A stretch of DNA of 64,000 bases from Planctomycetota bacterium (GTDB lineage: Bacteria > Planctomycetota > UBA1135 > UBA2386), in contig JBKAGP010000001.1 in the NCBI GenBank assembly GCA_046290465.1, forward strand, positions 1,408,001 to 1,472,000. The letters run 5' to 3'. The translations under genes were made by a program, and so were the position numbers. The notes below the pieces were generated by a model, which did not search any database, was not told the origin of the DNA, and saw only the letters and a list, made by a program, of their open reading frames with translations. This document shows positions 1 through 64,000 of this stretch, piece after piece (within the stretch, counting starts at the first letter, position 1; every line of letters begins with the position of its first letter).

Positions 1-2
1 AC

Positions 3-2756
<2,754 letters not shown>

Positions 2757-2768
2757 GCCGGCGCGGTG

Positions 2769-4742
2769 CTACCAGCCCATCGCCGCACGCACCTGCTCCA
2801 CCAACGGGTCCGTCACCACTTCGGTGCCGACACGCGCTGGCAGCCCATCCCAATGCGCCAGAGACTTCTGCAGCTGCTTCCGATGCCGCGCGGCTTGCTC
2901 CTCCTTCGGCGGGCTGCATCGTTGCGCGCATTCGTAGCAGAGGTAGTTGCGCGCGACCCAGTCGCGCGTCGCGGACCGATCGGCGTCTTCGAGCGGCTCT
3001 AGCAGTTCGTCGCAGTCCCGGAAGCGCTGATAGGCGCGCTCGTAGAGCCCGAGGTCGCGATAGAGGTTGGCTACTCCGTTGAAGACGTCTCCCTGGTCGA
3101 CCGCCCACGCGAGGCCAAGCTGGAGCCGCGCCAACTGCGCATCACGATCGACCTGCTCCAGCAATTCGATCGTGGCCTGCCGTTGCTCGAGCTGCCTCTC
3201 GGTCAAGGCCGCACGCAGCATGGCCCGCATGCGGTTGCTCCGGTACAGCACGTCGTCGGGCCGCTGCTCCAGCAGCTCGTCGTTGCGAGCGATCGCTCGC
3301 GCGAACAGCGGTCGTGCCAGACGATGTTCTCCGAGGGTGAACTGGATCAGGCCGAGCGCGTCGGCTACGAGGCTGTCGGCGTAGGCGAGATCCTCGTCGT
3401 TCGGAGATTCCGCCGCCAGACGCTGCAGGCGCTCGTTGGTGTCGTCGAGGCTCGCGCGTAGCTGCACGTCCTGCCGGTAGCCGTTGGCGAGGCCGCGCTC
3501 ATCGGCAGCGGCCTGCGCGTCGTGGCGGGCAGCGCCGTTCAGCACATGGGCCAGCGTCACAGCAACATCCGCCAGCTGCGCCGAGGACTCCGCCTGCGCG
3601 CGCCAGCTGCGTGCCGCCTCGAACGAGAGCACCGTCGCCAGCAGCAGCAAGAGCGCGACCAGCCCCACCCCACCGACGGCGTACGGGCGACGACGCGCCG
3701 CGCGCACCCAGCGGGTCACCGGCCCGACATGCCTCGCCTGCACCGGCTCACCGGCCATCACGCGGTCGAGGTCATCGGCAAACTGCGCCGCGGATGCGTA
3801 GCGCCTGGCGCCTTGCTTGCTGAGCGCCATGTCCACACAGGCGGCCAGCTCGGGGCCGACCACGGGGTTCAGCGCGCGCAGGTCCGGCGGCTCCGAGGAT
3901 CGGATGGCAGCGCGGATGGCATCGGGGGACGGCCCTTCGAATGGCCGCTGTCCCGCCAGCAACTCGAACAACAGCACGCCGGTCGCCCAGATGTCGACGG
4001 CGGCGTCCATCGTGCGGCCGTCGAACTGCTCGGGCGCCATGTAGTAGGGCGTGCCGACCACGTCGGCCGTGCGGCTCAACGAGTTGTCGGCCTCGTCACA
4101 CACCGCCGCGAACCCGAAGTCGATCAGGACGACCCGACCACGCTCATCGACCATCACGTTGGCCGGCTTGACGTCCCGGTGCACGACGCCCTGGTCGTGC
4201 GCCGCGGCCAACGCACGCAGGATCGACACGGCGATCCGGCACACCTGGCGCACGCCGACGGCGTCGGGCACGACCGCAGGCTTCTCTCGGTCGGCCAGCG
4301 ACGCACCATCGATCCACTCCATGGCGAGGAAGTGCACGCCGTCATGCTCGCCGTGGCCGTAGACCCGCGCGATGCCGTCGTGCTCCAACATCTGCACGAT
4401 GTCGGCCTCGCGCGCGAACCGCCGCACGCGCCGCTCCTCGAGCGCCGCCTTCAACACCTTCAGCGCCACCAGCCGGTCGCGCGCGGGGGTCAACGCGCTG
4501 TAGACGATCGACGTGCCACCGCTGCCGACCTGGCGCAGCAGTTCGTACCCGGCGAGCTGGCGCCCGGCTACGCCTTCGACCGGCGTACCGGTCAGCGCGG
4601 CATACTCGTCGGCCAGCTCGCGCGCACAGTGCGGAAACCGGGCCTGGTAGTACTCGACCGGCCGCAACGCCCCGGACTTGCGGTCGCGTTCGAACTCGTC
4701 GAAGAACCGCATCAGGTAGACCTCCAACGGCAGCGCGCTCAT
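2769..4742 (-). CDS. Ser/Thr protein kinase with a TM segment and TPR-like C-terminus
   Basis: GSGGTSIV, VALK, HRDVKPAN, DFG and GTPYYMAPE motifs; hydrophobic segment; 4-bp overlap with the upstream sigma-like gene. Confidence 0.93.
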   Translation of the reverse strand: MSALPLEVYLMRFFDEFERDRKSGALRPVEYYQARFPHCARELADEYAALTGTPVEGVAGRQLAGYELLRQVGSGGTSIVYSALTPARDRLVALKVLKAALEERRVRRFAREADIVQMLEHDGIARVYGHGEHDGVHFLAMEWIDGASLADREKPAVVPDAVGVRQVCRIAVSILRALAAAHDQGVVHRDVKPANVMVDERGRVVLIDFGFAAVCDEADNSLSRTADVVGTPYYMAPEQFDGRTMDAAVDIWATGVLLFELLAGQRPFEGPSPDAIRAAIRSSEPPDLRALNPVVGPELAACVDMALSKQGARRYASAAQFADDLDRVMAGEPVQARHVGPVTRWVRAARRRPYAVGGVGLVALLLLLATVLSFEAARSWRAQAESSAQLADVAVTLAHVLNGAARHDAQAAADERGLANGYRQDVQLRASLDDTNERLQRLAAESPNDEDLAYADSLVADALGLIQFTLGEHRLARPLFARAIARNDELLEQRPDDVLYRSNRMRAMLRAALTERQLEQRQATIELLEQVDRDAQLARLQLGLAWAVDQGDVFNGVANLYRDLGLYERAYQRFRDCDELLEPLEDADRSATRDWVARNYLCYECAQRCSPPKEEQAARHRKQLQKSLAHWDGLPARVGTEVVTDPLVEQVRAAMGW

Positions 4743-5425
4743 TCTGCGCCCTCCTCGCGCGCGGGCTCGGCGACGTCGTCCACGGACGCCGGCTCGACGC
4801 CCAGGCCCAACCGCTCGAGCACCGCGAGCTCACTCAGGGCCCGCTGGACCCGCTTGCGTGCCGCCGGCACCGTGAGCCCCACGCGCGGCGCGAGCTGCGC
4901 GTAGGGCACCTCGAGCATCCAGCCGTGCAGCAGTTCGCGGTCGACGGCATCGCGACCATCGACGAGGGCACGCAGGCGCTGCTGCTGTTCGTGCACGACC
5001 GCCTTGCTCATCACGCTGCGCGTGTCGGCGGCTATGCCTTCCTGGAAGGAGGTCGGAACCTGCTCACGCGACTTCCGGATGGCTGCCTGCAGCACGCGCC
5101 AGAACACGTTGCGGACCGTGGAGCGGAGGTAGCCGACGAACACAGGTGCCAGCCGGCCATCCTGCTTCGCCTCGATCGACCATCCGTGTTTGCAGAGTAT
5201 GTACCACACCTCCTGCACGAGGTCCTCGGGCGACATCCCCCGGGACAGCTGATCGCGGGTGTAGTGTGGGCAGGTACCGAACGCGACCTCGGCAAATGCC
5301 GCCACGCAGCCGCCGAAGTGCTGCGCGCACCACTCACGCGCGCCCTGGTCGCCGCCGACCGCACGCTCGATCTGCCGTTGCTCTTCGTGTTCGTCCGGTC
5401 CCATCAACACCTCCGCAGGCACCAT
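4739..5425 (-). CDS. Divergent ECF-type sigma factor
   Basis: Region 2-like PEDLVQEVW and region 4-like PYAQLAPRVGLTVPAARKRVQRA; translationally coupled to the kinase. Start could be the Met at 5404. Confidence 0.75.
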   Translation of the reverse strand: MVPAEVLMGPDEHEEQRQIERAVGGDQGAREWCAQHFGGCVAAFAEVAFGTCPHYTRDQLSRGMSPEDLVQEVWYILCKHGWSIEAKQDGRLAPVFVGYLRSTVRNVFWRVLQAAIRKSREQVPTSFQEGIAADTRSVMSKAVVHEQQQRLRALVDGRDAVDRELLHGWMLEVPYAQLAPRVGLTVPAARKRVQRALSELAVLERLGLGVEPASVDDVAEPAREEGAE

Positions 5426-5439
5426 CGCCAGGCCGCAAT

Positions 5440-5461
5440 TCTATCGCGATAGAGAATTCTC
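5440..5461. promoter_or_regulatory. Overlapping AT-rich palindromes between divergent genes
   Basis: TCTATCGCGATAGA (5440-5453) and GAGAATTCTC (5452-5461) are perfect palindromes; the first overlaps a minus-strand TAGAAT -10-like hexamer. Confidence 0.45.
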
Positions 5462-5571
5462 GTCACGGCCGGGGCACGCCGGAGATGGATGGGGCGTCGG
5501 GCGCACGCGGCTGCAGGTCGCGGCGGCGTGCACCACGGCGTCATCCCTGACAGGTCCTTCCACGAATCACC

Positions 5572-6561
5572 ATGCAACCCATCGCGATCTTCCCATCCGC
5601 GTTCGCCAGCTTCGGGCTCGCCAGCTTCGTGCTTGCCAGCTTCGGGCTCGCCTGGGCCGCGCCCGCCTCCGCGCAGGCATGCGTCCCCTACTGTGCCGCC
5701 AGCGCATCCAGCGCCTGCTGTTCCAACACCGGAACGCTCAAGGAGTACATCAGCTCCGTCAGCATCGCCGGCATGACCCAGTCGACCAACTTCGGGATCA
5801 GCTGTCCCGGCGGCTACAACGGCTACCGCGACTACACCAACCGCATCGTCAACGTCGCAGTCGGCGGCACCTTCACGCTGACGCTCGGCGCCACGGTCCC
5901 CAACCAGCCGCTGTGCTCGACGTTCACGCCGTTCTGCCGGGTCTGGTTCGACTGGGACGGCGACGGCGTCTTCGCGACCGGCGAACAGACCGACGTGCCG
6001 CGCATCGGCAACACCCTGGTCTACGCGACCAACATCACGGTGCCGGCCAACGCCGTCGACTACACGCGCATGCGCGTCGGCTCGGCCTGGCCGGGACCGC
6101 CGCCGCCGTGCGGGGTGATCTTCAACGCCGCCAGCTTCCAGGACTTCACCGTGCTGGTCGCGGGCGGCGCCCCTGCGGGCCGCGTCGTCTACGGCGCCGG
6201 CCACCCGGGCACCAACGGCATCCCCGCGATCGGCGCCAGCCAGGTGCCGAGCGTCGGCAACGCCGCCTTCGAACTCGAGGTCTCGGGCGCGTTCCCCAAC
6301 TCGCTCGGGGTGCTCGGGGTCGGTGACGGCCAGGGAGCGACCCCGCTGTTCGGCGGCACACTGCTGCTGGACGTCAACCAGACGATCCACGTGCTCGGCG
6401 CCGCCATCGACGCGGCCGGCGACGGCGTGGTCCCGGTGCCGCTGCCCAACCAGCCGGCGCTGCTCTGCTCGACCTTCTTCTGCCAATGGCTGGTCCTCGA
6501 TCCGGGCGCCAGCCAGCAGTTTGCGTTCACGCCGGGCCTGCGGCTCGACATCCGCGAATGA
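5572..6561 (+). CDS. Secreted protein with a GEVED-like domain and a C-terminal beta-rich domain
   Basis: Signal peptide ending ASA-Q. EYISSVSI...GYRDYT...RVWFDWDGDGVF..GE...TRMRV resembles the GEVED domain. Confidence 0.75.
   Translation: MQPIAIFPSAFASFGLASFVLASFGLAWAAPASAQACVPYCAASASSACCSNTGTLKEYISSVSIAGMTQSTNFGISCPGGYNGYRDYTNRIVNVAVGGTFTLTLGATVPNQPLCSTFTPFCRVWFDWDGDGVFATGEQTDVPRIGNTLVYATNITVPANAVDYTRMRVGSAWPGPPPPCGVIFNAASFQDFTVLVAGGAPAGRVVYGAGHPGTNGIPAIGASQVPSVGNAAFELEVSGAFPNSLGVLGVGDGQGATPLFGGTLLLDVNQTIHVLGAAIDAAGDGVVPVPLPNQPALLCSTFFCQWLVLDPGASQQFAFTPGLRLDIRE
5605..5649 (+). repeat. 3 x 15-bp in-frame tandem repeat in a signal peptide (ASFGL/ASFVL/ASFGL)
   Basis: gccagcttcgggctc gccagcttcgtgctt gccagcttcgggctc. 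Confidence 0.85.
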
Positions 6562-6646
6562 CCGATCGTCCGGCCGCCGGCGCGCGTCGCGGCCACGCTG
6601 CTACCCCCTGACCCGGATCGAATCGATCCACAACCCCTGAACCCCA

Positions 6647-7021
6647 ATGCGAAACGCCTTCGTCACCCTGTTCTGCTCCGTCGCCCTGGTCGGCTCGATC
6701 GCCGCCCAGAACGAGAGCCGCATCCGCTGCGTCGCCAGCAACACCACCGTCATCGGTCCAGCTCACGGCCAACTGCGCTTCACCTGCACCGGCTTCCTCG
6801 GCGACCAGGTGTTGATCTTCAACGGCTTCGGCATCCCGACGGTGCAAGGCACGATCGGGCAGCTGCGCAACCACCCGAACGTGCGCAAGACCGTGCTGCA
6901 CTCGGGCGGCCAGACCAGCCTGCGCTTCCAGTTCGTGAACCGTCCCGACCTGAACCAGGGTCAGGTCTACATCCTGCGCGGCAACCTGCTGATCGACCAG
7001 GACCCGATCCAGCTCTACTAG
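6647..7021 (+). CDS. Small secreted hypothetical protein
   Basis: Signal peptide (SIAA-Q) and GC3-rich coding-like codon usage. Confidence 0.75.
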   Translation: MRNAFVTLFCSVALVGSIAAQNESRIRCVASNTTVIGPAHGQLRFTCTGFLGDQVLIFNGFGIPTVQGTIGQLRNHPNVRKTVLHSGGQTSLRFQFVNRPDLNQGQVYILRGNLLIDQDPIQLY

Positions 7022-7291
7022 CTCCGCGTCTCGAACGGCCCTTCGCCCCTCCCGTGCCGGCCAGGAGTCTCGGCGCCTCCCGGCCGGCGTTCCCGATCGC
7101 CCCCGCGAACCATCGGCACGATCGCGTTCCAGGGGCTGGCGTTCACCAGCCTGCTCGACCTGGCGCTCACCCAGGCGCGCGAGATCGACTGCTGAGGCAC
7201 GCCAGCGGAGGCTCGCTACCAATCACCCTCTGGCATGCTCCCGGGGACCTGCCGGCCCGCCGCGGCTGGACCTTCTCACGCGTCGCCGGAT

Positions 7292-7990
7292 CTACCGCTT
7301 GTCGGCGCTCGCCTCGGCCGCCGCCGGCTTGACGATCTCGACCGGCACGTTGCTGCGCGCGACGTTGCTGCCGTCGAGCCCGCTCATCGCGTTCGACATC
7401 GTGATCTGCAGCGCGCGGCCGATCAGACGGTAGGGACTGACCGGCTTGACCTGCAGCTCGGTGCGCTGGCGGTTGCCGTAGACGTGGTCGTGCCAGAGCG
7501 GCCGTTCGCCGTCGGCAGCGGCCGGACCGAGCACCTCGATGCGCAGACCGACCTCGGCGAACGTCAGCGAGCCCGCCATGCCCTCCTTGGCGCCGACGGT
7601 GAACATCACCAGGCTCGGCTTCAGGATGATCGTCTCCGGCGTCGCCTGGTCGACGAAGCCGCCGAACAGCTCGCTGCGCTCGAGCTGCCGGTCGAGCACC
7701 TCGCTGATCATGTCGGCGACCGGGCGCTCCCAGAAGTCGTCGGTCCCGTACTGGATCGGAAAGCCGCGCTCGTGCAGCGGCAGCACCGAGCCGTCGCGTT
7801 CGTCCTTGATCGGCGCCACGAACACCGGCACGTCCCCCGGTGCCTTGGTGACGAACGGCACGTCGGCGTAGAACAGCTCGTTGGTGGCGAGGTCGGCGGT
7901 GTAGTCGAACGCCCCGCAGCCCGACAGCAGCGCGGCGAACAGGACGAGAGAGAGACCCCGGAACGTGGCCACAGGGAGGGTGCGCGTCAT
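7292..7990 (-). CDS. Lipoprotein of unknown function
   Basis: Start MTRTLP at 7990; lipobox LLSGC. Confidence 0.75.
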
Positions 7991-8127
7991 CACGTCGGTG
8001 CCATCGGCAGATCGGCACCGGGACCTCAAGGCCGACCGCCGATCCGGGCCGTTTTTGCCTGCCACCCCGCCATTGGGTAGAACCCAGCAAGGGCACGGGC
8101 CGGATCCCGGCCGCCCCACCCAACTCC

Positions 8128-10902
<2,775 letters not shown>

Positions 10903-10911
10903 ACCGACCGG

Positions 10912-11781
10912 ATGACGCTGCACAGCGACCGAAAGACCCCCAACACCGACTTCGGCCGCCCCGAGGCAGGTCTGCGCCGCCGGCTGCACGACGTCATCTT
11001 CGGCATCCACACGCCGGCCGGTCGCGCGTTCGACATCGCGCTGATCTCGCTGATCGCGATCAGTGTGCTGGTCGTGATGATCGACAGCGTCGGCGACGTG
11101 CACGAGCGCTACGGCACGCTGTTCGACACCCTCGAGTGGACCTTCACGATCCTGTTCTCGCTCGAGTACCTGGCCCGGCTCTACTGCGTCGAACGCCGCG
11201 GCCGCTACGCCCGCAGCTTCTTCGGCGTCGTCGACCTGCTGGCGATCGTGCCGACCTACTTCGCGCTGCTGGCCCCGGCCGTGTCGGTGCTGGTCGACGT
11301 GCGCGTGCTGCGCCTGCTGCGCGTGTTCCGGGTGCTGCGGCTCGGCAAGTTCGTCGCCGAGTTCGGCGCGCTCGGTCGCGCGCTGGCGGCGTCGCGGCAC
11401 AAGATCTTCGTGTTCCTGTTCTTCGTCGTGATCGTCGTGCTGATCATCGGCACGCTGATGTACGTCGTCGAAGGCGAGGAGAACGGCTTCTCGTCGATCC
11501 CGATCGGCGTCTACTGGGCGATCACGACGATGACCACGGTCGGCTTCGGCGACGTCACGCCGCAGACCGACGTCGGCCGCTTCATCGCGTCGATCATGAT
11601 GCTGCTCGGCTGGGGCACGCTGGCGGTGCCGACGGGCATCGTCAGCTCGGAGTTCACCGCGGAGCGCCTCGGTCGACGCAAGCGCACCGTCGCCTGCAAC
11701 CACTGCGGCCACGAGGAGGCCGACCAGGACGCCCGCTTCTGCAAGCGCTGCGGCACCGTTCTGCCGGAGCCCGCACCATGA
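10912..11781 (+). CDS. 6-TM potassium channel family protein with a C-terminal zinc ribbon
   Basis: S4-like RVLRLLRVFRVLRL, selectivity filter TTVGFGD, CNHC...CKRC. Confidence 0.92.
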   Translation: MTLHSDRKTPNTDFGRPEAGLRRRLHDVIFGIHTPAGRAFDIALISLIAISVLVVMIDSVGDVHERYGTLFDTLEWTFTILFSLEYLARLYCVERRGRYARSFFGVVDLLAIVPTYFALLAPAVSVLVDVRVLRLLRVFRVLRLGKFVAEFGALGRALAASRHKIFVFLFFVVIVVLIIGTLMYVVEGEENGFSSIPIGVYWAITTMTTVGFGDVTPQTDVGRFIASIMMLLGWGTLAVPTGIVSSEFTAERLGRRKRTVACNHCGHEEADQDARFCKRCGTVLPEPAP

Positions 11782-12743
11782 ACCCCACCACCCTGCTGCG
11801 TCCGTCGTCGTCACTGCTGGCCATGCTCTGCGTCGTGCTGCTGGTCGTACTGTTCGCCGGGGCCTCGTGCCGGACCGCACCCCGGCCAACCAGAGGACTC
11901 GGCGAAGGACTCGGCGAACGACTCGCCGAACGGCTCGCGCAATTCGACGGCGAGGTCGGCATCTACGTGCACCACCTCGACAACGGTCAGACCGTCGCGA
12001 TCGACGCCGACCGGACGTTCCCGACCGCCAGCATGATCAAGGTGCCGATCCTCGGCGCGCTGTTCGACCGCATCGAGCGCGGCGAGCTCGGCTACCGCGA
12101 CAAGCTGACCTACACCGCCGACCGCCTCTACGCCGGTGAGGACCTGCTCGGATCGTTCGCCGACGGCCAACCGATCACGCTCGACAAGCTGGCGTTCCTG
12201 ATGATCACGACCAGCGACAACACCGCGTCGCTGTGGTGCCAGGAGCTGGCCGGCACCGGCACCGCGATCAACGCGTGGCTGCAGCAGAACGGCTTCGAGG
12301 GTACCCGCGTCAACTCGCGCACCGACGGTCGCGAGGCGGACCGCAAGCGCTACGGCTGGGGCCAGACGACGCCACGCGAGATGGCCCGGTTGCTGGTGCT
12401 TATCCGCGACCGCCAGCTGGTCTCCCCCGCCGCCAGCGAGGAGATGGCGCGCTGCCTCGCCCGGATCTACTGGGACGGCGAAGCGCTGGCGCCGATCCCG
12501 CCGGACGTCGCGACGATGAGCAAGCAGGGCGCCGTCAGCGCCTCGCGCAGCGAAGTCGTGCTGGTGCACGCGCCGCACGGCGACTACGTCTTCTGCGTGA
12601 TCACCAACGGCCAGCGCGACCGCTCGTGGCAGCACGACAACGACGGCTTCGTGCTGTTGCGCGACGTTTCGCGAATCTTGTGGCAGCACTTCGAACCCGG
12701 GCGGCCCTACAGCCCGCCCGCGGGCACGGAGAGATACCGATGA
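11778..12743 (+). CDS. Class A beta-lactamase-like serine hydrolase, possibly a lipoprotein
   Basis: SxxK (ASMIKV), SDN, and KQG at the KTG position; ATGA overlap with the channel gene. Confidence 0.88.
   Translation: MNPTTLLRPSSSLLAMLCVVLLVVLFAGASCRTAPRPTRGLGEGLGERLAERLAQFDGEVGIYVHHLDNGQTVAIDADRTFPTASMIKVPILGALFDRIERGELGYRDKLTYTADRLYAGEDLLGSFADGQPITLDKLAFLMITTSDNTASLWCQELAGTGTAINAWLQQNGFEGTRVNSRTDGREADRKRYGWGQTTPREMARLLVLIRDRQLVSPAASEEMARCLARIYWDGEALAPIPPDVATMSKQGAVSASRSEVVLVHAPHGDYVFCVITNGQRDRSWQHDNDGFVLLRDVSRILWQHFEPGRPYSPPAGTERYR
11895..11942 (+). repeat. Degenerate 4 x 12-bp in-frame repeat (GLGE GLGE RLAE RLAQ)
   Basis: ggactcggcgaa x2, cgactcgccgaa, cggctcgcgcaa. Confidence 0.7.
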
Positions 12744-13780
12744 ACCGACGCACCCCGGCGGCGCTGCTCGCGCTGGCCACGTTCGCGCTGCTGCTGCCGT
12801 CCCAGGACGAGGTCCGGCGCCCGGCGCCACAGCCCACCCAGCCAGGCGTGCGCCTGACCTACGAGTTGCCAGTCGACACGCTGCAGCGCCAGCTGCAGCG
12901 CACCCCCGACCAGGATCTCGAGCAGGTGCTCGCCGGCATCGTGCGCACGATGCAGGCGCGGCTGGGCGCGCTCGGAACGGTGACGCGGCACCAGGCCACC
13001 GGCTTCACGATCGACATCCAGGAGGCATCGCCCGAGGTGCTCGCGCGCGTCGAGCGCCGCGTCGCCATCGCCGGCCGCCTCGAGATGTGGATCGTCGCCG
13101 ACGGCCGCTACCGCGAGGCCGACCTCGCCCTCGAGCAGGAGCAGAAGCACCTGCTCGCCTGGCTCGCCGACGGCAATCGCGAGCGCGTGCAGAAGGACCC
13201 GCGCGCCGTCGCCGACTTGCCGCGACGGGAACGCAGCCAGGTCCGCTGGGTGCCGCGCGTAATCCGGCCGCACCAGGCCGCGGGCCAGCCGGGCCGCTGG
13301 CACCACCCGCTCAGCAAGATGGGCGGCGACCCGTTCCGCTACGTCGTGCCGGTCTTCGACGAGGGACAGTGGAACGGCGGCGCGGTGCCGGTCGCGATGC
13401 AGAACGCCGACGATCCGTTCCTGGTCGAACTGGTGCCGCTCAACCTGCACGCGGCGTCGTTCTCCGATCGCGACCTCGACGGCGACAAGATCGCGATCGG
13501 TGCGGGCCGCAACGGCAGGCCCGCCATTCGCTACACGCTGCTCGCCGACCGGCGCCGTGCCTACGCCGACTGGAGCGGCCGCTTCACCGGCAGCGCCAGC
13601 GGCGTCGTGCTGGACGGGGTGCTGGTGACGGCCCCCGTCTTCCTCAGCAAGATCCCCGGCGCCGGCATCCTCGAGGGCGACTACTCCCGACGCCAGGCCG
13701 AGGACCTCGTCTCGGTGCTGAAGTCGCGCGGCCTGCCGGCCGCCCCCCAGCTGGTCGCCAAGGAAGCTCTGCGCGACTAG
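12740..13780 (+). CDS. Secreted protein resembling the SecD/SecDF periplasmic P1 domain
   Basis: Signal peptide; GVRLTYEL; GVVLDGVLVTAPVFLSKIPGAGILEGDYS..QAEDLVSVLKSRGLP matches the SecD P1-head pattern; no downstream TM helices. Confidence 0.7.
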   Translation: MNRRTPAALLALATFALLLPSQDEVRRPAPQPTQPGVRLTYELPVDTLQRQLQRTPDQDLEQVLAGIVRTMQARLGALGTVTRHQATGFTIDIQEASPEVLARVERRVAIAGRLEMWIVADGRYREADLALEQEQKHLLAWLADGNRERVQKDPRAVADLPRRERSQVRWVPRVIRPHQAAGQPGRWHHPLSKMGGDPFRYVVPVFDEGQWNGGAVPVAMQNADDPFLVELVPLNLHAASFSDRDLDGDKIAIGAGRNGRPAIRYTLLADRRRAYADWSGRFTGSASGVVLDGVLVTAPVFLSKIPGAGILEGDYSRRQAEDLVSVLKSRGLPAAPQLVAKEALRD

Positions 13781-13863
13781 GAGCGCGTCCATGTAGTGGA
13801 CGCGCTGCCGACCGTGATCGCGGAAGCGGCGTGTACGCGTGCGGACGGGGCTTTGCCCGCTAG
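13777..13863 (+). repeat. 83-bp CTAG-bounded structured repeat, family A, single copy
   Basis: CTAG-GAGCGCGTCCATGTAGTGGACGCGCT...GCTTTGCCCG-CTAG; recurs at 54644-54898 and 61593-61675. Confidence 0.95.
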
Positions 13864-13934
13864 TGGCGAACGGATCCGGGTCGGACCCCGCCCTGCCGCA
13901 ACGCCGTTCCGCGCGACCTTTCTACGGGCGACCC

Positions 13935-13960
13935 GCAACGCTCACCGTCGGCCGGCCGTT
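13935..13960 (+). promoter_or_regulatory. Candidate ECF-sigma promoter GCAAC-N17-CGTT
   Basis: gcaac at 13935-13939 and cgtt at 13957-13960; fits the general ECF AAC/CGT pattern. Confidence 0.35.
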
Positions 13961-13965
13961 CCTCT

Positions 13966-14051
13966 GACCGGACGAGACGAGTGGCTCCTGAGGGGGAGCC
14001 GAGAGATGGACACGAGCGCCGCGGCCTGGACAGCCGCGGCGCTTTCTTGTT
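13966..14051 (+). ncRNA. Candidate small RNA of about 85 nt
   Basis: Purine-rich intergenic tract with hairpin GGCTCC/GGAGCC, lying between a promoter-like motif and an intrinsic terminator. Confidence 0.3.
14015..14051 (+). terminator. Rho-independent terminator
   Basis: 11-bp stem AGCGCCGCGGC/GCCGCGGCGCT, 7-nt loop, followed by TTCTTGTT. Confidence 0.8.
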
Positions 14052-14058
14052 GCCCCTG

Positions 14059-15168
14059 CTACGGCCGCACGCCGACGCGCACCGCCGTCCCCGCCGACGC
14101 CCGGGCAAACGCCTGGTCCACCTCGTCGAGCCCGACCCAGCCCGCCACCAACTCCGCGAACGGATAGCGCCGGTGCGCCTGCGCCAGGAACGCGACGGCC
14201 CGCGACAGGTGCACGGGCGCGTAGTTGTGCACCCCGTGCAGGTGCAAGAGGCCGCGCACCACCCGCTCGGCCGAGACCTCGATCGGCGCGTCCGGAAACA
14301 CCGCCCCGACCAACACGACGTCGGCGCCGAGGCCGCCGGCGTCGACCGCCGCCGCGCACGCGTCGCGATGGCCGGAGAACTCGAACACACGATCGAACCC
14401 GCAATCGAACCGGCCGCCATCCCGCTCCGGCGCCAAGACCCTCTCCGGCGCGAAGACCCTCTCCGGCGCGAAGACCCTCTCCGGCGCGAAGACCCTCTCC
14501 GGCGCGAAGACCTCGTCCGCCCCGAACCGCTGCGCCAGCGCCCGCCGTTCCGGATCCGGATCGACCGCCACGACGCGCCCGGCGCCGTGCTGCTTCGCGA
14601 ACGCGCACGCCGTCAACCCGAGCATACCGGCGCCGAACACCAGCACGCTGCGACCGTCGACGCCCTGCGCCGCATCGAACGCGGCCACCACCGTCGCGGT
14701 CGCACACCCGGCCGGCGCCGCGACCTCCAGCGGCATCGTCTCGGGCAGCTCGACGATGGTCGTTCCGCGCGCCAGCAGGCAGTGCGTCGCCAACCCGCCG
14801 GACAGCTCGCGACCGGCGTCGGCGCGCTGGTGGCCGTACTTCCAGGCGTGCTCGCACTTCTGCGGCATCCCCGACCTGCACGGCATGCACCCACCACAGT
14901 GGGCCACGATCGCCCAGACCACGCGCGCGCCCGGCGCCACCGTGACCCCGTCTCCGACCGCGACGACCTCGCCGACGATCTCGTGGCCGAGCACGGTGGG
15001 CACCGCCACCTGCCGACGCCCGTCGAACGAGTGCACGTCGCTGCCGCACAAGGTGCAGCCGACCACGCGCACCAGCGTCTCGCCGGCGGCCGGCGTCGGC
15101 AACGGCACATCGCGCAGTTCGAGCTGCCCGGCCCGGCCGTCGAAGAACGCTGCTCGCGCCGTGCCCAT
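14059..15168 (-). CDS. Zinc-dependent alcohol dehydrogenase (MDR family)
   Basis: CGSD, GHE, CGGCMPC...C and GAGMLG motifs. Confidence 0.92.
   Translation of the reverse strand: MGTARAAFFDGRAGQLELRDVPLPTPAAGETLVRVVGCTLCGSDVHSFDGRRQVAVPTVLGHEIVGEVVAVGDGVTVAPGARVVWAIVAHCGGCMPCRSGMPQKCEHAWKYGHQRADAGRELSGGLATHCLLARGTTIVELPETMPLEVAAPAGCATATVVAAFDAAQGVDGRSVLVFGAGMLGLTACAFAKQHGAGRVVAVDPDPERRALAQRFGADEVFAPERVFAPERVFAPERVFAPERVLAPERDGGRFDCGFDRVFEFSGHRDACAAAVDAGGLGADVVLVGAVFPDAPIEVSAERVVRGLLHLHGVHNYAPVHLSRAVAFLAQAHRRYPFAELVAGWVGLDEVDQAFARASAGTAVRVGVRP
14425..14514. repeat. 5 x 18-bp in-frame tandem repeat (VFAPER) inside the ADH gene
   Basis: Unit ctccggcgcgaagaccct; three exact copies and two near-exact copies. 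Confidence 0.95.
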
Positions 15169-15169
15169 C

Positions 15170-16480
15170 TCAGGCCAGCCGCTTGCGGATCATCGGTCCC
15201 CGCCGCCGGCGTTCGTCGGCGATCGGCATCGCGGCCAGCACCCGCTGGGCCGCGTCGTCCGCGGCCAGGCGCGTGCTCGCATGCACGAACGCCAGCACGT
15301 CGCCGGTGTGCACCTCGTCGCCGAGCGTCTTGCGCAGCACCACCCCGACCGCCGGATCGATCGCGTCGGTCGGCTGCCGCCGGCCACCGCCGAGGTCCAC
15401 GACCAGCTGGCCGAGCGCGAGCGGGTCGACGTCGACCACCGCCCCGGCGTGCTGTGCCTCGACCGGCACCACGTGCTCGGCGCGAGCCAGCATCGTCGGG
15501 TCGTCGACGACGCGCGGGTCGCCGCCCTGCAGCTGCAGGTTGTCGCAGAACACCTGCCGCACGACGCCGTCGTGCCACAGCTGCGTCAGCAGCGCGTGCG
15601 CCGCTTCGAGACCGTCGACGACCCCGGCGAGCAGCAGCATCTCGGCCCCGAGGGCCAGCGTCACCTCGCGCAGGTCGTCGGGGCAGTTGCCGTTCAACGC
15701 CTGCAACACCTCCGCCACTTCGAGCGCGTTGCCGATCGCCAGCCCGAGCGGATGGTCCATGTCGGTCAGCAGCGCGCTCATCGCGATGCCGGCGGCGCGG
15801 CCGGTGGCGACCAGCCCTTCCATCAACGCGATCGCGTCGTGCTCTTCGCGCATGAACGCCGCGCGCCCGACCTTGACGTCCATCACCAGACCGTCGATGC
15901 CTTCGGCCAGCTTCTTGGCGAGGATCGAGCTGGTGATCAGCGGGATGCTCTCGACGGTGCCGCTGATGTCGCGCGTCGCGTACATGCGCCGGTCGGCAGG
16001 CGCGATCTCGGCGCTCGGCGACAGCATCGCGTAGCCGCAGCGATCGAGCACCTCGCCGAAGCGGTCGAGGCCGAGGTCGGTCGAGTAGCCGGGCAGCGCC
16101 ATAAGCTTGTCGATCGTGCCGCCGGTGTGGCCGAGCCCGCGGCCGCTGACCATCGGCACGGAGACGCCAGCCGCCGCGACCATCGGCGCCAGCAGCAGGC
16201 TGACCTTGTCGCCGACGCCGCCCGTCGAGTGCTTGTCGACCTTCTTCTTGGCGACGTGGTCGTGCCGCAGCACGCGGCCGGAGTCGCGCATCGCCAGCGT
16301 CAGCGCCGCCGTCTCGTCGGCGGTCATGCCGTTGCAGCAAACCGCCATCAAGAAGGCGCCGAGCTGCGCGTCACCGAGCGAACCGTCGACGACGCCGGAC
16401 ACGAGGTCGGCGATCTCGTCCCGGGTCAACGCGTTGCTGTCGCGCTTCTTGGCGATCAGCCGTGCAGGGTGTTCGCGCAT
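15170..16480 (-). CDS. pdp: Pyrimidine-nucleoside/thymidine phosphorylase
   Basis: DKHSTGGVGDK, SGRGLGHTGGT, SILAKKLAEG; ATG at 16480 overlaps the stop of the small ALDH. Confidence 0.93.
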   Translation of the reverse strand: MREHPARLIAKKRDSNALTRDEIADLVSGVVDGSLGDAQLGAFLMAVCCNGMTADETAALTLAMRDSGRVLRHDHVAKKKVDKHSTGGVGDKVSLLLAPMVAAAGVSVPMVSGRGLGHTGGTIDKLMALPGYSTDLGLDRFGEVLDRCGYAMLSPSAEIAPADRRMYATRDISGTVESIPLITSSILAKKLAEGIDGLVMDVKVGRAAFMREEHDAIALMEGLVATGRAAGIAMSALLTDMDHPLGLAIGNALEVAEVLQALNGNCPDDLREVTLALGAEMLLLAGVVDGLEAAHALLTQLWHDGVVRQVFCDNLQLQGGDPRVVDDPTMLARAEHVVPVEAQHAGAVVDVDPLALGQLVVDLGGGRRQPTDAIDPAVGVVLRKTLGDEVHTGDVLAFVHASTRLAADDAAQRVLAAMPIADERRRRGPMIRKRLA

Positions 16481-17328
16481 CAGGGGGCTACCGGGTGCCA
16501 GAGCGTCTTGGTCTCGACGAACGGCTCGACCCAGCCGAGCTGCCGCAGGCGGTCGGCGCGGCCCCAACTGGCGGCCGGCAGGTCGCAGTAGCGCACCCGC
16601 TTGACGTTGTCGGCGGCCGCCGCGGTCAGCGCCGCGTCGGGAGCGCCGGCGACCAGCAGGCCGTCGAGATCGCGATGCGCCGCGAACTGGCCCGCCAGTT
16701 CGTCACGCTGGCCGCTCAGCAGGTTGACGGCGCCCGCGGGCACGTCGCTCGAGGCCAGCACCTCACCGAGCGCCAGACCGGCGAACGGCGCGTGCTCGCT
16801 GACCAGCGCCACCACCGCGTTGCCACCGACCAGCAGCGGCAACACCAGCGCCAGCGTGCCGACCAGCGCCGGCCGGGGGGGCGTGATCACGCCGACGACC
16901 CCGGTCGGCTCGACCGTCGAGAAGTTGAAGAACGGCCCCTGCACCGCGTTCTGGCTGCCGAGCAGGCTCTGCACCTTGTCGCACAGGCCGGCATACCAGA
17001 CCGTCAGGTCGATCGCGGTATCGAGCTCCTTCTGGGCGGCGGCCGGCGTGGCGCCGCCCAGGCGCAGCTCCTGCACGACGGCGTCGCGCCGCGACGCGAG
17101 CATCTCGGCCAGCCGGTAGAGGATCTGGCCGCGGAGGTACGCCGTGCTGCCGCTCCACGTCGGCAGCCCCTTGCGCGCCGCGACGATCGCGTCGCGCAGG
17201 TCCTTGCGCGATGACCGCGCGACGTTGACCTCGCCGTTGCCGGCGGGCTGGAACACCCGCCCCGACTCACTGCGTGGGAACTTGCCGCCCACGTACAGCT
17301 TGTAGGTCTTCCGCACCGAAACGCTCAT
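16480..17328 (-). CDS. Short aldehyde dehydrogenase family protein without the catalytic domain
   Basis: KTYKLYVGGKFPRSESGR N-terminus, EPTGVVG and ETKTLWHP; no ELGG or catalytic-Cys segment. Confidence 0.88.
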   Translation of the reverse strand: MSVSVRKTYKLYVGGKFPRSESGRVFQPAGNGEVNVARSSRKDLRDAIVAARKGLPTWSGSTAYLRGQILYRLAEMLASRRDAVVQELRLGGATPAAAQKELDTAIDLTVWYAGLCDKVQSLLGSQNAVQGPFFNFSTVEPTGVVGVITPPRPALVGTLALVLPLLVGGNAVVALVSEHAPFAGLALGEVLASSDVPAGAVNLLSGQRDELAGQFAAHRDLDGLLVAGAPDAALTAAAADNVKRVRYCDLPAASWGRADRLRQLGWVEPFVETKTLWHPVAP

Positions 17329-17374
17329 GTGCGCACGGTGCCGCAACGGCCGGCGACGGGCAAGCGACGGCTGC

Positions 17375-18646
17375 TCAGTTCTTCGCCCGTCCGGCCTTCT
17401 TCACGGCACCGGTCGGCTGCCCCTGCCCCTCGGCGCGCGGCAGCACCAAGTCGCCGTCGTCGCCCTTGCGCCGCCGGTTCAGTTCCTTCAGCACCCCGCC
17501 AACCGGCGAGTCGACCCCTTCGAACAGGTCGTCCGCGGTGTCGGGCTTGCCGTCGCTGCCGAGGCAGCGCACCTGGAAGTCGTCGCCGTAGCGGCGCAGC
17601 AGGTAGTGGCGCCCCCACGAGTCCTTGCCGTCGTTGCGGCCGGGCAGCTTGCCGTCCTTGCGCGACTCGCGCAGCGCCGCCCAGGTGACCTCACCAGCGT
17701 GGCCCGCGGCGAACGCCTGCACCGCCTTCAGCAGCTTCTTCAAATCGCGCCTGGCGCGGTAGCGCTTCTGCTTGAGGCCGCGCTCCTGCTTGGGCCACTT
17801 CTGATAGCTGCAGTCCCACGCCAGCACCCACTGCTCCTTCACGCGCTGCCAGCCCATGTCCTGCATCAGGCGGTGCTCCATGTGCTCCATGTGCGCCGCG
17901 CCATAGAAGATGCCGAGCTTCTTCTTGCCGAGGTCGAGCTGGTCCTGCAGCACCCGCAGGCACTTCTCGTTGCGGCCGTGGATGATGACGGTCGGCTGGT
18001 CGATCGCCGGGTCGCCGCCGAGCAGCGAACGCGCCATCACAATGCGCAGCTCGGCGATGCCGCCACCGCTGCGGAACGCGCCAACCAGATCGATCTCCTT
18101 CTTGTTGGCCTCGGCCTCCCGGTCGACGTCGGGCGAACCGAGCGACAGCATCTCGCCGAGTTCGCTCTTGCCCGCCACCGCGAGTGCGTCCATCCACTCC
18201 TGCTCGGTCATGTCGGCGTGCACGAAGTTGTCCATGCGGTAGTCCATCGAACCGAACTGGTCGGCGAGCTTCAGGCCGGCGCCCATGCCGCCCTGCACCA
18301 TCGAGATCCAGTGTTCGTCGTCGCCGACCTCCATGCCCGGATACGGGCGCACGTCCGGGTCCCCGATCAGCTCGTAGAGGAGCGCGTCGAGGCCGCGGAA
18401 GCGCTTCTGCATGCCTTCGTAGAACTCGCGGTCGGCGACGTGCACGCAGCCGAACAGCGTCAGCTCGGCGTCACCCTTCCGGTAGGTCGCGATCAGGATC
18501 TCGAGGCGGCCGCCCTGGTCGTTCTCGATCAGCCGGGTGAACGGGCGGCGCGGCGCCTCCGCCTCCGCGGCGGCCTCCGGCTTCGCCTCCTGGGCGAGCA
18601 GCGACGGAACGAACAGCAACGGCAGCAGCACAGAACGGACGGTCAT
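17375..18646 (-). CDS. Secreted TraB/GumN-like protein with a C-terminal GspG-like segment
   Basis: Signal peptide; GCVHVAD, LLYE, RNE and IFYGAAHM; tail DSWGRHY...LGSDGKPDTADDL. Start chosen from the TAGCAT box 7 nt upstream. Confidence 0.65.
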   Translation of the reverse strand: MTVRSVLLPLLFVPSLLAQEAKPEAAAEAEAPRRPFTRLIENDQGGRLEILIATYRKGDAELTLFGCVHVADREFYEGMQKRFRGLDALLYELIGDPDVRPYPGMEVGDDEHWISMVQGGMGAGLKLADQFGSMDYRMDNFVHADMTEQEWMDALAVAGKSELGEMLSLGSPDVDREAEANKKEIDLVGAFRSGGGIAELRIVMARSLLGGDPAIDQPTVIIHGRNEKCLRVLQDQLDLGKKKLGIFYGAAHMEHMEHRLMQDMGWQRVKEQWVLAWDCSYQKWPKQERGLKQKRYRARRDLKKLLKAVQAFAAGHAGEVTWAALRESRKDGKLPGRNDGKDSWGRHYLLRRYGDDFQVRCLGSDGKPDTADDLFEGVDSPVGGVLKELNRRRKGDDGDLVLPRAEGQGQPTGAVKKAGRAKN

Positions 18647-18664
18647 GCCCGGCATGCTACTCGA

Positions 18665-20011
18665 TCACCGGATCGCGAACCGGTCGCCGGTCGGGTTCCA
18701 GGCGAGCACCACGTCGGCCTCGCTGGCGCGGTCGGCCGGCAACAGGCGCAGACCGGGCGCCACCGCGCGCGCCGGGCCGCTCGGGTAGATCCAGGCGCGT
18801 TCCTCGCTCCAGTCGACGGCGTAGCCGACCAGCGCGACCGTTCGCCCCGATGCCGCGGCCTCGCGCAGCAACGTGCCGTGCTCGGTCAGGGCCGCCAGCA
18901 GCGCCGTCACCCGGTCGGCGTCCCGCAGGCGCCGCCGGATCGTCTTGTCGCTGCGAACGGCGAACGGCACCAACAGCAGCACCACCGTCCCGACCGCGAG
19001 CAGCCGGCGCCATCCCGGGGCGCGTCGCCACGTCGCGACCCAGAGCCCGACGACGAACGCCGCGGCGGGCAGCGCCGGCAGCAGCAGCCGGTCGAGCTTG
19101 TCCCAACGAAAGCCCCACAGCCCGACGCTCGACGGCAGCAGCGCGAGCGCCGCGACCGCGGCGGCCGCGAGCCACGCCGCGCGGCGCCGCGGCGCGCGCC
19201 GCCACCACACCACCGCTGCCGCGAGCAGCAGCAGTTCGGCGAACGGCGAGGTCACGGCGTGCCGCGGCAACCACAGCGCCTTGCACCGCAGCAGCGGATC
19301 GACCGACGCGGCCCACCAGTCGGCACCGGCCGGCAGGTAGGGCGCGCTCGCCTCGCCGACCGTGCACCAGAGCCACAGGTAGCCAGCAGCCAGGGCCCCG
19401 TGGGCGGCGATCGGCAGCAGGCTGCGGCCGCCGCGTCGATGCAGCAGGGACCAGGCGACGATCGCGAGCAGCCAGACCACCGCCTCCTCCTTGGCCAGCA
19501 GGGCTGCCGCGTGCAGCGCGATCGAGGCCAGCAACCGCGCGCGCCCACCGCGCCGCAGCCAGCCTTGCCAGCACCACAGCGCACCGAGCCCCGACGTCGT
19601 CGCCAGCAGCGAGGGCAGCGACGACACCCAGCTGACCGCGATCGCCTGTGCCGGATGCACGGTCAGCCACAGCGCCGCGAGACCGCCGGCAGCGGCGCTG
19701 CGGGTCGCGCGCCGCAGCAGCGCGAACAGCAGCAGGGCCGAGGCCAGGCTGCACGCGATCGCGAGCAGGTGCAGCGCCGTCGCGTGCAGGCCGAAGCACG
19801 CCCGCGAGCCGACCATCAGCAGATGGAAGGACGGCCGCAGGTAGCCGAACGGCTGCCGCGAGAGCGCGTGCTCGAGCAGGCCCCCGCTGCGGCCGGCGTC
19901 CTCGAGCCAGAGGAAGTCGTCGGTGACGAAGCCGCTCGCCGGCACGCGGTGGTAGAGCCACGCGTGCGCGACCAGCACGGCGAGCAGCCAGGCGACGCGA
20001 CGGCGCCGCAT
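18665..20011 (-). CDS. Multi-pass membrane protein, probable GT-C fold glycosyltransferase
   Basis: TDDF after the first TM, YLRP, HPAQAIAVSW, LAKEEA. Confidence 0.7.
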   Translation of the reverse strand: MRRRRVAWLLAVLVAHAWLYHRVPASGFVTDDFLWLEDAGRSGGLLEHALSRQPFGYLRPSFHLLMVGSRACFGLHATALHLLAIACSLASALLLFALLRRATRSAAAGGLAALWLTVHPAQAIAVSWVSSLPSLLATTSGLGALWCWQGWLRRGGRARLLASIALHAAALLAKEEAVVWLLAIVAWSLLHRRGGRSLLPIAAHGALAAGYLWLWCTVGEASAPYLPAGADWWAASVDPLLRCKALWLPRHAVTSPFAELLLLAAAVVWWRRAPRRRAAWLAAAAVAALALLPSSVGLWGFRWDKLDRLLLPALPAAAFVVGLWVATWRRAPGWRRLLAVGTVVLLLVPFAVRSDKTIRRRLRDADRVTALLAALTEHGTLLREAAASGRTVALVGYAVDWSEERAWIYPSGPARAVAPGLRLLPADRASEADVVLAWNPTGDRFAIR

Positions 20012-21519
20012 CAGCCGGGCAGCAGGCCCGAGCGCAGCTTGACGTAGGCGCGCAGGCCCTGGCGGCCGCCCTCGCGACCGAAGCCGCTCTCCTGGAAGCC
20101 ACCGAACGGCGACGCCGCGTCGAAGCGGTTGAAGGTGTTGTTCCAGACCACGCCCGCTCGCATCCGTTCGGCGAGCCACAGGATGCGCGCCCCCTTGTCG
20201 GTCCAGATGCCGGCCGACAGGCCGTAGCTGGTGTCGTTGGCCTTCTGCACCGCCTCCTCGGGCGTGCGGAACGTCGACACCGACAGCACCGGGCCGAAGA
20301 TCTCCTCGCGCGCGATGCGGTGCGTCTGCGACACGTCGGTGAACATCGACGGCGCGAACCAGTAGCCCTTGCGCGGCAGCTGGCAGTTCGACTGGTGCAG
20401 CTGCGCCCCCTCGGCGACGCCGGCGTCGACCAGTTCACGGATCCGCTGCAGCTGCTCCTTGCTGTGGATCGCGCCCATGTCGGTGTTCTTGTCGAGCGGG
20501 TCGCCGACGCGGATGCGCGCCATGCGGCGCTGCAGCTTGGCGACGAACGCGTCGTGCACGCCCTCCTGCACCAGCAGCCGCGAGCCGGCGCAGCAGACGT
20601 GGCCCTGGTTGAAGAAGATGCCGCGCACGACGCCTTCGACCGCCTGGTCGAGCGCCGCGTCCTCGAACACCAGGTGCGCAGCCTTGCCGCCGAGCTCGAG
20701 CGTCAGGTCGACGCCGCGGCCGGCGACCGCCTTCTGGATCTGCTTGCCGACCTCGGTGCTGCCGGTGAACGCGACCTTGTCGAGGTCGGGGTGCCGCACC
20801 AGCGCCTGGCCGGTCGCGCCGTCGCCGGTGATCACGTTGACGACCCCGTCCGGCAGGCCCGCCTGCCGGAAGACGTCACACAGCCGCAGCGCGGTCAGCG
20901 GCGACGTCTCCGCCGGCTTGATCACGACCGTGTTGCCGGCGGCCAGCGCCGGCGCGATCTTCCACGCGGCCATCAGCAGCGGGAAGTTCCACGGGATGAT
21001 CTGGCCGACGACGCCGACCGGCTCGACCCGTTCGCCCGGGAACAGCAGTTCCAGCTTGTCGGCCCATCCGGCGTGGTAGAAGAAGTGCTGCGCCGCCAAC
21101 GGCACGTCGACGTCGCGGGTCTCCTTGATCGGCTTGCCGTTGTCGAGCGTCTCGAGCACCGCGAACTCGCGGGCGCGCTCCTGCAGCACGCGCGCGATCC
21201 GGTACAGGTAGCGCGCGCGGTCGTCGCCGGACAGCCGTCGCCAGCCGGGCAGGGCCTGCTTCGCCGCCTGCACCGCGAGGTCGACGTCCTTGTCGTTGGC
21301 CTGCGCGACCCGACTGAGCGTCTGCTCGGTGGCCGGATTGTCGGTGGCGAAGTAGCGGCCCGACTTCGGCCGCACGAACGCGCCGCCGACGAACAGTCCG
21401 TAGCGGTCGTCGATCGCGACGTGGTCGGTCGCCTCGGGAGCCGGCGCGTAGTCCCACGCCGCGCCGAACGTCAGCTCGGGGCGCTTGCTGCGGCGCGCCT
21501 TCTTGTCGGGGTTGGCCAT
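20011..21519 (-). CDS. Aldehyde dehydrogenase, full-length catalytic chain
   Basis: PWNFP, KPAE, FTGST, LELGGK, NQGHVCCAG, EEIFGP. Confidence 0.95.
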   Translation of the reverse strand: MANPDKKARRSKRPELTFGAAWDYAPAPEATDHVAIDDRYGLFVGGAFVRPKSGRYFATDNPATEQTLSRVAQANDKDVDLAVQAAKQALPGWRRLSGDDRARYLYRIARVLQERAREFAVLETLDNGKPIKETRDVDVPLAAQHFFYHAGWADKLELLFPGERVEPVGVVGQIIPWNFPLLMAAWKIAPALAAGNTVVIKPAETSPLTALRLCDVFRQAGLPDGVVNVITGDGATGQALVRHPDLDKVAFTGSTEVGKQIQKAVAGRGVDLTLELGGKAAHLVFEDAALDQAVEGVVRGIFFNQGHVCCAGSRLLVQEGVHDAFVAKLQRRMARIRVGDPLDKNTDMGAIHSKEQLQRIRELVDAGVAEGAQLHQSNCQLPRKGYWFAPSMFTDVSQTHRIAREEIFGPVLSVSTFRTPEEAVQKANDTSYGLSAGIWTDKGARILWLAERMRAGVVWNNTFNRFDAASPFGGFQESGFGREGGRQGLRAYVKLRSGLLPG

Positions 21520-21520
21520 G

Positions 21521-22429
21521 TCAGTCTCGGCTGAAGTCGGTGGGTCGTTGGTAGCGGCCGGTGCGCAGCTTCTCGAGCTGCATCAGCACGTCGTTGAGCA
21601 GCGAGCTGGCACCGAAGCGGAACCACGCGGGCGTCATCCACTGGTCGCCGCAGGTCTCGTTGACCAGCACCAGGTAGCGCAACGCGTCCTTGGCCGAACG
21701 GATGCCGCCGGCCGCCTTGACGCCGACCATCGTGCCGGTCTCCAGGTAGTGGTCGCGCACCGCCTCGAGCATCAGCAGCACCACCGGCCGCGTGCTGGCT
21801 GGCGCCACCTTGCCGGTGCTGGTCTTGATGAAGTCGGCGCCGCCGAGCATCGCGATGCGGCTGGCGCAGCGCACGTTGTCGTAGGTCTTCAGCTCGCCGG
21901 TCTCGAGGATCACCTTCAGGTGGGCCGCGCCGCAGGCTTCCTTGACCGCACGGACCTCGTCGTAGACGTGACGGTGACGGCCGCTCAGGAACGCGCCGCG
22001 ATCGATCACCATGTCGATCTCGGACGCGCCGGCCTTGACCGCCAGTTCGACCTCGCGCAGCTTGGTGCGGCGATCGGTGCGGCCCGCCGGGAAGCCGGTG
22101 GCGACCGACGCGACCTGCACGCCGGTGCCGGCGACCGCGTCGGCGGCGATGCCGACCAGGTCCGGATAGACGCAGACCGCAGCGCAGCTCGGCACGTCGG
22201 CGCGCGCCGGCAGCGGCCGCACCGCCTTGCTGCACAGATGGCGCACCTTGCCGGGCGTGTCCATGCCTTCGAGCGTGGTCAGGTCCATCATCGCGATCGC
22301 GAGCTTCAGGCCCTGTTCCTTGGCGTGCTTCTTGATCGAGCGCGTCGCCAGGTCGGCGGCGCGCGTCTCGAGCGCGACCGCGTCGACCGGCGGCACCCGG
22401 AACTCGGTTGAGGACAGCGACGAAGGCAT
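21521..22429 (-). CDS. deoC: Deoxyribose-phosphate aldolase
   Basis: DLTTLEG, EIDMVI, LKVILETGEL, DFIKTSTGK, GVKAAGGIR, RFGASSLL. Confidence 0.96.
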   Translation of the reverse strand: MPSSLSSTEFRVPPVDAVALETRAADLATRSIKKHAKEQGLKLAIAMMDLTTLEGMDTPGKVRHLCSKAVRPLPARADVPSCAAVCVYPDLVGIAADAVAGTGVQVASVATGFPAGRTDRRTKLREVELAVKAGASEIDMVIDRGAFLSGRHRHVYDEVRAVKEACGAAHLKVILETGELKTYDNVRCASRIAMLGGADFIKTSTGKVAPASTRPVVLLMLEAVRDHYLETGTMVGVKAAGGIRSAKDALRYLVLVNETCGDQWMTPAWFRFGASSLLNDVLMQLEKLRTGRYQRPTDFSRD

Positions 22430-22529
22430 CTGGCCCGCGATCGTGCCGCGGCGAACCGCCGCTGTCGACGGCGGTTCGTCAAACCGACGGCTACAGTTCG
22501 CGGCGCCGCGCAGACGATCCCCTACGCGG

Positions 22530-23411
22530 ATGTTCGAGACCCGCTATCCGTTCGAGGACCGACACACCGGCCGACAGGGTGAGCTGCGCGTCGCCGGCGG
22601 CGTCTGGCACCGCGACGTCTGCACGTTCGAGTTCTCCGACTCGGTGTTCGGCCTTGCCGGCACGATCGCGTGCGACTGGCGCGAGGCTGGCCCGCAGATC
22701 GAGGTCGTCGAGGGCGATGCTTCGCAGCCCGGCTGCGACGGCGTGCTGCAGCTGCTGCGCGAACGGCTGCGCGCGTTCCATCGCGGCGCCTACGTCGGCG
22801 TGACCGACCGCGAGCTGGCCCGACTCTACGCCGGCGACTACCACCAGCGCATGAACCTCGCGTCCGACAACGAGCTCGAACGCGCGTTCAAGCGCCACAT
22901 GGTCGACCAGATCCTGCGCATGGGCGCGCCGGGCAGGGTCCTCGACGCCGGCTGCTCGGCCGGTGAGACGTTGCGCCAGCTGCACGCGCGCGGCGTCGAC
23001 GCCCACGGCTTCGACCTGTGCCCCGACCTGCTCGAGATCGCCTACCCCGAGGTGCGCGAACACGTGCGGGTCGGCTCGGTCACCGAGGTGCCCTACGGGC
23101 CCGAGGACGGCTTCGACACGGTGCTGGCGCTGGATCTGTTCGAACACGTGCCCGAGGACCGCGTGCCGCAGATGGTGCGCGAACTCGAGCGCCTGCAGCC
23201 CCGCCGCGTCGTCGCCCACATCGCGCTGTGCGAGTTCCAGTATCCCGGCCACCTGACGCTGCGGCCGCTGTCGTGGTGGGACGAGCAGCTGGCGCCGTCG
23301 TTCCGCCGCGTCGCCGACGCGACCAGCGGCGAGGTCGCCGGCGGGTTCGGCGTCGACCCGTCGCGCTACCTGCGCGTCTACGAGTCGGTCGGCGCGCCGA
23401 TCGCGTCCTGA
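22530..23411 (+). CDS. Class I SAM-dependent methyltransferase with an N-terminal extension
   Basis: VLDAGCSAG, GFD, LDLFEHVP; ATG at 22530. Confidence 0.85.
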   Translation: MFETRYPFEDRHTGRQGELRVAGGVWHRDVCTFEFSDSVFGLAGTIACDWREAGPQIEVVEGDASQPGCDGVLQLLRERLRAFHRGAYVGVTDRELARLYAGDYHQRMNLASDNELERAFKRHMVDQILRMGAPGRVLDAGCSAGETLRQLHARGVDAHGFDLCPDLLEIAYPEVREHVRVGSVTEVPYGPEDGFDTVLALDLFEHVPEDRVPQMVRELERLQPRRVVAHIALCEFQYPGHLTLRPLSWWDEQLAPSFRRVADATSGEVAGGFGVDPSRYLRVYESVGAPIAS

Positions 23412-23815
23412 TCGCCGGCATCGAACGTGAACGGCTCGGGCAGCAGCTGCGCGAGCGTCGTCTCGACGACCCGTTCGCCGCGGCCGGCCAGCAGCACCGT
23501 CATGTTCGCGCCGAACTCGGCCAGCACCTGCCGGCAGGCGCCGCACGGCCTTGCGGGGTCGTCGAGGTCGGTCGCGATCGCGACCGCCTCGATGCGCCGC
23601 GCGCCGGCGGCGACCGCGGCGCAGACCGCCGCGCGCTCGGCGCAGATGGTCAGCCCGTAGCTGGCGTTCTCGACGTTGCAACCGACGAAGGTGCGCCCGT
23701 CGTCGCTGCGCAGCGCCGCGCCGACCAGGAAGCGCGACGCCGGTGCGTAGGCGTTGCCGCGCACCCGGCGTGCGGCTGCGACCAGTTCGTCCCGCTGGCG
23801 AGGATCCAGGCTCAT
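23378..23815 (-). CDS. cdd: Cytidine deaminase, small homotetrameric type
   Basis: AYAPAS, GCNVENASYGLTICAER, PCGACRQ. Confidence 0.95.
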   Translation of the reverse strand: MSLDPRQRDELVAAARRVRGNAYAPASRFLVGAALRSDDGRTFVGCNVENASYGLTICAERAAVCAAVAAGARRIEAVAIATDLDDPARPCGACRQVLAEFGANMTVLLAGRGERVVETTLAQLLPEPFTFDAGDQDAIGAPTDS

Positions 23816-24282
23816 CGACGCCTCCCGCTGCCGGCACCGACCACCAGCAGCAGCAGCGTCGCGCCGTAGCTGCCGAGCTGCAGCGCACAGATCGCGAACG
23901 GCAGGAAGCCGCCGTGGCGTTCGAGGCCGGTCTCGAGGTCCTGGTGCGCGCCGAGCAGGAAGTAGCCGGCCGCCGCCGCGACCAGCAGCACCGCCACCAG
24001 CCACAGCCGCACGTCGGTGGCGACGCGATCGAGCATCACGCCGAGCAGCGCCAGCAGCGGCGCGCCGGCCAGCACTGTCGGCAGCAGCCAGCTGGTCGTC
24101 GAGTCCCCGGTGCCGATCAGGAACGCGACCCAGACGCCCGGCAGCGCACCGATCGAGAACAGCTGGTGGCCGAAGCCGGGCCACTGCGCTGCGAGCAGCG
24201 CGCCGACGGTGAACCACAGCGGCAGCAGCCACCAGAACAGCGGCCGGTCGGCCCGGCGTTCGATCGTGACGATCTCGGTCAT
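23812..24282 (-). CDS. Hypothetical membrane protein
   Basis: 4-5 hydrophobic segments; ATGA overlap with cdd. Confidence 0.75.
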   Translation of the reverse strand: MTEIVTIERRADRPLFWWLLPLWFTVGALLAAQWPGFGHQLFSIGALPGVWVAFLIGTGDSTTSWLLPTVLAGAPLLALLGVMLDRVATDVRLWLVAVLLVAAAAGYFLLGAHQDLETGLERHGGFLPFAICALQLGSYGATLLLLVVGAGSGRRR

Positions 24283-24419
24283 GGTCTGCGGCGGCGATGC
24301 GGCGCGGGTGCACCGTTGGGAAGACGTGGCGAGCAGGCGAACGGCGCGGCGCCGATCCGGCCGCCCAGATCATGGCACCTCGCGGGCGTCTGGCAAAGCA
24401 CGCTGGTTAGAGTGGGCGC

Positions 24420-25727
24420 GTGAGCCAACCCGCCCCTGACCGAGACCACCTCGAAGCCCTGCGCCTGCTCGGCAGTTCGCCCGAAGAGCCACTGCAGGTC
24501 GACGGCGTGCCGGTCGCCGAACTCGCCAGCCGGTTCGGCACGCCGCTCTACGTGTTCTCGGCAACGGCGCTACGCGCGCGCGTCGCCGCCGTGCAGCAGG
24601 CGCTCGGGCCGCGCTTCGAGCTGTTGTGGTCGGTCAAGGCCAACCCGTCGCTCGCGGTGACACGCGTGTTGCGCGAGGCCTCGGTCGGCGCCGAGATCGC
24701 CTCCACCGGCGAACTCGAGGTGGCGCTCGCGGCGGGGCACGACGCGGCGTCGCTGCGGTTCGCCGGCCCGGGCAAGACCGACCTCGAACTCGACGACGCG
24801 CTGGCGCGCGGCCTCGGCACGTTCCACGTCGAGTCGCTCGACGAGCTGCAGGCGCTGGCCGACCTCGCGTCGACGCGCGACCTGGTCGCCAACGTCGCGC
24901 TGCGCGTCAACCTGCCGCAACAGCTCGCCGGCTCGCGCATGCGCATGGGCGGCCGCAGCAGCCGCTTCGGCATCGACGTCGAACAGGTGCCCGAGATCGT
25001 GCGCGCGATCGGCGCGACCGCCTCGCTGCAGCTGCGCGGTCTGCACGTCTACGGCGGCACCCAGGGCTTCGACGCCGACGCCTTCGTCGCCCACGCCCGC
25101 GCGCTGTGCGAACGGGCCGCTGCCTGGGAGCGCGAGCTGTCGGTGCGCTTCGACGAGATCGACCTGGGCGGCGGCTTCGGCGTCGCGGTGTTCGCCGGCG
25201 ACCCGACCTTCGACCTCGCCGCCGCCGGCGCCGGCCTGCGAGACCTGCTCGACGAGCACGACCGCGACGGCCGGCGCTGGTTCGTCGAACTCGGCCGCTA
25301 CCTCGCCGCCCCCGCCGGCGTGTTCGTGACCCGCGTCGTGCGCACCAAGACCAGCGGCGACCAGCTGCACGCGGTGCTCGACGGCGGCATGCACCACGCG
25401 GCGGCGCCGGCCGGCCTCGGCTCGGTGCTGCGCCGCCCGCCGCTGCTGGTCGCCGCCGAGCCGCGCCAGGGAGCGCGACGCCCGGTCACCCTCGGCGGTC
25501 CGCTGTGCACCCCGGCCGACCAGTTCTGCGACCAGCTCGAGCTGCCGCCGCTGCACCGCGGCGACCTGGTGGCCGTGCTGCACGCCGGCGCCTACGGCCT
25601 GACCTACAGCCCGTCCCGCTTCCTCAGCCACCCGAGCCCCGCCGAGATCCTCGTCGACACCGGCCAGGCCCGCATCGTGCGCACCCGCGGCCTGCCCACC
25701 GACGCCCTCCAAGACCAACAAGAGTAG
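24420..25727 (+). CDS. Type III PLP-dependent decarboxylase (LysA/BtrK-like)
   Basis: SVKAN, GPGK, ALRVN, DLGGGF, ELGRY, GPLCTPAD, GAYG. Confidence 0.88.
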   Translation: MSQPAPDRDHLEALRLLGSSPEEPLQVDGVPVAELASRFGTPLYVFSATALRARVAAVQQALGPRFELLWSVKANPSLAVTRVLREASVGAEIASTGELEVALAAGHDAASLRFAGPGKTDLELDDALARGLGTFHVESLDELQALADLASTRDLVANVALRVNLPQQLAGSRMRMGGRSSRFGIDVEQVPEIVRAIGATASLQLRGLHVYGGTQGFDADAFVAHARALCERAAAWERELSVRFDEIDLGGGFGVAVFAGDPTFDLAAAGAGLRDLLDEHDRDGRRWFVELGRYLAAPAGVFVTRVVRTKTSGDQLHAVLDGGMHHAAAPAGLGSVLRRPPLLVAAEPRQGARRPVTLGGPLCTPADQFCDQLELPPLHRGDLVAVLHAGAYGLTYSPSRFLSHPSPAEILVDTGQARIVRTRGLPTDALQDQQE

Positions 25728-25802
25728 CCGTACGGTACGCGGTTCATCCTCCAACTCCCGCTTGCGGAAGTTGGAGGATGAACCGCGTACCGTACGGCTA
25801 CT
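25723..25802. repeat. 80-bp inverted doublet with 34-bp perfect arms; REP/REPIN-like family B
   Basis: AGTAGCCGTACGGTACGCGGTTCATCCTCCAACT (25723-25756) and its exact reverse complement (25769-25802). Confidence 0.95.
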
Positions 25803-27987
25803 TTCGTGGGCGCAGCCTGGAGTAGCGCGGGTTGCCGGGGTTGCGCTGCTCGTACTCCGGCAGCAGGAAGGCGTCGTCGGGCAGCTGCAAGAGGGCGGCG
25901 TCGAGCCGTTCGACCAGCTCCGGATCGTCCTGCAGGGCCTTGCCGCGCAGCGCCTCGGCGGTCTGCATCGCGCTGATGCTGAGGCCGTCGACGGCGGCGG
26001 CGGCGAGCGGCGCGATGCGGAACACCTGCTGCAGTTCCGAGAACGTCAGGTCGAGGTCCCCCGCCTGCAGCGCCAGCCGCGCCAGGCCGCCGTGCGCCAT
26101 CGCCTCGTAGTGCGCGCCGTCCTCGCTCTGGGTGCGCTCGCGGTAGCTCGCGAAGTGACGCAGCGCCTGGTTGTAGCTGGCGCGCGCGTCGTCGGGATGC
26201 GAACGGCGCCGGTGCTGCTCGGCCGCGACCAGCGACGCGTAGCCCGCGAACCACGGCAACACCGCCGGCGCATCGTCCTTGGCCAGCAGCTTGGCGTATT
26301 CCTTCTCCATGCGCGCGACGCCCCCCTGGCGCAGCCACAGGCCGCGCAGGCGATGGTGCAGCGGCGCCGCCGCCGGGAACCGCTCGACCCCCTTCTGCAG
26401 CACGACCTCGGCGTCCGGCGAACGAAAGAACTCGAGGAAGTCGTAGTGGTCGGCGACGTTCTGCGGCGTGCCGAGCGGATGCTTCATCAACAGCGTGTAG
26501 GCCGTGTGCACGTCGGTGGTCCACGCACCGGGCCACTCCTTCTTGTTGCGCACGGCGTCCTGGATCGCCGCCTGGCGACCGTGTGCGAACAGCGTCAGCA
26601 GCTCCTTGGCGAGCCGGCCGGGGGCGTCCGGCGGCAGGTTCGGCATCGCCTCGGCGGCGAGCTGGAAGGCCCGCTGCTGCTGCCCGCGCTGCGAACGCAT
26701 CACCGCCTCGAGCGCCTTCGGTCGCCAGCCGTCGGCGCCGGCCGCGACCGCCGCGTCGAGGTGGCGCTTGGCGTCCTCCAGCAGCAGCGTGCGCTGGGCC
26801 TGGGCCAGACGTACGCCACCGCGAACGCGCGCCACCTCCACCTCGAGCGCCTGCAGCAGGCTGCTCTCGGCGACGTCGAGCCGCGCCTGTGGATCGTCGG
26901 GCTGCCTGGCGAGCGCCTGGTCGCGCTTCTGCGCCTCCGCGGCGACGTCGGTGATGCCCGAGTAGGCCGGCCCGACCAGCACGCTCTGCCACTTCTGGCC
27001 ATCGATCGCCGAGGTGCCGTTCTCGAGCCCGCGGTGCGCCGTCGCCAGCGTGCGCGCCCGCGTGCTGCGATCGCGGAAGCGATCGAGCGCGTCGACCAGG
27101 CCGCTGCGCTCGTCGGCCGCCAGCGGGCCGCGCAGCGTGTCGGCGATCAACTCGACCGCGAGCAGGTCGTCGGATTGCTGCATGCCTTCGCGCGCACGCC
27201 GCGCGAGGTCCGGGTCGAGGCCGTAGGCGGCCTGGCGCAGCAGCTCGAGCGGGACCTTGTCGCCGGCGGCGATGCCGAGCTCGAGCATGCGCTTCTTCAG
27301 CTCAGCGCTCGCCTTGGCGAACTCGGCCTCGATCGCCTCGCGATCCGCGCTGTCGGGACTCTCGATGCGCTCCTTCAGCGAACGGTCCCCCTTGACGATC
27401 GGCGGCGCCTGGATCTTGCGGTTCTTGATGCCGTTCTCGAGCGACTCCAGCACCGACTTGACGTCCCACGTGTAGAACACGTCGTAGACCTCGCTGCCGT
27501 CGAGTTCGACCATGATGTGGCGCGGCGAGATCCGCTTGCCGTCGAGGAACTTCTCGTAGACCAGCGGCTCCAGCGCGATGTGCTCGCCGCAGGTCACGCA
27601 GCCGAGCCGCGGGCACGGGATGCGGCGGCCCTGGTCGTCGTAGTCGCGCGGGTTGTGGCGGTAGACCGAGGCCATCACGCACACGTACGGCTCGAACAGC
27701 TTGGCGACCTCGGGGTCGCGGTAGCGCACGCCGGCGTAGTGCTCGCTGGCGATCTCCCCGTCCATGTTGACGCAGACCAGGATCGGCTTCTTGGTCTGCT
27801 GCGACAGCCGCACCGCGTCGTCCCAGGTGCGCTGCCAGCGGATCAGCGGCGGCTTGTTCCAGTCCTCGGCGGTCGGCGCGTACCACATCTGCTCGGGCAC
27901 CAGGCCCTGCGGCTGCGGCACGCCCTCCTGCGCTGCGGCGAGCGCACAGAACGACAGGGAGATCAGCGGGGTCAGCAGTCGACGCAT
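25798..27987 (-). CDS. Secreted protein with a thioredoxin-like N-terminus and a helical/TPR-like C-terminus
   Basis: Signal peptide MRRLLTPL...AAA-Q; IRWQRTWDDA...KKPILVCV; helical repeats. Confidence 0.7.
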   Translation of the reverse strand: MRRLLTPLISLSFCALAAAQEGVPQPQGLVPEQMWYAPTAEDWNKPPLIRWQRTWDDAVRLSQQTKKPILVCVNMDGEIASEHYAGVRYRDPEVAKLFEPYVCVMASVYRHNPRDYDDQGRRIPCPRLGCVTCGEHIALEPLVYEKFLDGKRISPRHIMVELDGSEVYDVFYTWDVKSVLESLENGIKNRKIQAPPIVKGDRSLKERIESPDSADREAIEAEFAKASAELKKRMLELGIAAGDKVPLELLRQAAYGLDPDLARRAREGMQQSDDLLAVELIADTLRGPLAADERSGLVDALDRFRDRSTRARTLATAHRGLENGTSAIDGQKWQSVLVGPAYSGITDVAAEAQKRDQALARQPDDPQARLDVAESSLLQALEVEVARVRGGVRLAQAQRTLLLEDAKRHLDAAVAAGADGWRPKALEAVMRSQRGQQQRAFQLAAEAMPNLPPDAPGRLAKELLTLFAHGRQAAIQDAVRNKKEWPGAWTTDVHTAYTLLMKHPLGTPQNVADHYDFLEFFRSPDAEVVLQKGVERFPAAAPLHHRLRGLWLRQGGVARMEKEYAKLLAKDDAPAVLPWFAGYASLVAAEQHRRRSHPDDARASYNQALRHFASYRERTQSEDGAHYEAMAHGGLARLALQAGDLDLTFSELQQVFRIAPLAAAAVDGLSISAMQTAEALRGKALQDDPELVERLDAALLQLPDDAFLLPEYEQRNPGNPRYSRLRPRK

Positions 27988-28051
27988 GGGCGGCAGGATA
28001 GCCGAAGCCCTGGCCGCGCGTGTCGCATGTGCGTCATTCGCGCGTCGACGT

Positions 28052-28864
28052 TCAGCAGTCGACCAGCATCTCGTCGAGTCCGCGCCGCGCCCGCCAGCCA
28101 CCGAGCAGCGACACGTCGCGCGGCCGCAGCGGGTCCTGGCACTCGATGGAATCGAGCGCCTCGGTCGAAAGGCCCTGCACGGCGCACAGCCGCTGGGCCA
28201 ATTGCCACCGCGAGACCCGTTCGGGACCGGGCAGATGGAACACATTTGGTCCATCGGGGTCGACCACCGCCTCGACCAGCGCAAAGGCCGCGTCGGCGGC
28301 GTGCAGCGGCGTGCGGTACTCGTTGGTGAACAGGCCGAACGGCCGCGGTTCGGCGATCGCCGCGCGCACCGACGCGGTGGCGCCGCGGCCGAGCGGGTCG
28401 GCGCCGAACAGCAGCGGCAGACGCACGACCCGACCGCCGTGCACGCGCACGCGGTCCTCGCCCTGCGCCTTGCTGGCGCCGTAGACCGACAGCGGCGAGG
28501 GGGGCGCGTTCTCGGCGTACGGCGCGCTGCGGCCGTCGAACACCAGATCGGTCGACGCGAACAGCAGCCGCGCCCCGAACCGTTCGGCGAACCGCTCGGG
28601 CAGCCAGGTGTTGGCGCGCGCGGCCGCGCCCGGATCGCGGGTGCACTCGCCGATGCGCGACATCGCCGCCAGGTGGACCACCAGGTCCGGCTGCAGGCCT
28701 TCGACCACCGCCGCCACCATGCCGGGCGCCAGCAGGTCGACCGCGGCGTCGCCGCCAGAACGGGAGGTCGTCAGGGCGACGTGGCCGGCGGCCTGCACGG
28801 CGGCGACGGTGTAACGACCGAGGAAGCCCTCGGAGCCGGTCACGAGAATGCGGAGGGCGGCCAT
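28052..28864 (-). CDS. RmlD-like SDR (dTDP-4-dehydrorhamnose reductase family)
   Basis: GSEGFLG, HLAA, STDLVFDG, YGASK. Confidence 0.88.
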   Translation of the reverse strand: MAALRILVTGSEGFLGRYTVAAVQAAGHVALTTSRSGGDAAVDLLAPGMVAAVVEGLQPDLVVHLAAMSRIGECTRDPGAAARANTWLPERFAERFGARLLFASTDLVFDGRSAPYAENAPPSPLSVYGASKAQGEDRVRVHGGRVVRLPLLFGADPLGRGATASVRAAIAEPRPFGLFTNEYRTPLHAADAAFALVEAVVDPDGPNVFHLPGPERVSRWQLAQRLCAVQGLSTEALDSIECQDPLRPRDVSLLGGWRARRGLDEMLVDC

Positions 28865-28930
28865 GCGGGCCCGTATGGTTGCAGGTTCGGCTGGCCAGCG
28901 GAAGCACCGAGGTCGTATGGTCGGCGCGAC

Positions 28931-29833
28931 TTGTCGCCCGCCGCTGCCGCCAACCCGACGCCGCCCGAGCGCGTGCTGCTGATCGCCAACCCGATCTCCG
29001 GCGGCGGCCGCGGCCGCATCCTGGCGCCGGCGCTGGGCGCGGCGCTGGCTGCGCGCGGGGTCGAGGCCGAGGTGTTCCTGACGACCGCTGCCGGCGATGC
29101 CGCGCGGCGCGCCGAACGCGCCGGGGACGAGCCGTGGGACGGCCTGGTCGCGCTGGGCGGCGACGGCACCGTCAACGAGGTCCTCAACGGCATGCCGGAC
29201 CCGACCCGGCCGCTGGGCGTGCTGCCGGTCGGCACCGCCAACGTGCTGGCGATCGAGCTGTCGCTGCCGCGCGACGTCGACGGCGCCGCGAGCGTGATCG
29301 CCGCCGGCCATCGGCGCGAGCTCGCGATCGGCACCTGCAACGGCCGGCGCTTCCTGCTGTTCGTCGGAGTCGGCATGGACGGCGCCATCGTGCGCCGGCT
29401 CAGCGAGGTGCGCACCGGCACGCTCGGCAAGCACAAGTGGCTCGGGCCGCTGCTGCACACGGCGTGGCACTGGCCGCGTCCCGAGCTGACCGTCAGCTGC
29501 GATGGCGGCGCGCCCATGACCGGCGTGTCATCGGTGCTGGTGACCCGGGTGCGCAACTACGGCGGCATCATGAGCCTGCCCGACGCCGACCGCGACAGCG
29601 GCGAACTGCACGTGCTGGCGTTCCACATGCGTTCGCGCCTGAGCTGGCTCTACCACGGCCTGCGCGCGACCGTCGGCCGGCTGCGAGGGGGCCGCCACCT
29701 GACCATCGTGCGCGCGCGCACGGTGCGCGTCGACGGCATCGCCCCGTTCCAGATCGACGGCGACTACGGCGGCGAGAGCCCCACCGATCTCGCCCTCCAC
29801 CCCCACCCAGCCCAGCTCTTCTCCCCGAGATGA
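28931..29833 (+). CDS. Diacylglycerol/lipid kinase family protein
   Basis: ANPISG, GGDGT, PVGTAN, QIDGD; the TTG start is uncertain. Confidence 0.88.
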   Translation: MSPAAAANPTPPERVLLIANPISGGGRGRILAPALGAALAARGVEAEVFLTTAAGDAARRAERAGDEPWDGLVALGGDGTVNEVLNGMPDPTRPLGVLPVGTANVLAIELSLPRDVDGAASVIAAGHRRELAIGTCNGRRFLLFVGVGMDGAIVRRLSEVRTGTLGKHKWLGPLLHTAWHWPRPELTVSCDGGAPMTGVSSVLVTRVRNYGGIMSLPDADRDSGELHVLAFHMRSRLSWLYHGLRATVGRLRGGRHLTIVRARTVRVDGIAPFQIDGDYGGESPTDLALHPHPAQLFSPR

Positions 29834-29878
29834 TCCGTCCGTGAGGTTTCGTCCCGGAACCAACTTGCGGAACACGAA

Positions 29879-31705
29879 TCAGAAGGTGGCGATGGTGCTG
29901 CGGAGGGCGTTGCTGAGGGTGGCGCCGAAGGGGTTCTGGCCGTTGGGGAGGCTGCCGGGGACCACCATGGCCGCCGACTGGGTGAACAGCTGCACGCCGG
30001 CGGGGATGCCGGCAGGCAGCGCGACGGTCTGGGTCTGGTTCGGGCCGGCGCCGACGAACGCCAGCGTCACGTCGAGGCCGACCAGGTGCAGGCGGCAGCC
30101 CGGCATGCCGAGCGCAGCGAGGTCGGTGCCCGGCACGTCGCCGACCGGCGAGAAGATCGTCACGCCGAAGAACACGCCCGAGCTGCCGGTCGCGTCCGGA
30201 ATGCCGTCGATCGCGTAGGTCAAAAGCGCGCCGGCGGTCGCCGTCGACGTCGGCGCGGGCGACGCCGACAGCCGCATCGCCAGCACGTCGGGCGCCGTCG
30301 CCAACGGCGTCGCGACCGCGAGGTCGACCGAACCCGGATCCAGCGACGGCCCCGGCGCATGGCCGACGATGGTCGGCTGCACCGGGTTGCTCGTCGCCAG
30401 CTGGTCCCACGCGATCCGCGCGACCCCGGACAGCAGCTCGAACTGCATCTGGAAGCGCTCCGGCTGGCCGCTGCCGAAGCGCGGCACGTCGTTCCAGGTC
30501 ACATGGAGCACGCCGGCGATCTCCTCGACCAGCACCGCGCCCCCGGCCGACGGATCGTAGTCGGCGTTGCTGCGAAACGACGCGACCGGCGACTGCGTCA
30601 TGTGGTAGGGCGAACCGTAGGCCGCGATCGCGTTGCTGCCGATCGGACCGAGCGTGACCACGCCGTTCGAGCTGACCGACAAGGTGGACACCGGCCCACC
30701 GACAGACGCGAACGGCTGCGACGGCGTCACGTTCGCCTCCTGCTCGTCGCCGAGCAGCAGGTCGATCGCCGCGGTACCCGGCGGCACGAAGCCGGGCCCG
30801 CCGAGCGACACCGCGTAGCCGTCGCCGGCCACAACCGGCGCGAACGTCAGCGTGCGCCCCTGCAGCGCCGCGTGCATCTGCGCCGGCGACGCGAACCGCT
30901 GGTAGACGCACTGCCGCGCGAGGTCGTAGCAACCACGCCCGAGCACCTGGTGGCTCGCCGGCACCTGGTAGCAGGTCTGCGAGAAGCCGAAGCCGCCGCT
31001 GCCGTTGGGCACGAACGTGATCGAGCGCAGCTCGAGGTCGAACGGCGGCCACAGGTTCTCGTAGACGAGGCCCAGCGCGCCCGAGTCGCCGCCGCCGACC
31101 AGGTCGCTCGGCGGCGTGAACCCCGGCCCGACGTCGTCGCCGACCGACACCCCGACGTAGTCCCAGATGTTGAAGCCGTCGAACCCCTGGCCGTAGTCGA
31201 AGCGGATCTCGCCGGTGTCGAACAGCGTCACGCTGCAGTCCCAGTCCTGACCGGCGAAGTAGCGGCTCCAGTCGACGAAGCTGACCTTGAACGCGCCCGC
31301 CACCGCACGGTCGACCAGCACCCGCGAGGTCGGATGCGGCCCTTCGTTGTCGCCGCCGATCACCAGCACGCGCGCCGAACCACCAGGCCCGCCGCGCAGC
31401 GTCGCCAGCGTCGACGTGCCGAAGTTGGACGGGTTGACGACGCCGTTGCCGTCGGTCAGGTAGACCTCGCCGTTGGCGTCGACCACCGCGTGCGTGATCG
31501 CATACGGTACCCCCGCCATCGGGAACGTGAAGCCGAGCGGCAGTTCCGCGGTCTTGCCCTCGTCGCTCGCCGGGTAGCCCGGCAGGTCCGCCACCAGCGG
31601 CTCGGCCACGCCGGTCGCCACGAAGCACTGGGCCATGGCCGTGCCCGTCGCGCCGCACAGGCCGACGAGGCAGGCGACGAAAGGCTGGGCGAGGAACCGG
31701 CGCAT
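29879..31705 (-). CDS. Large secreted beta-rich protein with two similar halves and a C-terminal domain
   Basis: Signal peptide (AMA-Q); repeated LGFTF/PF...VDANG/VSSNG pattern; tail GMPGC...FTQS...TLSNAL. Confidence 0.8.
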
Positions 31706-31755
31706 GGGAACGACAGCCTACCCGCCCATGCGGCGCCGCGGTTAGCATGCTGCCG

Positions 31756-32592
31756 ATGACTGAAGCTGCAGTGCAGACCGTGCTGGTCGGCGACGTGCCG
31801 TTCGGCGGCGACCACGGGTTCTCGTTGATCGCCGGACCGTGTGTGATCGAGAGCCGCGACCACATCCTCCGACACGCCGATGCCATCGTGACGACGTGCC
31901 GCGCGGCCGGCGTGCCGGTGGTGTTCAAGAGCAGCTTCGACAAGGCCAACCGCACGTCGGGCGCGGCGTTCCGCGGCCCCGGCCTCGACGAGGGCCTGGC
32001 GATCCTGGCCGAGGTCAAGAAGGACCTCGGCGTGCCGGTGCTGACCGACGTGCACGAGGCCGGCCAGTGCGCCGCCGTCGGCGAGGTCGTCGACTGCCTG
32101 CAGATCCCGGCGTTCCTGTGCCGCCAGACCGACCTGCTGCTGGCCGCCGCGGCGACCGGCCGGGTCGTCAACGTCAAGAAGGGCCAGTTCCTCGCGCCCG
32201 AGGACACCGGCAACATCGTCAAGAAGGTGCGCGAGGCCGGCAACCCGAACGTGATGCTGACCGAGCGCGGCACGTCGTTCGGCTACCGCACGCTGGTGGT
32301 CGACTTCGCCGGCTTCCCGACGATGCGGTCGTTCGGCCAGCCGCTGGTGTTCGACGCCACCCACTCGGTGCAACGCCCCGGTGGCGCCGGCACCTCGACG
32401 GGCGGCGACCGCACCAAGGTACCGTTCCTGGCGCGCGCGGCGGTTGCCTGCGGCGTCGACGGACTATTCATGGAAGTGCACGAGGATCCCGACAACGCGC
32501 CGAGCGACGGCCCGAACATGCTGCGTCTCGACACGCTGGCGCCGCTGCTCGCAGCGCTGCAGCGCGTGCAGGAGGCCGTGCGCGCGACGTGA
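31756..32592 (+). CDS. kdsA: KDO 8-phosphate synthase
   Basis: [48 protein letters not shown]. Confidence 0.96.
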
Positions 32593-34502
32593 GCGCCGAC
32601 GATCCGCAACGCGAGGACCTGCAGCCGGGCCGGCACGACTTCGGCCAGGCACGCGACTTCTACACGTTCGCGCCCGAGACGCTGGCACAGGACCTGCCGG
32701 CGTTCGAGCTGGTGCGCGAGGTCGGCAAGGGCTCGATGGGCATCGTGTTCGAAGCGCGCCGTCGCGACGGCGGCGAGACCGTCGCACTCAAGGTGCTGCC
32801 GCCGAGCCTGACGCTGACCGAACGGGCGCTGGCGCGCTTCCTCCGCGAGGGCCGGATCATGGCGCGCGTGCGCCACCCGGACATCGTCGGCTTCCTCGAC
32901 CAGGGCCACAGCGGCCGCCTGTACTGGTTCGCGATGGAGTTCGTCGACGGCGTGACGCTCGAGCAGCGTCTGCAGGTCGGCCCGCTGCCGGTGCAGAAGG
33001 CCTGCCAGATCGCCGCCCGCGTCGGCCGCGCGCTGCAGTACGCGCACGACCACGGCGTCGTGCATCGCGACATCAAGCCCGGCAACATCATGCTGCGCGA
33101 CGGCGACATGGACGGCATGGACGTCGCCATCACCGACTTCGGCCTCGCCCGCGAGACCGGCACCGGTTCGATGACGGAGAGCGGCGCGATCGTCGGCACG
33201 CCGATGTACATGGCGCCCGAGGTCGTGCTCGGCGGCACCCAGGCGGCCAGCACGCTGGCCGACGTCTACGCGCTCGGCGCGACCCTCTACGCGCTGGTCA
33301 CCGGCCGGCCGCCGTTCGACGAGCCGACCGCGCAGGGCGTGCTGAAGGCCGTGACCGAACGCGCCCCGCCACCGCCGCGCCGGCTGCGCCGCGACCTGCC
33401 GGAAGCGGTCGAGGCGATCCTCGAGAAGGCGATGTCGCGCGATCCGGCGCTGCGCTACGGCTCGGCGCTCGAACTCGCCGAGGACCTCGAACGGTTCCTC
33501 GCCGGCGAGCGCGTGCTGGCGCGCCGCGCCGGCCTCGCCCGGCGCGCGATCCGCTGGTGCAGCCAGCGCCCGCTGATCACCGTGCTGGCCGCGGCGGTGC
33601 TGATCCTCGGCACCGGCTCGGCGTGGCTCGCCCACGAACGGCACCTCGGCGAGATCCAGCGCGAACTCGCCGACGCCGAGCGCCTGCTGGCGCTGGCCTC
33701 GACGACGCGCGACGAGCAGGACCGGCCGCGCACCGACCAGCAGCGCCGCGACCTGCTGCAGGCCGCGGTGGCCGCCGCCTCACAGACGATCGCGCGCGAC
33801 GCCAGCGTGGCGCTGGCGTGGTTCGTGCGTGCCCGCGCCCACCATCGGCTGCGACAGTACGAACAGGCCGTTCGCGACCTCGACACCGCCGAACGGCTGC
33901 GCGGCGCGGCGTCGCCGGAGCTGCTGCACTACCGCATCGACGCGCTGCGCCAGCAGGGCGATCCGGCGTCGCTGCGGCGCATGCAGGCCGACCTGACCAG
34001 CCTGCTCGAGCTCGACCCGAGCCCGCAGACGCGCGCGCTGGTCGCCGAACTGCTGCTCGGATTCGCAGCGCAGGCCGACACCCGCGAACGGCTGGCCGCG
34101 CTCGGCCAGGTCGAGGAGATCCTGCTGCCGGTCGGCGACGACTTCGCCCGCGCCGCGGTCGCCCGCGCCCGCCGGCTCGAGCTCGAGGGCGCGACCAACG
34201 CCGCGCTCGAGTCGATGCGCACGGCGCTCGAACGCCACGCCGGCGACCTCTACGTGCACCTGCAGGCGGCGGCGATGTTCGACCGCCACGACCTGCAGGA
34301 GGAGAGCGCGCGCGAGCACGCGCTGCTGCGCCGCATGCAGCCTGCCGGTGCGTCAGAGCCGGCGACGTCGCCGGTCGACCTGCGCGACGTCAACAGCTTC
34401 ATGGGCGAGGTCGAGCGGGTGCTGCAGGCGCTCGACGGCGCCGCTCCGGCCGGCAAGCGCAAGGACGAAGGCAGCGGCGACGGCGTCAAGCGGGACGACT
34501 AG
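32589..34502 (+). CDS. Ser/Thr protein kinase with a TM segment and TPR-like region
   Basis: [30 protein letters not shown] overlap with kdsA. Confidence 0.92.
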
Positions 34503-34619
34503 TCCGCACGGCGGGGCGCCGGCTGGAAGCCTCTCCGACCCACCGCATTGCGACCATTCTTCACAATCGATTGGTTGACGTTGCGCCGAGGTCGGGCACG
34601 CTGCATCCACTCGCCACCG

Positions 34620-34814
34620 ATGCCCGACACCACGCCTGACCTCCTGCTGCTCTTCGGCGCCGGCCTGATCCTGGTCGTGCTCGCGTCCCTCGGACGCGGA
34701 ACGCCCCGGGCAACCCGCCGACGCCCTCAGCCGCGAAACAGCGCTGCCGAGGCGAACTCGCCGCCCAGCACCGGCCGGGCCTCGATGCCGACCCAGGCCA
34801 ACATGTCGGCGTAG
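34620..34814 (+). CDS. Possible small single-TM protein
   Basis: MPDTTPDLLLLFGAGLILVVLASLG; upstream TTGACG and palindrome CAATCGATTG; tail overlaps the opposite-strand remnant. Confidence 0.35.
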   Translation: MPDTTPDLLLLFGAGLILVVLASLGRGTPRATRRRPQPRNSAAEANSPPSTGRASMPTQANMSA

Positions 34815-35030
34815 AGCCTGCGGAAGTCCATCGTGGCGACGACGTCCCCGTCGTCGAGCCGGCCGAGGTCCGGAGCCTCGCCGAGCACGCCGCCGCGCGT
34901 GCCGCCGCCGATCACGAACGCCGGTCCGGCCGCGCCGTGGTCGGTTCCCTGGCTGGCGTTCTCGGCCACCCGCCGGCCGAACTCACTGTGCACCAGCGTG
35001 CACACCTGCTCGAGCCTGCCGTGCGCGCGG
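34727..35030 (-). pseudogene. C-terminal remnant of a DUF1501-family gene
   Basis: SEFGRRVAENASQGTDHG...FVIGG...DFRRLYA; only about 100 codons, and upstream sequence is not coding-like. Confidence 0.75.
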
Positions 35031-35146
35031 GATCTGTCCCGATTCGGGCCCCCATCCGACGTTCGGCCCGGCGCAGACCTGTTGCCCGGGCCGTCTGGGT
35101 TACTATCTTCCCGGGAGCGCCCTCCCGCGCGTTCGCCGACCCCGCC

Positions 35147-36262
35147 ATGAACCACCGCAACCTGTCGATCCTGATCGGGACCGCCTGCCTCGGAATCGCC
35201 GCTGGCATCGTGTTCTTCAGCCAGGACACGCTGGCGACGTCGCTCGAGGAGCAGCCGGACTACCTGCAGGCGCCCGAGGTGGTCGAACCGGTCGCCAAGA
35301 CCACGGACCTCGGCCCGGTGGCCCCTGCCGACGGCGGCTACCGGTTCTCCGACGGCGCGCGCGCCGAGCCGGCGCCGGTCCGCCAGGACACCGAGGGCTG
35401 GACCTCCGGCGTCATCCGCGGCGACGTCGTGCTGGCCGTCTCGGCGCTCGAACAGCTCGGCTCGATGACGGTGATCGTCGAAGAACTACGCAGCGGCTTC
35501 GACCGCAACGGCGCGCAGCCGAAGCGCATCATGCAGGCGGTCGAACGCGGCCGCGGCACGCCGACCTTCGAGGTCCGCGACGTGCCGTTCTCGGAGCATC
35601 CGTACCGCGTCACGCTGCACGCACCCGGCCTCAACGCCAGCGCGCGCACGCTGACGGTCAACGAGCAGAACCCGCTGCACGACGTGCGCATCGCGATCAC
35701 GCCCGGCGCCCCGTACTCGATCCTGCTGCGCGACCAGGACGGCGGCCCGCACCGCGACATCGACGTGCTGCTGCGACCGCAGGGCCTGCCGCACGGCCGG
35801 CCGCGCCTGGCCGGCAAGACCGACAACTTTGGCAGCGTGGTGTTCGAGAGCGTGCTGTCGGGCCAGTACGAACTGGTCGCGAGCCTCGAGGGCCAGACCT
35901 TCGGCGAGCCCGAGATCGTCACCGTGGCCGAGGGCCAGCGGCTGGTGCACGGCAAGATCCGCGGCCAGGGCCACGTGATGACCATCGCCCGCGGCGTGCA
36001 GCTCGACATCGAGGTCGGCGACGGCGCCTACGGCATCGAGGGCGCTGCGGTGACGCTGGTGCGCACCGACCGCCGTCGGCTGAAGGAGTTCGAGGGCACC
36101 ACCGACGGCCTCGGCCGCGTGCGCTTCCCGCACCTGCAGCCCGGCCAGTGGCAGCTGACGATCGAGCGCGACCACTTCCATCGCGTCGACCGCCAGTTCA
36201 CGCTGCGCCCCGACATGGAGCCGCAGCTGAAGCGCATCAAGATGGCGCGCACCGGCTACTGA
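35147..36262 (+). CDS. Membrane-anchored protein with carboxypeptidase-regulatory-like beta-sandwich repeats
   Basis: N-terminal TM; KTDNFGSVVF...GQYEL and TTDGLGRVRFPHLQPGQWQL. Confidence 0.8.
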   Translation: MNHRNLSILIGTACLGIAAGIVFFSQDTLATSLEEQPDYLQAPEVVEPVAKTTDLGPVAPADGGYRFSDGARAEPAPVRQDTEGWTSGVIRGDVVLAVSALEQLGSMTVIVEELRSGFDRNGAQPKRIMQAVERGRGTPTFEVRDVPFSEHPYRVTLHAPGLNASARTLTVNEQNPLHDVRIAITPGAPYSILLRDQDGGPHRDIDVLLRPQGLPHGRPRLAGKTDNFGSVVFESVLSGQYELVASLEGQTFGEPEIVTVAEGQRLVHGKIRGQGHVMTIARGVQLDIEVGDGAYGIEGAAVTLVRTDRRRLKEFEGTTDGLGRVRFPHLQPGQWQLTIERDHFHRVDRQFTLRPDMEPQLKRIKMARTGY

Positions 36263-36346
36263 CGGCTACGAACACGCCCCCAGAGGCCGATTGTCGGCGT
36301 TTCGCGCCGGACATCGTCCAGGCGCTGCGGTAACGTGCTCGCCCGT

Positions 36347-36826
36347 ATGGGCCAACCGATCGTCGACCTGGACAGCCTGGACCTCACCCAGCACGTCGTC
36401 CCCGAGGAAGAACTGCGCCGCGCGCTGCCGCAGCGCGACACGTTCCAGCTGCTGGACGGCATCGTGCACCTGGACCGCGAGAACAACGTCGCGGTCGGCT
36501 ACAAGGACTGGGACGACAAGCCCTGGTGGGCTGAGGCGCACGTGCCGGGTCGGCCGCTGTTCCCCGGCGTGCTGATGATCGAGGGCGGCGCGCAGATCGC
36601 GACGTTCCTGGTCAAGCAGCAGCGGGAGTGGGCCTCGGACCAGATGATCGGCCTCGCCGGCATCGACGGCGTGCGGGTGCGCGGCCAGGTCACGCCGCCC
36701 GCACGGGTCTACTTCGTCAGCAGCATCGAGAAGATCAGCGGCCGCCGCCTCGCCCGCATGAACGCCCAGGTGTTCTGCAACGGCTCGATGGTGATGGAGA
36801 TGGTCGTCATGGGCGCGATGCTCTAG
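36347..36826 (+). CDS. 3-hydroxyacyl-ACP dehydratase (FabZ/FabA hotdog fold)
   Basis: LPQRDTFQLLD and HVPGRPLFPGVLMIEGGAQ. Confidence 0.88.
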   Translation: MGQPIVDLDSLDLTQHVVPEEELRRALPQRDTFQLLDGIVHLDRENNVAVGYKDWDDKPWWAEAHVPGRPLFPGVLMIEGGAQIATFLVKQQREWASDQMIGLAGIDGVRVRGQVTPPARVYFVSSIEKISGRRLARMNAQVFCNGSMVMEMVVMGAML

Positions 36827-36892
36827 GCACCGGCCCCCACCCCGCCACCGCAACGACGCCGCAACGACGCCGCCGGGGTAACCTTGCAGGAC

Positions 36893-38830
36893 GTGACCTC
36901 GACGCCGTGGTGGTTCTGGTTGTTGCCGGTGCTCGGCGCCGCGATGTGGTGGCCGATCGGCCCCTACTTCGCCAGCGACGACTTCCTGGCGGTCGCCTAC
37001 GCCAGCGAGTTCCACCGCGTCGCGCACGACTTCGTCGGGCCGCAGTACGCGGCGACCGACGTGTGGTCGTTCTACCGGCCGCTGATCACGTTCAGCTTCT
37101 GGCTCGACCACGCGATCGGCGGCGCCTTCCCACCGGTCGGCCACATCAGCAACGTGCTGGGCCACGGACTCAGCGCGCTGCTGGTCGCACGGATCTGGCG
37201 GCGGTTCCTGCCCGATGCACAGGCCTTCGGCGCCGGCGTGCTGTGGGCGATGATGGCGAGCCACGTCGGCTCGATCGCCTGGGTCGTCGGCCGCGTCGAC
37301 AGCCACACCACGGTCTGGTGCCTGCTGGCGGTGTGGCTGTGCCTGCGCAGCGTCGAACGCGGCGGTGCGCGGTGGCCGATGGTGCTGGCGACGGCTGCAG
37401 CGCTGCTGAGCAAGGAGCTGGCGCTGATGGTGCCGCCGCTGTGCTCGTGGCTGGCGTTCCTGCGCGCGCCGGGCGGCTTCCGCGCGCGCCTCCTGGTGGC
37501 CTGGCGGAGCAGCTGGCCGGCGTGGCTGCTGCTGGCGATCTACCTGCCGTTCCGCGTGCTCGTGCTCGGCCGATTCGGCGGCTACGACGCCAGCCGCTTC
37601 GACGCCGAGCGGATCGTGCTCGGCACCGGCAGCATCGTGCTCGACCTGCTGGTGCCGCTGCGCTGGATCGGCCGGCCGACCGGCGACTCGCTGCTGCCGA
37701 TGGCGACGTTCCTGGTGACCGCGGCGGTCCCGGTCGCGATCGCGCTGCTGGTCGCGATCGTGCGGCGGCCCCGCCACGTCGCCGGCGCGCTGGTCGCCTG
37801 GCTGGTGGCGCTGACGCCGATGGCGGCGTTCCTGAGCGTCTGCGACAACCCGCACAACCTTCGCTACCAGTACCTGCCGTCGATCGCGATCGCCGGCGTG
37901 CTCGCCGCCGGCCACCGCTGGATCGTTCCGGCGGTGGCGCTGGCGTGGCTGTGGCCGATGGTCGCGGTGCGCGTCGAGCAGCACGCCGCCGACCGCGAGT
38001 CGGCGCGGATGCACGCGGCGATGCTGCGCGAGGCGCCCGAGGTGCCGGCGGGACCGATGTTCGTCGCCGGGCTGCCGCACGCAAACGCGTCCGGCACCGC
38101 GGTGCAGCTGCACTTCGGCGTCGACCGCATGCTGCGCGCGCCGTTCTGCGAACGGGACGTGCCGCTGTATGCGTGGCGGCCGCTGCGGCCGCAGGCGGAC
38201 TCGATCACGCTGCAAGGCACCGACGGCATGCCGTTCGCGTTGCCCGAGGGCAGCACCTGGTGGTTCGCCGACGCGTCCGCGCTGGGCCGCGCGCCGGCGC
38301 CCGCGCCGCTGCCGGTGCTGGTCGTCGCAGGCGACCGGGACGGCGTGCTCGAGATCTCGTCGGCCGAACTCGACACGTGGCTCGGCCGCTACGAGCAGAT
38401 GATCGCCGCGCGCGAACCGTCGTTCGGATTGACCTTCCCCGGCGTCGCCGCGATGGGCTTCCGGGTGACGATCTTCACCGCCAACGGCTACCTGAGCTGC
38501 TGGTGCCCCAACCACGCCCTGCCCGGCAGCACCGACGCGCGGCTCGACATCGTGCGCATGCTCGGCGGCGACCGGCACAACCCGGTCTGGCCGCAGCCGG
38601 CGCTGGTCGTGCAGCGGTTCGACCCGAACGGCCCGTTCGTCGGCGACATGCTGCCGGTGCCGACCACGATCGACCTCGACCCGAGCTTTCCGGTGCTGAT
38701 CGAGGCCGGCAGCTTCCAGCCGGCCAAGGGAACGTTCACCCCGACCCACCGCGCCCGCCGTCTGGTCCGCTTCCGATTCGACCGCAACTACCCCGACTGG
38801 GTTCGTCGCGCACAGGGACAGCAGCGCTAG
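36893..38830 (+). CDS. Multi-pass membrane protein, probable GT-C fold, with a soluble C-terminal domain
   Basis: SDDF, FYRP, LSKE, RYQYLP. Start is either TTG 36884 or GTG 36893. Confidence 0.75.
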   Translation: MTSTPWWFWLLPVLGAAMWWPIGPYFASDDFLAVAYASEFHRVAHDFVGPQYAATDVWSFYRPLITFSFWLDHAIGGAFPPVGHISNVLGHGLSALLVARIWRRFLPDAQAFGAGVLWAMMASHVGSIAWVVGRVDSHTTVWCLLAVWLCLRSVERGGARWPMVLATAAALLSKELALMVPPLCSWLAFLRAPGGFRARLLVAWRSSWPAWLLLAIYLPFRVLVLGRFGGYDASRFDAERIVLGTGSIVLDLLVPLRWIGRPTGDSLLPMATFLVTAAVPVAIALLVAIVRRPRHVAGALVAWLVALTPMAAFLSVCDNPHNLRYQYLPSIAIAGVLAAGHRWIVPAVALAWLWPMVAVRVEQHAADRESARMHAAMLREAPEVPAGPMFVAGLPHANASGTAVQLHFGVDRMLRAPFCERDVPLYAWRPLRPQADSITLQGTDGMPFALPEGSTWWFADASALGRAPAPAPLPVLVVAGDRDGVLEISSAELDTWLGRYEQMIAAREPSFGLTFPGVAAMGFRVTIFTANGYLSCWCPNHALPGSTDARLDIVRMLGGDRHNPVWPQPALVVQRFDPNGPFVGDMLPVPTTIDLDPSFPVLIEAGSFQPAKGTFTPTHRARRLVRFRFDRNYPDWVRRAQGQQR

Positions 38831-38919
38831 CGCCGGTGCCACCGGGGAATCCGGCCGAGGGTGGCCGAGCAGCCCACCGAAATCCGCTGCGCGCGCAGTA
38901 GGCTTCTTCGCCGGAAATC

Positions 38920-40575
38920 ATGGCCGAGAAGAACGAGATCCCTGCGACGACCGAAGCGAGCCCCGCGCCGAGCCGCGCCTGGCTGCTGTTCGGCCTGGTC
39001 GCCGCCGCGGCGCTGCTGCGGCTGCCGCTGCTCGGCCGGCCGATCTGGTTCGACGAAGCCTGCATGTCCGACCAGCGCATCGGCACCACCGCGCAGTGGT
39101 TGGCGACGCTCTACGTCGACATCCACCCGCCGCTGTTCGTGACGTTCATGCACTTCTGGAACGGCCTGTTCGGCGACGGCGAGGTCTCGATGCGGATCCC
39201 GGCGCTGGTCTCCGGTCTCGCGTGCATCCCGCTGACCTGGTGGACCGGCCATCGGCTGGTCGGCGACCGGGCGGCGCTGTTCGCCGCAGTGCTGCTGGCG
39301 CTGTCGCCGGTGCACGTCTGGTACTGCGCCGAAGCGCGCCTCTACGCGCCGATGATGACCTGTGTGCTGTTCGCGTTCGGCTGCGTCGACCGGCTGACCG
39401 CCGCCGACGGCGCGCGCCGCCCTGGCCTGTTCTGGCTGCACACGGCCAACGTCGCGGTGATGCTGGCCCTGCACTACTACCTCGCGGTCGTGGTCGTCGC
39501 GCTGGCGCTGCTGGCACCGATCCTGACGCGCCGCATCGGCGGACGCGCGCGCAGCATCCTGCTGGTGCACGGCATCGGCACGATGCTGCTCGGCGTGTTC
39601 GTGTTCGCCAAGCTGCAGCTCGGCCAGTTCGAGACCAGCCAGGACTACCTGCGCGCGCTCGACGCGGACGAACTGTTCGACTTCCTGTTCGTCTGGACGT
39701 GGACCGGCAACACCATGCAGGCGTCGGGCAGCAGCCTGCTGCGCGGCCTCGGCATCGGCTTCCAGTGGCTCGGCGTGGCGCTGGTCGTGCTCGGCACGAT
39801 CCAGGTGCTGACTAGGCTCCGCTCGCGGCCACGCGCGCTGCTGGTGCCGTTCGGCGTGCTGCTGCTGCCGGGCTTCCTGATCGCCTGCGTGCTGGTCGGC
39901 TACGATAGTACCTACATCTCGCGAACGCTGATCGCCGCGGTGCCGTTCGTGCTGCTGCTGGCCTCCGCCGGCCTGCAGGCGTGGCCCGAACGGTGGCGGC
40001 CGCTCGGTAGTGGCCTGACGCTGCTGCTCGCCGCGACCGCGCTCGGCACCCTCTACGCGACGTTCGACACCCGGTGGACGCTCTACAAGCCGCACCCCGA
40101 CTGGCGCTGTGCGGCCGCCTACCTCGGCTCGGAGATCGACGCCGGCAACGGCGACGCGCCGGTGTTCACGTCGATGCCGAACCCGCGTTCGTTGAGCTAC
40201 TACGACGTGCGCATCCAGGACCGCAAGAACCTCGAGGTGCGGCTGTCGCCCGACGAGATCGCGCGCAAGGTCGAGCAGCGGCTCGGCACGTCGATCGGCC
40301 AGCTCGCCCGCGAGCTGTTCACCGAGTTCGCCGAGCACAACCGCGCGCTGCTCGCCGGCGCCCGGCTGGTGGTGCACCCGAGCCGGCCGACCCCGGAGCA
40401 GCTGGCGCTGCCCGAGGGCTTCGACGGCGCGTTCTACCTGGTCCGCAACGAGTGGCACCCGCACCGCAGCGTCGACGACTCGGTCGAACGGCTGCTCGCG
40501 CATCCGAACATCCAGGTCCTGCACGCCGAACGTTGCACCGGCGTCACCGTCTACAAGGTCCGACGAAAGCAGTGA
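38920..40575 (+). CDS. GT39/ArnT/PMT-like glycosyltransferase
   Basis: IWFDEA, HPPLF, MRIPA, SPVHVWYCAEARLYA. Confidence 0.85.
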   Translation: MAEKNEIPATTEASPAPSRAWLLFGLVAAAALLRLPLLGRPIWFDEACMSDQRIGTTAQWLATLYVDIHPPLFVTFMHFWNGLFGDGEVSMRIPALVSGLACIPLTWWTGHRLVGDRAALFAAVLLALSPVHVWYCAEARLYAPMMTCVLFAFGCVDRLTAADGARRPGLFWLHTANVAVMLALHYYLAVVVVALALLAPILTRRIGGRARSILLVHGIGTMLLGVFVFAKLQLGQFETSQDYLRALDADELFDFLFVWTWTGNTMQASGSSLLRGLGIGFQWLGVALVVLGTIQVLTRLRSRPRALLVPFGVLLLPGFLIACVLVGYDSTYISRTLIAAVPFVLLLASAGLQAWPERWRPLGSGLTLLLAATALGTLYATFDTRWTLYKPHPDWRCAAAYLGSEIDAGNGDAPVFTSMPNPRSLSYYDVRIQDRKNLEVRLSPDEIARKVEQRLGTSIGQLARELFTEFAEHNRALLAGARLVVHPSRPTPEQLALPEGFDGAFYLVRNEWHPHRSVDDSVERLLAHPNIQVLHAERCTGVTVYKVRRKQ

Positions 40576-41375
40576 GCACGTCCAGCAACCAACCGACCGG
40601 GCGCCAGCAGCGCGGCAACGGCTCCTCCGAGACGGTTCCCGAGATCAGCGTCGTGATCGCCTGCTACATGGAGGAGGGCCACCTGGTCGACTCGATCGAG
40701 CAGCTGACCGCGACGCTCGAAGAGATCGGCAAGCCCTACGAACTGATCTTTCTCGAGGACCAGAGCCGAGACCGCACCGCCGAGATCATCCGCGAGCTGT
40801 GCGACGGCCACCCGCATCGCCGCGCCGTCTACCACCAGCAGAACGTCGGCCGCGGCGGCACGGTGACGGAGGGGTTCCTGCTCGCCAGGGGCCGCATCGT
40901 CGGCTTCCTCGACATCGACCTCGAGGTGCACTGCCGCTTCCTGCCGGCGGTGCTGCAGGCGATCGAGCAAGGCGCCGACGGCGCCACCGCCTACCGCCAC
41001 TACGCGGTCGGCTGGCGGCCGACCGCGATCGTGCGCCACATCCTCAGCCAGGGCTATCGCTGGCTGTTCCGCGCGATCTTCGACGTGCCGTTCAAGGACC
41101 CCGAGACCGGCTTCAAGTTCTTCGTGCGCGAACGCATCACCGAGGTCGCGCGCCAGACCAAGGACCAGGGCTGGTTCTGGGACTCGGAGATCATGATCCT
41201 CGCGCACCAGGCCGGCCTGAAGATCACCGAGGTCCCGACGCGCTTCGAACGCCGCGCCGACAAGGCCTCGACGGTGCGCATCTTCCGCGACGTCTGGGCC
41301 TACCTGGTCGCCATCCGCAAGTTCCGCCGCCGCCAGCGCGCCGAGAAGCGGGCGCTGGCGCAGGCTCGTTCCTGA
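40572..41375 (+). CDS. GT2 glycosyltransferase (polyprenol-phosphate glycosyltransferase-like)
   Basis: SVVIACYME, EDQSRDRT, NVGRG, FLDIDL, DPETGFK; GTGA overlap with the upstream gene. Confidence 0.9.
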   Translation: MSTSSNQPTGRQQRGNGSSETVPEISVVIACYMEEGHLVDSIEQLTATLEEIGKPYELIFLEDQSRDRTAEIIRELCDGHPHRRAVYHQQNVGRGGTVTEGFLLARGRIVGFLDIDLEVHCRFLPAVLQAIEQGADGATAYRHYAVGWRPTAIVRHILSQGYRWLFRAIFDVPFKDPETGFKFFVRERITEVARQTKDQGWFWDSEIMILAHQAGLKITEVPTRFERRADKASTVRIFRDVWAYLVAIRKFRRRQRAEKRALAQARS

Positions 41376-41389
41376 ACGCCGCGCGGGGC

Positions 41390-42220
41390 TCAGTTTTCGT
41401 GGTGCGGGCTGTCGAGGCGCGGGCCTTCGATGCCGGGCGTCAGGATCTCCTCGACGTCGAGCACCGCGCAGTGGCAGCCGACGTCGAGCAGCCTCGCAAG
41501 CGACGGGCTGGTGCGCTGTTCGTCGCCGGAGATCCACTCCTTGACGTAGGTGCCGTGCTGGCAGACGACGCGCAGCTCGAGGGTCTGCTCGTCGCGGACG
41601 TCGAGTGCGAGCACGCGCAGGCGGCGCTCGCGCTCGAGGTCGGCACGGCGATGCGCGACGCGCTGCGGTGTGCGCTGCACGATGCCGCCAGCGAACGCAC
41701 GCACCGCGGCCAACCGTTCGTCGCTCGGCATCGACTGGATCGCGACATCGGCGCGGTAGACCTTGTCGAAGTGCGTCTCCTTCCAGTAGACGACGCGCTT
41801 GCGCTCGACGCGCTCGAACGGGGCCAGCTCGATCGCGCCCTCGGCGCGCTGTTCGATGTCGCGGCGCAGCTCTTCGAGGTCGAGGTTGGGGTTGCGCGCG
41901 CCGACCACCTCGAACACGAACGGTCGGCCCTGGCCGAGCATCAGCACGTCGATGTCCTCGCGGCCAGCACCGTGGAACTTGCCGAGTTTGGCCTGCATCT
42001 GCGGCACCATGCGGCGGCCGATCAGCTCCTGGACCGAATCCTTGGTCAGCTTGCCGAAGCCCTCGCAATGCTGGCAGCCGCGGCGGCGCCGGCGGTCGCC
42101 CTTGCACTTGGGGCAGTAGAAGATCGTCTGCGGCAGCCCCCGCCTGAGCTTGCGGTAGCGGCTCTCGAGGTAGAGGTTGCTGCGCGGACGCGGCTTGTCA
42201 TCCGGGACGGACTGGGACAT
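41390..42220 (-). CDS. pus10: tRNA pseudouridine synthase Pus10-like, catalytic domain only
   Basis: RYRKLRRGLPQT, FHGAGREDIDVLMLG-GRPFVFE, QRTPQRVAHRRADL, GTYVKEWISGD..RTSPSL. Confidence 0.88.
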   Translation of the reverse strand: MSQSVPDDKPRPRSNLYLESRYRKLRRGLPQTIFYCPKCKGDRRRRRGCQHCEGFGKLTKDSVQELIGRRMVPQMQAKLGKFHGAGREDIDVLMLGQGRPFVFEVVGARNPNLDLEELRRDIEQRAEGAIELAPFERVERKRVVYWKETHFDKVYRADVAIQSMPSDERLAAVRAFAGGIVQRTPQRVAHRRADLERERRLRVLALDVRDEQTLELRVVCQHGTYVKEWISGDEQRTSPSLARLLDVGCHCAVLDVEEILTPGIEGPRLDSPHHEN

Positions 42221-42278
42221 TCCGCAGAAGCAGACCCGACGCGGGCGCGCCGGGCAAGCTCACGCTGCGCCGGCCTGC

Positions 42279-42704
42279 CTATCGCATCGCCGGGGTGCCG
42301 CCGCTGCGCTCCTGCTTGCGCAGCGCGGAGTTCTTGCGGTCGGTGCGCCGCTCGAGGAAGCGGCCCAGCAGGCCGAAGAACTCCTTCACCGCGATCGGCG
42401 TCTGCACGAACGAGTGGATGTCGTACTTCGACTTGTCGACCGCCATGTCCTTGACGTTGCGCGGCGCCGTCAGCACGAACAGCTCGGTGGTCTTGTCGAA
42501 CGAGCGCAGGTGCTGGAGCACCTTGACGGTGTCCTTCTCGCGCGGGTCGACGCCGAGGAACACGCAGTCGAAGCGCTTGCTGCGCGCCTGGCTGACGCCG
42601 GCATGGCCTTGGCCCACCGTGACGTGGAACTCCTCGAACTGCTGGAGGCCGACCTTCACCTGGTCGCGGATCAACGGGTCCTTCTCGACGAGCAGCACTT
42701 CCAT
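42279..42704 (-). CDS. Stand-alone atypical receiver-domain protein
   Basis: CheY-like pattern VLLVEKD...FDCVFLG...FVLTA...FVQTP. Confidence 0.75.
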   Translation of the reverse strand: MEVLLVEKDPLIRDQVKVGLQQFEEFHVTVGQGHAGVSQARSKRFDCVFLGVDPREKDTVKVLQHLRSFDKTTELFVLTAPRNVKDMAVDKSKYDIHSFVQTPIAVKEFFGLLGRFLERRTDRKNSALRKQERSGGTPAMR

Positions 42705-42807
42705 GGCTCGGGTATCGGCAGTTCGCGGCGACCTTTGGAGCGGTGCTGCCCAGATCGCGTTGGCATCGTGACTTGACGGTCGACCCGCGTTGGGCTGTCG
42801 TGCCGGG

Positions 42808-43773
42808 GTGAACTACCTCGCCGGCGTCGACGAAGCAGGCCTCGGCCCGATCCTCGGTCCGCTGGTGGTCGGCGGCGTCACGATGGCCGGCCCCGAGGGC
42901 ACCGCGCCTTGGCGGCTGCTGCAGCGTCACGTCAGCAAGCTCAAGCACGTCAAGGGCAAGGTCCGCGTCGCCGACAGCAAGAAGGTCAACTCGGGTCCGC
43001 ACGGGTTTCGGCGGCTCGAGGAGACCGCGCTGGTGTTCTGGACCGCGCTGCACGGCGAGCCGCCGGTGTCGCTGGCCGACTGGCTGCTGACCCTCGGCCA
43101 CGACCTCGAACCGCTGCGTCGCTGCCCGTGGTACGAGGGCCTGTCGCTGCAGCTGCCGCGCGTCGCCGACCGCGACTGGCTGTCGCTGACCGGCGAACTG
43201 GTCGCCCGCGCGCTGCGCAAGGGGGACACCGAACTGCTCGACATCGCCGTTCGCGCGGTCGACGTCGAGGAGTGGAACGTGCTGATCGCCGACACCGACA
43301 ACAAGAGCAAGGCCCACTTCCACGCCTACAGCGAGGTGCTCGGCGACCTGGTCGGCCGGCTGCTGCCGCGCATCGGTGCCGACGACGCCTGCCAACTGGT
43401 CGCCGACCGTTGTGGCGGCCGCATGCACTACCGCAACGACCTGGCGCGGCTGTTCCCGGCGGCCGACGTGCGCATCGTCGACGAGCGACCGAGCCGTTCG
43501 ACCTACCGCCTGCGCCGGGACCAGCGCGACGTCACCGTGACGTTCGCCGAGCGCGCCGAGGACCGCGCGTTCCCGACCGCGCTGGCCAGCTGCTTTGCCA
43601 AGTACCTGCGCGAGCTGATGGTCGAGTGCCTCAACAGCTGGTTCCGTTCGCGCGTGCCGGACCTCAAGCCGACGGCCGGCTACTACGTCGACGGCCACCG
43701 CTTCCTCGACGACATCCAGCCGCAGATCGACGAACTCGCGCTGCCCCGCCACCGGCTCGTGCGCGTTCGCTGA
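42808..43773 (+). CDS. Ribonuclease HII-like protein, long form
   Basis: GVDEAGLGPILGPLVV, DSKK, ALASCFAKYLRE, GY. Confidence 0.8.
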   Translation: MNYLAGVDEAGLGPILGPLVVGGVTMAGPEGTAPWRLLQRHVSKLKHVKGKVRVADSKKVNSGPHGFRRLEETALVFWTALHGEPPVSLADWLLTLGHDLEPLRRCPWYEGLSLQLPRVADRDWLSLTGELVARALRKGDTELLDIAVRAVDVEEWNVLIADTDNKSKAHFHAYSEVLGDLVGRLLPRIGADDACQLVADRCGGRMHYRNDLARLFPAADVRIVDERPSRSTYRLRRDQRDVTVTFAERAEDRAFPTALASCFAKYLRELMVECLNSWFRSRVPDLKPTAGYYVDGHRFLDDIQPQIDELALPRHRLVRVR

Positions 43774-43801
43774 GCGTTCGGGGGCCGGGTTCGGCGTACG
43801 A

Positions 43802-43840
43802 AAGTTGGAGGATGAACCGCGTACCGTACGGCTACTTTCG
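43802..43840 (-). repeat. Single arm of repeat family B
   Basis: aagttggaggatgaaccgcgtaccgtacggctactttcg is identical to 25768-25806. Confidence 0.95.
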
Positions 43841-46414
43841 GGTGGCTCGGGTGCGGGCTTCCTGGGCGAGCGGGTGGTCGTCGGGGATGTGGTCGGTGAA
43901 GGACTGGACGGCGCGGGCGGCGGCTTCGGTGGCGGGGCTGGGGCGGCCGGCGGCGTCGAGTGCGCGGGCTCGCAGCAGCCAGGTGAAGCCGGGGAACTGC
44001 GGCGGCAGCTGCTCGTGGTCGGCGCGCTCGAGGCGGCGCAGCAACTCGCCGGTGATCTCGTCGGCGCCGTCGACGTCGCCGGCGGCGAGGCGCGCCATCG
44101 CCAGGTTGTGGCCGGCGTTGAACGTCCCGGGATGCACCTCGCCGCGGTCGGCGCTGACCGCCTCGAACGCGCGCGCCATCAGCGTCGCCGCACCCCCGGC
44201 GTCGCCGCGCTGGCTCTTGGCCGCGGCGAGCGCCTGCAGCACGTCCATGGTGCGGTAGTCGCGCTCGCCGAACGTGCGTTCGCAGCGCACCAGCAGGTCG
44301 GTCGCCAGCTCGTGCAGCTCTTCGAACGCACGCTGCGCGTAGAGCACCTTGAGCAGGTGGTAGCCGCAGCCGATCGTGATCTGGTGGTCGGGCCCGACCA
44401 TCGCGTCGTACTCGGCCATCATCTCGCGGTGCTTCTGCGCCGCCTCGTCGAGCCGGCCGAGCTCGCGCCAGACCTCGGCCAGGTTGTCCTCGATCTGCAG
44501 CCGCGACGCCGCCGGCACGTTGCCGTCCCGACAGCGCTGCACCGCGGCCGACAGCGTGCGCTCGGCAGCCTCGAACCGGTCGAGGTGCAGCTGCAGGTTG
44601 CCGAGGTTGTGCATCGTCACGATGGTGTCGTCGTGCTCGGGTCCGAGCAGCCGTTCGCGCGCCGCCAGCACCTCGACGAACAGGTCCATCGCCTCGCGCA
44701 GCCGGCCCTCGTGCCGCAGCACGTAGGCACGGTGGTGCTGCACCGTCCACCACAGGGCGTCGTCGGCCGCCTCTCCCGGGAACTGCGCTACCATCGCGTC
44801 AACCACCGCCCGCGCCGCACCGGTCTTGCCCTGCTCTCGCAGCGCGACCAGCAGGTCGACCGCGCAGCGCACCGCCCGCGGCGAACCAGCACCCTCCACC
44901 TGCAGCCATAGCTCGCGCGCGCGCCGCAGGTGCGGCTCGGCGACCGCCGGCAGCGACAGGCTGCGGTAGGTGCCGCCGATCAGCTGCTGCAGCTCGGCCT
45001 CGATCTCCGGATCCTCGAAGGTCTCGTCGGCGAGGTTCGCCGCCGCCACGTCCAGCGCCTCGCGCACCGTGTAGTCGCGGCCGCGCGCCGACATCAGCGA
45101 CGACTCGGCCAGGAAGTCCTGGGCGAACCGGGCGACCCGCCTGGACACACGCCCGCGCCGCTCGAGTTCGACGTTCTGCTCGCGCAGCACCTGCTGGCCG
45201 CGTTCGAGCTCGGCGTTCTGCGCCAGCACGACGACCACGCCGACCGCCAGCAGCGCGACGATCGTCGCCAGCGACGCGACCAGCCCGCGCCGCCGCCGCG
45301 CGAACATGCGCATCTGGTAGAACGTGCTCGGTGCCCGCGCCCGCACCGGCCGCTCCTCGAGGAACGCGCGCAGGTCCTCGGCGAACTCCAGCACCGAGCC
45401 GTAGCGATCGTCGGGGTCGCGACGCAGCGCCTTCTGCAGCACGACCTCGAGGTCGCGGTCGGCGCCGCGCACCACCGTCGACAGCCGCGGCGCGTCCTGG
45501 TTCTCGACCGTCTCGGCGACGACCAGCGGCGTGGTCTCGTCGAACACGAACGGCCGGCGCCCGGCCAGCAGCTCGAACAGCACGACGCCGAGCGAGTAGA
45601 TGTCGCTGCGCAGGTCGACCAGCCGACCGCGCAGCTGCTCGGGGCTCATGTAGTGCAGCGTGCCGAGCACGATGCCGCCCTCGGTCAGGTCGGCGTCGCC
45701 GGCCATGCTGCGCGCGATGCCGAAGTCGATCACCTTGGTGCGGCCGCCGTCGTCGACCAGCACGTTCTGCGGCTTGAGGTCGCGGTGCACGACCCCCTGC
45801 AGGTGGCCGTGGTGCACCGCGTCGCAGACCTGCAGGAACAGCTCGATGCGCTGGCGCTGGTCGAGGTCCTGGTCGCGGCTGTGGTGGATCAGGTCGCGCG
45901 CGCCGGGCACCAGCTCCATCGCGAACCACGGCAGCTCGATGTCGCCCGCCTCCTGCACGCCGACGGCGAACACCTGCGCGATGCCGGGGTGGCGCAGGTT
46001 GCCGAGCACCTCGGCCTCCCACTGGAAGCGTCGCACCGCCTGCTCGCTGGCCAGCGCCAGCGACAGCACCTTGAGCGCGACCTTGCGCCGCGGTCGGTCC
46101 TGTTCGGCCTCGTAGACGGTGCCCATGCCGCCGCTGCCGAGCACGCGCTGCAGCTCGAACGCGCCGACCCGGGCGCCGACGCCGACCTTGCGCTGCGGCA
46201 TGAACAGCTCGGCGCCGCGCTCGAGCAGGCTGGCCAGGTCGGTGCGCTGTTCGTCGCAGGCCAGCAGCTCCTCGACGTCGGCGCGCAGGGTGGCGTCGCC
46301 GTCGCACTGCTGCGCCAGCACCGCGTCCCGTTCGCCCGACGGCAGATCGACGACCTGCTCGAACAGGTCCCGGACCCGCCGGAACGACGCCGCGCCGGAC
46401 GGATCAGGCGTCAT
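43832..46414 (-). CDS. Ser/Thr protein kinase with a TM segment and TPR repeats
   Basis: GSGGMG, HRDLKPQN, DFG, GTLHYMSPE; LGPEHDDT-type TPRs; start MTPDP at 46414. Confidence 0.93.
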   Translation of the reverse strand: MTPDPSGAASFRRVRDLFEQVVDLPSGERDAVLAQQCDGDATLRADVEELLACDEQRTDLASLLERGAELFMPQRKVGVGARVGAFELQRVLGSGGMGTVYEAEQDRPRRKVALKVLSLALASEQAVRRFQWEAEVLGNLRHPGIAQVFAVGVQEAGDIELPWFAMELVPGARDLIHHSRDQDLDQRQRIELFLQVCDAVHHGHLQGVVHRDLKPQNVLVDDGGRTKVIDFGIARSMAGDADLTEGGIVLGTLHYMSPEQLRGRLVDLRSDIYSLGVVLFELLAGRRPFVFDETTPLVVAETVENQDAPRLSTVVRGADRDLEVVLQKALRRDPDDRYGSVLEFAEDLRAFLEERPVRARAPSTFYQMRMFARRRRGLVASLATIVALLAVGVVVVLAQNAELERGQQVLREQNVELERRGRVSRRVARFAQDFLAESSLMSARGRDYTVREALDVAAANLADETFEDPEIEAELQQLIGGTYRSLSLPAVAEPHLRRARELWLQVEGAGSPRAVRCAVDLLVALREQGKTGAARAVVDAMVAQFPGEAADDALWWTVQHHRAYVLRHEGRLREAMDLFVEVLAARERLLGPEHDDTIVTMHNLGNLQLHLDRFEAAERTLSAAVQRCRDGNVPAASRLQIEDNLAEVWRELGRLDEAAQKHREMMAEYDAMVGPDHQITIGCGYHLLKVLYAQRAFEELHELATDLLVRCERTFGERDYRTMDVLQALAAAKSQRGDAGGAATLMARAFEAVSADRGEVHPGTFNAGHNLAMARLAAGDVDGADEITGELLRRLERADHEQLPPQFPGFTWLLRARALDAAGRPSPATEAAARAVQSFTDHIPDDHPLAQEARTRATRK

Positions 46415-47003
46415 GCTCCGCTCCGAGGTCGAGTTCGCGCACCAGGAACGCGCGCGCCGTGCGCCAGCTGCGTTCGACCGAGCGCAGCGACGTGCCGAGC
46501 GCGGCGGCCGCGGCGCGGTTGTCGAGCCCGCCGAAGAAACGCAGTTCGACCAGTTCGGCGAGCTGCGGATCGAGGGCCGCGAGCCGCGCCAGGATCTCGT
46601 CGATGGCGAGCAGGCTCGCGGCGTCGTCGCGCACCGCGACCAGGTCGGCGTCGAACGCGACGCGCCGGTCGGCCGCCCGTTTCTGGGCCTTGCGCGCACG
46701 GGCATGGTCGACCAGCACCCGCCGCATCGCGCGCGCGGCAACCCGCAGGAAGTGGCCGCGGTCGTCGTAGCCGCCACCGGGCGCGACCAGGCGCAGGAAC
46801 GCTTCGTTCATCAACGCGGTCGGCTGCAGCGTGTGGCTGCTGCGTTCGCTACCCATCATGCGGCCCGCCAGCCGATGCAGTTCGTCGTAGACCAACGGGA
46901 ACAGCTGGTCGGCGGCGCCGGCCTCACCGGCGCCGACCGCGCGCAGCAGGCGGGTCGTATGATCCCGCGTCGGCTGGTCGGGTTCCGGGGCGGCCTCCAC
47001 CAT
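46404..47003 (-). CDS. ECF sigma factor, TIGR02999-like kinase-associated type
   Basis: LFPLVYDELHRLA, HTLQPTAL, RRVLVDHAR, VELRFFGGL, VERSWRTARAFL. Confidence 0.93.
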   Translation of the reverse strand: MVEAAPEPDQPTRDHTTRLLRAVGAGEAGAADQLFPLVYDELHRLAGRMMGSERSSHTLQPTALMNEAFLRLVAPGGGYDDRGHFLRVAARAMRRVLVDHARARKAQKRAADRRVAFDADLVAVRDDAASLLAIDEILARLAALDPQLAELVELRFFGGLDNRAAAAALGTSLRSVERSWRTARAFLVRELDLGAEHDA

Positions 47004-47138
47004 GGTCCGAGTTCTACCACGGATCGCCGGCCGGACGGCGGCAGCACGACTGGCTCGGGTCACGTTCACGTCGCGTGCGGCGCAAGAACGGCCCGCCGCC
47101 CGCCACGAAAGGTCGGTGGCGTCGCCGAAAATCGCGGT

Positions 47139-47609
47139 TCAGGCGTCGGCGAAGCCGTCGTCGTCGAGCAGGCCCGCGCCGTTGGCCGCCTCGACCGCCA
47201 GCGTGTCGCAGCGCTCGTTCTCGGGATCGCCACTGTGGCCCTTGACCCAGTGCCAACGGACCTCGTGGTCGGCGACCGCGGCGATCAGGCGCCGCCACAG
47301 GTCCTGGTTCTTGACCGGCTGCTTCGACGCGGTCTTCCAGCCGCGCTTTTGCCAGCCGGCCAGCCAGCCCTTGCTCATCGCGTTGACGACGTAGGTCGAG
47401 TCCGAATACAGGTCGACCGCACACGGCCGGCTCAGCGCCTCGAGGCCGACGATCGCGCCGAGCAGCTCCATCCGGTTGTTGGTGGTCAGGCGGTAGCCCT
47501 GCTGCAGTTCCTTGCGGTGATCCCCGAACAGCATCACCGTTCCGTAGCCGCCGCGGCCGGGGTTGCCGAGGCAGGCGCCGTCGCTGTAGATCGTGACGCG
47601 GTCCGTCAT
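47139..47609 (-). CDS. rnhA: Ribonuclease HI
   Basis: [41 protein letters not shown]. Confidence 0.97.
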
Positions 47610-47673
47610 GGACGACCGAGATACCCGCGCGACGCGCCGCGCTCAACGACGAGCCTGCGAAGCCGCAGCCGGT

Positions 47674-49284
47674 CTAGTCGACCACACCGCTGGTCGCCGC
47701 CGCCTCCGGGTCCGGCCGGAACGCGTCCGGGTCAGCCATCGCGAACGAGCGCTGCCAGGCCTCCGGGATCTCCTCGCCGAGCAGCTGGCCCTTCTTCAGG
47801 TAGGGATAGATCTCGCTGTAGGTCCGGATCTCGGTCGGCGACGTGCGCCGGTGGATGTGCCACGGCCGCAGTTCGTCCGGGTGCGACAGCCCCGCGGCGC
47901 CGAGCGTCTCGAGGAACGCTTGCACGGTCTCCTTCTGCCAGCTCGCGACGCGCTGCGTCTTGTGCGTGATCACCAACCCGCCAGAGAGGCCCGGATCCTG
48001 GGTCGCGACCCCGACCGGGCAATCGTTGCTGTTGCAGCGCAGCGCCTGGATGCAGCCGAGCGAGAACATGAAGCCGCGCGCCGAGTTGCACAGGTCCGCG
48101 CCGGCCGCGATCCGCTGCGCGATCTGGAAGCCGGTGATGATCCGCCCCGACGCGATGATGCGCACGTCCTGGCGCAGGCCGAAGCCCTCGAGCGCGTTGT
48201 GCACGAACACGATGCCCTCGGTCAAAGGCGTGCCGATCGAGTTGGAGAACTCGAGCGGGGCGGCGCCGGTGCCGCCCTCGCCGCCGTCGACGGTGATGAA
48301 GTCCGGCACGATGCCGGTCGCGACCATCGCCTTGCAGATGCCGAGGAACTCGGCGCGGTGGCCGACGCACAGCTTGAAGCCGACCGGCTTGCCCGACCGT
48401 TCGCGCAGCTGCTGCACGAACTGCAGCAGCCCGCGCGGTGTCGAGAACGCGGTGTGGTACGGCGGCGACAGCACGTCCTCGCCCAGCGGCACGCCGCGGA
48501 TCGCGGCGATCTCCTCGGTGACCTTGGCCGCCGGCAGGATGCCGCCGTGGCCCGGCTTGGCACCCTGCGACAGCTTGATCTCGATCAGCCGCACCTGCGG
48601 CAGCTGCGCCTTCTCGGCGAACGCTTCGATGTCGAACGTGCCATCGCGGTTGCGGCAACCGAAGTAGCCGGTGCCGATCTGCCAGCACAGGTCGCCGCCC
48701 GGCTCGAGGTGGTGCGCGCTGATGCCGCCCTCGCCGGTGTTGTGGAAGAAGTGGCCGATCCGGGCGCCGCCGTTGAGCGAACGGATCGCGTTGGCCGACA
48801 GCGAGCCGAAGCTCATCGCCGAGACGTTCAGCACCGCGGCGGCGTACGGCTGCTCGCAGCGACCTTCCCCCAGCCGGATGCGCGGCACGTCGTGCACCTG
48901 CCGCGCGGTGATCGAGTGGTTCAACCACTCGTAGCCGACCTCGTAGACGTCGCGCTGGGTGCCGAACGGCACCGTGTCGCGCTGCTTCTTGGCGCGCTGG
49001 TAGACCACCGAGCGCAGCTCGCGGCTGAACGGCTTGCCGTCGGTGTTGGACTCGATGAAGTACTGGTTGATCTCCGGCCGGATCATCTCGAACAGGTAGC
49101 GGAAGTGCCCGATGACCGGAAAGTTCCGCAGCACCGCGCGGCGGGTCTGCAGCGAGTCCTTGATGCCGAGCAGCACCACCGGCACGACGAACACGTAGAG
49201 CCAGTAGAGCGGCTGCCACAGCCACCCGAGGAACCCGACGAGCGCGAGGACGGCGACCGCGATGGTGTAGAACCAGTGACGCAT
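47674..49284 (-). CDS. FMN-binding glutamate synthase family protein (stand-alone FMN domain)
   Basis: SAMSFGSLS, NTGEGG, EIKLSQGAKPGHGG, GCIQALRCNSNDCPVGVATQ. Confidence 0.92.
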   Translation of the reverse strand: MRHWFYTIAVAVLALVGFLGWLWQPLYWLYVFVVPVVLLGIKDSLQTRRAVLRNFPVIGHFRYLFEMIRPEINQYFIESNTDGKPFSRELRSVVYQRAKKQRDTVPFGTQRDVYEVGYEWLNHSITARQVHDVPRIRLGEGRCEQPYAAAVLNVSAMSFGSLSANAIRSLNGGARIGHFFHNTGEGGISAHHLEPGGDLCWQIGTGYFGCRNRDGTFDIEAFAEKAQLPQVRLIEIKLSQGAKPGHGGILPAAKVTEEIAAIRGVPLGEDVLSPPYHTAFSTPRGLLQFVQQLRERSGKPVGFKLCVGHRAEFLGICKAMVATGIVPDFITVDGGEGGTGAAPLEFSNSIGTPLTEGIVFVHNALEGFGLRQDVRIIASGRIITGFQIAQRIAAGADLCNSARGFMFSLGCIQALRCNSNDCPVGVATQDPGLSGGLVITHKTQRVASWQKETVQAFLETLGAAGLSHPDELRPWHIHRRTSPTEIRTYSEIYPYLKKGQLLGEEIPEAWQRSFAMADPDAFRPDPEAAATSGVVD

Positions 49285-49293
49285 CGGCGCACC

Positions 49294-49872
49294 TTATCCG
49301 GAGCGCCGCGCGAACTCCGACAGCTCAGGCCACAGTTCGGCGAAGTCGGCCTCGAAGGCGTCGTAGTGGCGGCGCAGCTCGCCGGTCACCGTCGCCAGCG
49401 GCTGCGAGCGCCGGCCGCGGCGCGACATCGCGCGCAGCACCTTGTCGATCCCGTCGACGGTGCCGTACATGCCGAGCCAGCGGTGCCGGGCCATCCGTTC
49501 GTGCAGCGCGCGCAGCTCGGGTGGCAGCAGCTCGCGATGCCGTTCGAGATCGGCGTGCACGTCGTCGACGAACGCGCCGAGCGGGCGGCCGTCGCCGTGC
49601 AGGTGCCAGTCGCGCGCCAGGTAGTGGTCGTAGAACACGTCGAGCGCGACGCCCGCGAAGCGGCGCCACGGCTCGCCGAACCGGGCCCGGCTGCGGCGGT
49701 GCACCAGGTGCGCGTCGACGAAGCGATCGACCGCGCGGTGCTGTTCGATGCCGCGCCGCACGTCGGCATGCAGCAGGCTGGTGTCGATGCCGCGCACGAA
49801 GTCCCCCGCCAGGTTGCCGAGTCGCACCAGCGGCTCGTCGTCCGCCAGCCGCAGGTGCGCCAGCCAGTTCAC
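49294..49872 (-). CDS. acpH: ACP phosphodiesterase
   Basis: NWLAHL, GNLAGDFVRG, HRAVDRFVD, DVFYDHYLA. Confidence 0.9.
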   Translation of the reverse strand: MNWLAHLRLADDEPLVRLGNLAGDFVRGIDTSLLHADVRRGIEQHRAVDRFVDAHLVHRRSRARFGEPWRRFAGVALDVFYDHYLARDWHLHGDGRPLGAFVDDVHADLERHRELLPPELRALHERMARHRWLGMYGTVDGIDKVLRAMSRRGRRSQPLATVTGELRRHYDAFEADFAELWPELSEFARRSG

Positions 49873-50624
49873 GCGTCGTCCCCCAGGCGTTCGGTCTCGT
49901 GCCGCAGCGCGCGGCGCGCGATCCGACCGATCCAGACCACCACCGCCACCGTCGCGACGATCGCGAGCGCGGTCGACCACAGGCTGCCGCCGGCCTTCCA
50001 GTCGAGTTCGGACAGCTGCGCCCCGACCAGCGCGACCCCCACCGAGCGCGGCGCGATCCCGATCATGGTCGCACACAGAAACGCCCACGAGCGCACCCCG
50101 AACGCGGCCATCAGCAGGTTGGTCGCCGCGAACGGCATCAGCGGTGACAGCCGCAGCAGCGCGATCAGCCAGACGGTGCGGCCGAAGCTGCGGCCGAGCA
50201 GTGCAGCGTGCACGCGGCGCGCGTTCGGCGAGACGGCGATCGCTTCGAGCACGCGCCCGCCGACGACGCGCGACCACAGCGAAAAGCCGACCGACGCCGC
50301 GACCAGCACGACCGAAAAGCCGACCGTCGTGCCGAGCCACGTGCCGAACAGGTAGCCGGCCAGCAGCGAGGTCGCGTGCGTCGGCATCAGGCAGCCGGCG
50401 GCGAGCGCAACCCCGACCAGCCAGAACACCAGCACCTCGCCGCCGCCGCCGCCCTCGAACCACGGCAGCCACGAGGCCGACGTCGCCACCAGCACGATCA
50501 GCCCGACCAACGGCCCACCCGACGCGAACAGCAGCAGCGGGCCGGCCGGGCCGAGCGCGCGCAGCAGCCCGCGCACGCGCCCGACCAGTCCCGGTCGTCG
50601 GCTCGGCGCGTCGTCGTCTGGCAT
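49869..50624 (-). CDS. VTT/DedA (TVP38/TMEM64) family membrane protein
   Basis: AGYLFG, LLRLSPLMPFAATN, TMIGIAP. Confidence 0.85.
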   Translation of the reverse strand: MPDDDAPSRRPGLVGRVRGLLRALGPAGPLLLFASGGPLVGLIVLVATSASWLPWFEGGGGGEVLVFWLVGVALAAGCLMPTHATSLLAGYLFGTWLGTTVGFSVVLVAASVGFSLWSRVVGGRVLEAIAVSPNARRVHAALLGRSFGRTVWLIALLRLSPLMPFAATNLLMAAFGVRSWAFLCATMIGIAPRSVGVALVGAQLSELDWKAGGSLWSTALAIVATVAVVVWIGRIARRALRHETERLGDDA

Positions 50625-50706
50625 CGGCCGCAGGCTCGGGCATCGGCCGGCACCGCGCAAGCACCTTGTCGCATCCGTCGGCGGCGAGCGCGCGAATCCG
50701 ACCCGC

Positions 50707-51261
50707 ATGGAACGCCCCCGCCGCCTGCTCTGGTTGCTGCTGCCGCTCGCCCTGTTCGTCGCGATGGGCACGACCTCCTGCTCGACCACCTGGCCGCGCC
50801 GCGACCCGAGCGGTGAGGTGCTGCCGCAGGTGACCGGCACCTCGCTCGCCGACCAGCCGGTGACGCTGCCCGACGTCGCCGCCGGCGAACCGCTGCTGCT
50901 GCTGATCGGCTACGTGCAGGACGCGCAGTTCGACCTCGACCGCTGGCTGCTCGGCCTCGACCAGCTCGGCTGGAAGACCCGCACGTTCGAGGTGCCGACC
51001 CTGCCCGGCATGCTGCCGCGCATGTTCGGCAACTTCATCGACGAGGGCATGCGCGGCGGCATCCCCGAGGAGGACTGGGCGGCCGTCGTGACGGTCTACG
51101 CGGAGGCCGACAAGCTGGCCGTCTTCACCGGCAACGAGGCAACCCGCAACGGCCGCATCCTGCTGCTCGACGGCGACGGCAAGGTGGTCTTCTACCACGA
51201 CCGCGGCTATTCGGTCGGTTCGCTGAAGGCGCTGGTCGAGGCGCGGCAGGCGCTGCCGTGA
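50707..51261 (+). CDS. Probable lipoprotein with a thioredoxin-like fold
   Basis: Signal ending TTSC; LPQVTGTSLADQPVTLP...ILLLDGDGKV; no CxxC. Confidence 0.7.
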   Translation: MERPRRLLWLLLPLALFVAMGTTSCSTTWPRRDPSGEVLPQVTGTSLADQPVTLPDVAAGEPLLLLIGYVQDAQFDLDRWLLGLDQLGWKTRTFEVPTLPGMLPRMFGNFIDEGMRGGIPEEDWAAVVTVYAEADKLAVFTGNEATRNGRILLLDGDGKVVFYHDRGYSVGSLKALVEARQALP

Positions 51262-51332
51262 GCCGGTTCGGCGCCGGACGCTTGCACAGCCTGTAACGGC
51301 TCGGGTGCAGCGGGTAGCCTGCTCGCCCTCCG

Positions 51333-54300
51333 ATGAGCACCGAACTGCCTGAGAAATACGATCCGCAGACGCTCGAGCCGGCCGTGACCAAGCGGTGGCT
51401 GGACGCGAAGGCCTTCGCCGCGACGCCCGACCAGCGGGACGATCGCTACGTCGTCATGATGCCGCTGCCCAACGTCACGGGTGCGCTGCACATGGGCCAC
51501 GCGATGGACAACGTCATGCAGGACCTGCTGACGCGCTGGCACCGCATGCGCGGCGACAACTCGCTGTGGCAGCCGGGGCTCGACCACGCCGGCATCGCGA
51601 CCCAGGCGGTCGTCGAGAAGCGCCTGAAGGAGATCGAGGGCAAGACGCGGCACGACATCGGCCGCGAGGCCCTGGTCGAACGCATCCACGAGTGGGCCGA
51701 CCAGTCCAAGCAGCGCATCGTGTCGCAGCAGCAGGGCATGGGCTGCTCGTGCGACTGGGACCGTTCGCGGTTCACGATGGACGAGGTGTGCGCGCGCTCG
51801 GTGCGGCACACGTTCTTCAAGATGTTCCGCGACGGGCTGATCTTCCGCGGCAACCGGCTGGTCAACTGGGACTGCGCGCTGCAGACCGCGGTGGCCGACG
51901 ACGAGCTCTACAAGGAGGCCGTCGCCGGCAAGTTCCACTACTTCCGCTACCCGATCGTCGACCCGGCCGACGGCGGCCCGACGCACGTGGCGATCGCGAC
52001 CACGCGCCCGGAGACGATGCTCGGCGACACCGCCGTGGCCGTGCACCCCGATCCCAGGGGCGCGCTCGAGCAGGCGATCGCGGCGCAGCAGGCCAAGGTG
52101 GCCGCCGCGCCAGAGAAGGAGAAGGCCGACGCCGAGCGGGAGCTCGAGCGCCTGCAGGCGCGCATGGCCGACGTGATCCCGACGCTGGTGGCGATCTCGG
52201 ACCTCGCCAAGAACGGCGGCAAGGTGCGGCTGCCGCTGATGGAGCGCGAGATCCCGATCATCGTCGACGAGTGGGCCGACCCGACGCTCGGCACCGGCTG
52301 CGTCAAGATCACGCCGGCGCACGATCCCAACGACTACGACGTCTGGCAGCGCCACCAGGAGATCGGCGCGGTCAACATGCTGAACCCCGACGGCACCGTG
52401 AGCCAGAAGGGCGGCAGGTATGCGGGCCTCGATCGCTTCGAGGCGCGCAAGCAGGTGCTGAAGGACCTCGAAGCGGCCGGCCTGCTCGATCGCATCGAGG
52501 ACCGGCACATGGAGATCGACCACTCCGACCGCTCCAAGACCATCATCGAGCCGTACCTGTCCAAGCAGTGGTTCGTGAACATGGGCGACGTCGAGGGCGG
52601 CGTGCTGATGGGCCGCGGCACCCAAAAGGAGTTCCAGAGTCCGGGTCTGGCGCAGGCGGCGCTCGACGCGACCGCGGGCACGCTGCCGCCGTTCGCAGAC
52701 GGCACGCCGCGCAAGCAGGTCGGCTTCCATCCCGACCCGGAGCGCTACCGCAACATGCACGACCGCTGGCTCGGCGAGAAGCGCGACTGGTGCATCAGCC
52801 GGCAGCTCTGGTGGGGTCACCGGATCCCGGTCTGGCGCGGCGACATGGACGCGCAGAAGCTGCTGATGCTGGAGCCGATGCTGCAGGGCCAGCTCGAGCG
52901 CGACGACGTCTGCGCGTGGATCCTGCTGCCGGACGGCAACCGCCTGTCGCCGACCGACGCGTTCGCGCACCTGAAGGGCCCCAACGCGCCGGCAACGGTC
53001 GAGGTGCAGATCTGCTTCCTCGACGCGCAGAACGACGAGACCATCGGCCCGATGCTGCAGAGCGCCGGCCTCGAGCTGGATCCGGACGTGCTCGACACGT
53101 GGTTCAGCTCGGCGCTGTGGCCGCACAGCACGCTGGGCTGGCCCAACCCGGACGACGCCAGGGTCGGCGCGGGGCAGACTTCGCTCGCCGGCGCCGACGG
53201 CCGGCCGGACGCGCTGAGCTGCTACTACCCGGGCAGCTGCCTGGTGACCGGCCGCGACATCATCACGCTGTGGGTCGCGCGCATGATCATCGGCGGGCTC
53301 TACAACCTCGGCGACGTGCCGTTCACCGACGTGTTCCTGCACGCGACGATCCTCGACGGCAAGGGCGTGCGCATGTCGAAGTCGAAGGGCAACGGCATCG
53401 ACCCGCTCGACATCATCCACCGCTACGGCGCCGACGCGCTGCGCTACGTGGTCTGCGAGCTGCAGACCGGCACGCAGGACGTGCGCCTACCGGTGCAGGC
53501 GATCTCGCCGTTCACCGAGGAGGGCGAGGACGAGCGCCTCGTCGACCTGGCGACGGCCGAGGCGGGCCCCTACCTCGGCACGTTCGTCGACCCGGTGACG
53601 AAGCAACCGATGGACCTGATCGGGCAGTACGCGAACGAGGGCATCACGCCCGCCAAGGCGACCAGCGATCGCTTCGCGGTCGGTGCGAACTTCTGCAACA
53701 AGCTGTTCAATGCGGCGCGCTTCGCGTTCTTGAACCTCGACGGCACGACCTACGAGCCGCTCGACGTGGCGCAGCTGCCGGTCGAGGATCGCTGGGTGCT
53801 GTCACGCCTGCACCGCGCGATCGCGACCGTGCACGGCCATCTCGAGGGCTACAACCCATCGGCGGCGATCCAGACGGCGCGCGACTTCTTCTGGAGCGAG
53901 CTGTGTGACTGGTATCTCGAGATGCTGAAGCCGCGCATGAAGGACGGCGCCGACCCGGCGTCGAAGCGCGTCGGCCAGCAGGTGCTCGCCGCAGTGCTCG
54001 ACCAGACGCTGCGGCTGCTGCACCCGTTCGTGCCGTTCTTGACCGAGACGCTGTGGACCCGGCTCGACGAGCTGGCGCCCGAGCGCGGCGTCGCGACGAA
54101 GTTCGCAACGAGCGACCTGCTGGTGCACGCCACGTGGCCGCGGGCCGACGAAGGTTGGCAGGCTGCCGACGTCGAGGCGAACGTCGCCACGATGCAGGGT
54201 TGGTGCGTCGCGATCCGCGAGGCGCGCGCCCGCTACCAGGTGGCGCCGCGCGACCGCCTGGCGGCGCGCTTCCAGGCCGACGGCGCCAGCGCTCTGGTGC

Positions 54301-54647
54301 TGCGCGCGACGCTGCCGCTGCTGGCCAACATGGCGGGCCTGGACATGGGCGACGCGGGCGAGTCCGCGATCGGCCCGGACCAGCAGCGCACCAAGGACAG
54401 CGCGGTGGTCGTGCACGGCGACAGCAAGGCGTTCCTGCTCGGTGTCGTCGACCTCGACAAGGAGCGGCAGAAGCTCGAGAAGGAGCAGAAGACGCTCGAG
54501 GGCCGCATCGGCGGCATCGAGAAGAAGCTCGCCAACGAGGGCTTCCTCGCCAAGGCTCCCGAGGCCGTGGTCAAAAAGGAGCGCGCCAACCTCGAGGCCC
54601 TGCAGACGCAGCTCGCCGGCGTGCGCCAGAGCCTCGCCGAGCTCTAG
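51333..54647 (+). CDS. valS: Valine--tRNA ligase
   Basis: PNVTGALHMGH, DHAGIATQ, TTRPET, DWCISRQLWWGH, RMSKSKGN, C-terminal coiled coil. Confidence 0.97.
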   Translation: MSTELPEKYDPQTLEPAVTKRWLDAKAFAATPDQRDDRYVVMMPLPNVTGALHMGHAMDNVMQDLLTRWHRMRGDNSLWQPGLDHAGIATQAVVEKRLKEIEGKTRHDIGREALVERIHEWADQSKQRIVSQQQGMGCSCDWDRSRFTMDEVCARSVRHTFFKMFRDGLIFRGNRLVNWDCALQTAVADDELYKEAVAGKFHYFRYPIVDPADGGPTHVAIATTRPETMLGDTAVAVHPDPRGALEQAIAAQQAKVAAAPEKEKADAERELERLQARMADVIPTLVAISDLAKNGGKVRLPLMEREIPIIVDEWADPTLGTGCVKITPAHDPNDYDVWQRHQEIGAVNMLNPDGTVSQKGGRYAGLDRFEARKQVLKDLEAAGLLDRIEDRHMEIDHSDRSKTIIEPYLSKQWFVNMGDVEGGVLMGRGTQKEFQSPGLAQAALDATAGTLPPFADGTPRKQVGFHPDPERYRNMHDRWLGEKRDWCISRQLWWGHRIPVWRGDMDAQKLLMLEPMLQGQLERDDVCAWILLPDGNRLSPTDAFAHLKGPNAPATVEVQICFLDAQNDETIGPMLQSAGLELDPDVLDTWFSSALWPHSTLGWPNPDDARVGAGQTSLAGADGRPDALSCYYPGSCLVTGRDIITLWVARMIIGGLYNLGDVPFTDVFLHATILDGKGVRMSKSKGNGIDPLDIIHRYGADALRYVVCELQTGTQDVRLPVQAISPFTEEGEDERLVDLATAEAGPYLGTFVDPVTKQPMDLIGQYANEGITPAKATSDRFAVGANFCNKLFNAARFAFLNLDGTTYEPLDVAQLPVEDRWVLSRLHRAIATVHGHLEGYNPSAAIQTARDFFWSELCDWYLEMLKPRMKDGADPASKRVGQQVLAAVLDQTLRLLHPFVPFLTETLWTRLDELAPERGVATKFATSDLLVHATWPRADEGWQAADVEANVATMQGWCVAIREARARYQVAPRDRLAARFQADGASALVLRATLPLLANMAGLDMGDAGESAIGPDQQRTKDSAVVVHGDSKAFLLGVVDLDKERQKLEKEQKTLEGRIGGIEKKLANEGFLAKAPEAVVKKERANLEALQTQLAGVRQSLAEL

Positions 54648-54898
54648 GAGCGCGTCCATGTAGTGGACACGCTGCCAACCGGGATCGCGGAAGCGGCGTG
54701 TACGCGTGCGGACAGGGCTTTGCCCGCTAGGAGCGCGTCCATGCAGTGGACGCGCTGGCCAACCGGGATCGCGGAAGCGGCGTGCACGCGTGCGGACAGG
54801 GCTTTGCCCGCTAGGAGCGCGTCCATGCAGTGGACGCGCTGGCCAACCGGGATCGCGGAAGCGGCGTGTACGCGTGCGGACAGGGCTTTGCCCGCTAG
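54644..54898 (+). repeat. Head-to-tail array of 3 family A units (83, 84, 84 bp) with single CTAG junctions
   Basis: CTAG at 54644, 54727, 54811 and 54895. Confidence 0.95.
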
Positions 54899-55023
54899 CC
54901 GGCGCGCCTCCGGACGACGGCGCCGGCCGTGCCGTTCGCCGGGTTCGCCCCGGCGATCCGACGGTCGGAGAGGTTCGTCCCGGAACCGACCTTGCGGGCC
55001 CGGAACCAACCCGACGGACCGGG

Positions 55024-55995
55024 TCAGCGCTTCAGGTCGGCGACGAGCTTTTTGAGTTCGGCGAGTTGCTGCTTGATGGCGGCCAGCTCCTTGGCGACGC
55101 CGTCGGTTGCGGTCGGCGTGGCGTCGGCGCCGACGGCCAGGTGGCCGATGGTGGTGCCCCAGCGGGCGCGCGCCAGATCGCGCTGCGGCAGCAGCGTCGT
55201 GTTCCAGTAGCCGTTCAGCGTCTCGGGGTCGACGACGGTGCCCCAGTAGCGGCCGGCGGCGGCCTTCTTCTCGCCCACTTCGACGCCGAACTCGCGCTGC
55301 TTGCCGCGACGCAGGATGCGCAGCGACATGCGGTCGCCGACCTTCTTGGCGCCGACGGCCGCGCGCAGCGACGTGTCGGTGACCGACTCGCCGCCGTCGA
55401 CTCCGAGCAGGATGTCGTTCTTGCGCAGCCCTGCCTGCTCGGCCGGACCACCCTCGGTGACGCTCAGGATCAGCACGCACGCCTTGGCATCAAGGCCGAG
55501 GTGGTCGACCAGCGGCGCCGGCACGCTGCCGACCTGCACGCCGATGTAGGGCCGCGTCTGCGGCTCCGCCTCGGCGCCCTTGACCGGGTAGCCCCACTCC
55601 CCGTCCGCGCCGGGCTTCCGCCCGAAGTGGTAGGCGAGCGGCACGTTGCGCTGCCACTGCAACGCGTAGTCGGACACCCGGCTGCCCGCAGCCAGCGGCA
55701 TCGAGCGCAGCGCCTTGGGCGCGGCCGTCGGCGCGTGCACGGTGTAGCCGTCGATGACCGTCGGACGCAGCTTGCCGCCGGCCTTCGCGGCGGCGCCGAC
55801 CTTCGAACCGTTGACGGTGATGTTGGGCACGTCGCCGTGCCAGCGGATCACGATGCGGTCGTCGCCGCGCTCGATGACGATCGACCCCGGGTCGACGGTG
55901 GCGTCGACGCCCGCGTCCTGGGCGCAGAGCGACGCATGCGGGAAGAACGGCGCGAGCAGCAGCGCGCTCGCGAACAGGTTGGATCGCAGGTTCAT
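55024..55995 (-). CDS. Secreted PDZ-domain protein
   Basis: Signal peptide; PYIGV...SVTEGGPAEQAGLRKNDILLGVDG; coiled-coil tail. Confidence 0.85.
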   Translation of the reverse strand: MNLRSNLFASALLLAPFFPHASLCAQDAGVDATVDPGSIVIERGDDRIVIRWHGDVPNITVNGSKVGAAAKAGGKLRPTVIDGYTVHAPTAAPKALRSMPLAAGSRVSDYALQWQRNVPLAYHFGRKPGADGEWGYPVKGAEAEPQTRPYIGVQVGSVPAPLVDHLGLDAKACVLILSVTEGGPAEQAGLRKNDILLGVDGGESVTDTSLRAAVGAKKVGDRMSLRILRRGKQREFGVEVGEKKAAAGRYWGTVVDPETLNGYWNTTLLPQRDLARARWGTTIGHLAVGADATPTATDGVAKELAAIKQQLAELKKLVADLKR

Positions 55996-56070
55996 GGTTC
56001 GGTCTTCTCTCTCTCTCTCGAAGGGTGTGGTTCTGTCTCGGATATGGGTCCGCCTGGAAGCTGGGGCCGC

Positions 56071-56700
56071 CTAGAACTCGGTCGGTGGGATGTAGTCGGC
56101 GAGGTCGATCTGCAGCGGCTGCGGGCTGCCGTGTTCGTCCGGCGCCAGCGTCATCAGTTGCTTGACGCGGGCGCGCTCGACCAGGCTGCGCACGAACACG
56201 ACGTCGAAGCCGTCGCCGTCCGGTGCGCGCCGCGTCGACAGGGTCTGCAGCGGCAGCTGGTCGATGACGCGACCGGCGGTCGCCCCCTCGCGCAGGTAGG
56301 CCTGCATCAGCTGGTCCGGCGTCTGTCCGGCCGCCGGCATCGCGTCGCCCCCATCAGGCACGATCGCAGGCACGACCGCGGGCGCGCCCGCGGTCCAGCG
56401 TCCGACCACGAAGGTCAGCGCCAGCAGCGCCGCCAGCAGGCCGTAGAGCCGAACGTCCGGACCGGACTGCAGCCGTGCCTGCTCCACTGGCGTCTGCTCC
56501 GCCGGCGCCGGCGCCGGCACGTCCTGCGGCACCACCGCGGCCAGTTCGAAACGCAGCTCCGTCTCGGCCTCCAGCGTCGCGCACAGGCGCCGCCAGACGT
56601 CCGGGTCGGTCGCGGCGACGCGGTGCAGCCCGCGCCAGTCCTCGATGCCGGCGCGACCGTCGACGGCGCGGCTAATCCACAGTTCTTCGGATGCGTTCAT
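56071..56700 (-). CDS. Probable anti-sigma factor, single TM
   Basis: Overlaps the 3' end of the ECF gene; ISRAVDG...W N-terminus; one TM. Confidence 0.6.
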   Translation of the reverse strand: MNASEELWISRAVDGRAGIEDWRGLHRVAATDPDVWRRLCATLEAETELRFELAAVVPQDVPAPAPAEQTPVEQARLQSGPDVRLYGLLAALLALTFVVGRWTAGAPAVVPAIVPDGGDAMPAAGQTPDQLMQAYLREGATAGRVIDQLPLQTLSTRRAPDGDGFDVVFVRSLVERARVKQLMTLAPDEHGSPQPLQIDLADYIPPTEF

Positions 56701-57292
56701 GTCGTTCCTGGGTCCGGATGTCTCGATGTCGTTCGGCGTCGGCGCGTTCGCGCAGGTGCCGTCGCGCCCGCGCCAGCCGCGTCTCGACGGTCGTCTCGGG
56801 CACGCCGAGCACCTCGGCGACCTCGCGCTGCGTCAGGCCCTCGACGGCGCGCAGCAGCAGCGGCTCGCGGAACTGCGGCTCCAGGTCGGCGACCCGCCGC
56901 ATCGCGTGCTCGAGTTCGTCGCGCCAGCGCTGCTGCTCGGCGCCGTCGAACACCGGCTCGTGCGCCGGCGCCGGCTGGTCCGACACCGCCCGCAACCGCG
57001 CCGCGGTGCCGCTGCGGCGGCCGTGGTCGATCGCGACGCGGCGCGCCACGGTGCGCAGCCAGCCGCGCAGGCTGCCGGCGTCGGCGAGACCGTCGAGCGA
57101 ACGGGTCACCCGCAGCGCCACCTCCTGCAGCAGGTCGTCGAGCTCGCGCACGTCGCCGTGCGCCAGCAGCACGGTGGCGACCAGGCGCCGGTGCCGCTGC
57201 CACAGCGCCCCGGCCGCGTCGCGGTCACCGCCGCGCGCCCGCGCGACCAGCTGCTCGACCTCCTGGCTCTGGTGCTCGTCGCGGCGGGGCAT
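56672..57292 (-). CDS. ECF sigma factor
   Basis: LDDLLQEV, LRGWLRTVARR, EGLTQREVAEVLGVPETTVETRLARAR. Confidence 0.92.
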   Translation of the reverse strand: MPRRDEHQSQEVEQLVARARGGDRDAAGALWQRHRRLVATVLLAHGDVRELDDLLQEVALRVTRSLDGLADAGSLRGWLRTVARRVAIDHGRRSGTAARLRAVSDQPAPAHEPVFDGAEQQRWRDELEHAMRRVADLEPQFREPLLLRAVEGLTQREVAEVLGVPETTVETRLARARRHLRERADAERHRDIRTQERHERIRRTVD

Positions 57293-57534
57293 CGCGCCAC
57301 TGGACGCACGAGCGCCGCGGATCCGTCACGATGGCCAGCATTTCCGTTGGGGTCGTCGGCAGCAGCGCGCGACAGCCGCTGCCCCCGCTCGCGCCAACGG
57401 GCCCGGGTCCTCCCGCCGGGAGATCCCGCAACCACAACGATGGCAACGACATGCGCACCCTGCTCGGCACGACACCGCTGGTCCCCGGCGCCGATCGGCG
57501 CGCCCGGCATGCATCGGCCGCCGCGAGAACCGAC

Positions 57535-59250
57535 CTACTTCTGCTCGCCGCGCGACTCCCAGTGATCCGGGATCGTCGCCAGGTCGCGCGTGTGCAGCCG
57601 TTCGGTCGCGCGCAGGATGCGCACGACGAAGCGCGGTCCGACCTGGCCGTCGAGCGGCCGCTGGCCGGAGTAGTAGCAGAACTGCGTCGAGAACGGCAGC
57701 GCATCGACGCCGAACGGCAGCTCCTCGATCAGCTCGAGGCGCGGGTCCGGTTCGAACCACTCGGTCTCGATGCCGTCGATGCTGCCGAGAGCGACCAGGT
57801 CGCCGGCCTCGAGCTGCACGCGATCCTCGAGCAGCGGCGCCAGCCCCGCGCGCGGCGCGTAGAACTCGAAGCCCCAGCCGCCGGTGAAGTAGACCCGGGC
57901 GCCGGGGTGGCGTTCTCGCGCGTAGGCGGCCGTGCTTTCGGCGGCATCGATCCAGGCGTGGCCCTCGACGTAGTCGACCGCCTGCACGAAGGCGCCGAGC
58001 AGGGCCGCACCGAACGCGATCGTGCGCACCGCCGCAGCCGTGCCGGCGCGGCGCACCGCCAGCCAACCGCCGGCCACCGTGAACGCGACCACCACCATCA
58101 GCACGCGGCGCGCCGCCGGGAACGGCGACACGACGAACGACGAGACGATCTCGCACAGACACCACAGGACCAGGAACAGCCGCATCGCGCGGCCAGCGGA
58201 GAGGCGCCAGCCGGGTTGTCGCCAGCCGGGCAGTCCGCGCAGCCCCGACCGCAGGTAGAGCCCTAGCGTGGCGCCGACGACCAGCCACGTGACCGCCGAC
58301 ATCGTCACGTACGCGATCGAGTCGGGCGCGCCATCGGCCAGCGTGCGCGTGCCGTCGTCGGGCAGCAGGCCGACGATCGCCAGCCCGACGACGTAGACCA
58401 TCGCCACCGCGATGACCACGCCGCGCCGCGCGCCCAAGCCGACGAGCGCCAGCAGCGCGCCCGGCATCGCCAGCACGCCGACCTGCTGGAACATGCCCTT
58501 GAACAGGTGGTCCCACTCGCGCGTCTGCGTGTCGGACAACTGCTGCAGGAAGTACGAGCCGCCGCCGTGCGACAGGCTCAGCAGACCTTCGACCGCCAGC
58601 ACCATGGCGACCGTCGCCGCGAAGCCGGCCGCCCACTCGCGCCAGCGCCAGCGCAACAGCGCCAGCAGGAACCACGGCGGGAACAGCGCCATCGCCGAGT
58701 ACTTGGTCTGGAACGCGAGCCCCCAGAACACCCCCGCCACGATCGCCGGCGCGATCGCGCGGCGGTCGAAGGCGCGCTGCAGCCAGACCAGGCTGGTCAA
58801 CCCGAGCGCCAGCATCGGGATCTCGAGCATCAGGTTGAGCCCCGGCAGCACCGCCGGCCCGAGCGCGATCGCCGTCGTGATCGCCACGGCACCGCGACGC
58901 AGCCAGCGATGCAGCAGCGACAGCAGGCTGTAGCAGAACAGCCACTGCACCGGCAGGAACCACAGGTGCCAGCCCACCACCGAGTCGCCGAACAGCCAGA
59001 TGCCGGGTGCCCAGTAGTACGAGTGCACCGGCGCCACCATGATCGTCCAGCCCGGCACCGGTTTCTGGTGCCAGACCGGCTCGAACTCGTACGGTGCCGT
59101 CGGCGCCGCGGCGACCTGCGCGGCGTAGTAGTGGTGGCAGACGTCGTCGACGGCGACCGGCTCCAGCAGGTTGGCCGCGTTCATCACGACGGCGAGCAAC
59201 AGCGCGATGGCAGCGAGCGATCGCTTGGGTGTGCTTGGAGCGGTCAGCAT
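57535..59250 (-). CDS. Multi-pass membrane protein, probable GT-C fold glycosyltransferase
   Basis: VDD after TM1, MLEIP, QTKYSA. Start is either 59250 or 59295. Confidence 0.7.
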   Translation of the reverse strand: MLTAPSTPKRSLAAIALLLAVVMNAANLLEPVAVDDVCHHYYAAQVAAAPTAPYEFEPVWHQKPVPGWTIMVAPVHSYYWAPGIWLFGDSVVGWHLWFLPVQWLFCYSLLSLLHRWLRRGAVAITTAIALGPAVLPGLNLMLEIPMLALGLTSLVWLQRAFDRRAIAPAIVAGVFWGLAFQTKYSAMALFPPWFLLALLRWRWREWAAGFAATVAMVLAVEGLLSLSHGGGSYFLQQLSDTQTREWDHLFKGMFQQVGVLAMPGALLALVGLGARRGVVIAVAMVYVVGLAIVGLLPDDGTRTLADGAPDSIAYVTMSAVTWLVVGATLGLYLRSGLRGLPGWRQPGWRLSAGRAMRLFLVLWCLCEIVSSFVVSPFPAARRVLMVVVAFTVAGGWLAVRRAGTAAAVRTIAFGAALLGAFVQAVDYVEGHAWIDAAESTAAYARERHPGARVYFTGGWGFEFYAPRAGLAPLLEDRVQLEAGDLVALGSIDGIETEWFEPDPRLELIEELPFGVDALPFSTQFCYYSGQRPLDGQVGPRFVVRILRATERLHTRDLATIPDHWESRGEQK

Positions 59251-59324
59251 CTTCGGGGCGGGCGAGAACGGTCCATCGGTCGACCCTCGAACCATACTGA
59301 AACCGCCACTACGCTTCCGCCCAA

Positions 59325-61031
59325 GTGCCCGACCTGACCGAATCCCTGCAGCAGCTGTACGGCTTCTCCGCCTTTCGCGGGCCGCAGCGCGAGATCATCG
59401 AACACCACCTCGACGGCGGCTCGGCGCTGGTGCTGATGGCGACCGGCGACGGCAAGTCGCTGTGCTACCAGCTGCCGGCCTTCGTCGGCGAAGGCCTGAC
59501 GATCGTGGTCTCACCGCTGATCGCGTTGATGGACGACCAGGTCGCGGCGCTCGAACGACGCGGCCTGCCGGCGACCTGCATCCACAGCATGCTCGACCGG
59601 CAGACCCGGCAGGCGCGGTTCGACGCGGTGCTGCGCGGCGACGTCAAGCTGCTCTACTGCACGCCCGAGCGCTTCCGCGTCGGCGCCGGCGAAGACAACT
59701 TCCTCGAGCGCATCCGCGCCGCCGACGTGCGGCGCCTGGCGATCGACGAGGCCCACTGCCTGAGCCAATGGGGCCACGACTTCCGGCCCGACTACCAGCG
59801 CCTCGGCGAGGTGCGCGCGGCGCTCGGTGACGTCCCGTGCCTGGCGCTGACGGCGACCGCGACGCCGCAGGTGCAGCAGGACATCCGCGCGACGCTGCGG
59901 CTCGACGACGCGCGCCTGTTCCACACCGGGATCGCGCGCGACAACCTTGGGCTGTCGGTGCACCACGCGCTGACCGACCAGGACAAGCTCGACCGCCTCG
60001 AGCAGCTGCTGCGACGCACCGGCGGCCCGGCGATCGTCTACTGCGCGCTGATCAAGGACCTGCGCATGCTCGAGGCCGAGCTGCAGCGGCGCGACTTCTG
60101 GCCGATGGTCTACCACGGCGACCTGTCCGCGCACGAACGGCGCACGCAACAGGCGAAGTTCCAGCAGCGCGACGACGCGCTGATGCTGGCGACCAACGCG
60201 TTCGGCATGGGCGTCGACAAGGCCGACATCCGCGCGATCGTGCACTGGCAGATCCCGCGCACGCTCGAGGCCTACTACCAGGAGGTCGGCCGCGCCGGCC
60301 GCGACGGCGACGGCGCGTTCTGCGAACTGCTCTACCGCGAGGAGGACCTGGTGATCCAGCGCAACTTCGCCGAGTGGGCCAACCCGAGCGCCGACTTCGC
60401 CTGCGACGTGATCGACCACATGGTGGGCCTGGGGGACCGCCTGCACGCGTGCGACGTCGACACGCTGCGCGAGACGTTCTTGACCAAGAACCGCCACGAC
60501 GGCCGCGTCGACACGGTGCTGCGGCTGCTGCGCGCGGCCGGCTGCACGACCGGCGAGGCCGGCCTCGACCTGCGGCTGGTGCGCGTCCCGGACGTGCGCG
60601 AGGTCGAGTCGTGGCTACCCGACGACAAGCGGCAGAACGACCTGATGGGCCTGCTCAAGATGGTGCGCTACGGCAGCGAACCCACCTGCCGCAAGCAGAC
60701 GATCCACGCCCACTTCGGCTTCGAGCACGACTTCGTCGACGGCTGCGGCTCGTGCGACGTCTGCGTCGACGTCGCCAGCTGGCAGGACCAGCACATGCCG
60801 ACTCCCCGGCCGCTGACGCGCGGCCGCGCCGAACAGCCGGTCGACGACGACGACCCCACCCACGGCCTGCAGCGCGGCGACTGGCTCGACGTGCAGGGCG
60901 TCGGTCTGTGCTGCGTGGTCCGCGTGCACCGCCACGGCAAGAACGTGCGCGTCGACGTCGAACGGGCCACCGACCTGAAGCCGCGCACCGTCGACCTGCG
61001 CCGCAAGAAGTGGCGGCGCGTGCAGAACTGA
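59325..61031 (+). CDS. recQ: RecQ-family ATP-dependent DNA helicase
   Basis: TGDGKSLCYQLP, DEAHC, WGHDFRP, ALTATA, QEVGRAGRDG, Zn site CR...CGSCDVC. Confidence 0.92.
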   Translation: MPDLTESLQQLYGFSAFRGPQREIIEHHLDGGSALVLMATGDGKSLCYQLPAFVGEGLTIVVSPLIALMDDQVAALERRGLPATCIHSMLDRQTRQARFDAVLRGDVKLLYCTPERFRVGAGEDNFLERIRAADVRRLAIDEAHCLSQWGHDFRPDYQRLGEVRAALGDVPCLALTATATPQVQQDIRATLRLDDARLFHTGIARDNLGLSVHHALTDQDKLDRLEQLLRRTGGPAIVYCALIKDLRMLEAELQRRDFWPMVYHGDLSAHERRTQQAKFQQRDDALMLATNAFGMGVDKADIRAIVHWQIPRTLEAYYQEVGRAGRDGDGAFCELLYREEDLVIQRNFAEWANPSADFACDVIDHMVGLGDRLHACDVDTLRETFLTKNRHDGRVDTVLRLLRAAGCTTGEAGLDLRLVRVPDVREVESWLPDDKRQNDLMGLLKMVRYGSEPTCRKQTIHAHFGFEHDFVDGCGSCDVCVDVASWQDQHMPTPRPLTRGRAEQPVDDDDPTHGLQRGDWLDVQGVGLCCVVRVHRHGKNVRVDVERATDLKPRTVDLRRKKWRRVQN

Positions 61032-61050
61032 GCGGTACACTTCGCGGCCG

Positions 61051-61589
61051 ATGACCTCGTACACCCGCACCACGCGCGCCTGGCTCGAGCAGCGCTTCCT
61101 GATGCGCTCGGAGGCGGGCCACTACTTCGCGCACACGCCGATCTACGGCGTCGGCCACCCGGACGCCGAGCCCGGCCACGCCGCGCGGCTGTGTCGCATC
61201 TCGCGGATCCTGCGCGTGCTCGACGGCCTCGCGTTCGACACCATGCTCGACGTCGGCGGCGCCGAGGGCTACCTCGGCCATCTGGCGCAGACGATCTTCG
61301 GCGTCGAGGCCGCGACCTCCGACCTGTCGCTCGAGGCCAACCGGCGGGCGCGCGAGATCTTCGCGCTGCCGTCCGCGGCGGTCGACTGCTCGCGGAGGGC
61401 GCCGAGCAGCAGACGTTCACCGAGGAGTGCTCGGTCAAGTTCCCGCTCAGCAACGACGGCCAGCTGCGCACCGTGCGGGTCGTGCTGTCGAGCAACGAAC
61501 ACCTGCCCGACGAGGTGCAGTGGCTGCGCCTCGACCTCGCCGACGCGGCGTGCCAGGAGATCGACCTGCTGTCGCTGCGGCTGCTGTGA
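61051..61589 (+). pseudogene. SAM-methyltransferase gene broken by an apparent internal deletion or frameshift near 61390
   Basis: LDVGGAEG motif in one frame; a coding-like tail (...WLRLDLADAACQEIDLLSLRLL*) in another frame. Confidence 0.65.
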
Positions 61590-61592
61590 ACG

Positions 61593-61675
61593 CTAGGAGC
61601 GCGTCCATGTAGTGGACGCGCTGCCGACCGTGATCGCGGAAGCGGCGTGTACGCGTGCGGACGGGGCTTTGCCCG
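61593..61675 (+). repeat. Repeat family A, single copy
   Basis: Same sequence as 13777-13859, but followed by CTCG instead of CTAG. Confidence 0.95.
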
Positions 61676-61694
61676 CTCGCCCCCGGCGACCGCG

Positions 61695-62057
61695 CTACTC
61701 GCGCGGCTCGATGCCGGGACAGGTGCGTTCGACCAGACGCAAGAGCGCCGGGTCGTCGAGCAGCTCGGGCCAGAACGGCCACTCGCCGCACTTCGCCGGG
61801 CGCACCGGATAGATGCTGCAGCTCGCCTGCGCGCCGTCGCGCAAGAACACGCAGCGGTTGCCGAGGCCTTCCTTCAGGCGCGCGCCATCCGGCTGCAGGT
61901 AGCGGCTGGCGAACGCCTGCTCGTCGAGATCGAGGTGCTCGGCGATCGCCGCGCGCTCGGCGGCGCTGACGCGCACGAAGCCGCCGGGGATCGAGCAGCA
62001 GTTGCCCGACCGCCGGCAGCGGAAGCGGAACGGGAAGCCGTCGCGCTCGGTGCTCAT
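61695..62057 (-). CDS. YkgJ family cysteine-cluster (CxxCxxCC) protein
   Basis: FRCRRSGNCC, RCVFL, CSIYPVRPAKCGEWPFW, CPG. Confidence 0.9.
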   Translation of the reverse strand: MSTERDGFPFRFRCRRSGNCCSIPGGFVRVSAAERAAIAEHLDLDEQAFASRYLQPDGARLKEGLGNRCVFLRDGAQASCSIYPVRPAKCGEWPFWPELLDDPALLRLVERTCPGIEPRE

Positions 62058-63151
62058 CGCCGACGTCGCCGGGTCGGTCGCGCGTCGCGGCGGCCCTGGC
62101 CGAGCCGCGGACGCGCGTTCTGCCGCTGTTCGAGTTCGCGCTGGTGGCGGCGCTGCTGCAGGAAGGCGTCGACCTCGTCGATCAGCTGCTGCGGGCTCTG
62201 GAAGCGCATCTCGACCTCCTTGGCCATCATCTTCTCGAGGAAGTAGCGCAGCTGCGGCGACAGATCGAGCGCGCGGATGCGGTCGCCGCTCAGCGATTCG
62301 AGCACCTGCTTTCTGAGCACCTCCTCGGAGGTCTTGCCCTCGAACGGCAGCGAGCCGGTGGTCAGGTGGTAGAGCGTCGCGCCGAGCGCGTAGATGTCGG
62401 CGCGCACGTCGAGCTTGCCCTCGCCGCGCGCCTGTTCCGGCGCGATGTAGTGCACCGTGCCCGCGGTCGTTTCGCCGCCCGCATCGTCGTCGCCCTGCAG
62501 CGCGAAGCCGAGGTCGATCAGCACACCGCCGCGATCCTCCGACCAGATCACGTTGCCGGGCTTGACGTCGCGGTGCACGAGCCCCTGTTCGTGCAGCGCC
62601 TGCAGCGCGCCGGCGATGTCGACGACGACCTGCAGCGCGGTCTCCTCGTCGAGGCGGCCGCCGGCGCCTTCGACCGACAGGCCGAAGTCGTCGTCGGCGA
62701 GCACGTCCTGCAGGCAGCGGCCCGGCAGCTTCTCCATCGCGAAGAAGATCGTGTTGCCCTCCTTGGCGATGCGCAGGCCCTTGACCAGGTGGTCGTGCTC
62801 GAGGCTCATCAACAGCCGCGCCTCGCGGATGAAGCGCTCGGTCTGCACCTCGTCGCTCGCCAGCTCCGGCTTCAGCACCTTCAGCGCGACCTCGCTGCCG
62901 TCGGTCTTGTCCTTGGCGGCGAACACCCTGCCGACGCCACCTTCGCCGATCATCTCGCCGAGTTCGTAGCGGGTCAGGCGCGGCCGCGTGCCGCCTTCGG
63001 TGGCGAGCCAGTCCTGCCACTGCTGCGCATCGCAGATGCCCTTCTGCACGAGGAACGCTCCGGGGTCACCGGACGCGAGCGCCGCGTGTGCGACGTCGGG
63101 CGCGACGACGCCGCGGTGCACGAGCATGGCTAGCAGCTTGGTCGACGACAT
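62054..63151 (-). CDS. Cytoplasmic Ser/Thr protein kinase
   Basis: GEGGVG, VALK, HRDVKPGN, DLG, GTVHYIAPE; no TM. Confidence 0.92.
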   Translation of the reverse strand: MSSTKLLAMLVHRGVVAPDVAHAALASGDPGAFLVQKGICDAQQWQDWLATEGGTRPRLTRYELGEMIGEGGVGRVFAAKDKTDGSEVALKVLKPELASDEVQTERFIREARLLMSLEHDHLVKGLRIAKEGNTIFFAMEKLPGRCLQDVLADDDFGLSVEGAGGRLDEETALQVVVDIAGALQALHEQGLVHRDVKPGNVIWSEDRGGVLIDLGFALQGDDDAGGETTAGTVHYIAPEQARGEGKLDVRADIYALGATLYHLTTGSLPFEGKTSEEVLRKQVLESLSGDRIRALDLSPQLRYFLEKMMAKEVEMRFQSPQQLIDEVDAFLQQRRHQRELEQRQNARPRLGQGRRDARPTRRRRR

Positions 63152-63273
63152 GGCGTGCGTTGTAAGCCTTGCGAGGTCGGGGAACTGGGGCGATCCCAGA
63201 GTACCGCGTCAAGTCGGTGAACCGTCCCACCCGATCAAAGGCAGGTCAAGGACCAGGGCACAGGGACATCAAC

Positions 63274-64000
63274 TTGAAGCATCCAGGGGCTGCGTTCGTG
63301 ATCAAGTACTTCGACTTGATCGACGAGTTCATCAAAGTGCGCTGCTGCAGCGACGATTTGCTGCAGGAGCTGCACCAGGCTCCGATCACCAACAAGTCGG
63401 ACTACCGGCAACGAGTCGTGCGCTCGTGCGTGCCGTCGTTCGAGAGCGAGGTGCTCGGCGCCGTCCGCCGCATGGACGAGGGCTACGATCCGGAGATCGT
63501 CGAGGAGCTGCTCTACCAGATCTGCATCGACGTCAACCCGTCGCTCGAGATCCACCAGGTCAGCATCCCGACCAACGAGGACGGCACGACCGAGGCGAGC
63601 AGCGAGGACCCGTTCTTGCCCCGTCCGGGCAACGACCAGGCCCGCCAGTCGCTGTTCCGTCGCGTGACCAGCCTCGAGCGCAACCTGCGCCAGCAGATCA
63701 TCGGCCAGGACGACGCGATCACGTCGCTGGTGCGCGCCGTCAAGAAGGCCGCCGTCGGCCTCAAGCGTCCGACCCACCCGGTCGGCACGTTCCTGCTGGT
63801 CGGCCGCACCGGCACCGGCAAGACCGAGCTGGCGAAGTCGCTGGCGCGCAGCCTGTTCGACGACCCGAGCGCGATGATCCGCGTCGACTGCAGCGAGTAT
63901 GCGCTGCCGCACGAGTACGCCAAGCTGATCGGCTCGCCGCCGGGCTACATCGGGCACAACGAAGGTGGCTTCCTGACCGAGGGCATCAAGAAGAAGCCGA
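63274..64000 (+). CDS. Clp/Hsp100-like AAA+ ATPase beginning directly with a D2-type module; 3' end outside the window
   Basis: Translated by hand (absent from the ORF track): IIGQDDAI, GRTGTGKTELAK, RVDCSEY, KLIGSPPGYIG. Start is TTG 63274 or GTG 63298. Confidence 0.88.
   Translation, partial: MKHPGAAFVIKYFDLIDEFIKVRCCSDDLLQELHQAPITNKSDYRQRVVRSCVPSFESEVLGAVRRMDEGYDPEIVEELLYQICIDVNPSLEIHQVSIPTNEDGTTEASSEDPFLPRPGNDQARQSLFRRVTSLERNLRQQIIGQDDAITSLVRAVKKAAVGLKRPTHPVGTFLLVGRTGTGKTELAKSLARSLFDDPSAMIRVDCSEYALPHEYAKLIGSPPGYIGHNEGGFLTEGIKKKP

Follow-up and report, generated by a model that had tools for sequence, protein, structure and literature searches.

A THUMP-less Pus10 catalytic domain in Planctomycetota, probably a T-loop pseudouridine synthase in place of TruB

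The window analysed here was a 64,000-nucleotide stretch of the single 6.59-Mb contig that constitutes the genome of a Planctomycetota bacterium. It contained a gene encoding only the catalytic domain of the pseudouridine synthase Pus10, which is listed in Table 1 together with its motifs and its three neighbours. The neighbourhood was compared in 20 loci of the short clade, the group of THUMP-less planctomycete Pus10 to which this protein belongs. The RNase HII-like gene was the best-conserved neighbour and kept the same relative position and strand in 17 of the 20 loci. A homologue of the receiver-domain gene, which carries no RNA-binding domain, lay upstream of Pus10 in 8 of the 20, and the family-2 glycosyltransferase, whose true start is probably later in the frame, was conserved solely in the 3-5 closest loci.

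Table 1. Features at the Pus10 locus, in window coordinates.
Feature	Coordinates	Strand	Remarks
Family-2 glycosyltransferase, convergent, downstream of Pus10	40074..41375	+	Pfam Glycos_transf_2, 78.6 bits, frame residues 192-328
THUMP-less Pus10 gene (catalytic domain only)	41390..42220	-	276-aa ORF, ATG start; profile and fold matches
GTYVKE, residues 223-228	41537..41554	-	V226 and K227 = MjPus10 I412 and K413; L254 beyond = L440
Thumb loop QRTPQRVAHRRAD, residues 182-194, with the H190-R191 "hook"	41639..41677	-	Aligns to MjPus10 H376-R377
Catalytic motif HGAGREDID, residues 83-91 (R87, catalytic D89, D91)	41948..41974	-	= MjPus10 R273, D275, D277
Forefinger loop CPKC-KGDRRRRRG-CQHC, residues 36-52	42065..42115	-	Aligns to MjPus10 C227/C230/C235/C238 (ffl1/ffl2 region)
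In-frame TGA upstream of the Pus10 start codon	42260..42262	-	13 sense codons between TGA and ATG
Stand-alone response-regulator receiver domain, 141 aa, upstream of Pus10	42279..42704	-	Pfam Response_reg, 34 bits
RNase HII-like gene, 327 aa, divergent from Pus10	42790..43773	+	Pfam RNase_HII, 39.9 bits, partial

The Pus10 open frame was 289 aa from stop to stop, and in the public annotation of the 6,594,045-bp contig the product is likewise 276 aa long. Because of the in-frame TGA, an N-terminal domain cannot fit before the ATG, and the gap to the end of the same-strand upstream gene (42279) was 58 bp. A sequence-only reading of this DNA had described this gap, the stop 14 codons upstream and a list of Pus10 motifs, and all of these were confirmed, the motifs found in the ORF being HGAGREDID (with D89), GRPF, QRTPQRVAHRRAD, GTYVKEWISGDEQRTSPSL and CPKC...CQHC. 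The gene had a GC content of 0.69 and a GC3 of 0.92, against a genome GC of 0.70 and a GC3 of 0.92-0.97 in the neighbouring genes. A pseudogene or annotation artefact was considered and rejected, since the Pus10 frame was intact in 119 of the 121 genomes of the order.

The identity of the domain is established, as the earlier reading had proposed: the best profile was that of Pus10 and not of another pseudouridine synthase family. The protein matched Pfam Pus10_C (PF21238) with E 9.3e-56 and 189.4 bits (cut-off 27) over profile positions 1-231 of 232, and NCBIfam TIGR01213 with E 5.6e-78 and 262.6 bits (cut-off 200) over model positions 160-401 of 402 solely. It also matched the sequence of human PUS10 (2v9k) at residues 313-520 (E 6.5e-23). 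The Cbf5 models scored below cut-off (23 and 15.6 bits, cut-offs 242 and 238), and TruB families were not listed in the Pfam scan of the protein at E<=1. The AF2 model was predicted with a pLDDT of 93.8 and a pTM of 0.88, the forefinger and thumb loops lying at pLDDT 83-97. Its best Foldseek match was again human PUS10 2v9k (E 1e-22, TMq 0.78, rmsd 1.9 Å), with 28% identity over 252 aligned columns; TruA was the second-ranked family (E 4.6e-7), and TruB structures were found at a TMq of about 0.4.

The active site is intact. Seven catalytic-core residues of Methanocaldococcus jannaschii Pus10 (MjPus10) have been probed by mutagenesis (PMC3753934). In an 8-row alignment with a Methanocaldococcus homologue, these residues, R273, D275, D277, Y339, I412, K413 and L440, corresponded to R87, D89, D91, Y155, V226, K227 and L254, respectively. 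The columns of R87, D89 and D91 were invariant both in this alignment and in an alignment of 31 planctomycete sequences, where G223, Y225, K227, E228 and L254, as well as the thumb-loop residues Q182, P185, R187, V188 and R192, were likewise invariant. In total, 31 columns were invariant over the 31 sequences, at a mean column identity of 41%.

The CPKC...CQHC element had been taken for an insert like that of archaeal enzymes. Its presence was verified, whereas the description as an insert did not hold: the four cysteines make up a conserved motif of the Pus10 forefinger loop, present in 8 of 8 rows including Methanocaldococcus, with C39, C49 and C52 invariant and C36 conserved in at least 90% of the 31 sequences. 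The numbering of the MjPus10 forefinger cysteines and of H376-R377 follows PMC3753934. What is special to the window protein is a stretch of five consecutive arginines between the two CxxC pairs. The spacer between the pairs had a median length of 9 with 5 Lys/Arg in the 31 short-clade rows versus 4 with 1-2 Lys/Arg in the other groups, and this poly-basic forefinger insertion was the sole charge feature standing out in the short forms. Net charge of the domain, considered as compensation for the loss of THUMP, showed no clear difference, with a median of 9 in the short forms versus 7, 10, 14.5 and 5 in the other groups.

The THUMP region is absent. Pfam profiles for THUMP and Pus10_THUMP_arc had no match in the 276-aa protein, and TIGR01213 positions 1-159 were unmatched. 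The whole region that carries the N-terminal zinc-binding cysteines of MjPus10 (C31, C34, C106 and C109 in PMC3753934) was missing. The 11 long open frames from the short clade that were scanned all lacked a THUMP. A custom THUMP-region profile, tried on held-out Pus10 frames, detected 10 of 10 non-short planctomycete frames versus 0 of 30 short-clade frames. Over the 51,421 six-frame ORFs of the genome the best hit of this profile had an E of only 0.32, showing no stand-alone THUMP; PF22023, the Pus10-type THUMP, had no match elsewhere in the genome at E<=1, and the genome's sole two THUMP matches were fused to RlmL/Trm14-like methyltransferases. In the size range of 484-2000 aa, the best matches were proteins of archaeal types at 46% identity, and a longer, fused version of the short-clade protein was not found. 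The absence of THUMP claimed by the sequence-only reading from the gene alone was thereby borne out for the gene, for the 30 other frames of the clade and for the genome.

TruB was not found in this genome either. The search with TIGR00431 gave zero matches, the best E with PF01509 was only 0.1, and tblastn with all ORFs from four planctomycete TruB loci recovered neither TruB nor a conserved flank, while the same method recovered one TruA gene and nine RluA/RsuA-type genes. TrmFO was not found, MnmG only being present, and no protein exceeded the TrmA cut-off; thus truB, trmA/trmFO and stand-alone THUMP genes, whose search in the genome had been suggested together with the Pus10 assignment, were not recognised. 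Three RlmD/RumA-like m5U methyltransferases were present. TrmY (PF04013), which goes with Psi54 in many archaea, was not found in the genome. On the substrate side, aragorn called 58 tRNAs, about 43 of which had perfect acceptor and T stems, all with a TTC[AG]A T-loop; the U54-U55-C56-R57-A58 T-loop is therefore intact in the well-formed tRNA genes.

Across related genomes, which are non-independent observations, Pus10_C matches without internal stops were found in 119 of the 121 genomes of the order (61/61 of high quality, 75/75 genera) and Pus10_C in 150 of the 151 genomes of the class, and TruB in 0/121 of the order. Together with the native composition of the gene, the class-wide retention corroborates the earlier view of a long-resident gene, and this pattern of presence and absence lends strong support to the proposal of a replacement for TruB. 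Among 301 sampled Planctomycetota, again related to one another, 49 had a full Pus10_C (two of which, G042 and G069, also had TruB), 147 had TruB alone, and 105 (60 of 191 high-quality genomes) had neither, five of these 105 having been re-examined for TruB with PF01509 at E<=1. Planctomycetota apparently manage without either enzyme, therefore, and the loss of TruB need not depend on Pus10. Outside the phylum, 79 of 81 Bipolaricaulota genomes contained a full-length Pus10 and none of the 81 contained TruB.

Conserved throughout the class, with its active site intact and in a genome with no TruB and with intact tRNA T-loops, the THUMP-less Pus10 is probably an active T-loop pseudouridine synthase that takes over Psi55 formation from the missing TruB by acting on the T-arm alone. 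In the proposed mechanism, the forefinger loop, with its Cys4 knuckle and poly-Arg insertion, and the thumb loop, with H190-R191-R192, would clamp the T stem-loop; R87 would assist the flipping of the target uridine into the pocket of Y155, V226 and L254, and isomerisation would be carried out by D89, salt-bridged to K227. Recognition would proceed via the T-arm alone, the acceptor/CCA end not being read by any THUMP domain. For either of its activities, MjPus10 requires as substrate no more than a 17-mer T stem-loop, and mutations of MjPus10 impaired activity more readily on this bare stem-loop than on the whole tRNA (PMC3753934); the loss of THUMP could therefore cost affinity or specificity.

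It is unlikely that the target changed to rRNA, tmRNA, mRNA or another T-loop-like RNA after THUMP was lost, Psi55 being simply lacking. Such a change would agree with the loss of the tRNA-anchoring THUMP and with the 105 of 301 sampled Planctomycetota that had neither TruB nor Pus10_C, which suggests that the phylum can dispense with Psi55 synthases. However, all archaeal Pus10 residues and loops tied to T-loop recognition and catalysis were conserved, and retention in 150/151 genomes of the class with TruB in 0/121 of the order fits replacement. Moreover, PMC3753934 describes MjPus10 as working on the T stem-loop alone, and a Pus10 with a non-T-loop main substrate was not described in the portions of the literature surveyed. 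By analogy with the accessory RNA-binding domains usual among tRNA pseudouridine synthases, a separate RNA-binding partner could supply the THUMP function in trans, as had been raised earlier, and the recurrence of the receiver-domain gene (8/20 loci) and of the RNase HII-like gene (17/20) beside Pus10 would be in line with it. This is nevertheless quite improbable, because the two conserved neighbours do not supply an RNA-binding module of the THUMP kind, the two THUMP matches in the genome belong to methyltransferases, no Pus10-type THUMP was found elsewhere in the genome, and no longer fused form was found among the proteins of 484-2000 aa; the suggested need for a partner was thus not upheld. 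An inactive remnant, or an RNA-binding or chaperone protein without catalysis, is highly improbable. Nothing specific pointed to it, although the review PMC7912444 attributes a chaperone role to TruB in addition to catalysis, and it is opposed by the invariance of the catalytic Asp and its partners over 31 diverged sequences (mean column identity 41%), by the intact gene in 119/121 genomes of the order and by the high-confidence predicted fold (pLDDT 93.8).

The THUMP-less Pus10 may modify U54 too, by analogy with the archaeal enzyme, because the long forefinger loop of the M. jannaschii type and the His-Arg hook, needed for Psi54, are kept. A dual-site enzyme like that of M. jannaschii, making both Psi54 and Psi55 so that tRNAs of the class carry Psi54-Psi55 instead of T54-Psi55, is possible but less likely than not. 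It refines the reading as a Psi55 synthase more than it excludes it. The equivalents of ffl1/ffl2, Y155, L254 and the H190-R191 hook were all retained, and loss of the forefinger loop, Tyr, Leu or His-Arg hook features lowers or abolishes the Psi54 activity of MjPus10 (PMC3753934). The genome, with MnmG but no TrmFO and with no protein above the TrmA cut-off, also favours it. Against it stand the three RlmD/RumA-like m5U methyltransferases; an enzyme of the RlmD/RumA type makes m5U54 in some archaea, as stated in the review PMC7912444, and T54 may therefore still form here in competition with Psi54. The lack of TrmY in the genome argues in the same direction, and Psi54 formation is the more easily perturbed activity of MjPus10 (PMC3753934), the loss of THUMP being a large perturbation.

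As to its origin, a bacterial Pus10 with a THUMP region probably lost this region secondarily and so gave rise to the short form, given that other planctomycete families retain THUMP-bearing Pus10; that ancestor would itself have been acquired from Archaea. In the free tree, the short clade was placed beside Iainarchaeota and apart from other planctomycete Pus10 (SH-aLRT 97), which would mean a separate transfer and not a loss from a planctomycete ancestor. A single planctomycete clade was not rejected by the AU test (p 0.173) on a set of 47 of the 111 tree rows that was picked after the tree was seen, leaving out 64 rows, and that comprised 11 short, 11 other planctomycete, 3 Bipolaricaulota, 5 Iainarchaeota and 17 other archaeal rows. 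It is doubtful that the whole class relies on a THUMP-less Pus10 that acts by the T-arm only on both U54 and U55 and was obtained from DPANN-like archaea by a separate transfer. If this were true, an archaeal-style Psi54-Psi55 T-loop without m5U54 would characterise a whole planctomycete class, and other Planctomycetota and Bipolaricaulota would have received their THUMP-bearing Pus10 through different transfers.

Psi55 is among the most conserved RNA modifications, and the textbook split assigns TruB to Bacteria and Pus10 to Archaea and some eukaryotes. Since TruB (TIGR00431) serves as a universal bacterial marker, its absence throughout these lineages lowers the completeness estimates of their genomes. 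As read from gene content, the planctomycete class, and separately Bipolaricaulota, would represent a clean non-orthologous displacement of the near-universal bacterial TruB by an archaeal Pus10. Reviews of 2021 and 2025 regard Pus10 as absent from Bacteria, and no characterised THUMP-less or bacterial Pus10 was found in the literature. The planctomycete protein would be a natural minimal form of Pus10, which could provide a direct test of the role of THUMP in tRNA recognition and in the choice between U54 and U55.

Compared with known systems, TruB (TIGR00431) would share the proposed job, T-loop Psi55 formation based mainly on recognition of the T stem-loop, as well as a similar size and a single-domain-plus-small-extension architecture, but it belongs to another pseudouridine synthase family, the window protein scoring 15-23 bits to the Cbf5/TruB models. 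The THUMP-bearing Pus10 of other Planctomycetota and of Candidatus Bipolaricaulota is bacterial too, shares the catalytic domain (32-42% identity) and nearly excludes TruB; it differs in occupying a different part of the tree from the short clade and in keeping the THUMP region, with 66-71 bits to PF22023 in Bipolaricaulota and, in other planctomycetes, sub-threshold Pfam scores of 17-25.5 bits with 10/10 held-out frames detected by the custom profile. Human PUS10 (2v9k), to which the predicted model is closest among solved structures, has 530 aa and, unlike the window protein, a large accessory domain with THUMP at its N-terminus; the target-normalised TM-score was only 0.47, as half of the target is without an equivalent in the window protein. 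Archaeal Pus10, such as that of M. jannaschii, has a catalytic domain alignable end to end at 39-46% identity, with the same core residues, four-Cys forefinger loop and His-Arg thumb hook, the window protein scoring above the NCBI equivalog cut-off. The archaeal enzyme has in addition about 150-200 N-terminal residues forming the zinc ribbon and THUMP, for which 58 archaeal open frames had room in all but Iainarchaeota (about 90 residues), whereas the window protein is without them and is distinguished by its poly-Arg forefinger insertion and its bacterial host.

The gene in the window is a real and intact variant of Pus10 that lacks the THUMP domain. The ORF starts with ATG, and the public gene call for the same 6,594,045-bp contig (protein P0122) also had 276 aa. 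Pfam Pus10_C matched residues 17-259 over profile positions 1-231 of 232 (E 9.3e-56). TIGR01213, the NCBIfam equivalog for tRNA pseudouridine(54/55) synthase Pus10 with a cut-off of 200 bits, matched at 262.6 bits over model positions 160-401 of 402 only, so the first approximately 160 positions of a normal Pus10 have no counterpart in this protein. The next best families were the Cbf5/TruB models, which reached at most 23 bits against cut-offs near 240, and the sole strong solved-structure relative by sequence was human PUS10 (2v9k, E 6.5e-23, chain residues 313-520). The profiles thus confirmed the sequence-only reading of a 276-aa Pus10 ORF. Its claim that the upstream region has no room for a THUMP domain was also borne out by the in-frame stop codon (see the table) and by the 58 bp that separate the gene from the end of the previous same-strand gene, and native codon usage was supported by the GC (0.69) and GC3 (0.92) of the gene, which agree with the genome GC of 0.70 and the GC3 of 0.92-0.97 in neighbouring genes.

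Coordinates of the features discussed (window positions; for the methyltransferases, positions in the source genome, G000)
Feature	Position	Strand	Details
Pus10 gene, catalytic domain only	41390..42220	-	ORF with ATG start, 276 aa
In-frame TGA	42260-42262	-	14 codons upstream of the Pus10 ATG
RNase HII-like gene	42790-43773	+	327 aa; partial RNase HII match, residues 239-302, 39.9 bits
RlmD/RumA-like m5U methyltransferase (locus L120)	G000:C1:6056493-6057008		
RlmD/RumA-like m5U methyltransferase (locus L121)	G000:C1:2337372-2337596		
RlmD/RumA-like m5U methyltransferase (locus L122)	G000:C1:4374834-4375040		

The absence of THUMP was supported by searches at several levels. No THUMP-type domain was found in the protein by Pfam, and the Pus10-specific THUMP model PF22023 had no match in the source genome at E<=1. 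The general THUMP model matched there only twice, each time within an RlmL/Trm14-like methyltransferase, leaving no stand-alone THUMP gene. A custom profile of the region upstream of the catalytic domain, built from up to 23 THUMP-bearing Pus10 sequences, gave a best E of only 0.32 against 51,421 six-frame ORFs of the source genome and matched 0 of 30 frames of the short clade, the THUMP-less Pus10 of this planctomycete class. In control searches of sequences withheld from the profile, the domain was recognised in all ten planctomycete Pus10 frames that do not belong to the short clade (E 8e-16 to 5e-3) and in 46 archaeal ones. Eleven short-clade members had open frames roomy enough for an extra domain, and Pfam detected no THUMP in them. 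Among 115 whole matches in the order of the source genome, the stop-to-stop frame was at most 320 aa in 61 and at most 300 aa in 43, and no close relative was found among proteins of 484-2000 aa, where the best match was 46% identical and of archaeal type.

Sequence and structure comparisons showed that the catalytic machinery is retained. The window protein was aligned with two short relatives and with Iainarchaeum, Methanocaldococcus, Methanolobus, Bipolaricaulota and THUMP-bearing planctomycete homologues (eight rows), and the Methanocaldococcus row agreed with the residue numbering of Methanocaldococcus jannaschii Pus10 (MjPus10) in an excerpt of Joardar et al. 2013 (PMC3753934). All seven core residues of MjPus10 mutated in that study, R273, D275, D277, Y339, I412, K413, and L440, had equivalents in the window protein, namely R87, D89, D91, Y155, V226, K227, and L254, respectively. 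The His-Arg "hook" of the thumb loop (H376-R377 of MjPus10) corresponded to H190-R191. Deletion of the forefinger-loop segments of MjPus10, ffl1 (C227-R231) and ffl2 (C238-V249), abolishes Psi54 activity according to the same excerpt (PMC3753934), and equivalents of both segments were found in the alignment. The CPKC...CQHC motif described in the sequence-only reading was present, but it is not an insert: it is a conserved four-Cys motif of the forefinger loop, seen in all eight aligned sequences, with C39, C49, and C52 invariant and C36 at least 90% conserved in 31 planctomycete sequences. The spacer that joins the two CxxC pairs is the unusual part, reading KGDRRRRRG in the window protein; the median spacer had 9 residues with 5 Lys/Arg in the 31 short-clade rows, whereas it had 4 residues with 1-2 Lys/Arg elsewhere. 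The AlphaFold2 model, calculated with the 31-sequence alignment, was confident (mean pLDDT 93.8, pTM 0.88), and its best solved-structure match was human PUS10 (Foldseek E 1e-22, TMq 0.78, rmsd 1.9 Å), with structures of the TruA/TruB families far weaker (E 5e-7 and worse, TMq 0.35-0.53).

The source genome, a single 6.59-Mb contig, lacked TruB by every search used. TIGR00431 had no match, the best match of PF01509 was an unrelated frame (E 0.1), and tblastn with planctomycete TruB loci found no TruB. The same kind of search recovered one TruA and nine RluA/RsuA-type synthases, which indicates that the method works on this genome. The tRNA substrate is present: among 58 tRNA genes called by aragorn, every one of the approximately 43 whose acceptor and T stems pair perfectly had the T-loop TTC[AG]A, corresponding to U54, U55, C56, R57, and A58. 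Nearly all well-formed tRNA genes encoded the 3' CCA. About 14 of the 58 calls were 80-96 nt long with badly paired stems and non-canonical T-loops, and these are probably false positives. TrmY, which methylates Psi54 in archaea, was absent. No TrmA was found above the cut-off, the sole match for TrmFO was MnmG, and three RlmD/RumA-like m5U methyltransferases were present. An enzyme of the RlmD/RumA type methylates U54 in some archaea according to an excerpt of PMC7912444, so T54 could still be made in this genome, and one of the three enzymes may, by analogy, be a tRNA U54 methyltransferase.

Pus10_C was found in 150 of 151 genomes of this class, whose sample holds only one order. In that order, Pus10_C was present in 119 of 121 genomes (61/61 of high quality, 75/75 genera) and TruB in 0/121. 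Across the phylum, 54 of 301 sampled genomes had a Pus10_C match; five weak partial matches, all in TruB-bearing genomes and two overlapping the TruB gene itself, were dropped, leaving 49 full-length matches, and TruB was found in 149/301. Candidatus Bipolaricaulota (genomes G301-G383; loci L066, L093, L115) had Pus10_C in 79/81 and TruB in 0/81, with full-length Pus10 carrying the PF22023 THUMP at 66-71 bits. Planctomycete Pus10 from outside this order also bears the THUMP region, which was clear by the custom profile and below the Pfam threshold in 10 of 18 frames (17-25.5 bits). By comparison of the two lists, Pus10 and TruB occurred together in only two of the 49 Pus10-bearing Planctomycetota (G042 and G069), so the presence of Pus10 goes with the absence of TruB in this class, in other planctomycete families, and in Bipolaricaulota. 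Both exceptions (family f45; loci L015, L018) had a full Pus10 of the THUMP-bearing type in bins 86% complete with 3-4% contamination, and their pairing may reflect either real co-occurrence or bin contamination.

From this pattern, the short Pus10 is probably a Psi55 synthase that stands in for TruB throughout the class, as judged from sequence. One result points the other way: neither enzyme was found in 105 of the 301 Planctomycetota, including 60 of the 191 genomes at least 90% complete (e.g. G005, G006, G011, G012, G014), and PF01509 again had no match at E<=1 in five genomes of this kind. Loss of TruB has therefore occurred widely across Planctomycetota and need not be accompanied by Pus10; the genomes with neither enzyme would either be without Psi55 or make it by a third, unrecognised enzyme. 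Most likely, TruB disappeared once or possibly several times, and some lineages made up for it with Pus10; the counts are silent on the order of events.

The short forms grouped as one clade in quick maximum-likelihood trees of the catalytic domain built with no outgroup and no eukaryotic sequences (31 rows, SH-aLRT 100, in the 111-row tree; 11/11 in the 47-row tree). This clade adjoined Iainarchaeota sequences (SH-aLRT 97), and the THUMP-bearing planctomycete and Bipolaricaulota sequences grouped with Thermoplasmatota-type sequences (SH-aLRT 94, unstarred). In the AU test, a single planctomycete clade, a group named after the tree was seen, was not rejected (47 rows, log-likelihood difference 26.6, p 0.173); therefore either a single transfer from Archaea to Bacteria, with THUMP lost later, or separate transfers may have occurred. 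Among the best 80 of 576 confirmed relatives, from a scan of Bacteria and Archaea with one genome per species, the bacterial ones were Planctomycetota and three Candidatus Bipolaricaulota, and the remainder were archaeal with 38-46% identity. Pus10 of Iainarchaeota (DPANN; loci L059, L060, L064, L071, L091) is intermediate in architecture, having approximately 340-390 aa, about 90 residues before the catalytic domain, a weak THUMP match, and too little length for the N-terminal zinc ribbon. In many marine archaeal Pus10 proteins of the Poseidoniales type (P0137-P0252, 560-605 aa), a SAP domain (PF02037) is added at the N-terminus, before THUMP and the catalytic domain.

The sequence-only reading also raised a possible need for an RNA-binding partner, and the conserved neighbours at 20 short-clade loci suggested none. 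A divergent RNase HII-like gene was conserved at 17 of these loci and an upstream stand-alone receiver domain at 8, and the downstream glycosyltransferase was kept only among the closest relatives. In the window, the RNase HII-like gene runs divergently from the receiver-Pus10 pair and its RNase HII match is confined to a short segment of the protein, leaving the N-terminal two thirds without an assignment; at the 17 loci the homologue keeps this position.

The Pus10 identity is already in databases. The close relatives are named Planctomycetota or Planctomycetes MAGs, and the NCBI pipeline labels some of them "tRNA pseudouridine(54/55) synthase Pus10" and many hypothetical protein. Full-text searches, with most subscription journals outside their coverage, found no paper on bacterial or THUMP-less Pus10, planctomycetes included. 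Reviews of 2021 and 2025 describe Pus10 as missing in Bacteria. In the proposed mechanism, the T-arm would be clamped between the forefinger and thumb loops of the short Pus10, and U55, possibly also U54, would be flipped into the D89 pocket without any need to contact the acceptor end. The poly-Arg insertion of the forefinger knuckle may supply the affinity once given by THUMP. An additional Psi54 activity of the short form seems rather unlikely. In archaea, Pus10 forms Psi55 and, depending on the species, also Psi54, according to an excerpt of PMC7912444, and the minimal substrate of MjPus10 for both activities is a 17-mer T stem-loop, as stated in part of PMC3753934.

Follow-up and report, generated by a model that had tools for sequence, protein, structure and literature searches.

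What kind of repeat overlaps the stop codon of valS in this Planctomycetota chromosome and follows the gene head to tail, and how could it have come to lie there? In the window analysed in this study, which is the whole 64-kb stretch of DNA, a repeat of 83-84 bases is present in five copies at three loci, all on the + strand, as the original prediction had stated. Searches with two independent sub-patterns each returned the same five positions, with no match in any of 100 shuffled sequences (0/100), and an nhmmer profile built from the five copies recovered all of them at E <= 6.6e-27. No diverged further copies were found in the window with this profile, the next best match (18378-18457) having an E-value of 0.043. 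The copies, their parts, the neighbouring genes and the other sites discussed are collected in Table 1.

Table 1. Positions of the CTAG repeat copies, their flanking genes and related sites in the window.
Feature	Position	Strand	Remarks
Gene upstream of first solo copy	12740-13780	+	Secreted protein, SecDF P1-head-like domain
First solo copy	13777-13863	+	87 nt including both CTAGs
Left CTAG of first solo copy	13777-13780	+	
Hairpin 1 of first solo copy	13782-13806	+	
Small hairpin of first solo copy	13848-13858	+	
Right CTAG of first solo copy	13860-13863	+	
Gene downstream of first solo copy	14059-15168	-	Zinc alcohol dehydrogenase family; stop 195 nt past repeat
valS, upstream of array	51333-54647	+	1104 aa, ends ...SLAEL
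Array behind valS	54644-54898	+	Three head-to-tail copies: 54644-54730, 54727-54814, 54811-54898
Hairpin 1 of array copies	54649-54673, 54732-54756, 54816-54840	+	One C.A mismatch in the first
Gene downstream of array	55024-55995	-	PDZ-domain protein; stop 125 nt past array
Gene upstream of second solo copy	61051-61589	+	Methyltransferase-like, internal deletion or frameshift
Second solo copy	61593-61679	+	Right end CTCG
Gene downstream of second solo copy	61695-62040	-	CxxCxxCC / YkgJ-like domain; start coordinate approximate
Non-repeat CTAGs that are stops (6/10)	7018, 34499, 36823, 38827	+	Coding-like third-position GC
	47674, 56071	-	Coding-like third-position GC
CTAGs away from such stops (4/10)	2999, 39812, 58263, 63130		
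Single GTAG-headed copy	43802-43836		Supplies stop of kinase gene

The two solo copies, which are separated by 48 kb, show 100% identity across 85 nt and differ at one of 88 alignment columns, the sole difference being the last-but-one base, which makes the right end CTAG in the copy at 13777 and CTCG in the copy at 61593. Columns 35, 40 and 72 hold private variants in all three copies behind valS, and copies 2 and 3 have two further variants in common; both the likeness of the solo copies and the separate variants of the array had been described previously. As also described, adjacent array units have one CTAG in common, which can be read at 54727 and 54811. The array periods are 83, 84 and 84 nt, and Tandem Repeats Finder reported an 84-nt period, 3.0 copies and 97% matches. 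Since the private variants are common to all three copies, the array appears to have grown locally from one founder; it looks like local amplification rather than repeated insertion, and the near-identity of copies across the window points to recent spread, both as judged from sequence alone. Misassembly of a single copy into an array had been named as a finding that would overturn the observation, and the probability of this is close to negligible. Pairs of the three copies differ at 1-4 alignment columns, with an indel among the differences, and so are not one copy read three times, and the contig of origin has a reported length of 6,594,045 bp.

The borders of the repeat are sharp. The left border is exactly CTAG in 5/5 copies, and the base that precedes it is A, T or G, a different one in each of the three independent left flanks. 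CTAG stands at both ends in four of the five copies and CTAG/CTCG in the remaining one, that at 61593, so that the description of the repeat as CTAG-bounded holds for every left end and fails at one right end; in this arrangement a tag belonging to the element and a target duplication look alike. In all five copies the AG at the left border follows a CT, and CT also closes the conserved right end of each, the CTCG copy included. Read from the left, the unit consists of the CTAG tag, one spacer base, a first hairpin with a stem of 10-11 bp, a linker, a 4-bp hairpin, GCT, and then AG or CG. Hairpin 1 (AGCGCGTCCA / TGGACGCGCT) begins 1 nt past CTAG, has a loop of 3-5 nt, and was seen in the RNA folds of three of the five copies, in the five-copy consensus and also when either strand was folded as DNA. 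Perfect stems of at least 8 bp within 3 nt of a TAG are found at only 6 of the 405 TAG sites in the window, and four of these six are repeat copies. The second hairpin, GGGC-TTT-GCCC, lies just before the right end, which on the minus strand reads as CTAG followed by a small hairpin; from its sequence, the unit looks like an outward-tagged REP/iREP pair of unlike stem-loops. The linker (~40 nt) is G+C-rich and has no stable conserved fold. Three hairpins had been proposed initially, of which only the first is robust and is retained, together with the 4-bp hairpin given here, whilst the middle stem varies, this part folding differently in each copy, and the third as drawn would leave a loop of 2 nt.

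A structured unit in this position may be a selected cis-acting RNA module of the 3'-UTR (one that stabilises the mRNA, terminates transcription without a U-tract or slows termination of translation), spread by recombination and kept for its function. This would agree with the placement of the repeat, which is always sense behind the upstream gene, with hairpin 1 starting 2 nt past the TAG at two loci and 8 nt past the TGA at the third. REPs at <16 nt from a stop codon have been reported to cause ribosome stalling and reduced translation (PMC12306157), and a role of REPs in the 3'-UTR, as terminators and as stabilisers, is also described (bioRxiv 10.64898/2026.03.23.713779). The fold itself, however, gives no sign of being under selection, since none of the 26 pairs in the consensus fold has a compensatory change (0/26) and the copy at 54644 tolerates a stem pair broken by an uncompensated C.A mismatch. 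The A/G variant, which had been thought to keep pairing, falls in a column that is unpaired in the consensus. The z-scores of the sense-strand RNA folds are weak (-0.2 to -2.0), the terminator scan of 54400-55200 returned no sites and no U-tract terminator, and Rfam 15 had no match at the gathering score across the whole window, with only noise at E <= 10 and a best sub-threshold E-value of 1.5 over the array. In addition, the host genes are unrelated (valS, the secreted SecD-head-like protein and a broken methyltransferase gene), and the recent spread suggested by the near-identical copies also speaks against a module retained for its function. A selected RNA module is therefore considered quite unlikely, and it is compatible with the REP/BIME-like explanation that is preferred below. 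No tRNA or tmRNA genes were found, and folding the downstream flanks added no information.

With regard to the genes around the repeat, all three loci were confirmed, through Pfam hits and third-codon-position GC, to lie in gaps between convergent genes, in a window for which the hand-made gene map has ~10 convergent junctions out of 48. The window has a G+C content of 71% and is a housekeeping region with several Ser/Thr kinases. It had been proposed that the CTAG contains the stop of all three upstream genes. For the SecD-head-like gene and valS this is the case, as the TAG of the left CTAG is the true stop and the coding frame (third-position GC 0.9-1.0) reaches it. At the third locus, the literal ORF 61051-61596 is indeed open as far as the CTAG and terminates in the TAG of the repeat, but the coding signal, as read from third-position GC, moves to another frame near 61350-61380, and this second frame stops at a TGA (61587-61589), 3 nt past which the copy begins. 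CTAG is thus a true stop at two of the three loci, and the remaining copy lies 3 nt behind a stop. The middle part of the methyltransferase homologues is missing from this gene, which is probably a pseudogene. The frameshifted ORF 61051-61596, with its end in the TAG of the repeat, is recorded as a protein. On its other side, 15 nt separate the copy at 61593 from the stop of the convergent gene, at 61695.

The start of the SecD-head-like gene overlaps the stop of a beta-lactamase-like gene, and the C-terminus of the encoded protein is that of a 99%-identical homologue, and is <=1 residue off those of the others. ValS has the same end residue as 7 of 40 relatives among the matches listed; the four closest relatives among these matches (76-86% identity) are one residue longer, and the named relatives are labelled Planctomycetota, the closest being 86% identical. 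As the ends of both proteins match those of homologues, the repeat lies at, or <=1 codon from, the native stop in both genes. The native protein ends leave the choice between models undecided.

The association with stop codons may be largely a consequence of where CTAG is found. The word occurs 17 times in the window, against 170 expected from mononucleotide composition or 81 from a Markov model, a depletion of 5-10 times, and seven of the 17 are borders of the repeat. The other ten are divided into those that are stops of coding-like frames and those that lie away from such stops (Table 1). Since CTAG is scarce and survives mostly as stops, an element requiring a CTAG-like word would end up on a stop codon in most cases, and no special homing is needed to account for most of the overlap. 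There are eight CTAG stops in total, of which three are convergent, with two occupied by the repeat, and five are co-directional, with none occupied. These numbers are small, and point towards selection against insertion inside operons.

The repeat had also been described as oriented with transcription, and all copies are sense behind their upstream genes. The GC skew of the + strand is negative across the whole window, however, which places all copies on one replichore, and with three loci on one replichore the orientation with genes is inseparable from the orientation with replication. Three loci cannot establish an orientation rule.

Sense orientation, tandem arrays and overlap with the ends of reading frames, in units of tens of bases, are features that the CTAG repeat has in common with MIRUs, and a MIRU-like minisatellite would have its own tiny reading frame, translational coupling at gene ends and a copy number that changes by slippage. 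The left-border TAGGAG does provide a Shine-Dalgarno-like AGGAG, followed 7 nt on by ATG-TAG in three of the five copies, although the other two have CAG in place of this, and there is no conserved frame. MIRUs are reported to be apparently mobile and to insert within operons, where they meet start codons and bring a coupled ORF (PMC12548453), whereas the CTAG repeat overlaps stops in convergent gaps, where there is no co-directional downstream gene for coupling at any locus. An origin as a MIRU-like minisatellite is for these reasons highly improbable.

A second repeat was identified in the window, with a 34-nt unit and a GTAG head, and each of its three copies supplies a TAG stop (3/3). Two of these copies form a palindrome with a 34-bp stem (-80.7 kcal/mol) that occupies the gap between the convergent genes 24420-25727 and 25798-28284, the stops of both genes being within the two GTAG heads of the palindrome, and the third is the single copy given in Table 1. 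Because GTAG is common in the window (346 sites), the stop overlap of this repeat is not explained by scarcity of the word. Overlap of stop codons by tagged repeats (REPs) is already published behaviour.

Beyond the window, the 18-nt invariant core of the CTAG repeat was matched at >=74 loci in genome contigs of unrelated taxa, and the repeat itself was present in none among the matches listed, all of which were chance matches of 18-22 nt; the core recurs by chance in G+C-rich genomes. No match to the repeat was found in plasmid and phage collections using blastn in distant mode. A search of 1.84 billion representative proteins with the frame that is open on the minus strand of the array produced 11 hits (best E = 1.4e-9), and two short hits are translations of other 26-residue tandem repeats that have a few motifs in common with the array and are a lead only. 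An 87-bp repeat of Myxococcus xanthus, considered as a possible counterpart, was dropped, the host here being a planctomycete. No CTAG-bounded or stop-codon-overlapping repeat of this kind was found in the open-access papers searched.

As to how the repeat may have moved, one possibility is a MITE of the DDE-transposase type, moved in trans by a full-length IS elsewhere in the genome, either with an IS5-type 4-bp duplication of CTAG or with an IS630/Tc1-type duplication of TA within CTAG, TA being the target preference of IS630. The presence of CTAG at both ends of 4/5 copies would be expected after a 4-bp target duplication, and there is a precedent in MITEPsy1 of Pseudomonas syringae, a non-coding element of ~100 nt (given as 100 nt) that inserts at CTAG or YTAA, with duplication, and has duplicated CTAG at its bounds (PMC3189936). 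MITEPsy1 has 18-nt inverted repeats (PMC3189936), whereas the left end of the CTAG repeat and the reverse complement of its right end match at 7-8 of 25 positions, in agreement with the earlier view that terminal inverted repeats are absent. The single orientation of all copies also argues against a DDE MITE, as does the right end of the second solo copy, which reads CTCG although the rest of this copy is identical to the first. Moreover, no transposase gene, of DDE type or other, and no Y1/HUH gene was recognised by Pfam among the 52 ORF translations of the 64-kb window. Movement as a DDE MITE is accordingly rated very unlikely. The original prediction had favoured an HUH/REP-like or IS110-like element over a DDE MITE; the first part of this is partly supported, as REP/HUH anatomy fits better given the lack of inverted ends, the tag with its hairpin, the CT borders, the single orientation and the position at gene 3' ends, and no IS110-specific features were seen.

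Among HUH-related systems, IS200/IS605-derived palindrome-associated elements resemble the CTAG repeat in having no inverted ends, no evident duplication and a strand-specific orientation, and, under the mechanism proposed below, in being inserted 3' of a short target word that their own 3' end can resemble. They have similar subterminal hairpins at both ends, unlike the CTAG repeat.

The comparison with the REP and BIME-2 elements of E. coli is more extensive. In both cases a tetranucleotide tag stands beside a G+C-rich hairpin, the elements are extragenic and found at the 3' ends of genes (in convergent gaps at 3/3 loci here), inverted ends are lacking and no classical target duplication is evident, and units that in the CTAG repeat may be read as composite follow each other head to tail and are homogeneous within a locus, BIME-2 being described as present in multiple copies in tandem, with good conservation inside each locus (PMC3333891). 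The RAYT nuclease TnpA(REP) is reported to bind the single-stranded tagged hairpin (PMC3333891, PMC8266576) and to cleave at CT 5' or 3' of the REP with the tag as a guide (PMC8266576), the dinucleotide CT being given as the sole requirement for cleavage, and strand transfer as able to assemble tandem BIMEs (PMC3333891). The same CT is found at the borders of the CTAG repeat. With the RAYT of S. maltophilia, binding and cleavage are reported to persist, at a reduced level, when the tag is mutated to CTAG, tag positions 3 and 4 being the essential ones (PMC8266576).

There are also clear differences from these systems. The tag is CTAG in 5/5 copies and not GTAG, although positions 2-4 agree, and the unit has one long and one 4-bp hairpin instead of the two comparable REPs of BIME-2. 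The palindromic tag is common to adjoining units, so that, unlike in BIME-2, no flanking linker is needed, and the unit of 83-84 nt is longer than REPs of 20-40 nt. The host is a planctomycete rather than E. coli, and no RAYT gene, which in REP systems is flanked by the same repeats (REPtron), was seen in the 64-kb window. REPs reach high copy numbers across a genome (more than ~100), and the CTAG repeat has five copies in 64 kb. GTAG-tagged palindromic repeats were described by Di Nocera et al. (2013) and are reported there in Planctomycetes (PMC3733652). Like the CTAG repeat, they lie between convergent or, in their case, also co-directional ORFs, and the stem of hairpin 1 is within their range of 6-13 bp (PMC3733652). 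Their units are nevertheless of 20-40 nt, the tag variants listed for them retain G at position 1, the word 'CTAG' does not appear in the text, and head-to-tail REP dimers are given as absent or rare in most genomes (PMC3733652).

Taking these comparisons together, the CTAG repeat is best read as a variant of the known REP/BIME kind and not as a new class. The chance that it is a non-autonomous, BIME-2-like element of the wider REP/BIME world, in a Planctomycetota chromosome, is judged to be about even. It is filed as a variant and not as a full member, since it lacks the GTAG tag that defines the family, and its link to a RAYT is putative.

Under the BIME-2-like reading, the repeat is probably cut at CT by a putative Y1 HUH nuclease of RAYT type. 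A nuclease of the RAYT/TnpA(REP) type would bind the tagged hairpin in single-stranded DNA and cut after CT, the mobile piece would run from the AG of the left CTAG through the right-end CT, and this piece would be joined 3' of the CT within a CTAG-like target. As the piece starts at AG and is joined 3' of the target CT, the left junction would always read CTAG, as it does. The new CT brought by the right end would make head-to-tail growth possible, and the CTCG at 61676-61679 would need no mutation, since the right-hand dinucleotide is read as flank and not as part of the element. The valS array would then have arisen by local amplification of one founder, comparable to BIME-2 in E. coli. Insertions would last only in convergent gaps, where no promoter or operon is broken, and a hairpin 2-8 nt past the stop may act as a 3'-end stabiliser and/or as a brake on translation termination. 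CT alone is insufficient as a target, because two of the three right flanks read AG despite the rarity of CTAG, and further specificity or selection must therefore be assumed.

A bolder form of this explanation is that the repeat represents a third class of REP 'tag' beside GTAG and CGTC, namely the palindrome CTAG, moved by a putative, dedicated Y1 HUH nuclease of Planctomycetota, and this is considered unlikely. CTAG would in that case be the CT cleavage site, the AG guide and the TAG stop codon at once. Being the same on both strands, the tag could serve two adjoining units, and each insertion would recreate its own target, which would account for head-to-tail arrays, rare among GTAG REPs. 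The nuclease would, in effect, home to stop codons of the form C+TAG.

If the BIME-2-like reading holds, tagged REP/BIME elements would be extended to a palindromic CTAG tag and to a phylum that has been little studied for such repeats. It would also provide a simple and testable reason for small repeats being found on stop codons, namely that the target word has become scarce and most of its remaining sites lie at such codons. Repeats such as these break metagenome assemblies and mislead gene callers. For the organism itself, the array places a stable hairpin within reach of the ribosome at the end of valS, an essential gene, and work on the REPs of E. coli suggests that such a hairpin can lower translation or stabilise the transcript.

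In three copies of the CTAG-bounded element, the left border, TAGGAG, yields the motif AGGAG, which is followed 7 nt further on by ATG-TAG, a start-stop pair located at the tip of the first hairpin. All three forward frames hold TAG in two copies of 87 nt with a terminal CTAG (beginning at 13777 and 54644). The two 84-nt array copies, carrying CAG, lack both the ATG-TAG pair and the three-frame TAG. Across the window, CTAG is 5–10 times rarer than expected, with 17 sites observed against 81–170 expected. For the 49 ORFs whose third-position GC resembles that of coding sequence, a list that includes a few antisense shadows (e.g., 947–1381 and 1718–2080), the stop codon is TGA in 27, TAG in 21 and TAA in one.

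At the 61593 copy, the element's TAG terminates a 181-aa ORF which results from alteration of a methyltransferase-like gene, the middle part of the gene being absent and the frame changing near 61350–61380. This ORF is already recorded in the public protein set, with a 6,739-bp contig as its source.

A second repeat family in the window, with a 34-nt unit headed by GTAG, also overlaps stop codons. Its inverted pair forms a palindrome with a 34-bp stem that occupies the whole gap between two convergent genes, both of which have their TAG stops inside the two GTAG heads, and the single copy provides the TAG stop of a kinase gene. As GTAG is frequent in the window (346 sites), the overlap with stops in three out of three cases is not explained by scarcity of the word.

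Positions of the repeats and of neighboring genes and ORFs in the window
Feature	Position	Detail
CTAG element copies with ATG-TAG	13777–13863; 54644–54730; 61593–61679	
GTAG-headed repeat	25722–25803	inverted pair
GTAG-headed repeat	43802–43836	single copy
Kinase gene	43832–46777	
Methyltransferase-like ORF	61051–61596	
Stop-start overlap	12740–12743	ATGA
18-nt repeat	14421–14512	5.1 copies, 97% identity
Partial aldehyde dehydrogenase ORF	16480–17346	288 aa
Full-length aldehyde dehydrogenase	20011–21519	
Pus10-domain ORF	41390–42220	E = 9e-56

Elsewhere in the window, the stop of a beta-lactamase-family gene overlaps the start of the SecD-head-like gene, an arrangement that points to translational coupling of the two. 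The minus-strand gene of the alcohol dehydrogenase family contains internal repeats of an 18-nt unit, which in frame encode a repeat of six residues. The partial aldehyde dehydrogenase ORF, whose profile match is limited to positions 9–232 of 461, adjoins a full-length paralogue, and may be a gene fragment. Another ORF strongly matches the C-terminal domain of Pus10, a pseudouridine synthase family that is chiefly archaeal and eukaryotic.

Minus-strand translation of the array shares motifs with two proteins of the public set, P0128 and P0129 (E = 3e-6 and 1e-5, respectively, against the whole library), which are short, predicted, and built of 26-residue tandem repeats. Both may be the translated form of related ∼78-nt tandem elements carried by other genomes.
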